Positions 1-38,237 of a stretch of 38,237 nucleotides of DNA are shown here, piece by piece (position 1 is the first letter of the stretch; every line of letters starts with the position of its first letter). The stretch is taken from the NCBI GenBank assembly GCA_018992685.1, contig JACVGT010000039.1:1-38237 (forward strand), written 5' to 3'. A program made the translations under genes and the position numbers. This DNA is from Theionarchaea archaeon. Its GTDB lineage: Archaea; Methanobacteriota_B; Thermococci; Methanofastidiosales; SZ-28-30. The notes beneath the pieces were generated by a model. The model worked only from the letters and a program-made list of their open reading frames with translations. It was not told where the DNA came from and did no database searches.

Positions 1-2148
1 GTAGGACACTGCAGTATTCACCCATGACCCTTCCACATGGATTGCATCCAGAATAGAGGCAGCATAATCAACGGTGAGGTCATCCTCACCTCCAATCTTT
101 TCCAGCATTGTGGCTGCAGTCTCATGTCGCCAGCAGGGATAGGTGCCACTTTCAGGGACAGCGAGGTTGAAATTCGTAGAGACCAGATACCCATCTCCCT
201 TGTCCTTTCTGGTAAAGGATAACTCACCAGTTTTTCCCGCACTGATAACCACTGCATCACCTGCAGCATCAGCAAAATGGTATTGCCCGTACATTTTTTC
301 CCTGAAGTCAAAGGTTTGGGCCAGTTCTAGCACACTGGCAACATCGGAACATTCTCTCATGGCTTTGATCAAGAACTGTTTAGTAGATCCTGAGAACGGT
401 CGTTCTGGATGAGGAGTCAGCGACATGGGGGGGACTCCACTCCCCGCAACAGCAAGTCCCTTCTCGTTGAAGAGAACGTAGCTGCCACTGGGCGTTCGAG
501 TATCGTATCCTTTCTCATCCCACTCCCGGCCCAGCTGTACATATCCATATCCTTTGTAGGCTGGAAAGAACTCCACTTTGAGCTCTCTGTCAGATATCGT
601 TCCAAGTTGAAGATCTACATTACCCATGAATAGAACAGTCCCTCCACTGGAGGCGGTGATGACTGAACAGAACTCCCGGATTTCATTTCCCGAGAGAAAA
701 GAGTCATACAAGACATGAGAACCTGAGAGGGATAACGTGTGAGGAACCTCTCTGCCCTCCATTCCGGTAGACTGAGACAGCACCGCAACAGCGAGAAGAA
801 CTGCAGTCAATGCCACAGTATCCTTTTTTTCTATTCTGAACGTCGTCTCTCCCCCCCTCTTGTGCGTATTCCCTCTTGTGGAGTTCAGTGTAAGAATGTC
901 AGTACAGTGAGGGTTCTGTCCCTTTCGTGTGGAACCCAGAACTCCCAGGCCCATGACTATGAGGAGGAGAACACTCCCCCCACAGATTCCTTCTGAGTCT
1001 GTCTGACATGTCTGAATCCATTCATCGCATTCCTGTATTTTTTCTGCAGCTCCAGCATGTATATAATTCTGCCTGGCTATCTGGAGAAGAAAGAGAGCTG
1101 ATTCATACTCTTTTTCATCATATGCTATCTTTCCCTTTTCCAAGAAGAAGTCCCCCTCCTGACGGATGAACGTACTGCAGTCATTACCAAGGTCTGCACC
1201 ATAGACGTCATAGTTGCCACTCCTGTCGTCGCTCCAGACCACCATGCTGCTCCACATTTCATGAGTGGACTGTTCAACCTCATCAGTAGTGATCCTGAAC
1301 TCTTCCTGAGTGGAGAGGTCATACCCATAGAGTTCCCAGTTTCCATGTCTGTCATCGCTCCAGACAACAATATCACCAAAGATATCAGGAGAACTCGGAT
1401 TACTGATACCCGTTGCTATCCTGAACTCCTCCTGAGTGGAGAGGTTGTACCCATAGAGTTCCCAGTTCTTGTACACCAGGTCAAAATTCCGTGTATCAAC
1501 CCATACTACAATATCACCATAGATTGCAGGGGAGAATGGGTCTGCATCATCTGTCGTAATCTGGAATTCCTCTCCTGTTGAAACATCATATCCATAGATG
1601 TGCGTGTCCTCCCTATCATCAACCCATATCACAAGGTCACCAGAGACTGCAGGCTGCCACTGCTGAGCATTCTCATCTGTTATCTGGAATTCCTTCCTGG
1701 TGGAAAGGTCATACCCATAGATGTCCCAGGACCCATTTCTGTCATCTTCCCAGACTGCAATAGTGCCGAAAAATTCCAGCGTGGGTTTAATACTTTCAAC
1801 GGAGGACATCCGGAACCCCTCTGAAGTGGAAATATCGTATCCATAGATATGTTCATACCCATTATTGCTCCCAATCCCCACCACAAAAGTGCCGTAGATT
1901 TTCGAGTTACGGAGTTCTCTTCCGTCTACTGTTATGTGAAATTCTCTGTGAGTAGAAAGATCACGTCCATACGTGCCCCATGTTCCATCTCTTTCCTCTC
2001 TCCAGATCACCGTGTCGCCGTAGATTGAAGGAGATTTCTGTTGGTTTTCCCCTGATACAAGGGGGAACTCTGACAGTTCACCCCTACCATGAACGCCTGT
2101 TAAGAGAAACCCCATGATGACCATGAAAACGACGAATCCTTTCTTCAT
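1..2148 (-). CDS. Partial (3' end beyond window): secreted beta-propeller repeat protein fused in frame to an Ntn-hydrolase (C45/C59-like) domain
   Basis: Manual translation: ATG at 2148 with AGGAG upstream, then signal peptide MKKGFVVFMVIMGFLLTG. No stop codon in this frame down to base 1. Contains repeats of the type P.IYGD.VVW.D.R....IYGYDLST.EEF.I, a GICGG-TM-RK segment (~925-990), a second hydrophobic segment (~775-820), then CSVITAS..GTVLFMGNVD, FNEKGL, QYHFADAAG, LVSTNFN and CWRHETA, which are typical of Ntn amidohydrolases. Confidence 0.8.
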   Translation of the reverse strand, partial: MKKGFVVFMVIMGFLLTGVHGRGELSEFPLVSGENQQKSPSIYGDTVIWREERDGTWGTYGRDLSTHREFHITVDGRELRNSKIYGTFVVGIGSNNGYEHIYGYDISTSEGFRMSSVESIKPTLEFFGTIAVWEDDRNGSWDIYGYDLSTRKEFQITDENAQQWQPAVSGDLVIWVDDREDTHIYGYDVSTGEEFQITTDDADPFSPAIYGDIVVWVDTRNFDLVYKNWELYGYNLSTQEEFRIATGISNPSSPDIFGDIVVWSDDRHGNWELYGYDLSTQEEFRITTDEVEQSTHEMWSSMVVWSDDRSGNYDVYGADLGNDCSTFIRQEGDFFLEKGKIAYDEKEYESALFLLQIARQNYIHAGAAEKIQECDEWIQTCQTDSEGICGGSVLLLIVMGLGVLGSTRKGQNPHCTDILTLNSTRGNTHKRGGETTFRIEKKDTVALTAVLLAVAVLSQSTGMEGREVPHTLSLSGSHVLYDSFLSGNEIREFCSVITASSGGTVLFMGNVDLQLGTISDRELKVEFFPAYKGYGYVQLGREWDEKGYDTRTPSGSYVLFNEKGLAVAGSGVPPMSLTPHPERPFSGSTKQFLIKAMRECSDVASVLELAQTFDFREKMYGQYHFADAAGDAVVISAGKTGELSFTRKDKGDGYLVSTNFNLAVPESGTYPCWRHETAATMLEKIGGEDDLTVDYAASILDAIHVEGSWVNTAVSY

Positions 2149-2191
2149 GCTCAGTCTCCTTCTTGAAAGTGTATATTCTCCCTGAATTTCA

Positions 2192-2199
2192 TTAATAAA
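2192..2199 (-). promoter_or_regulatory. TATA-box candidate (TTTATTAA) for the 1..2148 gene
   Basis: Archaeal TATA-like octamer about 45-50 nt upstream of the ATG at 2148. Confidence 0.45.
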
Positions 2200-2270
2200 C
2201 CTTTGGCCCGGGTTCTATATCTTTCCATACTTTTTTCCGAATAGTGGTTGAGGGATAGACATGGTGGAGG

Positions 2271-2424
2271 GAGATGTCGCCAGTTTTAGAAGCACGATGA
2301 GAAATGGCTGTACGCTTCAGAGTTGGCACGGGCATGACATTGTCCAAAACGGGTCTCCACTCGACCACCTCGCTCCACGCCGTGGAGAACTGGCCCAGAG
2401 GCCAGTTCAAGGCGCGAACATCTC
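2271..2424 (-). ncRNA. Candidate structured non-coding RNA of unknown family (~154 nt)
   Basis: Six nested, nearly contiguous helices with G-U pairs that work only on the minus strand. TTTATATA at 2455-2448 places the transcription start at about 2425, the first base of the closing stem. Confidence 0.6.
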
Positions 2425-2445
2425 GTCCTTCTACCTTTCATTGAG

Positions 2446-2455
2446 TTTATATAAA
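2446..2455 (-). promoter_or_regulatory. TATA box TTTATATAAA (palindromic)
   Basis: Consensus archaeal TATA centred about 27 nt upstream of the predicted ncRNA 5' end. Confidence 0.55.
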
Positions 2456-2894
2456 TTACGGTTCAATAAGTGATAATATTTTTTTTTACATAAAGATTTG
2501 GGAATAAAAAAGACATTTTCCGTGCATTCTTTAAAAAATGAGTTCTTTTCCCAAAAGAAGGACCGATACATTATTAAGCAAGGAGAAATATGATATATTG
2601 CTGTAGGGACAGACGACTCTGAACGCCCAAGTCACCAGAACCTTTCCCTACAGCACCAGTAGAGGGTATGGTGACTGGCCAACAAGACTTAAAGATGAGA
2701 ACTCAAGAGCGACTGCAGACCTTTCATCACACATCCTCGATGCCAGATTTCTGAATACTCTTGATTCTACCTGAATCTTGGACGACATATGAAGGTTCTC
2801 CGGAAAAGATCACGGGCAGCTACATCCTTGATCATGAGTCAACTATCATAACATTTAAAATGGAACCAGGAAATCCATTTCAGGCGGGTGTATC

Positions 2895-4085
2895 ATGAAT
2901 GCGATCGTCAGAGTTCAGGGGTTCTGGCTGAACCATACTCATTCGTTCTTTGTGATAGTGCGATTCCTTTTTGCCAGTGCAAATGGGCTTACTGCAGCTA
3001 TTGGGACGATATATCTTTTGGGAAAAGGATTGTCCTACACCGAGATAGGGACGGTATGGAGTGTTTCACTCTTCTTTTCAACAGTACTGGATTTTCCCAC
3101 GGGGAATTGTGCTGATCTCTACGGGAGGAAACTCACCTATGCACTGGGCGTCATCTCCATTGGGGCGGGAATGGTGGTGTACGGTATGGGCACTGCCCTA
3201 TGGATGTTCCTCGTGGCGGCATTCCTTATTGGGTTCGGTACTGCTCAGATCAGTGGATCACTCTCCTCATGGATAGTGGATGAGCAGGTTAAAGCTCATA
3301 AGAAGGGCACAATCAGCAAGATCTTTGGTGATGGCAGTGCTTCGGCGTCAGCCGGGGGCATTATGGGTGGCGTGCTGGTTGGGCTATTTTTCCGTGGCTC
3401 GCTGGAAATCGTCTATTTTGCCAGTGGCACCCTCTTTTTCCTGACAGGGATCTTTACATTCACGTCAATTCCAGAAAACTACGGACAACCGGGCGGGAGA
3501 TGGATCCAGTTACCCAAGAACGTATTAACCCATTTTATCCACTCGTTGCCCCTGGTTCTCCTTTCACTGACACTGGTGTTGATGTTTGCCTGCTACACCG
3601 TCTTTTTCTTCATCTGGCAACCCCTGGCGCTTCAGCTGCAGATCCAGGAAGGAGATTTGGGCTTCCTGTATGCGATTTTCATGGCAGGATCTGCTGTGAG
3701 CGCATTCATAATGGGGAGAATGAGCAGAAAAATCGGGGACGTCACTATCTTGATGATGTGTTTCGCCTGTGCAGCAACTGGATTCCTCACAATTGCCCTA
3801 AATGCTGGCATGATTGGACTGACAGCCGGGCTCATACAGTATGCAGTGGGGTATGGTGGATTCATCCCAGTCCTCTATGCCTGGATGAACACCTTCATTC
3901 CAAGTTCAATTCGAGCTTCCACCAGTTCTCTCATTGGTACCATCGGCACCGGTGGGATAATCGTGCTGCAGGTTATCATGGGTGCTTTCATCGAATCATA
4001 TGGACTGTCTGCAGCTTCCTTGTGTGCTACAGGATTTGCTGCTGCCGGTATCTGTGCTCTGCTCTTCCTTCCAAAGACATCATGA
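2895..4085 (+). CDS. MFS transporter (~12 TM, efflux-type)
   Basis: 396 aa, highly hydrophobic. MFS motif A-like PTGNCADLYGRK in loop 2-3 and GRMSRKIGD in loop 8-9. TTTAAAA about 35-40 nt upstream. Confidence 0.9.
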   Translation: MNAIVRVQGFWLNHTHSFFVIVRFLFASANGLTAAIGTIYLLGKGLSYTEIGTVWSVSLFFSTVLDFPTGNCADLYGRKLTYALGVISIGAGMVVYGMGTALWMFLVAAFLIGFGTAQISGSLSSWIVDEQVKAHKKGTISKIFGDGSASASAGGIMGGVLVGLFFRGSLEIVYFASGTLFFLTGIFTFTSIPENYGQPGGRWIQLPKNVLTHFIHSLPLVLLSLTLVLMFACYTVFFFIWQPLALQLQIQEGDLGFLYAIFMAGSAVSAFIMGRMSRKIGDVTILMMCFACAATGFLTIALNAGMIGLTAGLIQYAVGYGGFIPVLYAWMNTFIPSSIRASTSSLIGTIGTGGIIVLQVIMGAFIESYGLSAASLCATGFAAAGICALLFLPKTS

Positions 4086-4111
4086 GAATGACGTGCGGAT
4101 TACTGCCTGTC

Positions 4112-5329
4112 TTACCTTGCTCTCCTGCTGACTGACAACCCTACAAGCACAACACCTGCTATAAGTCCTGTTCCCAGGCAGAATCCTCTGTTAGCTTCCT
4201 GGATCTCCTGAACCCATGCATCACACTCAGCAACCTTCTCAGATCCATGCTCCAGATAGATGTCCCTTGCTTTCTGAAAATACTCCAGAGCCTTTTCATA
4301 GTCTTTCTCTTCAAAAGCCTTTTGACCCTGTTCAAAGAGTGAATCTGCCTCTCGGATCTCCCTAACTACCCGAAGATTACAGCCGAAGAGATTGATCTCA
4401 CGGTTCTTGTCATAGGCTCTAAAGACCACCGCATCTCCATAGATTACTGCGTCATATCCCTCAACAATCCAGAGTTCTTCTCCGGTCAGAAGGTCATATG
4501 CATAGATATCTGAGTCATATTCACGTTCCTCTTTCCACAGCACAGTATTCCTGCATATGTGCAGCAGCAATTGACGGCCTGGCCTCACTATGACAGGAAA
4601 TTCCTCCTTGGTGGAAAGGTCATATCCATAGATATCCCCCTCATCGTCCTGACTGGCTACCCAGAGTACGACATTCTCATAAACCTGTGGAACACTCTGA
4701 TAGGAAGGACCCACAGCAATCGGGAATTCCTCACCCGTGGAAAGATCATATCCATAGACGTCCCAATCACTGTTCCTGTCATCCACCCATACCACAATAT
4801 CTCCATAGATTGCAGGATCCCCCTGGTTGCGGGGATGATCTGTTATCTGGAACTCCTCTCCTGTTGAAAGCCTCTTCCCATAAATATCGCTCGGGCCATT
4901 CCTGCTATCTTCCCATACCACAATGTCCCCATAGATTGCAGGAAGCCACTGGTCATTCAGGTCATGGGTAATCTGGAATTCCTCTCTTGTGGAAAGGTTA
5001 TACCCATAGATATCAGAATTACCGTTTCTGGTATCTTCCCACACCACGATATTCCCATGGATTGCTGGATTCTCCTGGCAGTCGGGATCATCAGTTATCT
5101 GGAATTCCTCTCTTGTCGAAAGGTTATACCCATAGATATCATGGTTCATGGGAGAGAAATCTCCCTTGTCATTCCTCCAGTCTTCCCAGACCACGATATT
5201 CCCATAGATTGCTGGAAACCATTCTTTTTGGGGAGTGTCTGTGATCTGAAATATGCTCGCGTCATCCGGGGTGACAAGCTGTGTAAGGAGAAAAAGTGTA
5301 CATATTGGCGCTATTTTGTTCAATTCCAT
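4112..5329 (-). CDS. Cell-surface beta-propeller repeat protein with TPR-like helix pair and C-terminal Cys-TM-basic anchor
   Basis: Signal peptide; about 7 PAIYGDIVVWEDxRN..DIYGYNLST.EEFQIT repeats (Methanosarcina-type beta-propeller repeat); ADSLFEQGQKAFEEKDYEKALEYFQKA; tail GFCLGT-TM-RRAR. Confidence 0.85.
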   Translation of the reverse strand: MELNKIAPICTLFLLTQLVTPDDASIFQITDTPQKEWFPAIYGNIVVWEDWRNDKGDFSPMNHDIYGYNLSTREEFQITDDPDCQENPAIHGNIVVWEDTRNGNSDIYGYNLSTREEFQITHDLNDQWLPAIYGDIVVWEDSRNGPSDIYGKRLSTGEEFQITDHPRNQGDPAIYGDIVVWVDDRNSDWDVYGYDLSTGEEFPIAVGPSYQSVPQVYENVVLWVASQDDEGDIYGYDLSTKEEFPVIVRPGRQLLLHICRNTVLWKEEREYDSDIYAYDLLTGEELWIVEGYDAVIYGDAVVFRAYDKNREINLFGCNLRVVREIREADSLFEQGQKAFEEKDYEKALEYFQKARDIYLEHGSEKVAECDAWVQEIQEANRGFCLGTGLIAGVVLVGLSVSRRAR

Positions 5330-5551
5330 TCTCTCACTTCCTTTCTATCTTCAACATGCAGCAGATGATCCAAATGATCATCACTGTCTCTCAAGAGGTC
5401 CACGCTCCTTCAGAGGTTCCCTCACTCCATTGTTCATGGCTATGTCTTCGACAGCACATGTCCAGGTTCCTCTCTTGAGGATTGTGCGTGTACCCATGAG
5501 TAAGATCTTCTCTTGGGAGAAACTGCTCGAGAAGATGAAAATTGCTGGACT

Positions 5552-6775
5552 TCATCTCGCTCTCCTCCTGACTGACAACCCTACCAACACAGCACCTGCA
5601 ATAAGTCCTGTTCCCAGGCAGAATCCTTTCTTCGCTTCCTGGATCTCCTGAACCCATGCATCACACTCAGCGACCTTCCGAGATCCATGCTCCAGATAGA
5701 TGTCCCTTGCTTTCTGAAAATACTCCAGAGCCTTCTCATAGTCTTCTTTTTCAAAAGCCTTTTGACCCTGTTCAAAGAGTGAATCTGCCGTTCGGACCTC
5801 CCTGACTACCTGAAGATTGCAGCCAAAGAGATTGATCTCGCGGTTCTTGTTAGAAGCTCTAAGGACCACCGTATCTCCATAGATTACTGGATTATATCCT
5901 CCAGAAATCCAGAATTCTTCTTTAGTCAGAAGGTCATATGCATGGATATCTGAATCATATTCATGAGGGGATTCAAAGACAACAATATTCCCGAATAGCT
6001 GCGGCAGCCTTTGATTGGCAGGTTCTACGATGAGAGGTAAGTCTTCCCCCGTCGATAAATCGTATCCATAAATATCGCAATCATTACTCCGACATTCACT
6101 CCATAACACAATCTGTCCAAAAATTGTAGGTTCGAATCGATACTGGGTATCTCTCGTCATCTGAAACTCTTCATTTCTGGAAAGATCAAACCCAAAAATA
6201 TCCCACGGGCCATTTCTATCATCTCCCCATACGACAATTGTCCCATAGATTGCAGGGTCTACTTGGTTGTGAGGATTGCCTGCTATTTGAAATTCCTCTC
6301 TTTCTGCAAGGTTGTACCCATAGATATCGGGCGTGCCGTTTCTATCATCTTCCCATACCACAATATCCCCATAGACAGCAGGGGACCGTTGGGCTTGTGG
6401 GTCATCAGTTATCTGGAATTCCTCTCTTTTTGCAAGGTTGTACCCGTAGATATCGAAATTGCCGTCTCTCTGATCCTGCCAGACCACGATGGTTCCATGA
6501 ACTGCTGGATTTCCCTGCCAGTTAGGATCATCAGTTATCTGGAATTCCTCTTTTGTTGCAAGGTTGTACCCATAGATATCAGTATTTACAGGAGAGATGC
6601 TTTTGGGATCCTGATTCCTCCAGTCTTCCCATACCACAATATCCCCGTACATGGCCGGTGCCACCTGCTTTTCCGGGTTATCTGTAATCTGGAATATGCC
6701 TGTGTCATCTGAGGGGATAAACTGCATCAACATGAGAAATACAATGATTGCTCCTAGCCTATCATAAGATATCAC
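5552..6775 (-). CDS. Cell-surface beta-propeller repeat protein, tandem paralog of 4112..5329
   Basis: Same architecture. The last ~110 codons are nearly identical at DNA level (offset 1440 bp). GAGGTG SD lies before the GTG start. Confidence 0.85.
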   Translation of the reverse strand: MISYDRLGAIIVFLMLMQFIPSDDTGIFQITDNPEKQVAPAMYGDIVVWEDWRNQDPKSISPVNTDIYGYNLATKEEFQITDDPNWQGNPAVHGTIVVWQDQRDGNFDIYGYNLAKREEFQITDDPQAQRSPAVYGDIVVWEDDRNGTPDIYGYNLAEREEFQIAGNPHNQVDPAIYGTIVVWGDDRNGPWDIFGFDLSRNEEFQMTRDTQYRFEPTIFGQIVLWSECRSNDCDIYGYDLSTGEDLPLIVEPANQRLPQLFGNIVVFESPHEYDSDIHAYDLLTKEEFWISGGYNPVIYGDTVVLRASNKNREINLFGCNLQVVREVRTADSLFEQGQKAFEKEDYEKALEYFQKARDIYLEHGSRKVAECDAWVQEIQEAKKGFCLGTGLIAGAVLVGLSVRRRAR

Positions 6776-7165
6776 TCTCTCACCTCTTTTCTGCCTTGAG
6801 ATGCCACAAGAAATGGAGTGATCAAGAGATGAAGACTATTACTACTTAACATAGTCCCTCCTTCCATGAAGTGCTCTGCGCGGCTCAACATTCTGAGACT
6901 GTGAGACTGATGTCCTTCAAGGACATCGTAAAGAACGGTTGATCCTTGCCAGTCTCCTGGTACACTCCATACGTGTGTGAATCCCACCAATACATTGCTG
7001 TTCTCCATACTCGCGATGGGAGACTCAAATATTTAAGGTTTTTCTTCATCTATTCTCTTCCTGACAGATACCCACATCCTGTGACCACTGGATTTGAAAG
7101 ACCAGTCAAGTAAGATATTCTGAGGAGAAACCTGCTGGAAGAATCCTGCCCCTTATCTTCTGGTT

Positions 7166-7664
7166 TTGGGTTGGATGTGCTTTAGTTCCCATTGCTGTGT
7201 GCGCATCTGTAGAAATTGCGAGTCTGGGTCTCCTTTGGTATCTAGACGGGATGCCCTTGCTCTAGTTGCGTGGGTGTCTGGTCATCACAATGTCGCTATA
7301 GCTGTTCTGTTGTTAATCGGCTACATAGTTGGAAAAATCATTGATGCTATTATTGATTGGATTCGTAATATGATTATTTTGGCTCATCAAAAACCAAGTG
7401 GAGAAGACATTGTTCACCTTGCTGATGCCATTAGAAAATATATGGAAAACGCAGGAATAGAAGTTGAAAATAGATAACCTCTCACGCAATCCAGATGATT
7501 CATATACTGTGACTTTCAGTGATGGCAGTAAGCAGACATTCAAGAAGGTGGGTGATGATTTTGTTCCAGTTCCCACTCCAAGCAATGATCCTCAACCAAC
7601 TAGTAATAATTCCTCATCCAGCACAAGTGGCGGGTACAGGAGATTATGCACCCAGGGAGCCTAA
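7166..7664 (+). pseudogene. Probable frameshifted gene remnant (two overlapping ORFs 7166..7477 and 7464..7664)
   Basis: Removing one A from GTTGAAAATAG (~7463-7473) joins ...NAGIEVE to IDNLSRNPDDSYTVTFSDGS.... The stretch is AT-richer than its neighbours and has no convincing start. Confidence 0.35.
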
Positions 7665-7817
7665 CCAATACTACTAGGAAAGGTCTGAGTCCAAAGGGTT
7701 TAAAACCCCAGCCTTAAAACAGTGAAGGTGACAAGAAAAGAACAAAAGGACAACTGCAATGAAAACAGAACGGCACCATGTTGTCACTATTCAGAGTGTT
7801 ATGAATAGCCGAGAGAA

Positions 7818-8324
7818 TTGAAGGAGATGATACCTACGAATGTGTCAAAAAAAGCATATAAAGCAAAGAAAAGAGCATTATATATCAGGATAATCCAGGT
7901 AATAGTGGTTTTTGGCCTCTATGTGTTAGTCTCTCAATATACTCATGGCATGACAGGAAGACTCCCCGATTTCTTCAGTGGTCTGGATTTCATCTTTGGA
8001 GGTCTTTTTTGTATAGCTATCAGTGAACTCATTTGGAAAGCATTCAGGCCAGTCGCACGAATGTGTGAACACTTCTTCGTTACGGAATATGACCACCAGG
8101 TCATAGAATGGGACAAAATAGAGAAGGTCGAACTGAAAGAGAAATGCCTGAATCTTCATGCGCCGGAGGAACGTGCGAAAACCTATGTTGTGTCCTTCTC
8201 TAATATCGAGAATGCTGAAGAACTCATAGAGGATACCAGAACCATGTGCAAGACCAAAGGGATCGCCTTTGAAGCAGTCTCTAAGAATACTGAGGATATA
8301 GAATCCCTACAGGGGGAGCATTAA
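7818..8324 (+). CDS. Hypothetical membrane protein (2 TM plus soluble C-terminal domain)
   Basis: 168 aa. Basic N-terminus, two hydrophobic helices, and an IEWDKIEKVE motif reminiscent of PH-like membrane-associated domains. Start uncertain. Confidence 0.6.
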   Translation: MKEMIPTNVSKKAYKAKKRALYIRIIQVIVVFGLYVLVSQYTHGMTGRLPDFFSGLDFIFGGLFCIAISELIWKAFRPVARMCEHFFVTEYDHQVIEWDKIEKVELKEKCLNLHAPEERAKTYVVSFSNIENAEELIEDTRTMCKTKGIAFEAVSKNTEDIESLQGEH

Positions 8325-8855
8325 ATTGGGCAGATTAAGGCATTGTCTCCTTTTTCCATTCTTGCTCTTCACAAAGCTGCCTGCAAGCCAAAGATGCGAT
8401 TGTGTAAGCTTTTTTCGCAGAGTACAATAATAACTTATCAGTGCTGAACCAGATTGAAAGTGTTAAAATAGATGGAACTGAACTAAGTACGAAGGTAATG
8501 TCTGTTTCACCTAGTGGGTCACGAAATAGTTCATGTTGAACAGATTGTTAGTGGAAATGTATTCTGATTTGCTGGATCCTACATGAGAACGCAAGCTACC
8601 ATCTCTGTCACTCAGATTATGGGAAAAAGATCTTTCTCAAATCATTAGTATGATATCCCCATATATTTTTGGCCCTTCTTGATCACCTAGGGATTCAAGC
8701 CATTAAGACAAATCCCTCGCAGGGCTAATAACCGTAGGAACCAGCGCATCCTGTCATTTTCTTTCCTCTATTTCCATCATTATAATAAAAGGAAATCAAA
8801 AAGCTTATTACCCTATGAATAGGTATGTGCATAACATCTCAGAAGGAGGTATATC

Positions 8856-11528
8856 ATGAAAGAAAAAAAGGTTACACTTCTCGTCCTGGCAATGTTGTTG
8901 AGTTTGGCCCTTCCTGCAGCTTTTTCTGAGAAGAGTGCATTCACTGTTGACTACACCTTCGAGCCAGTCAAGGCTGATGGGTGCCAGGGATGTGGCTTCT
9001 GGACAATCGAAGACACTCGAGTGTTGAATGAACCAGGAGCTCCGCTGATACCCTACAGGATGGGTACCATTCTTCTCCCCCAGGGCACAGAACTGAAGGA
9101 TGTCAAGGTACGGCATACGAAGCCCCTTGTTCAGTCTGGATTTGATCTTCCGTGGGGCCAGCCACCCTGCACATTCAGTGACAATCCCATGACTGTTGGC
9201 AAGAATGAAGGAATCTATGGCACAGATACTCCATATCCTGGCAAAACACTTGAGATCGTGGGCATCCAGTACTGCAGAGGATTCGCGCTCCTCTATATTC
9301 ACTTGTTCCCAGTCCAGTATATGCCCGAATCTGGATCAGTGAAATTCTATCCGAACCTGACTGTGGATATTCAATTCACCACGGGCAAAAAGAACAACCT
9401 GTACAGAGGACTGGCTTCTGACAAAGCAGCTGTGATGGACATGGTGGATAATCCCGAAGTCGTTGAAACATACGAAGATGGACCGTTCCCCCTGGCTTCT
9501 GAAGAGTACATTATTATTACCAGCGACACCATGCAGTCAACGTTCCAGACATTAGCCACCTATAAGATGGGATACGTGAATGGAGCTTCTGTCTATACAG
9601 TCTCCTGGATCATAGCCAACTACTCCGGGGTAGACAATGCAGAGAAAATCAGAAACTTCATCATTGATAAGTATACCAATAACGGTACCAAGTATGTCCT
9701 GCTGGGCGGAGACATCTCTGCTGTTCCATACAGAGGATTTTATGTGTCGACTGGTGGATACACTGATTATGACATGCTGGCCGACATGTATTTTGCCCAC
9801 TTGGATGGTTCCCACAATGAAGATGGTGACAGCTACTGGGGCGAGACTCATGACAGTGTCGACTTCGCTGCAGAGATTGCTGTTGGCAGAGCACCCTGTG
9901 AGACAGTAACGGAAGCTTCGAATTTTGTCAACAAGGTCATAGCACATGACCAGGCAGAAAAGCCCAATAAGGTACTGTTCCACCAGTCCAGAGTACAGTC
10001 TGGCAACACGCCTGACTCCAGATGCCTGGCCTGGAACTGTGCTCAATGGCTGCCTGACTACTATGACATGGAGTATCTCTTTGAGGAGGTAGATGGCGTG
10101 ACCAAGCAAGAGTGGATCGATGCGTGGGCAGCCGGCCCAGTTTCAGTAGTCCACATTGGCCACGGAAATTCTGAGGTCTACTACATCAACCTCGAAAAGG
10201 ATGTTGGCACAGTCAGCTGGTACGGCTCAGATGTGGCTGCGATGACCAACACGTTCTGGCCTTGGACCACAAGCGTCGCCTGCATCTGTGGACAGATCGA
10301 GTACAATGACTGCCTGGCAGAACAATATGTCAAGGACCCTGACAACGGAGCTATTGCAGCCATTTATAATGACAACTATGGCTGGTTCAACACGATTAAT
10401 GCATGCATGTACTCTGGCGAATTCTGCGAAATGGAGTTCAGAGCCTGTTGGAGCGACGGGGAAGGAAGAGCTGGTGATATGCTGAACAAGGCACGAAGCT
10501 ATCTGGCGTCGTCAGCACAGACGGACTCGACCTACCGGTGGTGCCACTATGAGAGGAATATTGTAGGAGATCCTCATATACGCGTGAAAAATGGTACCTC
10601 GGAGTCACCTCCTCCAGAAGGGAGTATTCAAATTACCACGCCCACTGCTGGATCAGAAGTTTCAGGTCTCGTCACAATCAAGATTTCCTCGACAGGATGT
10701 GTCAGCCTTGTGACGGGCTTGATTACCTATCAAGGGGTGCAAGTGCTCGCTGATGAATATGATCTTCTTCCTATAAACGGCCCGCCATTCATGTATTCGT
10801 GGGACACGCTTGAGCGAGACAATATGGGGGCGTTCAAGTACGAGAATGGAAGATACAAGATTTCAGTGAATGGATACTGTCCCAACTACTCCTCAGTTGT
10901 ATGTTCTAACAGTATTGAGGTCATTCTGAAGAACTACAGCGTCTGGCTGATCAGCCCGTCAGAGGGGGAAATCATCTCAGGTACGATCACGGTGGATGTG
11001 GATACTCTGGGAATGGACATGGTTGAGTTTTACATTGATGGGACCTTGAGGTCCACAGACACAGATGCACCCTTCCAGTTCAGTTGGGATACTACCCATG
11101 ATTCTGATGGTACTCACACTGTTGAGGTGAAAGGTTACTGCGAGGGATTGTTCAAAGATAGTTTCACTGTCACTGTCACCGTGGAGAATTACACCGACTA
11201 CTATGTAACTATTACAAATCCTTCAGAGGGTCAAACTGTCTCTGGAACTGTGAACATTACCACAACCACCAACTGCGAGGAAGTGCGGTTTTATGTCGAC
11301 GGCACCCTGGTGAGGGTTGATACAGCATCGCCATTTGACTACACCTGGGACACCACTGGATACTCTGATGGAACCCACACGATATTGGCTGAGGGATACA
11401 TTGGTGGCATGTTTATGGCTGAGGACTCCGTTGTATGCACGGTCAACAACAGTGGAGAGTGTCTCGGAACGATCCTGGTTGCCTTGCTCTTGCTACTAGG
11501 TGCTGCAGGAACCTGGAGAACACGGTGA
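8856..11528 (+). CDS. C25 family (gingipain-like) cysteine peptidase with propeptide, Ig-like repeats and C-terminal anchor
   Basis: GGAGGT SD and signal peptide. Propeptide motif EPGAPLIP; EYIIIT, YVLLGGD, ADMYFA, VGRAP; catalytic-dyad-like HIGHG and SVACICG; three Ig-like repeats (ITNPSEGQTVSG..V.FYVDG..PF.YTWDTT..DGTHT); tail GECLGT-TM-RTR. Confidence 0.9.
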   Translation: MKEKKVTLLVLAMLLSLALPAAFSEKSAFTVDYTFEPVKADGCQGCGFWTIEDTRVLNEPGAPLIPYRMGTILLPQGTELKDVKVRHTKPLVQSGFDLPWGQPPCTFSDNPMTVGKNEGIYGTDTPYPGKTLEIVGIQYCRGFALLYIHLFPVQYMPESGSVKFYPNLTVDIQFTTGKKNNLYRGLASDKAAVMDMVDNPEVVETYEDGPFPLASEEYIIITSDTMQSTFQTLATYKMGYVNGASVYTVSWIIANYSGVDNAEKIRNFIIDKYTNNGTKYVLLGGDISAVPYRGFYVSTGGYTDYDMLADMYFAHLDGSHNEDGDSYWGETHDSVDFAAEIAVGRAPCETVTEASNFVNKVIAHDQAEKPNKVLFHQSRVQSGNTPDSRCLAWNCAQWLPDYYDMEYLFEEVDGVTKQEWIDAWAAGPVSVVHIGHGNSEVYYINLEKDVGTVSWYGSDVAAMTNTFWPWTTSVACICGQIEYNDCLAEQYVKDPDNGAIAAIYNDNYGWFNTINACMYSGEFCEMEFRACWSDGEGRAGDMLNKARSYLASSAQTDSTYRWCHYERNIVGDPHIRVKNGTSESPPPEGSIQITTPTAGSEVSGLVTIKISSTGCVSLVTGLITYQGVQVLADEYDLLPINGPPFMYSWDTLERDNMGAFKYENGRYKISVNGYCPNYSSVVCSNSIEVILKNYSVWLISPSEGEIISGTITVDVDTLGMDMVEFYIDGTLRSTDTDAPFQFSWDTTHDSDGTHTVEVKGYCEGLFKDSFTVTVTVENYTDYYVTITNPSEGQTVSGTVNITTTTNCEEVRFYVDGTLVRVDTASPFDYTWDTTGYSDGTHTILAEGYIGGMFMAEDSVVCTVNNSGECLGTILVALLLLLGAAGTWRTR

Positions 11529-11540
11529 ATCTCAAATCTC

Positions 11541-11558
11541 TTTTTATTTTTCTTTTTT
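11541..11558 (+). terminator. Oligo-T terminator candidate
   Basis: TTTTTATTTTTCTTTTTT starting 12 nt after the peptidase stop codon. Confidence 0.55.
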
Positions 11559-11787
11559 GAAGATGCAATGATTTCAATGGAAAACAGAGACTATTGGTCA
11601 ACAAAGGAATCACCTTACTTTCTTCAAATAGAGAATAATTCCTCCAGTTATGATGAAAATTGAAAAGAGCACTATTTCTGGCTTTATTCTCCAGAGGCAG
11701 CTCGTTTGATTGCAGATCCTGTATTCCAGGATTTTGCTTATTCTTTATATGAAGGTGTCAATGCACAAAAAGTGAAATCCCTCTGCT

Positions 11788-12645
11788 TCAGGAAGTACTC
11801 TCTTCAAGACTCAGTTTTCGATATCTCATTCGCCTCTGGTCATACCTCATGGGGTGTTCACAGCGGAATTCGAATACTATGTCATGCGGAATCTGTTCTG
11901 AGAACCAAGGCGCATAAAAGTCCCAATCACCGTCCACCTGGTTAGCACCTGTTGCAGTAACGTCTACCATGTAAGCTTCTCTATAATAAGTCCATGCTTT
12001 CCGATAATAGTCCATGGCTGCTTCAGAATTGCCCGCTTTCTGGTAGATGTAGCCAATCTCTTCATGCAGCCAGGCTCTTTCTATGGAATGGAGAGATTCT
12101 TTCTCAGGACCAATTCTTTCCCACGCTTCAAGAGCTTTTTGATTGTATGTTCGAGCTTCCCTCATGTTGTGAGCCTTCTCCCAGAAATCAGAAGCATATT
12201 GGAATAGTTGAGGCTGGAAGTATGTGCTTTCATCGGCCTCCTTCGAATGTTCCGCGGCCAATTCTGTATAAAGGGATTGGGCTAGGGTATGGTCCCCAAT
12301 TCCTTGGTAAACTCTGGCCAGCCAACGTTTAGTTGGGTAGGGATTGTTCAGAGCAGTTTCTCGTGCTTCTTCTTTTCTTCCGAGTGCAATCAAGCAATTC
12401 ACACGAATATGGATCCATGGATATTTAGATTGCTCTTCATATTCCAGCGTTTTCCTATACTGGGACTGTGCTTTCTCTCTTTCTCCCAGAAGCCTGTAGA
12501 TACGGGCAACATCAAAACTGTAGAACGTAACTGTAGAAAAATCCTTTCTCTCAAGTTCTTGTTGCAGTCTGGAGCAAGATTTATGTAAGAGCCTCTTGAG
12601 TTCTCGTCTTGTGAAGAGTGCTTCTGCTATTTTGGAGTATTCCAT
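11788..12645 (-). CDS. TPR-like cytoplasmic protein, copy 3 (putative immunity protein)
   Basis: 285 aa, no signal peptide. TPR-like AWLHEEIGYIYQKAGNSEAAMDYYRKA. Paralog of the two genes upstream. Confidence 0.8.
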   Translation of the reverse strand: MEYSKIAEALFTRRELKRLLHKSCSRLQQELERKDFSTVTFYSFDVARIYRLLGEREKAQSQYRKTLEYEEQSKYPWIHIRVNCLIALGRKEEARETALNNPYPTKRWLARVYQGIGDHTLAQSLYTELAAEHSKEADESTYFQPQLFQYASDFWEKAHNMREARTYNQKALEAWERIGPEKESLHSIERAWLHEEIGYIYQKAGNSEAAMDYYRKAWTYYREAYMVDVTATGANQVDGDWDFYAPWFSEQIPHDIVFEFRCEHPMRYDQRRMRYRKLSLEESTS

Positions 12646-12656
12646 TGTATCATCTC

Positions 12657-12850
12657 TTAATACGTACTGATCAGTTTGAATCCTTCACATAGCCATTTGC
12701 CAATGATAGTGGAGTATTCTTCCTTGGTTGTATCGTACATGTAGGGTGAATGACAATCCGCTCTGTATGCTGTTCTCAGTTCGCAAAATTCTCTAGAGTT
12801 TTTCCTTATAAATACTTCCCACTCCTTTCCCGCACTATCGAAGAAATGAC
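12657..12850 (-). pseudogene. Orphan C-terminal fragment (variant) of the 15597..17303 protein
   Basis: DSAGKEWEVFIRKNSREFCELRTAYRADCHSPY...IIGKWLCEGFKLISTY aligns without gaps to the last ~62 aa of the 568-aa protein. Confidence 0.85.
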
Positions 12851-12989
12851 ATTGGTGAAATCTATGAAGTGAGGGACAAGTGGTCTTTTCCCCCACCCGT
12901 TTGCCCACCGAATTCGGAGTTTGTCAAGGAGAGAAGACAATATTCTTCAGGGACAAGAGCTTCTACTGAGGATCAGCATTGTGTCTAAT

Positions 12990-13230
12990 CTTCTCTTGCA
13001 GCATGAGAATCTGTATTGTAGTCGCTTCGAGTCAGACTTCCATAGCCGCTCAAACCCAAAGTCAATCATGTGCAATTCTGGAAGCTGCATGTGGAACCAC
13101 TGTGCATAAAAATCCCGATCACCATCTACCTGATGAGCACCAATGGCAGTAGAATCTTCTGTACAGGCTTTTCTATACGTGATCTTGGCCTTTTGATAGT
13201 ATTTCATGGCAACTTCAAACTGTACAATGG
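12990..13230 (-). pseudogene. Relic 3' part of a divergent TPR-protein allele
   Basis: FEVAMKYYQKAKITYRKACTEDSTAIGAHQVDGDRDFYAQWF...KRLQYR aligns to the C-terminal third of the TPR proteins. The 5' part is absent. Confidence 0.75.
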
Positions 13231-14115
13231 TCAGGAAAGGCTGTCCCATGATCCATCAGGGTCTTCACTCTTTCTAGTACTGAGCTTCCGATATCTCATT
13301 CGCCTCTGGTCATACCTCATGGGGTGTTCACAGCGGAATTCGAATACTATGTCATGTGGAATCTGTTCTAAGAACCAAGGCGCATAGAAATCCCAATCAC
13401 CATCGAATAGATGATCCACTGTGGCCTCTAAATCCTCTGTATAAGCTTCTTTGTAATAGACCCATGCCTTCCGATAATAGTCCATGGCTGCTTCAAAATT
13501 GCCCGCTTTCTGGTAGATGTAACCAACCTCTTCGTGCAGCCAGGCTCTTTCTATGGGACGGAGAGACTCTTTCTCAGGACCAATTCTTTCCCAAACTTCA
13601 ACTGCTTTTTGATTGTATGTTCGAGCTTCCTTCATATTGCCAGCTTTTTCCCAAAAGTCAGAAGCATATTGGAATAGTTGTGGCCGAAAGTATGTGCTCT
13701 CATCAGCTTCTCTTGACTGTCCTGTTGCCAATTCCGTATAGAAATCTTGGGCAAGATCATAGTCTCCAAGTTCCTCATACAGATGTGCCAACAGGTTTTT
13801 CGTCGGATAAGGATCGTTCAAGACAACTTCTCGTGCTTCTTCTTTTCTTCCGAGTGCAATCAAGCATTTTCTCCTTATCTCCCTCCATTGATGTTTCGAT
13901 TGTTCAATGTATTCCAGCGTTTTTTCGCACTGGGACTGTGCCTTCTCTGGTTCTCCTAAGAACTGGTAAAGGCGGACTATATCAAAACTATAAAACGTAG
14001 CTATTGAGAAGTCTTTTCTCTCAAGTTCTTGCTGGAGTTCGGAGCAAGACTTCTGCAAGAGCCTCTTGAGTTCTCGTTTTGTGAAAAGCGCCTCTACTAT
14101 TTCGGAATATTCCAC
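13231..14115 (-). CDS. TPR-like cytoplasmic protein, copy 2 (putative immunity protein)
   Basis: True start is most likely GTG 14115 (AAGGTG SD; aligns with MEYSE of the paralogs; 294 aa), not 14208 as in the ORF track. Confidence 0.8.
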   Translation of the reverse strand: MEYSEIVEALFTKRELKRLLQKSCSELQQELERKDFSIATFYSFDIVRLYQFLGEPEKAQSQCEKTLEYIEQSKHQWREIRRKCLIALGRKEEAREVVLNDPYPTKNLLAHLYEELGDYDLAQDFYTELATGQSREADESTYFRPQLFQYASDFWEKAGNMKEARTYNQKAVEVWERIGPEKESLRPIERAWLHEEVGYIYQKAGNFEAAMDYYRKAWVYYKEAYTEDLEATVDHLFDGDWDFYAPWFLEQIPHDIVFEFRCEHPMRYDQRRMRYRKLSTRKSEDPDGSWDSLS

Positions 14116-14126
14116 AACGTCACCTT

Positions 14127-14320
14127 CTAGTACATGCTGATTTGCTTGAATTTTTCGTACAGCCATTTTGCAATGATTGTAAGACGGTTGCTTCCGTCTT
14201 CTCTGCACTTATACGGTGGGGGGCAATCCACTCTGTACGCTGTTCTCAGTTGATAAAACTCTTCAAAGTATTTCCTTATAAGCACTGCCCATTCCTTTCC
14301 TGCACTATCGATGAAGTGAC
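14127..14320 (-). pseudogene. Orphan C-terminal fragment (hybrid variant) of the 15597..17303 protein
   Basis: Manual translation HFIDSAGKEWAVLIRKYFEEFYQLRTAYRVDCPPPYKCREDGSNRLTIIAKWLYEKFKQISMY*. No start codon. Confidence 0.85.
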
Positions 14321-14459
14321 ATCGGTGAAATCTATGAAGTGAACAACAAGTGAATTTTTTCCGTTATCCATCTACCCACCGAACTTAGAGTATGTCAAGG
14401 AGAGAAGACAATATTCTTCAGGGACAAGACCCTCTACTGAGGATCAGCATTGTGTCTAA

Positions 14460-14700
14460 TTTTCCCTTTCAGTATGAGAATTCTGTATTGCAGTCGCTTC
14501 GAGTTAAACTCCTATGGCCGCTCATACCCAAAGTCGATCATGTGCAATTCTGGAAGCTGCATATGGAACCACTGTGCATAGGCGTCAATCACCATCTACC
14601 TGATGAGCACCAGTGGCAGTAGGATCTTCTGTACAGGCTCTTCTATACGTGATCCTGGTCTTTTGATAGTATTTCATGACAACTTCAAACTGTACAACGG
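14460..14700 (-). pseudogene. Second relic 3' part of the divergent TPR allele, with stop codons and a frameshift
   Basis: FEVVMKYYQKTRITYRRACTEDPTATGAHQVDGD* / AYAQWFHMQLPELHMIDFGYERP*EFNSKRLQYR. Confidence 0.75.
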
Positions 14701-15585
14701 TCAGGAAACGCTGTCCCATGATCCATCAGTGTCTTCACTCTTTCTAGTACTGAGCTTCCGATATCTCATCCGTCTCTGATCATACCTCATTGGATGTTCA
14801 CAACGGAATTCGAACACAATGCCATACGGAATCTGTTCTGAGAACCAAGGCGCATAGAAATCCCAATCACCATCAAATTGATTAGCGCCAGTTGCAGTAA
14901 CATCTATCATGTAAGCATCTCTGTAGTAGGCCCAGGCTTTTCGATAATAGTCCATGGCTGTTTCAGAATCGCCCGCTTTCTGGTAGATATAGCCAATCTC
15001 CTCATGCAACCAGGCTTTTTCTATTGAAATGTGAGATTCTTCCCCGGATCTGACTTTTTCCCACGCTTCAACTGCCTTTTGATTGTATATTCTAGATTCC
15101 CTCATATTACTAGCCTTTTCCCAGAAATCAGAAGCATACTGGAACAGTTGAGGCTGGAAGTTCGTGCTCTCATCGGCCTCCTTCGAATGTTCCGCGGCCA
15201 ATTCTGCATAGTAAGTCTGAGCAAGATCATGGTCTTCAAGTTCCTCATATAGGTACGCGAAAAGTCTTTTGGTCGGATAAGGATCGCTTAAAACGATCTC
15301 TTGTGCTTCTTCTTTTTTTCCAAGAGCAATTAGGCATTTTCTCCATATCCCCCTCCATTGATGTCTCGATTGCTTAATGTATTCCAGCGTTTTTTCGCAC
15401 TGGGACTGTGCCTTCTCTGGTTCTCCTAAGAACTGGTAAATGCGAACCATGTCAAAACTATAAAACGTGGCAATCGAGAGATCCTTTTTTTCAAGTTCTT
15501 GCTGGAGTCTGCAGTAGGACTTCTGTAAGAGCCTTTCAAGTTCTCGTTTTGTGAATAGTGCTTCTACTATTTCAGAATATTCCAT
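14701..15585 (-). CDS. TPR-like cytoplasmic protein, copy 1 (putative cognate immunity protein)
   Basis: 294 aa. Starts 11 nt after the stop of the 568-aa gene, with an AAGGTG SD and no signal peptide. Confidence 0.8.
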   Translation of the reverse strand: MEYSEIVEALFTKRELERLLQKSYCRLQQELEKKDLSIATFYSFDMVRIYQFLGEPEKAQSQCEKTLEYIKQSRHQWRGIWRKCLIALGKKEEAQEIVLSDPYPTKRLFAYLYEELEDHDLAQTYYAELAAEHSKEADESTNFQPQLFQYASDFWEKASNMRESRIYNQKAVEAWEKVRSGEESHISIEKAWLHEEIGYIYQKAGDSETAMDYYRKAWAYYRDAYMIDVTATGANQFDGDWDFYAPWFSEQIPYGIVFEFRCEHPMRYDQRRMRYRKLSTRKSEDTDGSWDSVS

Positions 15586-15596
15586 AATGTCACCTT

Positions 15597-17303
15597 CTAG
15601 TAGATACTAATTTGCCTGAATTTTTCGCACAGCCATTTTGCAATGATTGTAAGACGGTTGCTTCCGTCTTCTCTGCACTTATACGGTGGAGGGCAATCCA
15701 CTCTGTACGCTGATATGAGTTGATAAAAGCCCTTATAGTATTTTTCTATGAATACTGCCCATTCCTTTCCTGCATCATCAACGTAGTAGTAGATGTATCG
15801 CCCCGTTTTTGCATTGTAGAACAGCTTCGATGCTCGTTCTATAATTTCCTGAATCATATGCTTATCATCAAGTATGGCTTGGTGACTGCTCGCTACACAC
15901 TCCTTTGTTGACTGTGCCCTCTGCGGAATGTGTGCCTGTCCATATGAACCTTCCACAACGATAACTACCTGTTTCCCGTCAATCCAGCCAGGGACTGCTG
16001 GTGGCCATTCGTATCCGACAGAAGGAGCAGTGACAACTAACAGGAAGACTGCTCCCACCACTCCAACAGCTATGGAAAGTACGGTCACGCATGCATCCAG
16101 GATGGCATAAAGAATGGCCAAGATATCTGGAAGAGTCAAAGTCCACCCGATTTCACCGAGTTCTGTATACACAAACATTGGAAGCATCACCAAGAGCTCC
16201 ATAAAGCTGAGATCTGGCTTCTTCACAAAAACGAGAGCAACCCCCAGATTGTTTGTCTCATCCAGTTCTTCCACATCACCCACAAAATCACCTAGTGGGC
16301 TGGCCGTGTACGCGGAAGCACTCTCTTCTGGCACCTGAAGAGCAGAGTATGACCGTATGTCAGATAGTGAACACTCTCTCAGAGCATCCGTATACACCTC
16401 AATCTCGGAGATCCCCAGGGCTGTGTCACCATTCAAAGCGGTGAGGGCTCCGCAGTGTATCTGCAGCCCAATAAAGAAATCTGCCATATATTCTGCTTCT
16501 CCTTTCCGGAGTTCCTGCTCTGCTGCCTTGTACACCTCTTTGGAGAATGCCTTGACATGTTCCAACGAGGGCTGGCTTTCAGACATTGCCTGAATGGCCT
16601 CAACCAGCTTTTCTTCAGCATTCTGAAGTCTTGGCCCATCATCCTTTTTCTTTCCTTTTCCCGGGGTTTCCTCTAATAAGAGCTTTAATGCAGCTATGGA
16701 TAACGTCGTCTGGATATCCAGTAACTCTGTCTGCTGCTCTTTTACCACCTGTGATGCAGTATGGAGCGTGGAATAGTGACCTACCAGAATGTCCTGGAGC
16801 TCCGAGATCTGGTCATCTGTGAATCCTGCCTGGTAGAGGCGGTCCCGTTCCTCAGGGGCAAATCCTCTGACTGCATAGTTGTGAAAATCATTGAAAGTGG
16901 CTAACCACTCTATGATCTCAGCTATATCCTCATCTGTATATCCGAGATCAGTCAAAGATTCCTTCCGGCTGTCAGATAACCCCATGAGGAGAATGATTTC
17001 CAGGTGGTTCTGGAGACTCACCTGTAGGGCATCATGGATATCCTGGGAAGCATTCTGCGCTTTTCCTATCTGGAGGGCAGTAGTCTCAATTGCCTGCAGT
17101 GTATGCTGATAGACGGCCTGCGTATTCTTTCCCTGCTGCAATTCCATGTATAAGAGGGTCACATCTTTCTGGAGAGAATAGAGGTCCTCGCGGTATTCTC
17201 TATACACGGGGAAATCAGTGTCTTCACAATCTCCAGGAAGAGCAGGATTGTTACAGAATGCCAGGATGAGTATGAGAGTCAGAGAGAGTGCTGCAGCCTT
17301 CAT
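15597..17303 (-). CDS. Secreted protein with helical N-region, hydrophobic segment and putative C-terminal toxin (BECR-like RNase) domain
   Basis: Signal peptide MKAAALSLTLILILAFC; long helical region; ~60-aa hydrophobic stretch; C-terminal ~135 aa with GQAHI..R, an aromatic beta-meander and LISAY. The toxin call is inferred from architecture and context. Confidence 0.65.
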   Translation of the reverse strand: MKAAALSLTLILILAFCNNPALPGDCEDTDFPVYREYREDLYSLQKDVTLLYMELQQGKNTQAVYQHTLQAIETTALQIGKAQNASQDIHDALQVSLQNHLEIILLMGLSDSRKESLTDLGYTDEDIAEIIEWLATFNDFHNYAVRGFAPEERDRLYQAGFTDDQISELQDILVGHYSTLHTASQVVKEQQTELLDIQTTLSIAALKLLLEETPGKGKKKDDGPRLQNAEEKLVEAIQAMSESQPSLEHVKAFSKEVYKAAEQELRKGEAEYMADFFIGLQIHCGALTALNGDTALGISEIEVYTDALRECSLSDIRSYSALQVPEESASAYTASPLGDFVGDVEELDETNNLGVALVFVKKPDLSFMELLVMLPMFVYTELGEIGWTLTLPDILAILYAILDACVTVLSIAVGVVGAVFLLVVTAPSVGYEWPPAVPGWIDGKQVVIVVEGSYGQAHIPQRAQSTKECVASSHQAILDDKHMIQEIIERASKLFYNAKTGRYIYYYVDDAGKEWAVFIEKYYKGFYQLISAYRVDCPPPYKCREDGSNRLTIIAKWLCEKFRQISIY

Positions 17304-19015
17304 AACAGCCCCTCCGGAGGATCAGCGATTGCCTGGATGATGTACCCTCCAGAATAGAGGGGAATCCAGGTGTATGTGATGGTGATACTCTCGTCTCTTG
17401 GTAATACTTCAATAAACACTCTGTGGACCACCTCGTCATCAATGAGGAGGATAACCCAGAAGTCCTCAGCATCGGCCTTTCCCTCATTTCTGACGGTCAC
17501 TGAGATTATGACCTCTTCCTTGATGTTGGGGCTCGCGGGATTCAGGGAAATATCTTCATTCAGTATGACGAGATCGGGCAATGCTTTGTGGGTTACAGCA
17601 AAGCTCCCATCAAAGAGCGCTTTGTAACACGTGCCTTCTCCTTCAACGATTATGACTCCACACACAGAGTACAATCCAGAAGAAGAGGGCGTATACTCAG
17701 CAGAATAGGTGCCGTCCTCATTATCCACCCAGGAGAGTGGGGTATAGGTGTCATCTGGGAGGTACAGGAGTGACGTAACCTCCCCACCTGAGAGGAGTTC
17801 TCCCTGTTCACTGAAAACTGTCAGCAGAAAGTCTACGGGCTCATCCAGGAAAGATTCTCCAATTTTAAGGATTGCAAAGGCGTTCTCGCAGTCCCTGACG
17901 TAAAAGGTTCCTCCTGCTTCCTCTAAGTAACACGAATCTGTGGAAATGTCTGCCGTAATGGAGTAGGACCCCTCATGTTCTGGCAGGTAAGACGCAGAAT
18001 AGATCCCTGGGGCACTGGAAGTCCACTCTAAATCTATAATCTCAGAGCCATCAGGTAAAGAGAGCACGCTGGCTATTTCCCCATCCAGCGGTTGGCCTCC
18101 CTCATCAGCAGCTGTAACGGTGACATGCACGCACTCTCCCAGGTCATACTCAGGAATGTCCTTGTCAAATTCCAAAGCCAGAGTGGCGTGATAGCACACA
18201 CCAAACGTGGTGGATGCCTGGACATCTTCATAGAATCGTTTCTTCACATAGACATGTGCTGTATATTGGCCTTCCTTTGGATCAGCCTGGACGCCCTGGT
18301 CATTGGTGAAATCCCACATGTAATAGTGACATTCCATTGCAGGGTTCCAGGACCAGTCTTCTGGCGTAATTGTTTTCTTTGTGGAATCGGGTAGCGCAAT
18401 ATCTCCTTTGATGCTGTCAGCCTGGATGTAGTCTCCTGTCTCTTCATCTGTTACCTGCAGGACTACCCGTGCAAAGGAGTCCCCACTTGAGTACTTTGGT
18501 TTGTTGGTCTTGAGATCAGCATGCATGTGGTGAGCACCTGTTCCATCATCGGGGAAGTACCACAAGGTGTTGTCTCCAACCAGGAAGGAGGGAGAAGTGA
18601 CCACATACTTTCCAGGTGGTATATAGGTGAGGGGTACATCTTCAATATTGAAATCAGGGTTCCAGGGCTGGACATACACCAGTTCTGCCGTATACAAAAT
18701 CGGAATGTTTTCAGTACAATTTTCAGGGCAATCATAATCGGGATAGGAACGGAAATTAAGGACACCCCCGATCTGCTGCTCATTGCTGATCCCAAATACC
18801 CAGAGAGGACGTCCAAAGACATAGACTGAAGGTACCCATTCCTCATAACGGCACATGTATCCTGAGGGGCACTCCTCACATTCATGGACGTGCCAGTGCT
18901 CTGGCATGGAGATGTGCCACTCCCTGGGTGTACCATAGGGAAGGGATTCAACATTATGGGAAGATGCAAGAGCAGCAATCAATATGAGAAACAGGAAGAT
19001 ATATCCTTTTTTCAT
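17300..19015 (-). CDS. Secreted multi-Ig-like protein ending in a C-terminally incomplete CARDB domain
   Basis: Likely start MKKGYIFLFLILIAALAS at 19015. Repeated Ig-like modules (LPDG..., G.YSA.Y.P...G.YS); LPDLVI..DISLNPASP...ISVTVRNEGKADA...ITYTW...GGYIIQAIADP. Stop overlaps the next start (ATGA). Confidence 0.8.
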   Translation of the reverse strand: MKKGYIFLFLILIAALASSHNVESLPYGTPREWHISMPEHWHVHECEECPSGYMCRYEEWVPSVYVFGRPLWVFGISNEQQIGGVLNFRSYPDYDCPENCTENIPILYTAELVYVQPWNPDFNIEDVPLTYIPPGKYVVTSPSFLVGDNTLWYFPDDGTGAHHMHADLKTNKPKYSSGDSFARVVLQVTDEETGDYIQADSIKGDIALPDSTKKTITPEDWSWNPAMECHYYMWDFTNDQGVQADPKEGQYTAHVYVKKRFYEDVQASTTFGVCYHATLALEFDKDIPEYDLGECVHVTVTAADEGGQPLDGEIASVLSLPDGSEIIDLEWTSSAPGIYSASYLPEHEGSYSITADISTDSCYLEEAGGTFYVRDCENAFAILKIGESFLDEPVDFLLTVFSEQGELLSGGEVTSLLYLPDDTYTPLSWVDNEDGTYSAEYTPSSSGLYSVCGVIIVEGEGTCYKALFDGSFAVTHKALPDLVILNEDISLNPASPNIKEEVIISVTVRNEGKADAEDFWVILLIDDEVVHRVFIEVLPRDESITITYTWIPLYSGGYIIQAIADPPEGLL

Positions 19016-19116
19016 CTTTTCATCTCCCAGCCTCCTGTAAAGGTAGTATGATCCACAAAAAAATCGGAAAAAGCGCATTTCAATATCTTGATTTTATCCA
19101 CCACGTAGATGTCCAT
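19012..19116 (-). CDS. Small upstream ORF, 34 aa (MDIYVVDKIKILKCAFSDFFVDHTTFTGGWEMKR)
   Basis: GGAGAGGTGG SD at 19130-19121, TTTATATG box at 19156-19149, and an ATGA stop/start overlap with the downstream gene. Confidence 0.4.
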   Translation of the reverse strand: MDIYVVDKIKILKCAFSDFFVDHTTFTGGWEMKR

Positions 19117-19253
19117 TGTTCCACCTCTCCCCTGAGGATTACCTGATCCATATAAATGTATCGGGTTAGAAATGAATTATCCACCGTAAAGAACAGTGAG
19201 ACAGGTTCCTTTTCCACTGCAACAGAGCATGACCCCCTGGCTGAAAGTGATTA

Positions 19254-22200
19254 ATTTCAATCCTAACATAGTCTGATTTCAACACTGTCGAAAATAATGA
19301 CAATCCAGAAGATTTCGAACTTTCAATCCTAACATAGTCTGATTTCAACTGATGTAGGCTGTTGCGAAATGGTTACTGAAACTTATCTTTCAATCCTAAC
19401 ATAGTCTGATTTCAACAGCTCCCTTATCGTATGTCATGTCATCACCAGACAACTTTCAATCCTAACATAGTCTGATTTCAACATTCACACTGCAACAGAT
19501 ACACGATGAGATTCAGAGCTTTCAATCCTAACATAGTCTGATTTCAACAATTAGGAAATGTATTAAATAATGCGCAGGATGAACTCTTTCAATCCTAACA
19601 TAGTCTGATTTCAACCTGACTGCCATTGATATGGGAGACCAGCGAGCACCTTTCAATCCTAACATAGTCTGATTTCAACAATACCATTTGAGGTGGGTTA
19701 AATGGCATCAGTTAACTTTCAATCCTAACATAGTCTGATTTCAACCCCCCTGGCGGTTTATCTTGGATTTTCTTCACTTTTCCTTTCAATCCTAACATAG
19801 TCTGATTTCAACAAAAAAGAAGGATATGATGGCGAACGGTGTGCAGACTTTCAATCCTAACATAGTCTGATTTCAACACACAAAACTATGTCCCAGATGC
19901 CCTAATTTCATCTGCCTTTCAATCCTAACATAGTCTGATTTCAACTTTCAACGTCACCCTCTGCAAAAATGTAGTCCTGCCTTTCAATCCTAACATAGTC
20001 TGATTTCAACACTTGATGGAACAAAGCACAAAGCAATCAATCGCAGACTTTCAATCCTAACATAGTCTGATTTCAACTGTTCAGTTTCATCGATATATCA
20101 AAGAAGATAGAAGCTTTCAATCCTAACATAGTCTGATTTCAACCACGCTTCAACAGGTAATAAACGACACTGAATCTTCCTTTCAATCCTAACATAGTCT
20201 GATTTCAACTGTCTGACAGTCATGGTTGTTGCATTCTTCGTTATGCTTTCAATCCTAACATAGTCTGATTTCAACAATTTCTTGAATTTCTCAATCCTGG
20301 TAACTATGATTCTTTCAATCCTAACATAGTCTGATTTCAACGATCTACGGTTTGACGTCCTGATGAACGCCTATTTCCCTTTCAATCCTAACATAGTCTG
20401 ATTTCAACGATCTACGGTTTGACGTCCTGATGAACGCCTATTTCCCTTTCAATCCTAACATAGTCTGATTTCAACGATGGATAACGCAATGCAACTAGAT
20501 AGACAAAACGGACCATCTGCTTTCAATCCTAACATAGTCTGATTTCAACCGGCGATGTACCACGATGGCGATATTTACAATCCAACTTTCAATCCTAACA
20601 TAGTCTGATTTCAACTCTATTATACACATGACACTAGATTTTGTAGCAGACTTTCAATCCTAACATAGTCTGATTTCAACTCTGTACAGTTTTTGATATA
20701 CTATTTATAAACTTTGCTTTCAATCCTAACATAGTCTGATTTCAACTTCTCCACAGGTACAATAACACGAAACAAAGAAGACCTTTCAATCCTAACATAG
20801 TCTGATTTCAACGGAGGAGTGAGAACATGACCATAAAGGAGATATACGCTTTCAATCCTAACATAGTCTGATTTCAACCTTTGAAGTAGCCTTGAATATT
20901 GCTCTTGAAGACCCTTTCAATCCTAACATAGTCTGATTTCAACAGGGAAAAAAGGTGATCTTCCCGGTAAATGAACCAACTTTCAATCCTAACATAGTCT
21001 GATTTCAACCTTGAAGCTCCTGCAGTCCCGTTCTTGCTGTTTCTTCTTTCAATCCTAACATAGTCTGATTTCAACTCGAAAAAGCGCGTCAGAAACAGAA
21101 AGGTTATAGACTTTCAATCCTAACATAGTCTGATTTCAACGTCGAATACCATTTTAAATCTATGTTACAGATTTGCTTTCAATCCTAACATAGTCTGATT
21201 TCAACTTTCCACGTTTTGGCTTCTAATTTTGCTGTGAACATCTTTCAATCCTAACATAGTCTGATTTCAACGATATACAGTCTCAGAAGATGATTTATGC
21301 CAGATTTCTTTCAATCCTAACATAGTCTGATTTCAACTCTGTACAACACCTTCTTTATCCTTGAAAACGAGACCCTTTCAATCCTAACATAGTCTGATTT
21401 CAACCCTTGCTGATAACGATAATTTGTCTTCCCATCCAATCTTTCAATCCTAACATAGTCTGATTTCAACGTATTTCAGAGATTAAAGAAGAACTGCAGG
21501 AGATTACTTTCAATCCTAACATAGTCTGATTTCAACTAATACATCTTTAAATCCTGTAAATCTTTCTTCTTTCTTTCAATCCTAACATAGTCTGATTTCA
21601 ACCTAATGTGGGAATCCAGAAGAGTGACCACAGCACCCTTTCAATCCTAACATAGTCTGATTTCAACTTATTCTTTTTTTGGTGGGAATGGGAATATTTA
21701 TATCTTTCAATCCTAACATAGTCTGATTTCAACTGTAACCTGTTCTGCTTGTGCGCTCTTTCTGAGCACTTTCAATCCTAACATAGTCTGATTTCAACAC
21801 TTTATCACCTCCTATTCCAGTCTTATGAATCCACTTTCAATCCTAACATAGTCTGATTTCAACCAGTTCATGAAACAATTCGGCCCAGTGCGTGACCCTT
21901 TCAATCCTAACATAGTCTGATTTCAACTCGGGGGGCACGGCTGGACTGGGCGAACCTGACAGCTTTCAATCCTAACATAGTCTGATTTCAACATATCCTC
22001 CCATCCCGCATAAGCGAGCATATCATCGCTTTCAATCCTAACATAGTCTGATTTCAACCTCGCATTAGATCTACTTCCCCTCCTCTCTTACACCTTTCAA
22101 TCCTAACATAGTCTGATTTCAACATCAGCTTGTCAAAACTGAGAATGAACAGCTTGTAGCCTTTCAATCCTAACATAGTCTGATTTCAACAATTGGTCTC

Positions 22201-22980
22201 ATGTCTTTCATTGGATCCTCTCCTTCCTTTCAATCCTAACATAGTCTGATTTCAACAGTACCCGGATGTTTCATGTGACGTATTTCGTGGTACTTTCAAT
22301 CCTAACATAGTCTGATTTCAACTTCGATTCCTCCTGAATGGGTGATAATCTTTGACGACTTTCAATCCTAACATAGTCTGATTTCAACCTTTTCCTTTCT
22401 TTTCCTGGTCGTGTAGTATTCTGACTTTCAATCCTAACATAGTCTGATTTCAACATGCTAGAGGTATAGAATGTCTGTAACTACTGCTGCTTTCAATCCT
22501 AACATAGTCTGATTTCAACAATTACAAGAAATTAAACAAAATCAAAAGGTTCTAACTTTCAATCCTAACATAGTCTGATTTCAACACGGTGTCTTTTTGT
22601 CAGCGTAGAAATCCCAGATTTCTTTCAATCCTAACATAGTCTGATTTCAACATTACTCATTCATTTCATCCCCAGATGCTTAGCCTTTCTTTCAATCCTA
22701 ACATAGTCTGATTTCAACGTAGATGTAAGAGTCACAGGCGAATATAAGATCTTCTTTCAATCCTAACATAGTCTGATTTCAACAAAATCATTGAAGACTT
22801 GAGAAATTACGGTATTCTCCTTTCAATCCTAACATAGTCTGATTTCAACAATTCTACACGATGCCAATACCTGTGTTTTACGTAACTTTCAATCCTAACA
22901 TAGTCTGATTTCAACAATCACAATGGGGGTGGCATGGATGCGGCCGGAATCTTTCAATCCTAACATAGTCTGATTTCAAC
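19254..22980 (-). CRISPR. CRISPR array 1: 57 repeats, 56 spacers; repeat GTTGAAATCAGACTATGTTAGGATTGAAAG
   Basis: 30-bp repeat with ~34-44 nt spacers, counted by hand. The ATTGAAAG 3' end and the leader on the right give the minus orientation. Confidence 0.98.
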
Positions 22981-23107
22981 AGGGTGCCTTTTTCCCTCTA
23001 TTTCCCTGATACTATATAAAACTATCGTCCGTTCAGCACCCCTCGTCGTGGATCTCCGGTTCTGCACTTCCTTTATAAAGAACCACGACTTTTCGTGAAA
23101 ATCACAA
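22981..23107 (-). promoter_or_regulatory. CRISPR leader 1
   Basis: TTTTATATA box at 23021-23013 and a GTCGTGG/CCACGAC inverted repeat. 126/127 identical to 33773..33899. Confidence 0.9.
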
Positions 23108-23365
23108 AATATTAGTAGGCTCAACCTTGGGTTCTCCAATGAACCTCCGATTTACCAGCGCCTCATCTCTCACCGTGTAGATAATAACCGAATCTTCTTT
23201 CTTCTCAATAATCTCTTCAACTCCGAGTTCGATCTCTTTCAACCGTGCCTTTGTCACTTCACCCTCCAGTACTGAATTCTGCATCCAATTCAAGTACTGT
23301 TTTAGAAAGATACGCACCTTGTCTACTCTCTCCACACTCACATCATACACGACAATGACATACAC
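23102..23365 (-). CDS. cas2: CRISPR-associated endonuclease Cas2
   Basis: YVIVVYDV...LKQYLNWMQNSVLEG...DSVIIY. GTG start at 23365 overlaps the cas1 stop (alternative start 23374). Confidence 0.95.
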   Translation of the reverse strand: MYVIVVYDVSVERVDKVRIFLKQYLNWMQNSVLEGEVTKARLKEIELGVEEIIEKKEDSVIIYTVRDEALVNRRFIGEPKVEPTNIL

Positions 23366-24339
23366 TACCACCACATCCTGAATGCCTTGTACGTCTGCAC
23401 GCCCAGAAAATGCTTTATCAACTTATAACACTCCAGTCGAATCAGCCTCTGATAAGAAACGTTCCGCCCCAGACTCCTGTGCTTCACGGTAGTTTTCAGT
23501 CTCTGGTCAAAATGACTCAAGAACACTTTCTTCCCTTCCTCATTCAGTAAACAGTTGTTCACGTCTTTGCGGAAATGGTCCTCTGTAATAATGCCCTTGT
23601 TCAAGACCTTGAAAATCACTCTGTCCCCGAGAAAAGGCTTGAAGACTTCACTCAAGTCCAGGCTTAGCGAGAACCGTCTTTCAAAGGGTTCGTGCAGGAA
23701 GCTCACACTGGGGTGCAATTGAGTATTATAGATCTCTGACAACGTTGCAGAGTACACCAGTGCGTTGCTAAAACTGATAAGACAGTTCACCATATTCTCT
23801 GGAGGTTGTCGTGTCCTCTTCTCAAACCGGAAATTCTCAGGCAATATCCTGTCAAAACACTGGTAGTACAGTCCCCTGATATTCCCTTCAATACTCATCA
23901 ACTGGGGAATACTCCCGGCATCAGGCACTTTTTCTGACCAGTCTTCAACCTGCCCAACTGTGTCTTCCAGATCGTAGTACCTCAGATTCCTTACAATGTT
24001 GTCAAACCCTCCCGAGAGTAGTTCCTTTGCCAGGTCTAGTCTTTTCTCACTGTCGAGATAGTGGGCTGCCTGCCTTACCACGATGTCTCCTGAAACCAGA
24101 GATTCTCGTGGATAGAACGACCCCTCAAAGAACCCATAGTGGTTGAAAAAGTGGATGCACACCCCATTCTTTGCCAGGTACGACAAGACACCAGAAGTCA
24201 CAGAAACTCTTCCATATACAAAAATCGTGTGAATTTTGTGTATGGGAAGCAGGAATTTCCTTTCCCTGCTCACAAAGTATACCGTGTTCTCTTTCCTCAT
24301 CAATTTCCCATCCTTTACCAAGTAAAAATTTACTTTCAT
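23365..24339 (-). CDS. cas1: Type I-B Cas1
   Basis: GKLMRKENT, HFFNHYG, LMSIEG, PPENMVNCLISFSN, SFLHEP, SLSLDLSEVFKP, ECYKLIKH, and an F..WW end. ATG 24339 overlaps the cas4 stop. Confidence 0.97.
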   Translation of the reverse strand: MKVNFYLVKDGKLMRKENTVYFVSRERKFLLPIHKIHTIFVYGRVSVTSGVLSYLAKNGVCIHFFNHYGFFEGSFYPRESLVSGDIVVRQAAHYLDSEKRLDLAKELLSGGFDNIVRNLRYYDLEDTVGQVEDWSEKVPDAGSIPQLMSIEGNIRGLYYQCFDRILPENFRFEKRTRQPPENMVNCLISFSNALVYSATLSEIYNTQLHPSVSFLHEPFERRFSLSLDLSEVFKPFLGDRVIFKVLNKGIITEDHFRKDVNNCLLNEEGKKVFLSHFDQRLKTTVKHRSLGRNVSYQRLIRLECYKLIKHFLGVQTYKAFRMWW

Positions 24340-24842
24340 CACATCACCCAGCACAATTCATAGTAACTGCATTTCTTGCAGTAAGGTTTTTTCTCAGGGG
24401 ACGGGGGAGTTCCTGCAGAGACAACCTGTACAATATCTTTGAGAATACCTTCAATCTCTTCTTCCTGAGAGCTTTCCAAAACGATTTTCTCTCTCTTTCG
24501 AAGAAGGGGATAGTTTATTACCCCTGTGGCTACTATCCCTTTCTGTTTCAGGTAGTACAGGTAGTACAGCAATTGGTAGATGTGTGATTTTTCCATTTTT
24601 CTGGAACGTTTTACTTCGTGGAGAACTACCCCTTTCCCCTCTTCTATGAAATCAACATTTATTGGTCCAATTCTCATTTCCTTTTCCCTCTTGTAACTGG
24701 TCTGATGCAGCAGCTTCCCCATGAACACTGCATCACTGGTATGTTCCATTGCAGAGTAGTGAGAGAATAACCACAACTTGCTCTTACAAATGAAGTAGTA
24801 GTTCACCTGCACCCCCGTTATTGTAGATTCCTTGGTAAGCAT
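24339..24842 (-). CDS. cas4: Cas4 exonuclease
   Basis: ITGVQVNYYFICKSKLWLF, EVKRS, QLLYYLY, CKKCSYYELC (Fe-S cysteines). Start chosen at MLTKES with an AGAGGA SD. Confidence 0.95.
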   Translation of the reverse strand: MLTKESTITGVQVNYYFICKSKLWLFSHYSAMEHTSDAVFMGKLLHQTSYKREKEMRIGPINVDFIEEGKGVVLHEVKRSRKMEKSHIYQLLYYLYYLKQKGIVATGVINYPLLRKREKIVLESSQEEEIEGILKDIVQVVSAGTPPSPEKKPYCKKCSYYELCWVM

Positions 24843-24923
24843 TAGTTCCTCTTTGTAGCAATGATATAAATACATTTCCTTTGGAGAGACAAATACTTAA
24901 AATCAGAGTGGGGAGAGCAAAAC

Positions 24924-27497
24924 TCAAAGAACATTTTCCAATAACCCGATTCTCTCATTTTCTTCCTCCAGAATCGAGCTGTCAAATCCATATTCCTCAT
25001 GATAGGGAAGCTTGCAGATCCAGTAGATTCTTGTCTTCCACTTAAATTGTCGTTCCACAGGTTCAAACCATTGAAGTTCATCACCATGCATCTTCATGTC
25101 CAACTGTATCCACCAATAGGGAATCTTGACTTGATTTTCAGTTCTGAGTTTCCCTTCATTATCCTCGTAGCGTACTTCCGGGACAACATCAAACTTCCTA
25201 TAAGCTCCTGTTCTGATTACAAAGTGATTTCCTACCTCTTCAGAAAATGTAATATCACCAGGCTTCAGGCCGAAGAGAAAACACTTCTTAAAGAGGCTCG
25301 GCTTTCCTTCAAATTCCAAGAAGCCATAAGCGCCCTCGAATTTCCCTCTTTTTTCGAATTCCTCAAGATAGTCATCTCCATAAACACTGTCACACACGTC
25401 CTTCAGGGAGCCATAGGAATGAACACCCTCATGGAGACTGTCCCTGGTTCTCTCGACTATGCTCTCCTCATAGGGGAGGACGTGCTCTGGTGGATACACT
25501 TTCATTAGAAATTCATGGCCATCCGTCTTCCAGTGTGTGCCATTTCTGTTTAACCTTCCTGCCCTCTGACCCAGAGCATCTGATGGAGCCACCTCAGTAT
25601 ACATGACGTCACAGGAAATATCAAGAGAAATTTCTATAACCTGTGTTGAGACAACAACCACAGGTCTTTTCCCTTTCTTTAATCCTTCTATGAGTTCTTT
25701 CTCTTTCTTTGTTCTGTCTGAGTAGGTGAATTGTGAATGAATGAGACATAGAGAGCCTTTGTCAATCTCACTTTTGATCGCGTCATAGAACTGCTGAGCT
25801 CTCCTTACTGTGTTTAGAATGATGAATTGGTTGAGATTTTGCAGATAGTTACTTCTTACTTCCTCTACGACCTCCTGGGCAACTGTTCCTTTCTCTACAA
25901 GATGATAGTCCAAGAACTTCATCTTGAACGGTGTAAATGACAGTCCTTCATCATCCTGCACCTCCTTGTATGTTATCCCTTCTTCTATTGAGTCTCTTGC
26001 CAACCTTGTTGTCATGAATGCTGGCAGAGTTCCACTCATCAAGAGATGGGGAATTCTCATTTTCCGAAGGATGGTGAAAAGATCGACGAGGTGTCTCAGC
26101 GTCTGTGCCTCATAGTAATGGATTTCATCAAAGACCATAACAGCATTCTGCAGATTTCCGCAGGCAAAATCAGCCTGTGGAAATCCATGAACAAAGGAAA
26201 GGATGAGATGATCTATTGTGGTAACTGTCACAGGCTTATAGAAAACCTTACCTTTGAATTCTTCACTCTTCACTTCTTCCACTTCTTCCTCATCCAGTTC
26301 AGATTCATTGCCCTTTTCTCTTCGAAGTTCTTCTTTCAACTTGATAGAAGACTTGCCATGGTAGAGTCCCACGAGCTCTTTTCCATGAAATCCTGCCTTG
26401 TTGAGGGTCTTCACAAACCGGTCCAAGATAGCATTACTGGTGGTTTGGGTGGGCATGGCGAAAACGATCTTGTTCTTGTTGAACCTCCTGCAGATGTCCA
26501 ATGCCCAAATAAGGGCAGCTTCAGTTTTTCCTCTGCCGCATGGAGCAAACAAGAAGGAATAGGGAGATGCTTCTCCACGTATTCTGGATTGGAAACCGTA
26601 TGGTACATTATTCCCCAAGATATCTGCTGCAGAAAGGGTGGGAAGAGTCAAAACATAATCATCAGGACTCTCTAAGAGAGGACCGAGCACTTTCTGACTC
26701 GGCAGTCCGGCACAAAAGTCAGAAAAATGTGCACTAGAATAGAAGTCGCAGAGTTTGGTAACGGAAAGAAAAAACGTGAAAAGCGATTTCATCCGTGTCA
26801 TTTCACTCAATTCTTCTATTGTTTGCACTTTACCTTTTACTGAGGATCTCCTGCTTAAAGGGAAGAGATAACTGTTGATCTTTCGACGTGCATTCTCTGA
26901 TTTCAAGACTTCTATGGACCGCACGGGTGCATTCAGGTCCCATGCAAACTCAAAAAATGGCTTGAATCCGAGCACATCATATGCTTTTGGGAAGTGATTC
27001 AAGTGGTCCACCATCTCTTCTTGAAGTGGATCAACTCTTCGTATTTCAGCATTCTGATACAAGGCATCATGTAGCTGTGAATGGTGGGAGAGTACTGTAA
27101 GGGGCTCAACAACAGGAAATCCCTCTATCGGATATACTGAAGGAATTCTGACCTTGAAGACTTCAAGTGCTAAGGGAAACCCAAAAAAAGCGTGAGGGTA
27201 CCTCTGAGATCTCTTATTTTGCCTGATTCTGTCCTGGAATTGCCTGGTAAGCTTTCCTACGTCGTGAAGATATATGGTCACAAAAAGATTCTTCATGAGA
27301 GTTGCGGGTTCTGTGCCACACCGCTTTGAGAAAGAGAGGACTGATTGATAGTTCTTTTCAAAATAACACTTCAGAATTCGCAGGCAATCGGTAGTATGTC
27401 CTTCGAGAGTCTGGAAGTAAGTCTTCTTTTCTCCTTGGAATTCCGTCTCACAACTTTTCGCCACTCCCTGCATAAGATTTAAATAGTCTCTGCCCAT
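24924..27497 (-). CDS. cas3: Cas3 HD nuclease-helicase
   Basis: HD domain (TLEGHT, LHDVGK, SHH, LCDFYSS) plus SF2 motifs APCGRGKT, DEIH, SGT and QRAGRLNR. Alternative start at 27473. Confidence 0.97.
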   Translation of the reverse strand: MGRDYLNLMQGVAKSCETEFQGEKKTYFQTLEGHTTDCLRILKCYFEKNYQSVLSFSKRCGTEPATLMKNLFVTIYLHDVGKLTRQFQDRIRQNKRSQRYPHAFFGFPLALEVFKVRIPSVYPIEGFPVVEPLTVLSHHSQLHDALYQNAEIRRVDPLQEEMVDHLNHFPKAYDVLGFKPFFEFAWDLNAPVRSIEVLKSENARRKINSYLFPLSRRSSVKGKVQTIEELSEMTRMKSLFTFFLSVTKLCDFYSSAHFSDFCAGLPSQKVLGPLLESPDDYVLTLPTLSAADILGNNVPYGFQSRIRGEASPYSFLFAPCGRGKTEAALIWALDICRRFNKNKIVFAMPTQTTSNAILDRFVKTLNKAGFHGKELVGLYHGKSSIKLKEELRREKGNESELDEEEVEEVKSEEFKGKVFYKPVTVTTIDHLILSFVHGFPQADFACGNLQNAVMVFDEIHYYEAQTLRHLVDLFTILRKMRIPHLLMSGTLPAFMTTRLARDSIEEGITYKEVQDDEGLSFTPFKMKFLDYHLVEKGTVAQEVVEEVRSNYLQNLNQFIILNTVRRAQQFYDAIKSEIDKGSLCLIHSQFTYSDRTKKEKELIEGLKKGKRPVVVVSTQVIEISLDISCDVMYTEVAPSDALGQRAGRLNRNGTHWKTDGHEFLMKVYPPEHVLPYEESIVERTRDSLHEGVHSYGSLKDVCDSVYGDDYLEEFEKRGKFEGAYGFLEFEGKPSLFKKCFLFGLKPGDITFSEEVGNHFVIRTGAYRKFDVVPEVRYEDNEGKLRTENQVKIPYWWIQLDMKMHGDELQWFEPVERQFKWKTRIYWICKLPYHEEYGFDSSILEEENERIGLLENVL

Positions 27498-27509
27498 AAG
27501 AACCTTTTG

Positions 27510-28334
27510 ATGGGCTACAAGCGTTACACTTTAGAAAATCCGGAGGACCTTGTCATTCTCGAGAAATATTTCTCCGTTCAGGGATGTATGATTAAAGATG
27601 AATACAAGTTTGTGGCAGAAATTCATGAAGAGTACGAAGTGTTCAGGGAGACTCATTTCTACCATGACAAGGGAAGGGGACGGATCTTAATTATGAAGCC
27701 TGTTGAAGGAGGTGATTATGACGAGTTGCTGCTGTTTTCTCCCTTAGGAACTCTGGAGACTCTGAGTTCAAATTCCTACTATGATGCTACTGAACTGGAG
27801 AAAATAATCGAAAAGATGCTGAGCAAGAACACCGAATTTCGGAGCAGTCTTATCAATGACTTGTGCGAGGCAAAGAGAAAATTTAATGCGACATTCAGGA
27901 TATTCTTTGGTACAAATTTTGACTTTTTCTCAAAATGCGAATTGATTGCAGAGATCAATCCCTTTTGTCTGAAAAGAAGTGATTTCAAGGATCTGACCAT
28001 GAGACTGTCTGGGATGATAGATAGTTTCAATAAGGAGGAAACCGCAGGACTTCTCGGAGATGAAGTGAGAGGGAGCATTGATGCCTTGAGAAAAGCATTC
28101 CAGAAAGCTGACAAGAAACATCATGTTACTGAAGAACTCAACAAACTCTCCGTCATTCACAGCCTCAGACACACGATTCCAGTTCATGAAACAGACAAGT
28201 ACTTCCCACAATTCCTAAAAATCTTCCAGAAAGAATACCCTGATAATGCGGTGGATTGGACTGATCTTTCAATCTTTGTACTGCAGGAGACAGCTAGAAT
28301 AGTCAAAGAGATCTCAGGAGTACTCAGCCAATGA
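27510..28334 (+). CDS. Hypothetical protein with C-terminal HEPN-like Rx5H motif, antisense within the cas operon
   Basis: 274-275 aa open frame (TTG 27507 or ATG 27510). Helical C-terminal half with GSIDALRKAF...LNKLSVIHSLRHTIPVH. TTTAAATA box at 27478-27485. Confidence 0.7.
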   Translation: MGYKRYTLENPEDLVILEKYFSVQGCMIKDEYKFVAEIHEEYEVFRETHFYHDKGRGRILIMKPVEGGDYDELLLFSPLGTLETLSSNSYYDATELEKIIEKMLSKNTEFRSSLINDLCEAKRKFNATFRIFFGTNFDFFSKCELIAEINPFCLKRSDFKDLTMRLSGMIDSFNKEETAGLLGDEVRGSIDALRKAFQKADKKHHVTEELNKLSVIHSLRHTIPVHETDKYFPQFLKIFQKEYPDNAVDWTDLSIFVLQETARIVKEISGVLSQ

Positions 28335-28335
28335 G

Positions 28336-29022
28336 CTATATTAGAGAAATGCTATCAGTATCAAATCGCCAGCATTCCACGGGTTCTTCTAGCTCTGCAG
28401 GTAGCTTCCTCGGCACAGAGATAACTCTCATTTCCACATCTTCACCATCATTCACAAATCGATAGGGTACCTTCACGACTTCACAGTCCTCATGAACACC
28501 TTCGACTACACTCGAGACAAGAGCACTCTTTTCCTGATGCACGTCTGTAACCTCAATGTGACTTATGTCCACCATGTCGTCTGACTGACCCAGATAGCAG
28601 ACCCTCTCAGGATCTTTCAACTTCCGAGCAATCTCTTCCATGAGTTCATTCTCTCCCACAAGATATATGCGGTACTTTGGGTTGACCAGAAATGTTTTGA
28701 ACATGGGAGCAGAAGGAAATCTCTCCACAAATGTGCGTTCTGTCTGTCTGGTCACGAGCTTGAGTATTTTACACATCTCAGTGACTCTCTCCACTCTTCC
28801 CACGGGTTCGATCCCAATCATGACCTTGTCCTGGAGAAAATAGGAATCCCTGGAGAGCCCCATTGCACACTCAAGAAGTCCTCTGATGGTAGTAAAAGGA
28901 GGAACAGGATAAGTGAGCATGACACTGGTGGAGGTAGGCTGCCTGAAACAGCAGAAATACATGCCCTCCATATCGAACCTGAGTCCCTTCATAGGATCAC
29001 TGAAGGTTCTGCTGTCTGACAT
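28336..29022 (-). CDS. cas5: Cas5 (type I-B)
   Basis: CFRQP..TYPVPPFTTIRGLLECAMG, LVNPKYRIY, YLGQSDDMV. The start may be MKGLRF, about 30 nt downstream. Confidence 0.93.
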   Translation of the reverse strand: MSDSRTFSDPMKGLRFDMEGMYFCCFRQPTSTSVMLTYPVPPFTTIRGLLECAMGLSRDSYFLQDKVMIGIEPVGRVERVTEMCKILKLVTRQTERTFVERFPSAPMFKTFLVNPKYRIYLVGENELMEEIARKLKDPERVCYLGQSDDMVDISHIEVTDVHQEKSALVSSVVEGVHEDCEVVKVPYRFVNDGEDVEMRVISVPRKLPAELEEPVECWRFDTDSISLI

Positions 29023-29947
29023 ATTCTGTGGCTTCCCCTATGACATCTTTTGGCTCTGTGATCACAGCAGAAGGGCCCATGACATCCCTGTATGCGTCTG
29101 TCAACTGCTCCTTGTTCTCCAACAACCCAGAAATCTGGCCAAGCAGAATGCTGTCACTATACTCTTTCACATCCCTGAGTATCTCTTTGAATCTACTGAT
29201 GTCCAAGGTCTTCCTTTTCCCATTGTCCTCAGTGAATCTGAACAACTTCTGCAGCCTATGAGAGTAAACTGTCTGGAACGAGATGCAAATGAGATCCGGC
29301 GTAAAGTCGGTCAAGAGCCTGGCCTGTTTAGAATAATCTGTCAATAATCTCAGTGATTCTAGTATTTTGATAATTCTCTCCTTTCTCTTGTCTGCGTCAA
29401 TGTCGTACTTGATTCTCATTGTACCTGTTTTCTGATCGACTCCCTCGTCTCCTCCAACTCGCCTCACATCTACTGACAATCCACACTTGTAGATATTAGT
29501 GCCGATTTCAATGTTCACAATGTCTCCCTCGAGTTTTTCTCCCTTGTGTCTTCGCGTCAGAAAGTCAATGACGCTGTTGTCCTCAAAAGGAAGCAATCCA
29601 ATTGCAGGAGAGACTTTGACGGGTGAAGTTCTTATCCTGGCACCTCCACCTCCTCTTTCTTCTCCACCATATGGTCTCATGAACCCAAAAAGGTCGCAGT
29701 TCAAACACTCGGCAATTTTCCCACAAGTTTCTCCTCTGTCATCCGGTACACACATGTGTTCTTTCTCACTGAGGTTCCTTCGAATCGCCTCCTTCATATA
29801 GTATCTCATGGCCTGTCCCGAAACGTAGGGAAACTCCATGCCTTCGCTCTTAAACTTCTTTACATCAATGTAGTTGCTTTCCCCTTCGCCAGAATTGAGG
29901 TTTGTCAAATCTGTCTCAGAGAGCCACACTATGCTGATTCCCTTCAC
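28997..29947 (-). CDS. cas7: Cas7 (Cst2/DevR family)
   Basis: NLNSGEG, PYVSGQAMRY, CDLFGFM, RTSPVKVSPA. Confidence 0.93.
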   Translation of the reverse strand: MKGISIVWLSETDLTNLNSGEGESNYIDVKKFKSEGMEFPYVSGQAMRYYMKEAIRRNLSEKEHMCVPDDRGETCGKIAECLNCDLFGFMRPYGGEERGGGGARIRTSPVKVSPAIGLLPFEDNSVIDFLTRRHKGEKLEGDIVNIEIGTNIYKCGLSVDVRRVGGDEGVDQKTGTMRIKYDIDADKRKERIIKILESLRLLTDYSKQARLLTDFTPDLICISFQTVYSHRLQKLFRFTEDNGKRKTLDISRFKEILRDVKEYSDSILLGQISGLLENKEQLTDAYRDVMGPSAVITEPKDVIGEATEYVRQQNLQ

Positions 29948-31479
29948 TTGGCATCACCTTTCTTCTTTTCTTTCTCTTCAAAATATCTTAGCTTTGAGAG
30001 GCTGATGCTCGTGTAGATTATGAGAGCATCTCGTATCTCTTTCCATTGGTTCTCATCTGATTCAATGATCAGATCAGCCACCTTTTCCAGGGGTATGGGG
30101 TAAACTCTCTTCTCCCTTGCATCAGGTCCTATGACCCGTTTTGAGGCTTGCTCAAAGGCTCTGAGAAAGTCTGCTCTTGTCTTTGCTTTGTCCATTGAAT
30201 ACAGAATGCTCAGGTGATCTCCCACCAGTTTTGCAAGAGATTCACCAGCTCCCTTAAGAGCTTCCAATTCTTGCTCAAGTCCCATTTTTCTCAACCTCCA
30301 TAAACAAATCAGTCTGTCTAGATGACGTATATTGCCAAAAAATACGACCTTGTTCTTTTTCGGCAGAAATATCCTCGAAAACCTTCTAAAGTTATTTTCG
30401 ATAGCAAATTTAGCGGCATCTTCTCTGAGAGCATTGGTTTCATCAAAAGCAGTGACCTTTTCTTTTCTCATGACACTGATCCTCTCGAGAATGTGATCAT
30501 ACATCTTTGTGCCTTCTCTTCCTAGTTCTGCAAGAAGGGTCACTGTTTCATCTTCTAGAACAAGCGGTCTGTATTTCACGTTCTTCACTGTCCCTGAAGG
30601 AATAACCAGCATGCTCCATTGCTTGCAGAAGGTTCGTTCCACCGTTTCAAAGAACACGTCAAATTCGAGCTCTTCTTCCTTGAAATCTTCCATTATGCGA
30701 TCAATAAATTCTTCAAAGAATTTTAGGAAAGTTGTATTTTCTCCCTCCGTGGGCATGAGTTTCTCATCCTTGCCAATTCTCATTATATTCGACACTTGCT
30801 GATTCTGGCCATTTAGAACCTGAAGGTATCTTCTCTTTGCCTCATTTGTTTTCTTCAAATCCATTTCGAAAGGCAAGAGTATTACTGAATGGGTCCGCTT
30901 TCGAGGACCCACGAAACATCTATAAACCATACCTTCATCAAGCCACTGGACTGTACCCACAAGATAGCACAATGGACAAATATTATCGAAATTCTCCTTC
31001 ATTGTTCTTACCCCACTGAGACTTCTGATCTTTGTGGCAAAGGGGTGTACAGCCTGCTTCAAATTATCAACTTTCTTCTTGTAGGTTCTACCGCAAAGAA
31101 CGCACGTCCTCTTGCCAGGTTCCAGGTCTGAAAAGATCTGACCCAGTCTCTGGCTGGTCTCAAGGTATATTTTCTCCCTCAGGACATTCCTGTCTCCAGC
31201 TTTTCCATATTGGATAAGAACAAAGTCTTTTCTTACATATCTTTCTTGTCCTTTCTCATCAAATTTCTTGCAGAAAATGACAAGATCTCGCTTTGACTCT
31301 ATTCGGTGGGCAAGGTTTCTGAGGAATACTTCTTTGTCGTGGATGTCGATTTCAACCATGTCGTCATGGATTACGGCTTGGCATCCCTCGATGTCCGTCA
31401 GTAACCTGTAGAGAGTTTCCGTTCCGTTGAGCATCCATGTATCATGCTGAATCGGCAAAGTCACTTTCATGTTGATCAC
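29944..31479 (-). CDS. cas8b: Cas8 large subunit, CXXC-CXXC (Cst1/Cas8b1-like)
   Basis: Lies between cas6 and cas7. CVLCG...ICPLC zinc motif and a helical small-subunit-like C-terminus. Confidence 0.8.
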   Translation of the reverse strand: MINMKVTLPIQHDTWMLNGTETLYRLLTDIEGCQAVIHDDMVEIDIHDKEVFLRNLAHRIESKRDLVIFCKKFDEKGQERYVRKDFVLIQYGKAGDRNVLREKIYLETSQRLGQIFSDLEPGKRTCVLCGRTYKKKVDNLKQAVHPFATKIRSLSGVRTMKENFDNICPLCYLVGTVQWLDEGMVYRCFVGPRKRTHSVILLPFEMDLKKTNEAKRRYLQVLNGQNQQVSNIMRIGKDEKLMPTEGENTTFLKFFEEFIDRIMEDFKEEELEFDVFFETVERTFCKQWSMLVIPSGTVKNVKYRPLVLEDETVTLLAELGREGTKMYDHILERISVMRKEKVTAFDETNALREDAAKFAIENNFRRFSRIFLPKKNKVVFFGNIRHLDRLICLWRLRKMGLEQELEALKGAGESLAKLVGDHLSILYSMDKAKTRADFLRAFEQASKRVIGPDAREKRVYPIPLEKVADLIIESDENQWKEIRDALIIYTSISLSKLRYFEEKEKKKGDAK

Positions 31480-32204
31480 ATCATTCTCCTACTGTTCCTT
31501 CCAGCTAGCTTCACCATACCAAATCCCATACTATTCTTTTCACCAAACCCAGTCTCATACCCCAACCTCAAAAGTCCACTGTCACCCCACGCCTCAAAAA
31601 CCATGAGACTTGCCCTATGGAAGGTGTCTTTGATCTGTATCCTCATCATTTTCGTGGAGAATGGCTTTGAAAAGGAAATATCATCTTTTTCCTCTTTGTA
31701 CAACCTTTTGAATTTCTTCACCAAATTCTTCCTCAAGTTCTCATAGAACTTGGGCTCAGTAGGATATAAATCCACAATCTTTAGTCTCCCATTCTCCTCT
31801 CTTACACTCCTCACAATGATGGGGGACACTGTGGAGAAAACGCTTCTCCCATTGAATTCCGGATTTTTCAGAATCTCTACACTCTCTACATCAAACGTGA
31901 CTGTGCCAACCCTCACTGTGGGACTTTCCAGAATACCTTCCACAAAACAATGGACAATCTCTGCCCTCGGAGAGGACATCAAGAAATAACATTCATTCTC
32001 CACATATATGCCTTCAGGAGAAATCCTCCTTTCGGGTATTTGAATCAGAGAAAACGTGAAATACTTGAACTCTGTGCTCGAGTGAATCCTCGAAGCTAAA
32101 TCTGAATTCACTCTTTTGATAGGCCCATAGACTGCTCCTGCCAGTGCCAGGTTGTAGTTGAAAGGGATGAGCCCTCTTCCTTTCAGAGAAACTTTTGCTC
32201 GCAT
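31476..32204 (-). CDS. cas6: Cas6 endoribonuclease
   Basis: IPFNYN, FKYFTFS, TVSPIIV and the G-rich loop GFGEKNSMGFG. ATG 32204 lies downstream of TTTAAATA (32245-32238). Confidence 0.95.
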   Translation of the reverse strand: MRAKVSLKGRGLIPFNYNLALAGAVYGPIKRVNSDLASRIHSSTEFKYFTFSLIQIPERRISPEGIYVENECYFLMSSPRAEIVHCFVEGILESPTVRVGTVTFDVESVEILKNPEFNGRSVFSTVSPIIVRSVREENGRLKIVDLYPTEPKFYENLRKNLVKKFKRLYKEEKDDISFSKPFSTKMMRIQIKDTFHRASLMVFEAWGDSGLLRLGYETGFGEKNSMGFGMVKLAGRNSRRMM

Positions 32205-32290
32205 TCCATCAACTTGCAAGGAAATGAGGATAAGAACTATTTAAACTTTTCCCTAAGTATGAAAAGGACAAGTCCAATGTGTGATCGTGT

Positions 32291-33772
32291 GGTCATTGTC
32301 CAACATAGTCTGATTTCAACAAGAGAATAGAGAAACTAGAGCAAGATAGAGACGGGATTTCAATCCTATCATAGTCTGATTTCAACTTTCATTGCCTTCG
32401 GCATAGTGGCCTGGTACACAAAGCTCATTTCAATCCTATCATAGTCTGATTTCAACTTTAAAGATCAATCAAAAGCTACGATCCACAAAAGAATTTCAAT
32501 CCTATCATAGTCTGATTTCAACAAAAAATAGCATTTAGCTCGAAACCGTCTTCAAACTATTTCAATCCTATCATAGTCTGATTTCAACGACTATTTTGAG
32601 AACTTTGTGAGTGAAACTGAGGTATTTCAATCCTATCATAGTCTGATTTCAACTCAACAGGACAGTTAATTGTGGTTTATCATGACCTATTTCAATCCTA
32701 TCATAGTCTGATTTCAACTGTTACCATCTCAATGCACCCTGCATTTAACTATAATTTCAATCCTATCATAGTCTGATTTCAACATTCCTATTCCAGAGAA
32801 CCCAGGGTTTGACCCATTCATTTCAATCCTATCATAGTCTGATTTCAACTGAAACAGCCCTTACCATGTATCCAAGCAAAACTTTATTTCAATCCTATCA
32901 TAGTCTGATTTCAACTAAATCTTCAAAAGGATTCCTGCCAATGTTCCTGAAATTTCAATCCTATCATAGTCTGATTTCAACTACTTGGGATCAGGACATT
33001 TATAAGCAAAAAAAACTGATTTCAATCCTATCATAGTCTGATTTCAACAGAAGAAAGATCCCGGTGAAGCAGTTATGTCAACATAATTTCAATCCTATCA
33101 TAGTCTGATTTCAACAATAAGCATTGAAGCAGTGGATCACATTGACATACATTTCAATCCTATCATAGTCTGATTTCAACAACTAATGCGAGTTTGGAAA
33201 AAAGAGTTAAATAAGGATTTCAATCCTATCATAGTCTGATTTCAACTATTTCCACAAGATCACTCTCCCTCTCTTTCTACCATTTCAATCCTATCATAGT
33301 CTGATTTCAACAGTAGAAAGGTTACTTATTCAGTTCCCTTTCCTGCCATTTCAATCCTATCATAGTCTGATTTCAACGATCCACCAGGCTGTTGGTAAGC
33401 CCCCAGTGATCCGATTTCAATCCTATCATAGTCTGATTTCAACGATAGGAAATGCTTTCTCAGAACTGAGAGACACAATATTTCAATCCTATCATAGTCT
33501 GATTTCAACTTGACGACCCTGAGCGAACATGTCTAAAGCGAGAAAATTTCAATCCTATCATAGTCTGATTTCAACCTATGACAGTAGAATCTGAAGTCAC
33601 CCCAACTGACGATTTCAATCCTATCATAGTCTGATTTCAACATAACTCTATTTACATACAGGTGTATTTAAAGTTAATTTCAATCCTATCATAGTCTGAT
33701 TTCAACATATTTGAGTGTCCCGGCGGTAATCCTGAGTCAATCATTTCAATCCTATCATAGTCTGATTTCAAC
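32291..33772 (-). CRISPR. CRISPR array 2: 22 intact repeats plus 1 degenerate trailer repeat, 22 spacers; repeat GTTGAAATCAGACTATGATAGGATTGAAAT
   Basis: 30-bp repeat differing from array 1 at two positions. Leader is on the right. Confidence 0.98.
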
Positions 33773-33899
33773 AGGGTGCCTTTTTTCCTCTATTTCCCTG
33801 ATACTATATAAAACTATCGTCCGTTCAGCACCCCTCGTCGTGGATCTCCGGTTCTGCACTTCCTTTATAAAGAACCACGACTTTTCGTGAAAATCACAA
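33773..33899 (-). promoter_or_regulatory. CRISPR leader 2
   Basis: Near-identical copy of leader 1. Confidence 0.9.
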
Positions 33900-33900
33900 C

Positions 33901-34026
33901 ACAAGTCTTGGCGATGTTGATGTATCGAGGCTGAGTAAGTGGATATGTGGTGACTGTGGTGCGACCTTCTATGCCCAGGAACCTTTGAGTAGCTATGATG
34001 AACGAGCTATCTGTCGAAGGTGTTAG
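33901..34026 (+). pseudogene. Start-less zinc-ribbon gene fragment
   Basis: TSLGDVDVSRLSKWICGDCGATFYAQEPLSSYDERAICRRC*: two CxxC motifs, with no ATG, GTG or TTG in frame after the TAA at 33868. Confidence 0.4.
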
Positions 34027-34281
34027 AATGAACTGATAGGTGAAAAATGAGATTGTCGATACAAGTACCTTATTTATCCGTAGAAAGAAACACCGTTTTT
34101 ATTTTCACTTTTTACATGGTTATAAATATCTCAATAAGAAACCTTTAAGTATTTCTGCCCAAGAATGAGAGATGATAGTTTATAGAAAAAAGTGGCTATT
34201 TGAAGTCTTGACAATTCAATTATTAAGAAAATGGAGGTGGGTAAATGAAGAAAGAGAGGTCTCCTCAACAGAAAATAAGAA

Positions 34282-36327
34282 TTGACCGAATTGAAAGGGA
34301 GGCGATGTCCGGTGAATAGAATGAATCTTTTGGCTAGATCTATTATAATAGCGTTGCTGGTATTCATTCTGTTTGTACCAAAGATTTCAGAACAGCACTT
34401 GGATGAAGGGACCCACCTCATCATTGTTGAAGTAGTACTTGACACGATTGACCTAATATCATCAGATGAAGTTGACTATGATGACGATCCTGATGATGGT
34501 GACGATATTAGGTTCTATTCTAAATTCGCTCAAGCTGGACATTCATCCCAAGAATGCATGATTGCATTCCCTGATGACTTGTACGAAGGTTATTACAAGA
34601 AAGACTACGAAGAGCTAAAAAAGGGCAACTTCAAGGATCAGGATGACAGTCACATCGTTGTAGGACAGATTGTTTACCTGCATGTTGAGTGTGACCCTCC
34701 CGAACCCTTCAACTACGAGATTCATATATGGGATGACGATTGGTATAGTCCTGATGGAATCTGCCAAATGATCAAGGATGCATTGGAACTCGAGTTTCTG
34801 CCAAAGGAAGCCAGAATCTGGGGAGGGCTTGCCACGGGACTGGGTTCAGTCTTTAGAGAGATCAAAGGTTCCTCAGACAACTACAGTAGTTCAGTGGTGA
34901 TAAACAAAGTGGTGACAGAGACCACAAGACACACTGAGCAGACAACACTGTCATGTTGTAATGACCTGGATTGGAAGGTCGGAGACCCTGGAGCTAGAGT
35001 CAATTTCACGATAAAGATAGAGAATTTTGAGGACCTTAAATGCAGGACAAACGGCTGCCCAAACATAGAGGCATACAGAAAACTCGTCCAGAGTAAAATA
35101 GATCAGTTGGCTCTTGAAGAGGAACTCAAACGGTTGTTGAAAAGAGATTTCAATGTGATGCATGATTCTATTGAACAAGGAAAGATGGAAGAAGCTAGGG
35201 AAGAAATAGACAATTTCAGGGAAGAAATATATGATAATGGTACTATCGATTATAACACAGCTGTTATTTTGGAAATTTTAGCCGGTAAATACCTGGATTT
35301 TACCCCTACAATTGGATGTGATCCCCCCGTCTATCAGAATATCGTAGCTTTCCCTACACCAGAGCGTTTCCTAGGTTCAGATTTGAATAGCGACGGTGAC
35401 ACAAATGATACTATCTTGCGCTACAAGAATCTCTTTACTGGTGAGATTGTTAACACAGGGCTTGTTGCCTCTGGTGCCCATCATTCCATCGACATCCATG
35501 AAAATATTATTGCTTTCGTAGGCGAGGGCTCGCACATTCAGTACTATGACACCAGAACAAACACTTTCATTGAGACTGGGACCACTGGCTCACATCCTTC
35601 GATCCATGAGGGTATCATTACTTTCGTTTCAAAGAATACGATTCACTATTTCAATCTGGAAACTCAGACACTGGTAGATACAGATATTTCCGGAAGCAAC
35701 CCCACTGTATACGATAACCTAATCGTCTTCCATGCTTTCAACCCGGAACCAACAATCTGGGCCTACGATGTGCACACTGGAACTGCTGTAAACACTGGAT
35801 TAACTGGGAGAGATCCTGTTCTCTATGAAACTGTGATTGCTTTTGAGACCCCAGAATCCTCAGCTGGCGAAGATCTGAACGGCGATAATGATCTCAATGA
35901 TTGGGTGGTTCGATACTACGATCTGAATGATCAGATCCTCACAAATACAGGTGCAGTCGGGAGATCTCCTGCCCTCCACGGCGATCGAATAGTCTTTGCG
36001 ACTCCTGAAGGGGATGTAGCCCAAGATCTAAATGGCGATGGCAAGATCTTGGGTAGCGTTATCAGATACTATGATCTAGAGAGTGGCCGTGTGGTCAACA
36101 CTCAGAAATTGGGTACTGAGCCTGATATCTATGATGATACAATTGCTTTTTATTTTTTCGAGCACTGGGTAGGTAGAGATTTCAATGGCGACGGAGATCA
36201 AGCTGAACCAATCGTAGGAATTCATCAGATTTCTGTGAAGAAAATGGGTACCACAAATACGGCATCACTGTTCTTGATTCTTCTATTGGCTGGAAGTGTA
36301 GCTGCATATCTTGAAAGAAGAAAGTAA
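34282..36327 (+). CDS. Secreted/membrane-anchored protein with acidic N-terminal domain and C-terminal beta-propeller carrying DLNGDGD loops
   Basis: Signal peptide (likely start GTG 34312 or ATG 34321). Repeats NTG..G..P.IY...IAF; four D[LF]N[GS]D[GN] Ca-binding-type loops; C-terminal TM plus RRK. Confidence 0.8.
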   Translation: MTELKGRRCPVNRMNLLARSIIIALLVFILFVPKISEQHLDEGTHLIIVEVVLDTIDLISSDEVDYDDDPDDGDDIRFYSKFAQAGHSSQECMIAFPDDLYEGYYKKDYEELKKGNFKDQDDSHIVVGQIVYLHVECDPPEPFNYEIHIWDDDWYSPDGICQMIKDALELEFLPKEARIWGGLATGLGSVFREIKGSSDNYSSSVVINKVVTETTRHTEQTTLSCCNDLDWKVGDPGARVNFTIKIENFEDLKCRTNGCPNIEAYRKLVQSKIDQLALEEELKRLLKRDFNVMHDSIEQGKMEEAREEIDNFREEIYDNGTIDYNTAVILEILAGKYLDFTPTIGCDPPVYQNIVAFPTPERFLGSDLNSDGDTNDTILRYKNLFTGEIVNTGLVASGAHHSIDIHENIIAFVGEGSHIQYYDTRTNTFIETGTTGSHPSIHEGIITFVSKNTIHYFNLETQTLVDTDISGSNPTVYDNLIVFHAFNPEPTIWAYDVHTGTAVNTGLTGRDPVLYETVIAFETPESSAGEDLNGDNDLNDWVVRYYDLNDQILTNTGAVGRSPALHGDRIVFATPEGDVAQDLNGDGKILGSVIRYYDLESGRVVNTQKLGTEPDIYDDTIAFYFFEHWVGRDFNGDGDQAEPIVGIHQISVKKMGTTNTASLFLILLLAGSVAAYLERRK

Positions 36328-36418
36328 TCTCCTCTTTTTCAGAAATATTTTGTTTGAATTCGGTGACAATAATAGTGTAGCAGTCCAAGATGGGACTTCC
36401 TTTATTTTCAAGAGTGTC

Positions 36419-38236
36419 TCATTCTTTTCTCACGATGATTTTCCTTCCCATGAAGACAGCTACAATTATCACTAGTGAGACAAAGAAAACAATCAAAACC
36501 CACTGTGACAATGGTTTCTCAGGAGAAGGTACAGTCTGAGTACCGTTTCCGGGTTGAATCGATTCTGTCTGCGGAAAAGTCCGGCAGCACCAGTCGGGAT
36601 CTTGGTCATCAGCCGGATTATTGGTTATATTCATCTGATCGGTACCATCAGCATTCATGACATAGATCTCCTCATTGCCATCCCTATCCGATGTAAAGGC
36701 AATCTTTGTCCCATCCGGTGACCAGGTTGGATCATGATCATCAGCAGGATTATCGGTTAACTTTTGGACATCATGACTGCCAATATCTATGACATAGATT
36801 TCTCGATTCCCACATCCACCTGAGGAGAATGCAATCTTTTTACCGTCCGGAGAGCATGAAGGATTATGACCGTATGAAGTGATCTGGCTTACATTCTCTC
36901 CACTGCAATCCACGGTGAAGATGCCTCCTGTATACAGACTGTAAACAATTTTCTTGCCATCAGGTGACCACACGGGGAACACCCCGTGAACCTCTACGAA
37001 GAGTGGATTGCTCCCATCAGAATCTGTAATGACAATACTACTGCCCAGAGAAAATGCAATCCTTTCCCCATCAGGAGACCATGAAGGACAAGAATTATCA
37101 ACTTCAACAACGGATATGTTCTTGTATTGGCTTCCATCAGTTCTCATGGTATAGACCTGGAGGTATTCTCCACACAAGAGCGTGAAGGCTATCTTTTCCT
37201 CATCAGGAGACCATGAAGGACAGAGATGCCTGCAGGAATGTGTACTCAGTCTGACTTGATTGCTTCCATCAGGATCCATCATGTATACCTGGGCCCCTAC
37301 ATCCATGCTTGCAGAAAATGCAATCCTTTCCCCATCAGGAGACCATGAGGGTTCTCTCTCATCAGTGGGACTGAACGTTATTCTCTTTCGGTTACGTCCG
37401 TCTGCATTCATAACATAAATGTCAAAGTTGTCCTCTTTCGAAGAGAAAAGTATTCTTTCCCCGTCAGGAGACCACGTTGGATCAAGGCTGAGATCCAGAC
37501 CGGGGCTCAGAGCTCTCACACTGCCTCCATGGAAATCCATGGCAAAAACCATGACATCCTGGCCTTCCCGAGCTTCGAACAGGATTTCATTCCCATCTGG
37601 TGACCAGGAGGGATCGGAGCAAAGGAAATTTTCAGTGTCGAGACTGTGCATTTCGCTCTCATCGAGATTCATGACATTAATGGTTCCAAATCCACCTGTT
37701 CCCGACACAAAAGCAATTCTCTTACCATCGGGGGACCAGCAAGGATCAACCCCCCCACCATATTCATCTGTGAGATTCACCTGACCTGTCCCATCTGCAA
37801 ACATTATATAAACGTTGGCTTTCTCATATTTTCCTCTCACGAAAGCAATTCTTGATCCGTCAGGGGACCAGCAAGGATCCCAGTCATCAGCAGGATCACT
37901 GGTGAGTCTCTGGACGTTGCCACCATCTGTACTCATGACATAAATCTCCTCATTTTCATCTCGATCTGATACGAAAGCGATTCTCTCTCCATCTGGTGAC
38001 CAACAGGGATTCGAATTATTGAAGAAATCCTTGGTCATATTCACAATATTATCCTTGGCCATATCTAGGACAAATATCTGGGATTTGCTGTCTCTATCGG
38101 AGACAAAGGCAATCCTTCCGTAGTTATCTGACTCCATATGTGCAGAGGAAAAACTTCCTGTGTACGGGAGGGATATCATCAGGATCACCCAAACGTACTT
38201 CCTTTTCAATGTGGCTTCCTCCTGCATTTTCTCCAT
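36419..38236 (-). CDS. TolB-like PD40/WD40-like beta-propeller repeat protein, membrane anchored
   Basis: About 11-12 P.WSPDG.RIAF.S.R....IYVM..DG repeats, a signal-like N-terminus, and a C-terminal TM with basic tail. The start is at the window edge and is uncertain. Confidence 0.9.
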   Translation of the reverse strand: MEKMQEEATLKRKYVWVILMISLPYTGSFSSAHMESDNYGRIAFVSDRDSKSQIFVLDMAKDNIVNMTKDFFNNSNPCWSPDGERIAFVSDRDENEEIYVMSTDGGNVQRLTSDPADDWDPCWSPDGSRIAFVRGKYEKANVYIMFADGTGQVNLTDEYGGGVDPCWSPDGKRIAFVSGTGGFGTINVMNLDESEMHSLDTENFLCSDPSWSPDGNEILFEAREGQDVMVFAMDFHGGSVRALSPGLDLSLDPTWSPDGERILFSSKEDNFDIYVMNADGRNRKRITFSPTDEREPSWSPDGERIAFSASMDVGAQVYMMDPDGSNQVRLSTHSCRHLCPSWSPDEEKIAFTLLCGEYLQVYTMRTDGSQYKNISVVEVDNSCPSWSPDGERIAFSLGSSIVITDSDGSNPLFVEVHGVFPVWSPDGKKIVYSLYTGGIFTVDCSGENVSQITSYGHNPSCSPDGKKIAFSSGGCGNREIYVIDIGSHDVQKLTDNPADDHDPTWSPDGTKIAFTSDRDGNEEIYVMNADGTDQMNITNNPADDQDPDWCCRTFPQTESIQPGNGTQTVPSPEKPLSQWVLIVFFVSLVIIVAVFMGRKIIVRKE

Positions 38237-38237
38237 C

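Follow-up and report, generated by a model that had tools for sequence, protein, structure and literature searches.

A candidate polymorphic-toxin-like locus with TPR genes and start-less C-terminal tips in a sediment archaeon of the Theionarchaea

Introduction

Polymorphic toxin systems of the CDI (CdiA-CT/CdiI), Rhs and MafB types, as defined in Zhang et al. 2012 (PMC3482391), share a recognizable layout. An exported multi-domain protein joins a constant N-terminal region to a C-terminal part that can be replaced; directly downstream lies a small partner gene, and displaced, start-less C-terminal fragments occur with partner genes of their own. Mosaic recombination is a further trait, as are C-terminal domains of the BECR type. 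In that survey the BECR fold is defined by a helical segment at the N-terminus and, after it, a meander sheet of four strands, and classical polymorphic toxin systems, as most immunity superfamilies, are reported to be rare or absent in archaea.

VARTIG is a variable archaeal locus described in the Thermococcales (Makarova et al. 2021, PMC8416519). The locus is led by a secreted CARDB/Ig protein, varies through recombination, and has an organization likened by its authors to polymorphic toxin systems. Hypervariability resides there in the C-terminal Ig domain of a large multi-Ig protein, marked by a DNNxxxGG C-terminal motif. The words TPR, orphan cassettes, Theionarchaea and Methanofastidiosa have 0 occurrences each in the paper.

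Competition and kin recognition in uncultured sediment archaea are largely unknown. We describe here a minus-strand gene cluster of one such microorganism, a Theionarchaea archaeon whose class in GTDB naming is Thermococci. The window analyzed covers positions 1 to 38,237 of contig JACVGT010000039.1. All of the traits listed above for CDI, Rhs and MafB loci recur in the cluster, the C-terminal domain being a candidate BECR-type domain; the Ig leader and the recombination-driven variation are shared with VARTIG. The cluster is probably, with about an even chance in our judgement, a lineage-specific polymorphic-toxin-like system of Methanofastidiosia/Theionarchaea with TPR immunity.

Organization of the locus

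The genes are ordered as Ig gene, 568-aa gene, TPR1, and two further units, each made by a start-less tip and a TPR gene (Table 1). Every element listed in an initial annotation of the window was recovered on the minus strand from ORF coordinates and sequence. The annotation had also proposed that the secreted Ig/CARDB protein is coupled to the 568-aa gene, and the coordinates bear this out, as the Ig stop and the ATG of the 568-aa gene overlap by 4 nt. A Shine-Dalgarno-like GGTGA motif is found between the stop of the 568-aa gene and the ATG of TPR1.

Table 1. Position of the features of the locus in the window
Feature	Position	Strand	Remarks
Secreted Ig-fold protein, 592-aa ORF	17300..19078	-	partner gene of the 568-aa protein, conserved
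568-aa candidate toxin or carrier (P0001)	15597..17303	-	ORF; start overlaps Ig stop by 4 nt
Hydrophobic segment, aa 366-430 of the 568-aa protein	16014..16208	-	Kyte-Doolittle scan and AF2 helices
C-terminal domain (CTD), aa 432-568, candidate BECR-like RNase toxin domain	15600..16010	-	AF2 model, structure searches, residue tables
TPR1, 294 aa, candidate cognate partner or immunity protein of the expressed CTD	14701..15585	-	intact ORF
P0126-like TPR C-terminus fragment, copy 1, decayed, with stops	14458..14692	-	TPR profile positions 206-285, one stop per piece
Orphan tip 1, start-less, last ~63 codons of the 568-aa gene	14127..14321	-	C559 -> Tyr
TPR2, 294 aa, GTG start at 14115, intact	13231..14115	-	
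P0126-like TPR C-terminus fragment, copy 2	13007..13222	-	TPR profile 207-278, E 1.4e-24; within 100-aa ORF 12947-13249
Orphan tip 2, start-less, more divergent, last ~63 codons	12657..12851	-	C543 -> Tyr
TPR3, 285 aa, intact	11788..12645	-	

The Ig protein matches the Pfam families CARDB (E 3e-13, aa 501-587, at the C-terminus) and Filamin (E 4.2e-10). Translation likely starts at an internal Met (MKKGYIFLF..., at about 19015), giving a signal-peptide-like N-terminus, and the protein ends in ..AIADPPEGLL. An Ig gene was found directly upstream of the 568-aa homolog in 11/11 distinct loci for which upstream DNA was available.

The downstream part of the locus is a direct tandem repeat of 1470 bp, present in 3 copies showing 74-91% nucleotide identity. 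Every repeat unit contains ~60 codons from the end of the 568-aa gene, one intact TPR gene and, in decayed form, part of a TPR gene of a fourth type. The two decayed fragments measure ~70-90 codons, and correspond to the C-terminus of this more divergent type, of which P0126 is an intact relative.

Comparison with described systems

The initial annotation had set the cluster beside CDI, Rhs and MafB loci. The comparison holds at the level of gene presence: a full gene, a putative immunity partner downstream and orphan modules form the polymorphic-toxin layout of Zhang et al. 2012. Related N-termini followed by unrelated C-termini are found among distant members of the family; the clade of the window shows only graded variation of one domain. 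Unlike CDI, Rhs and MafB loci, this one has no TPS, FHA, VENN, YD-repeat, PAAR, LXG or MafB-N element, and the neighbours of the 568-aa gene encode an Ig protein and TPR proteins rather than CdiB or a YD shell with PAAR/VgrG. Also distinctive are the obligatory Ig/CARDB partner gene, the hydrophobic segment directly before the CTD, and the partner, a TPR protein of 285-294 aa. In the clade of the window, exchange affects only a portion of a single conserved domain and does not swap entire unrelated toxins.

The locus differs from VARTIG in the Ig protein, which has no DNNxxxGG end and terminates in ..ADPPEGLL, and in the variable and orphaned part, which is the tip of a separate, neighbouring helical protein. 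Type II TA modules (RelE/BrnT) pair a small toxin, free-standing in the cytoplasm, with a small antitoxin that binds DNA. Here the domain forms the end of a 568-aa protein that carries a signal peptide, and the partner is a 294-aa TPR protein.

The 568-aa protein and its C-terminal domain

The 568-aa protein features, in order, a signal peptide, a helical body (aa ~30-313), a linker (aa ~337-365), a hydrophobic segment (aa ~366-430) and the CTD. This agrees with the helical body, hydrophobic segment and C-terminal domain of ~135 aa (137 aa by our count) of the initial annotation; the GQAHI..R and LISAY motifs that it noted are also present. The linker, modelled with low confidence, carries a CARDB-like strand motif (E-x-D-E-T-N-N). 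The strongest hydrophobic helix spans about aa 405-427, and is preceded by weaker ones; AF2 places helices at 367-381, 391-403 and 408-424 (pLDDT 50-74). Besides the signal peptide, one Kyte-Doolittle segment >1.6 is found in 11/12 members examined. The hydrophobic segment may cross the membrane once or fold as a hairpin. With one strong transmembrane helix, as hydropathy suggests, the CTD would sit in the cytoplasm of the producer itself, which counts against delivery to other cells.

No Pfam family was matched by the 568-aa protein at E<=0.1, and no Pfam toxin or immunity family when the threshold was relaxed to E<=10. Foldseek of the full-length model returned nothing at E<=0.001, the list being made mostly by unrelated membrane transporters. 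Queried against the language-model Atlas, the helical body (aa 28-366) retrieved no usable match, and a profile search of PDB sequences gave nothing significant (best E 0.053, an unrelated protein). In PADLOC, the Ig and 568-aa proteins had no match, and TPR1 only one at E 0.007.

The AF2 model of the CTD has pLDDT 96.6 and pTM 0.90. A beta-hairpin is followed by three helices, a four-stranded meander, and a C-terminal helix and strand. DSSP assigns the helices to residues 23-31, 37-48 and 52-59 of the model, and the meander strands to 62-66, 71-77, 83-92 and 95-103; the order of elements is that of the BECR definition. Conserved His and Arg residues, putatively catalytic, lie in the helical part, as in BECR toxins. 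The CTD differs from them in the extra N-terminal hairpin, in the C-terminal helix-strand extension with four conserved cysteines, in having no sequence-family match, and in its putative catalytic residues, since 17/48 members do not keep both histidines.

Structure comparison with 48,161 chains (VIA) gave Z at most 5.5, no chain reaching Z>=8; typical best values for unmatched models are 7-8 in this search, so 5.5 is noise level. At this level the top matches were BrnT (3u97; 76 aligned, rmsd 3.4) and the tRNase colicin D (5znm, 1tfk; 85 aligned, rmsd 3.1), accompanied by RelE/ParE/HigB/YoeB toxins and CdiA-CT (5i4q, 8ey4, 6d7y). Judged by title, toxins of TA, colicin or CDI systems account for 10 of the first 14 matches and for 24 of the 50 listed. 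Foldseek of the CTD gave a best E of 0.07, with no match at E<=0.001. The nearest named language-model clusters are those of phage PBECR3 and PBECR2 (0.85-0.87), to be taken as leads only, being below 0.9. The BECR RNase fold of the initial annotation is weakly supported: the order of elements agrees with it, and BECR toxins come nearest in structure and among language-model neighbours, yet no score rises above noise level.

The TPR-linked clade conserves H458, R462 and H474. Among 48 family members, H458 is found in 32, R462 in 26, H474 in 32, and both histidines in 31. The conserved cysteines are C469, C537, C543 and C559. They behave as pairs, C543 and C559 being lost together in P0034; members of the clade without the two histidines carry 4-10 Cys in about 140 aa. 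All CTDs in the clade of the window are versions of a single conserved homologous domain rather than unrelated toxins, which counts against part of the initial reading.

Family members and related loci

The 568-aa family has 53 matches in 1.84 billion representatives and 47 word-index relatives. Wherever the source is named, members belong to Methanofastidiosia/Theionarchaea only. No description of the family was found in the literature searched, though it may be listed in a survey of polymorphic toxins in archaea published in mBio in 2019 (PMC6509191) or in its supplements.

Both H458 and H474 are kept in 7 distinct loci: the window, L004 (=L008/L023), L011, L012, L013 (=L014), L015 and L009 (=L026/L028). 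A TPR gene lies directly downstream (9-150 nt) in all 7. Behind it, an orphan CTD fragment was found in 6/7 and a further TPR gene or remnant in 5/7. The 5' break points of the orphan fragments differ, falling at CTD-profile positions 4, 21, 67, 75, 93 and 99. Loci whose CTD is without the histidines have a different make-up. No TPR-family match was found in 4/5 distinct loci of this kind (L016, L017 (=L022), L018, L020); the exception is L021, with TPR genes 2.3 kb downstream. The ancestral role of the family may not be toxic, as members without the histidines are found with no identified immunity gene.

A survey of relatives had been suggested for proteins with the same N-terminus and different C-termini. 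Such a pair exists among distant members: P0059 and P0062 share 71% identity along 433 aa, but their remaining 140-220 aa are unrelated; the change falls just before the hydrophobic segment. Closer to the window variation is graded. Among 7 close proteins identity is 87.5% over aa 1-504, 72.5% in the tip (aa 505-568) and 62.8% over aa 541-568. Together with the TPR gene of all loci keeping the histidines, these values agree with the linked partner and C-terminal variation that were expected of homologs. Outside the close clade the tip no longer clearly exceeds the body in variability (60.0% vs 59.5% in the mid clade).

TPR genes, orphan tips and recombination

TPR1-3 all match the Pfam families TPR_12/TPR_8. 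None of the three has an N-terminal hydrophobic segment, and they are signal-less, as had been noted. TPR3 has the canonical C-terminus of the family (..RKLSLEESTS); TPR1 and TPR2 end in a tail derived from the repeat junction. All three genes are under purifying selection, with dN/dS 0.12-0.16 at dS 0.8-1.2 in pairwise comparisons. Identity is about 75-78% in all pairs, with no excess of amino-acid change, and does not track the divergence of the tips (77% vs 49%). The initial annotation had held that tips decay while immunity genes stay intact. In the window this is correct, as the three TPR genes are constrained, and the tips start-less and deprived of one conserved Cys each; but it is not general, since in 3/7 related loci with both histidines only a remnant or a truncated form of the second TPR gene is left.

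The repeats made by a start-less tip and an intact TPR gene are real, the tip matches being far beyond chance. Tip 1 matches aa 505-568 of the 568-aa protein (E 3.8e-30, 77% identity), tip 2 aa 506-568 (E 1.1e-12, 49%), neither with internal stops. The start of homology between the full gene and the orphans coincides exactly with the codons of the conserved D-x-A-G-K-E-W motif (about 15782). For tip pairs, dN/dS is 0.16-0.33, which indicates that most tip divergence arose under constraint.

Recombination has made the copies mosaic, with blocks of sequence exchanged between them. A block of 82 nt in tip 1 is 98% identical to the expressed gene (80/82); the adjacent block matches at 55/73 positions. 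The closest pair changes along the 1470-bp unit, as in one segment of 50 nt with 49/50 vs 21/50 matches, and another with 35/50 vs 47/50. Recombination has repeatedly moved a module in which the TPR gene is joined to the 3' portion of the candidate toxin gene, and these moves have left displaced, start-less CTD fragments and their TPR genes downstream.

Proposed function of the locus

As a polymorphic-toxin-like system, the locus would work as follows. The Ig/CARDB protein and the 568-aa protein, both Sec-exported and encoded by translationally coupled genes, probably form a cell-surface pair. The 137-aa, cysteine-containing CTD, carried behind the hydrophobic segment, would be delivered into neighbouring cells, and would act as a nuclease through H458, R462 and H474. 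The next gene downstream encodes the cytoplasmic TPR protein, which would bind this domain and so neutralize it. The last ~60 CTD residues are the best candidate for the specificity surface, because they are the most variable part among close strains. Purifying selection on the three TPR genes would fit retained protection against the alleles of neighbours.

Alternatively, the locus may encode a variable cell-surface complex without toxin function, which we regard as unlikely. The Ig protein and the membrane-anchored 568-aa protein would make an adhesin or receptor-like structure with the CTD as binding module. The exposed tip would be varied from silent partial copies in the manner of pilE/pilS, under pressure from viruses or neighbours, and the TPR protein would be a cytoplasmic chaperone or assembly factor duplicated with the tip. 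Silent start-less 3' cassettes exchanging blocks with the expressed gene fit this reading, and the CTD is one conserved domain across the clade, similar to RNase toxin structures at noise level only. Paralogs lacking the histidines have no linked TPR gene and adjoin another secreted repeat protein, suggesting a basal surface role. A chaperone gene, however, need not move with each tip, nor are three redundant chaperone copies expected under purifying selection at dS about 1. The recurrence of a CTD fragment plus TPR gene in 6/7 loci is the layout of toxin/immunity cassettes, and TPR genes are linked only to CTDs keeping both histidines, in 7/7 such loci (in L021 they are 2.3 kb away). A simple tandem duplication through unequal crossing-over that took in the TPR gene together with the end of the 568-aa gene before it, leaving neutral debris with no selected role for the extra copies, is very improbable. 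It would account for the exact 1470-bp periodicity and for tips that are start-less and each short of a conserved Cys; yet the copies are old (dS 0.8-1.2), the three TPR genes are intact and, like the tip pairs, show low dN/dS, and similar arrangements arose with different break points in 6/7 independent related loci.

We consider improbable, to a degree between the two preceding cases, a membrane-tethered intracellular TA module or abortive-infection sensor, in which the protein spans the membrane once with body and Ig partner outside, and a RelE-like domain in the cytoplasm of the producer is inhibited by the TPR protein until an envelope signal, such as virus attack, arrives. The only strongly hydrophobic helix before the CTD in most members, the TPR protein without signal peptide, the type II TA toxins among the nearest structures and the nearby CRISPR array and type I cas genes all favour such a topology or role. 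The CRISPR-Cas neighbourhood, however, is not conserved in the other loci examined, and PADLOC results for the Ig, 568-aa and TPR1 proteins give this role little hold. Cysteines that behave as pairs, and their number (4-10) in the clade lacking the histidines, speak rather for an exported domain, although in an anaerobe this argument is weak. Intercellular toxins, rather than TA modules, typically show swapped C-termini and orphan cassettes.

Within the polymorphic-toxin-like reading, the orphan tips may, speculatively and with low probability, serve as a reservoir of silent cassettes. Gene conversion at the GKEW-coding boundary would rewrite the last ~60 residues of a constant RNase-like domain, the proposed immunity-binding surface, and the matching TPR genes would form an immunity array. 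If so, a pilS-like mechanism would set toxin/immunity specificity in an archaeal system having its own delivery parts, an Ig carrier and a hydrophobic insertion segment, and owing nothing to bacterial secretion systems.

The locus is a small, well-delimited candidate, with two carrier genes, a 137-aa domain modelled with very high confidence, and three partner genes. Were the CTD toxic and rescued by its partner, the locus could reveal a way of delivery that does without bacterial secretion machines, and a new use of TPR proteins as immunity factors. Were it non-toxic, the locus would still exemplify cassette-type variation of an archaeal surface protein.

Additional observations

A 57-repeat CRISPR array and type I cas genes lie ~175 nt from the locus. 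A conserved defence-island context was considered and dropped, as neither cas homologs (4 queries) nor matches to the CRISPR repeat were found in the other loci examined. A convergent C25 peptidase gene (8856-11528) was similarly discarded as source of a processing enzyme for the 568-aa protein, no related locus having a C25 homolog.

Four runs of DNA reads were examined, as short contigs only. One contig contains a joint 12782->15747, with a side of 29 nt and 24 other letters in between. It was not counted as a strain with a tip 2-like end of the full gene, the short side falling in the GKEW region common to all copies. A joint going back 1464 within the TPR genes was found in 3 DNA runs, and indicates mosaic or extra TPR copies in related strains.

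The gene array

The Ig-protein gene, the 568-aa gene, the TPR gene and the repeated tip and TPR gene units described in the initial annotation are all present, on the minus strand. The signal-peptide-like N-terminus of the Ig protein begins after an internal Met. No Pfam family matched the 568-aa protein at E<=0.1, nor its last 137 residues even at E<=10. An N-terminal hydrophobic segment is absent from all three TPR proteins. The two orphan tips, start-less copies of the 3' end of the 568-aa gene, are placed between the three TPR genes.

Features of the array and of the neighbouring DNA
Feature	Position	Strand	Remarks
Ig-protein ORF, 592 aa	17300-19078	-	Pfam: C-terminal CARDB (E 3e-13), Filamin-type Ig repeat (E 4.2e-10)
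568-aa ORF	15597-17303	-	start overlaps Ig-gene stop by 4 nt
TPR1 gene	14701-15585	-	intact; TPR_12/TPR_8 matches
Orphan tip 1	14130-14321	-	77% identity (E 3.8e-30) to last ~63 codons of 568-aa gene; stop-free
TPR2 gene	13231-14115	-	intact; GTG start; TPR_12/TPR_8 matches
Orphan tip 2	12660-12848	-	49% identity (E 1.1e-12) to last ~63 codons of 568-aa gene; stop-free
TPR3 gene	11788-12645	-	intact; TPR_12/TPR_8 matches
C25 peptidase gene, 890 aa	8856-11528	+	gingipain-like (E 4.2e-42); secreted
ORF, 405 aa	4112-5329	-	no Pfam family at E<=1e-5
ORF, 407 aa	5552-6775	-	no Pfam family at E<=1e-5
CRISPR array	19254-22980		57 copies; 30-nt repeat, about 66-nt period
Type I cas operon	23365-32219	-	Cas1, Cas4, Cas3 helicase, Cas5, Cas7/DevR (Pfam)
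CRISPR array	32357-33772		22 copies; 30-nt repeat, about 66-nt period

Recombination and constraint

At the DNA level the array is a 1470-bp direct repeat, present in about 2.7 copies 74-91% identical. In addition to the tip and the TPR gene recognized initially, each unit holds an overlooked component, the decayed C-terminus fragment of a more divergent TPR type, so that TPR1 and TPR2 end in a junction-derived tail. TPR3 retains the canonical C-terminal end of the family. An intact relative of the divergent type, the protein P0126, was found in a Methanofastidiosia MAG; in the window this type survives as fragments only. P0126 and P0117, also of the TPR family, have consecutive accession numbers and lie on a 103-kb contig of that MAG, the 568-aa gene and its TPR gene on a separate 8.4-kb contig; the two may form an immunity-like TPR pair away from the main locus.

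Homology of the full gene to the orphans begins sharply at the codons of a conserved D-x-A-G-K-E-W motif (identity 40/109 upstream, 55/73 and more downstream). The expressed tip and orphan tip 1 are identical at 80/82 positions in one block, at 55/73 in the neighbouring block, and the closest pair among the copies switches window by window along the repeat unit. dS values of TPR gene pairs are 0.8-1.2, dN/dS values 0.12-0.16; dN/dS is 0.16-0.33 for tip pairs. It follows that the copies are old, that the TPR genes are constrained, and that most tip divergence accrued under constraint. Each orphan tip has lost one conserved cysteine, and neither has a start codon.

The 568-aa protein family

A word-index search retrieved 47 relatives of the 568-aa protein, for which Methanofastidiosia and Theionarchaea are the sole source names given; scanning 1.84 billion representatives in full gave 53 family members at E<=1e-3. 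The family occurs in 3 of 101 genomes sampled from the class, all three of the genus of the window. Within the genome under study, nothing matches besides the 568-aa gene itself and its two orphan tips. No description of the family was found in a literature search, and earlier listing in archaeal-toxin surveys or supplements is possible.

Thirty-five sequences were aligned. From the N-terminus, they feature a signal peptide containing a conserved Cys and a Pro that never varies, a helical body in which Cys284 is invariant, a short E-x-D-E-T-N-N strand motif, a hydrophobic stretch and a C-terminal domain (CTD, residues 432-568), which is homologous across the entire clade and carries four conserved cysteines. 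Relatives of the helical body outside the family were looked for, and none was found. The signal peptide (residues 1-24, about 17232-17303) ends in Cys-(Asp/Asn)-(Ile/Val)-Pro; most of the aligned sequences have the Cys, and all have the Pro (P20). With Phe, Met, Val or Leu at position -1, this end does not fit the canonical lipobox, and it may act as a signal for processing or lipidation of a kind not recognised so far. Residues ~337-365 (16209-16295; ..DFVG.VEE.DETNN.GV..VFVK..) are poorly modelled in the monomer (pLDDT 31-48), and are the sole part of the family profile also matching large repeat proteins (five proteins, 1040-3183 aa long, each matched in 4-8 stretches). The segment resembles the final strands of a CARDB domain, and may therefore, through strand addition, complete the Ig partner or dock onto it.

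In the 7 closest proteins, residues 1-504 show 87.5% identity, residues 505-568 show 72.5%, and the final 28 residues 62.8%. This contrast is gone in a mid-distance clade (59.5% vs 60.0%). Three more distant members (P0059, P0062 and P0064) have the same signal peptide, helical body and E-x-x-E-x-N-N motif, but different C-termini: P0059 and P0062 share 71% identity across 433 residues and are unrelated beyond, the break falling just ahead of the hydrophobic segment.

Related loci

Thirteen loci from metagenomes and genomes, plus further loci from two congeneric genomes, were mapped by tblastn and by CTD and TPR profiles, duplicates being counted once (L004=L008=L023, L013=L014, L017=L022, L009=L026=L028). 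The 11 distinct loci whose DNA extends upstream all have the Ig gene immediately 5' of the 568-aa gene. Where the CTD keeps both histidines H458 and H474, a TPR gene follows directly 3' (7/7 distinct loci), an orphan CTD fragment lies behind it in 6 of the 7, and a further TPR gene or remnant after the orphan in 5. The window and G046 have this further TPR gene intact; in L013, L012 and L004 it is truncated or a remnant. The profile position at which the orphan fragment begins differs from lineage to lineage (4, 21, 67, 75, 93, 99), and the L012 orphan is similar to the expressed tip of L015.

In loci whose CTD lacks the histidines, no TPR-family match was present in the DNA fetched for 4 of 5 distinct loci; only L021 has TPR genes, two of them, located 2.3 kb downstream. 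Histidine-less paralogous loci without an adjacent TPR gene carry in its place a conserved, convergent gene for a secreted protein with ~55-aa repeats (L022:9673-11415 and L021:5390-6952, both on the minus strand; also L016, L018, L020). These proteins measure 520-580 aa, are C-terminally anchored and contain about nine to ten repeats (ISTHPDN..PQIAVD.SGNSYVVW..EIYWVK); a gene for a small membrane protein is usually next.

Structure and topology of the C-terminal domain

The AlphaFold model of the full-length protein is mediocre (pLDDT 71.6). Folded alone with a 48-row alignment, the CTD gives pLDDT 96.6 and pTM 0.90; in the model it begins with a beta-hairpin, continues with three helices and a four-stranded meander, and closes with a helix and a short strand. 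Its helices-plus-meander core is laid out as PMC3482391 describes the BECR fold of RNase toxins. Against the PDB, Foldseek yielded no match at E<=0.001; HigB2, BrnT, PfiT and CdiA-CT entries appear among its weak hits. In an independent search of 48,161 chains the best Z was 5.5 (BrnT; colicin D), which by itself is not evidence, since models without a true match typically reach 7-8 with this tool. Judged by title, toxins of TA, colicin or CDI systems fill 10 of the top 14 rows and 24 of 50; in this search, it is this one-sided content alone that is suggestive. Among the language-model neighbours, those bearing a family name are clusters of PBECR3, PBECR2 and MuF_C, at 0.85-0.87; this is below the 0.9 line and counts as a separate lead only. 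Of 48 CTDs, 31 have both H458 and H474; in 15, Tyr stands in place of H474.

In 11 of the 12 members examined, hydropathy marks a signal peptide and, right ahead of the CTD, one strongly hydrophobic helix, which weaker hydrophobic helices precede. With a single membrane span the CTD would be left in the cytoplasm of the producer, with a hairpin it would lie outside. P0034 has lost C543 together with C559, and CTDs of the histidine-less clade have 4-10 cysteines each. We take both observations to favour an exported, disulfide-stabilised domain, a weak argument for a strict anaerobe.

Interpretation

A polymorphic-toxin-like conflict system is the best explanation of the locus, and we give it an even chance of being correct, given its layout and the fact that this layout arises independently more than once within the family. 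As in polymorphic toxin loci, an exported conserved N-terminus is joined to a replaceable C-terminus, a small partner gene adjoins, displaced C-terminal fragments have partner genes of their own, and recombination is mosaic. Unlike in bacterial systems, the delivery parts would be the Ig/CARDB partner, the helical body and the hydrophobic segment. The TPR protein is a candidate immunity protein, which would bind, presumably with specificity, a putatively toxic CTD that may be an RNase. The toxin/immunity assignment made initially has partial support, the fold similarity to RNase toxins staying at noise-level scores.

The proteins could instead build a variable, non-toxic surface complex, a reading that we consider distinctly less probable. 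An intracellular toxin or defence module tethered to the membrane, the topology in which the CTD faces the producer's cytoplasm, is unlikely, and neutral duplication debris, against which the dN/dS values of TPR genes and tips speak, is more improbable still.

The nearest published archaeal concept found is VARTIG of Thermococcales, likened by its authors to polymorphic toxin systems (PMC8416519, accessible part). VARTIG and the conflict-type locus proposed here are both led by a CARDB/Ig protein, but the hypervariable part of VARTIG is the C-terminal domain of the Ig protein itself. That part of the paper makes no mention of TPR genes, orphan cassettes, Theionarchaea or Methanofastidiosa.

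Neighbouring genes

The C25 peptidase gene is convergent with the TPR array; its product combines three Big_7 Ig domains with a hydrophobic tail at the C-terminus. No homolog was found in any related locus, so the peptidase is probably not part of the toxin-like system. On the other side, the CRISPR arrays flank the cas operon, and about 175 nt separate the first repeat from the start of the Ig-gene ORF. This adjacency is not conserved, no type I CRISPR-Cas being seen in the related loci fetched. The adjacent 405- and 407-aa ORFs both match one short stretch of L012 (about 4720-4980, 45-49% identity), located upstream of the L012 Ig gene.

Follow-up and report, generated by a model that had tools for sequence, protein, structure and literature searches.

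In an uncultured marine-sediment archaeon (Theionarchaea archaeon), two overlapping genes on the minus strand raise the question of whether one Ig-like domain can be encoded in two separate proteins. Within the 38,237-nucleotide stretch of DNA analysed, hereafter the window, the first of these genes (17300..19078, minus strand; ORF and translation) encodes a protein of 592 aa, here called the carrier, and the second (ORF at 15597..17303, minus strand) a protein of 568 aa without Pfam or NCBIfam family, here called the partner. A first-pass annotation had proposed that the carrier ends in a CARDB domain deprived of its last strand, that this strand lies inside the partner, and that both secreted proteins dock by donor-strand complementation, loading a toxin module onto the carrier.

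The carrier and its junction with the partner gene

The carrier starts with a hydrophobic signal-like helix followed by tandem MG/Ig-like and Filamin-type beta-sandwich domains (AF2, Pfam CARDB and Filamin), and no C-terminal anchor was seen. Its AF2 model is all-beta, with a mean pLDDT of 86.2, and was matched by Foldseek to the MG-domain strings of complement C3/C5/A2M (E ~1e-12). The last domain (residues 500-592; 17303..17581, minus strand; Pfam and AF2) runs from LPDLVI to the end of the protein, GGYIIQAIADPPEGLL, where the stop codon follows. It is the best CARDB match of the genome (53 bits), with 50.3 bits in the Pfam search (PF07705, gathering cut-off 22.7), but it is incomplete within one chain. 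Residues 501-587 align to profile positions 2-85 of 101, leaving positions 86-101 unmatched, the protein stops 5 residues past 'ADP', and both the E-x-[DN]-E-x-N-N tail and the last strand are absent. In the AF2 model this domain consists of six strands (510-513, 523-531, 537-546, 549-559, 564-571 and 581-585), after which the chain ends. Partial Pfam coverage is by itself weak evidence, since the alignments of many internal CARDB repeats in this genome likewise break off near position 82; among the 22 genome CARDB matches examined, only the carrier has too little sequence ahead of its stop (5 residues) to accommodate the profile positions still unmatched (16). The early end was also found in all 28 carrier homologues reaching the CARDB region, which terminate 5-14 residues past AD[PAV], and no spare tail motif was present in the carrier alignment; three further matches (P0073, P0074 and P0078) lack the CARDB region altogether. 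The carrier C-terminal domain is, as first proposed, an acceptor-type Ig-like domain one strand short, and the complete CARDB domains in homologous carriers that would have spoken against the proposal did not appear. It should be considered that the tail-less domain is modelled with a pLDDT of ~88-94 in the carrier alone, so that it may not need completing.

The partner start codon overlaps the carrier stop as ATGA (17300-17303), and a Shine-Dalgarno-like run, GGAGGGG (17309..17315, minus strand), falls within the last carrier codons (P-E-G) and precedes the partner ATG by 5 nt. The same overlap, with an upstream GGAGG(G), was found in 5 distinct loci (the window, L004/L008, L005, L009 and L010), and in an equivalent sixth one (L011) the partner starts with a GTG after GGAGGG. 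Conservation of the carrier end (P-E-G) says little about the protein, because the Shine-Dalgarno sequence encoded in the same bases could account for it. The junction is also bridged, without any indel, by a contig that an independent study assembled. These features, kept across loci, bear out the claim that the partner is the translationally coupled neighbour of the carrier.

The partner and the detached CARDB tail

The partner family comprises 47 members, all named 'hypothetical protein' and all derived from Theionarchaea or Methanofastidiosia MAGs; it was seen only in genomes of this kind. The protein begins with a hydrophobic signal-like segment (residues 1-29; 17217..17303, minus strand; Kyte-Doolittle peak at 3-23) whose Cys17 is mostly conserved in an alignment of homologues (A1). 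A helical bundle body follows (residues 30-313; 16365..17216, minus strand; AF2 helices 32-313), and then a poorly conserved linker modelled as disordered (residues 314-339; 16287..16364, minus strand), the detached CARDB tail (residues 340-361; 16221..16286, minus strand), which, on the evidence of homology and conservation, is the proposed donor strand, a hydrophobic region (residues 362-431; 16011..16220, minus strand) with AF2 helices at 367-382, 391-403 and 408-425, and an alpha/beta C-terminal domain (residues 432-568; 15600..16010, minus strand; pLDDT ~87-94), the candidate toxin module. The AF2 secondary structure (helices 32-313, coil 314-366, hydrophobic helices 367-425) agrees with the first-pass placement of the motif between the helical body and the hydrophobic segment, and strong hydrophobicity (Kyte-Doolittle >1.6) extends over residues 388-431. 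No Ig-like domain was found in the partner by Pfam or in its AF2 model. Structural comparisons were similarly sparse: VIA returned helical-bundle rows only, of which McpS (Z 12.6) and AhlC/AhlB (Z 9.8-11.2) match the helical body no better than the noise that helical proteins give, and barely covered the C-terminal domain; the whole model gave no Foldseek row at E <=0.001, and the A1 profile had no match in the PDB below E 0.03.

The detached tail reads FVGDVEELDETNN followed by the strand LGVALVFVK. Its motif-bearing part, residues 342-361 (GDVEELDETNNLGVALVFVK), occupies 16280-16221 on the minus strand, and thus the start first assigned to it, 16280, was right, while the end had been set at 16224, missing the last codon. 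The signature G-x-[VI]-x-E-x-x-E-x-N-N, together with a hydrophobic strand, occurs in 46 of the 47 partner-family proteins, the sole exception being a 339-aa fragment that ends upstream of the motif, so that the lack of conservation that would have undermined the proposal did not materialise. Six positions (G342, E346, E349, N351, N352 and K361) are invariant in 34/34 sequences of A1, and variants of the motif persist in the distant homologues P0086 and P0099. The majority fraction was 0.742 in the motif, compared to a mean of 0.376 in the linker and 0.481 in the hydrophobic region. Other blocks of the partner are better conserved than the motif, which comes 55th among 549 windows of 20 residues and fifth when non-overlapping blocks are compared. 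When the partner was modelled alone, the motif was coil with a pLDDT <50, which extended across residues 320-359, indicating that the partner's own fold does not use it. The tail strand is hydrophobic at nearly every position instead of alternating, a pattern also compatible with a role close to the membrane or buried in some other way.

Both halves were seen together in only 5 to 6 loci. A truncated carrier and a motif-bearing partner are encoded in adjacent overlapping genes in the window, L004/L008, L009, L010 and L011, the partner of L005 being interrupted by the contig end; truncation and motif therefore co-occur in homologous operons, as predicted, at every locus where both are visible.

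Pfam assigned no family, even at E 10, to isolated motif pieces of 32 aa and 47 aa, and a 67-aa piece found no match by sequence search in the PDB. A phmmer search of 1.84 billion proteins with partner residues 322-568 retrieved the multi-CARDB proteins P0097, P0106 and P0109 through the detached-tail stretch alone, and P0097, with 12 CARDB repeats, was matched in 8 stretches (E 4.5e-10). By BLASTP, the partner stretch aligned to the tail of one P0097 repeat plus the PDL head of the following repeat; KKPDLS, at the start of the hydrophobic region, resembles that 'PDL' head at the P0097 repeat junctions. The canonical CARDB tail, '..VDP-x(2-9)-V-x-E-L-D-E-x-N-N + strand', was found in 8/8 examples. 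On a local CARDB profile of 115 positions, carriers covered ~12-91 (28/28) and partners ~88-115 (34/34), so that the expected division of the domain between both proteins was recovered, even though Pfam remains silent on the isolated peptide. All 34 partners scored 7.5-19.0 bits on this profile, compared to no more than -2.7 bits for 34 reversed partners and 2.7 bits for 170 shuffled sequences. Since the repeats behind the profile were chosen by a tail-motif regex, some of its agreement with the core motif was built in from the start, and phmmer provides the independent evidence. The profile is also insensitive genome-wide: it recovered 3 domains at iE <0.05 from 38,346 frames and, under default filters, missed the carrier. 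An earlier local profile, made from truncated carriers, gave weak and fragmentary matches on other CARDB proteins and was discarded. The resemblance of the tail to CARDB exceeds chance, and by sequence criteria partner residues 340-361 are homologous to the C-terminal part of the domain.

Completion in trans, its alternatives and the toxin question

The best reading, which we regard as likely on the basis of the complementary halves, the CARDB homology, the conservation, the overlapping genes and the disorder of the motif in the lone partner, is that one CARDB domain is completed in trans by the partner tail. A single Ig-like beta-sandwich would thus be encoded across two genes: the carrier would provide strands A to F, ending right after the 'ADP' that closes strand F, and the partner, translated from its overlapping, Shine-Dalgarno-coupled start and bearing its own signal-like N-terminal segment, would supply the remainder, namely the E-x-D-E-x-N-N turn together with the final strand, borne on a flexible linker on the way from the helical body to the hydrophobic helices. 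Both proteins start with hydrophobic signal-like segments, and we infer that both are exported, after which the partner tail would slot in beside carrier strand F and complete the sandwich, perhaps with some role for Ca2+. To judge from their sequences, carrier and partner probably dock like plug and socket, and the outcome would be an anchor-less MG/Ig-like stalk bound, presumably 1:1, to a membrane-active partner.

The tail could instead be the relic of a gene fission or insertion, kept for another job as a hinge, metal-binding element, processing site or membrane-proximal element, a reading that we consider distinctly unlikely. According to it, the 3' part of the partner gene once followed a complete CARDB, and the six-strand carrier domain now either holds its fold unaided or associates with another carrier. 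The confident AF2 model of the domain without its partner would fit, as would the position of a uniformly hydrophobic strand directly upstream of hydrophobic helices, and KKPDLS, just past the strand, resembles the head of one more CARDB repeat, now lost, suggesting the decay of an ancestral tandem array. A relic, however, would not have kept six invariant positions among proteins down to 34% identity, next to a neighbouring domain that lacks exactly those residues in 28/28 cases; moreover, no other tail-less CARDB occurs among the 22 genome matches examined, and our literature search found no other function for the E-x-D-E-x-N-N turn. That both ORFs overlap one frame apart also allows for a frameshift fusing them, in which case the CARDB would be completed in cis, with a helical insert of 340 residues between its two parts, and RTX adhesins are described to have Ig-like domains split by inserts within one chain (PMC10865825, PMC12077191). 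This is very improbable: stop codon, start codon and Shine-Dalgarno-like run are kept in 6/6 loci, no shared slippery sequence is evident and the bases before the overlap vary between loci, the partner N-terminus is a signal-like hydrophobic segment conserved in A1, the junction shows no indel in other assemblies, and no fused carrier-partner homologue >994 aa was found, although the latter is weak evidence. As for a chance resemblance or an assembly artefact, the motif is short and the isolated peptide finds nothing in Pfam or the PDB, but the phmmer homology, the profile controls, the presence of the motif in 46/47 proteins and the repetition of the arrangement in independent assemblies and loci make its probability negligible, and it was rejected as refuted by the conservation data.

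What trans completion would serve depends on the nature of the partner, which had been taken for toxin-like. Downstream of it, all on the minus strand, lie a gene for a 294-aa TPR protein (14701..15585; Pfam TPR_12 and TPR_8), the candidate immunity protein, whose homologues are also found downstream of the partner in L004/L008 and L009; an orphan fragment matching partner residues 505-568 with 77% identity (14130..14321); a second TPR gene (13231..14208; ORF and Pfam; 325 aa as listed, start uncertain); another fragment, matching residues 506-568 with 49% identity (12660..12848); and a third TPR gene (11788..12645; 285 aa; ORF and Pfam). The C-terminal ~63 residues of the partner are thus present in two orphan copies, each followed by its own TPR gene, and the locus has the layout of polymorphic toxin systems, namely orphan C-terminal fragments with immunity-like genes 3' of the full gene. 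Pfam and NCBIfam recognised no toxin domain in the partner. For its C-terminal domain, the Foldseek rows to BrnT and HigB2 were weak (prob <=0.60, E >1), and the best Atlas score was 0.87, with EndoU and Ntox35 as leads; two sequence subtypes of this domain are apparent in A1. The toxin reading rests on locus layout, the fold hints being weak: what speaks for the first claim is this layout, with three TPR genes and two orphan fragments, and no recognisable toxin domain emerged. We consider evenly balanced the case for the pair being the delivery part of a polymorphic-toxin-like system, with the C-terminal alpha/beta domain as toxin and the downstream cytoplasmic TPR proteins as immunity. It is unlikely that the two proteins do dock but form no toxin system, the partner instead anchoring a surface adhesin or sensor stalk in the membrane or transducing its signals, with a non-toxic, cytoplasmic C-terminal domain that talks to the TPR proteins. 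AF2 models the hydrophobic region as three helices, and with an odd number of them the C-terminal domain would end up inside the cell, where the TPR proteins, whose N-termini have no signal-like segment, could be met; the lack of a recognised toxin family and the mutual homology of all A1 C-terminal domains, where classic polymorphic toxins exchange tips that are unrelated to one another, point in the same direction. The strong hydrophobicity, however, is confined to 388-431 and fits a two-helix hairpin with the C-terminal domain outside, the orphan copies with their own TPR genes form the cassette layout typical of polymorphic toxin/immunity loci, and the structural rows, weak as they are, point to RNase toxins (BrnT, HigB2). 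For the whole assembly, a natural two-gene 'tag and catcher' of the Theionarchaea/Methanofastidiosia group in which a CARDB split at its last loop loads a toxin-tipped, membrane-active protein 1:1 onto an MG/Ig-like stalk exported on its own, without any chaperone, we would give somewhat less than an even chance.

If true, donor-strand complementation would for the first time be seen to assemble a toxin delivery complex instead of a filament, extending the principle to the loading of cargo on a carrier, and there would be a first mechanistic handle on a contact-dependent toxin apparatus in archaea, which lack bacterial secretion machines and whose polymorphic toxin systems are described as predicted and uncharacterised (PMC8416519). 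The pair would also be a compact natural heterodimerisation device, of ~90 + ~25 residues, from anaerobic marine-sediment archaea, and carrier and partner offer protein engineering a directly testable pair. For annotation, a truncated domain at a gene end with an orphan motif next door can mark a protein-protein interface.

Comparison with known systems

In chaperone-usher pili (Fim, Pap), Ig-like subunits without a C-terminal G strand have their fold completed by a strand from another polypeptide, and each subunit is both donor, by its N-terminal extension, and acceptor, which leads to polymers and requires a periplasmic chaperone and an usher. The likeness proposed at first extends to the principle but not to the architecture, since here each protein plays a single part: the carrier would be acceptor only and the partner donor only, forming a one-donor/one-acceptor pair, and the donor would be an internal segment of a helical, membrane-active non-Ig protein, the domain's own native tail, in place of a pilin N-terminal extension. 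No chaperone or usher family was recognised near the two genes, Pfam analysis of 16 further ORFs of the window having returned MFS, C25 peptidase, cas genes and a PD40 propeller, with 7 ORFs without family. The engineered SpyTag/SpyCatcher, in which a peptide supplying the missing strand binds the remainder of an Ig-like domain and is locked by an isopeptide bond, is covalent, whereas nothing suggests a covalent bond in the carrier/partner pair. Polymorphic toxin systems, which Zhang et al. in 2012 reportedly described with orphan toxin-tip/immunity cassettes, are alike in the order of a full gene, an immunity-like gene and shortened copies of the C-terminal part, every one of them accompanied by an immunity-like gene of its own. 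They differ in that the pair has no known trafficking, pre-toxin or toxin domain, that its tips are divergent homologues of one fold, and that its delivery part would be spread over two proteins.

Some archaeal filaments are reported to form by donor-strand complementation without chaperones, namely threads (PMC9715654) and cannulae, in which calcium takes part (PMC12518558). Like carrier and partner, they are archaeal extracellular proteins whose strand complementation proceeds without a known chaperone, the docking of the pair being predicted; as described there, however, they are homopolymeric, whereas the pair would be a heterodimer of unlike proteins from a toxin-like locus. The split domains reported in RTX adhesins resemble the pair in being beta-sandwiches interrupted by a large unrelated insert, with the last part after the insert (PMC10865825, PMC12077191), but they form a single chain, while the interruption between carrier and partner includes a stop codon as well as a second start with another signal-like segment.

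Our literature search found no paper joining a donor strand with a polymorphic toxin, and 'strand complementation' was absent among the matches listed for toxin, immunity protein and Ig-like domain. By title or abstract, nothing on the carrier/partner system was found among papers on Theionarchaea and toxins, including PMC6393860, nor anything relevant on CARDB domains with calcium and crystal structures. A related known locus is that of the VARTIG modules of Thermococcales, a variable locus headed by a large secreted protein with ~5 Ig/MG-like domains, CARDB included, organised like a polymorphic toxin system, of unknown function, and without counterpart outside Thermococcales according to its authors (PMC8416519); that paper nowhere uses the word 'strand'. 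The VARTIG protein is described to end in a hypervariable but complete C-terminal Ig domain with a DNNxxxGG motif (PMC8416519), while the carrier ends in ...ADPPEGLL, where no such motif is seen by eye. What both appear to share, in related archaeal classes, is a large Ig/MG-like protein with a CARDB domain.

The truncated CARDB domain of the carrier

The carrier gene (17300-19078, minus strand; 592-aa ORF) encodes a protein whose translated C-terminus reads ...GGYIIQAIADPPEGLL. Structure comparison of its model revealed a string of MG/Ig-like sandwiches akin to complement and alpha-2-macroglobulin proteins, and no anchor was seen in the carrier itself. The first-pass annotation had claimed that its terminal CARDB domain is cut before the last strand. 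The Pfam CARDB profile matched residues 501-587 (profile positions 2-85 of 101, 50.3 bits), and because many internal CARDB repeats of the source genome likewise align only to about position 82, this partial coverage was in itself no proof of truncation. The decisive point was the room left before the stop: 5 residues remain for 16 unmatched profile positions, and among the 22 CARDB matches examined in the genome the carrier domain alone had no room for a tail, the next-shortest match having 12 residues left for 9 positions. In the solved CARDB structure 2l0d, 'DP' occupies residues 85-86 of 114.

The CARDB region was reached by 27 of the 30 database homologs (28 proteins with the query), and all 28 end 5-14 residues past AD[PAV], so that none carries a complete domain; of the remaining homologs, P0073 and P0074 are shorter and stop before CARDB, and P0078 diverges ahead of it. 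When the full-length carrier was modelled with AF2 (pLDDT 86.2), its last domain had six strands, after which the chain ends, and the claim of a cut domain was thus upheld by the room before the stop, by the homologs and by the model.

A CARDB tail inside the partner

The next gene (15597-17303, minus strand; 568-aa ORF) overlaps that of the carrier and encodes the partner, residues 342-361 of which (GDVEELDETNNLGVALVFVK; 16280-16221, minus strand) contain the motif that the first-pass annotation had located to within one codon. Canonical CARDB tails run from ...VDP through 2-9 residues to V-x-E-L-D-E-x-N-N and a strand, as seen in 8/8 tails from unrelated CARDB proteins. A phmmer search of 1.84 billion representatives, for which partner residues 322-568 served as query, produced 33 hits, and those beyond family members include the multi-CARDB proteins P0097, P0106 and P0109, matched through the tail stretch only; in P0097, which holds 12 CARDB repeats, 8 stretches matched the partner tail (E 4.5e-10). 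By BLASTP, the stretch spanned a repeat junction, aligning first to a repeat's tail and then to the 'PDL' head of the repeat that follows. A local CARDB profile of 115 positions was covered at about 12-91 by the carriers (28/28) and at about 88-115 by the partners (34/34; 7.5-19.0 bits), although its 37 complete repeats had been picked by a tail regular expression, which makes it partly circular, a circularity of which the phmmer search is free. Control scores did not exceed -2.7 bits for 34 reversed partners or 2.7 bits for 170 shuffled ones. The phmmer and BLASTP matches and the complementary profile coverage established the motif as a CARDB tail by homology.

The pattern G-x-[VI]-x-E-x-x-E-x-N-N-x7-[VIA]-K was present in 46/47 partner-family proteins, the exception being a 339-aa fragment that stops ahead of the motif site, and variants were kept in distant homologs with 26-42% identity; the expected conservation was therefore found. 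In the alignment of 34 of these 47 proteins (the 13 omitted were three near-identical sequences and ten fragments), the motif showed six invariant positions and stood out as a conserved island, flanked by a linker and a hydrophobic region that both vary, ranking 55 among 549 windows and not being the partner's best-conserved block. The candidate donor strand is hydrophobic throughout, with no alternation, which counts against its insertion into the carrier domain. For the partner by itself, AF2 (pLDDT 69.8) predicted helices (32-313), hydrophobic helices (367-425) and a confident alpha/beta domain (436-568); residues 320-359 formed a coil with pLDDT below 50, which places the tail motif outside the partner's own fold. 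The helical body resembled many bundles, alpha-pore-forming toxin components included, at noise level.

Two further tail features were observed. Directly after the donor strand, partner residues 362-367, 'KKPDLS' (16203-16220, minus strand), align to the 'PDL' head of the next tandem CARDB repeat and may be the relic of an ancestral second CARDB turned hydrophobic region. Elsewhere in the source genome (G000), a 1339-aa frame (contigs C7:122229-124721 and C28:34201-34896) with seven CARDB-profile matches and one faint match has acidic 'DPDSTPDNDDGDQSEDDED' repeat tails in place of the E-x-D-E-x-N-N turn; judged by sequence, these are a different tail variant.

Gene coupling and probable completion in trans

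The last two bases of the partner ATG are shared with the carrier TGA stop, and a Shine-Dalgarno-like GGAGGGG run (17309-17315, minus strand) lies 5 nt 5' of this ATG, inside the carrier P-E-G codons. The ATGA overlap with an upstream GGAGG(G) recurs in five distinct loci; in L011, a homologous locus, the partner starts with GTG after the same type of run. Since the run recurs before the partner start across loci, the conserved P-E-G end may reflect a nucleotide constraint from the translation signal of the next gene; this notwithstanding, the carrier's last two residues are hydrophobic in 27/28 and 25/28 proteins. The carrier of locus L005 has a different protein tail (..VGRRVIQ) and still keeps GGAGGG. 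Contigs from four public runs showed substitutions and zero indels, and one of them spans the carrier/partner junction.

Truncation and motif occurred in adjoining genes at every locus where both were visible, namely the window, L004/L008 (one contig seen twice), L009, L010 and L011, as the first-pass annotation would have it; in L005 the partner leaves the contig after residue 259. With the window partner as query, the partner was found in 3/61 related genomes including the window's own, that is, in 2/2 other genomes of the genus and 0/58 of the remainder. Source names of carrier and partner homologs point to Theionarchaea and Methanofastidiosia.

A tail-less CARDB kept beside a body-less tail, over much divergence and with translational coupling, suggests as the simplest and likely account that the partner tail completes the carrier CARDB in trans. 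The tail would insert into the tail-less CARDB, finishing the domain across two chains, and by docking to the hydrophobic partner the anchor-less carrier would gain an anchor. Against a need for such completion, AF2 models the six-strand domain confidently without the partner. On the proposed Ca2+ involvement, nothing was found in the literature searched.

The locus and related systems

Three TPR genes follow downstream of the pair, together with two orphan fragments that match partner residues 505-568 at 77% and 49% identity and each precede one TPR gene. A 100-aa ORF (12947-13249, minus strand; ..AHQVDGDRDFYAQWF..) looks by eye like the TPR proteins in their C-terminal part, and it probably represents a fourth, disrupted immunity-like copy lying between the cassettes. 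An 890-aa secreted-type protease (8856-11528, plus strand), separated from the last TPR gene by about 260 bases, combines a C25 (gingipain-like) peptidase and its propeptide with two Big_7 Ig domains. Directly upstream of the carrier gene, with the first CRISPR array between, a type I cas operon (23365-32219, minus strand) holds, by Pfam, Cas1, Cas4, a Cas3-like helicase, Cas5, DevR/Csa2 (Cas7) and Cas6, plus a 511-aa ORF without a Pfam family. The arrays on both sides of it (19254-22980, 57 repeat copies; 32357-33772, 22 copies, 2 bases different) share a common 30-base repeat. At 36419-38236 (minus strand), a 605-aa protein carries PD40/WD40-like beta-propeller repeats (E 8e-80).

We give toxin delivery by the carrier/partner pair about an even chance, the main alternative being a surface anchor or signalling role. 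This alternative is favoured by the partner itself, for which family and structure searches recognised no toxin family. RNase-toxin hints (BrnT, HigB2; EndoU, Ntox35) stayed below any threshold. The way the TPR genes and orphan fragments are arranged is that of the cassettes in polymorphic toxin loci and argues for delivery. No combination of donor strand and polymorphic toxin was found in the literature searched.

Whichever the role, the pairing probably follows the principle of donor-strand complementation. The nearest described gene module is that of the VARTIG modules of Thermococcales (PMC8416519), in the description of which no split strand is mentioned. The reported RTX adhesin 'split domains' (PMC10865825, PMC12077191) are alike in having an interrupted domain and differ in that here a gene boundary falls inside the split. 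Compared with pili, archaeal threads (PMC9715654) and cannulae (PMC12518558), the present system, known from sequence, would join two unlike proteins, one serving solely as acceptor and the other solely as donor; the donor strand would be the domain's own tail, carried inside a non-Ig protein, and the pair sits in a toxin-like locus.
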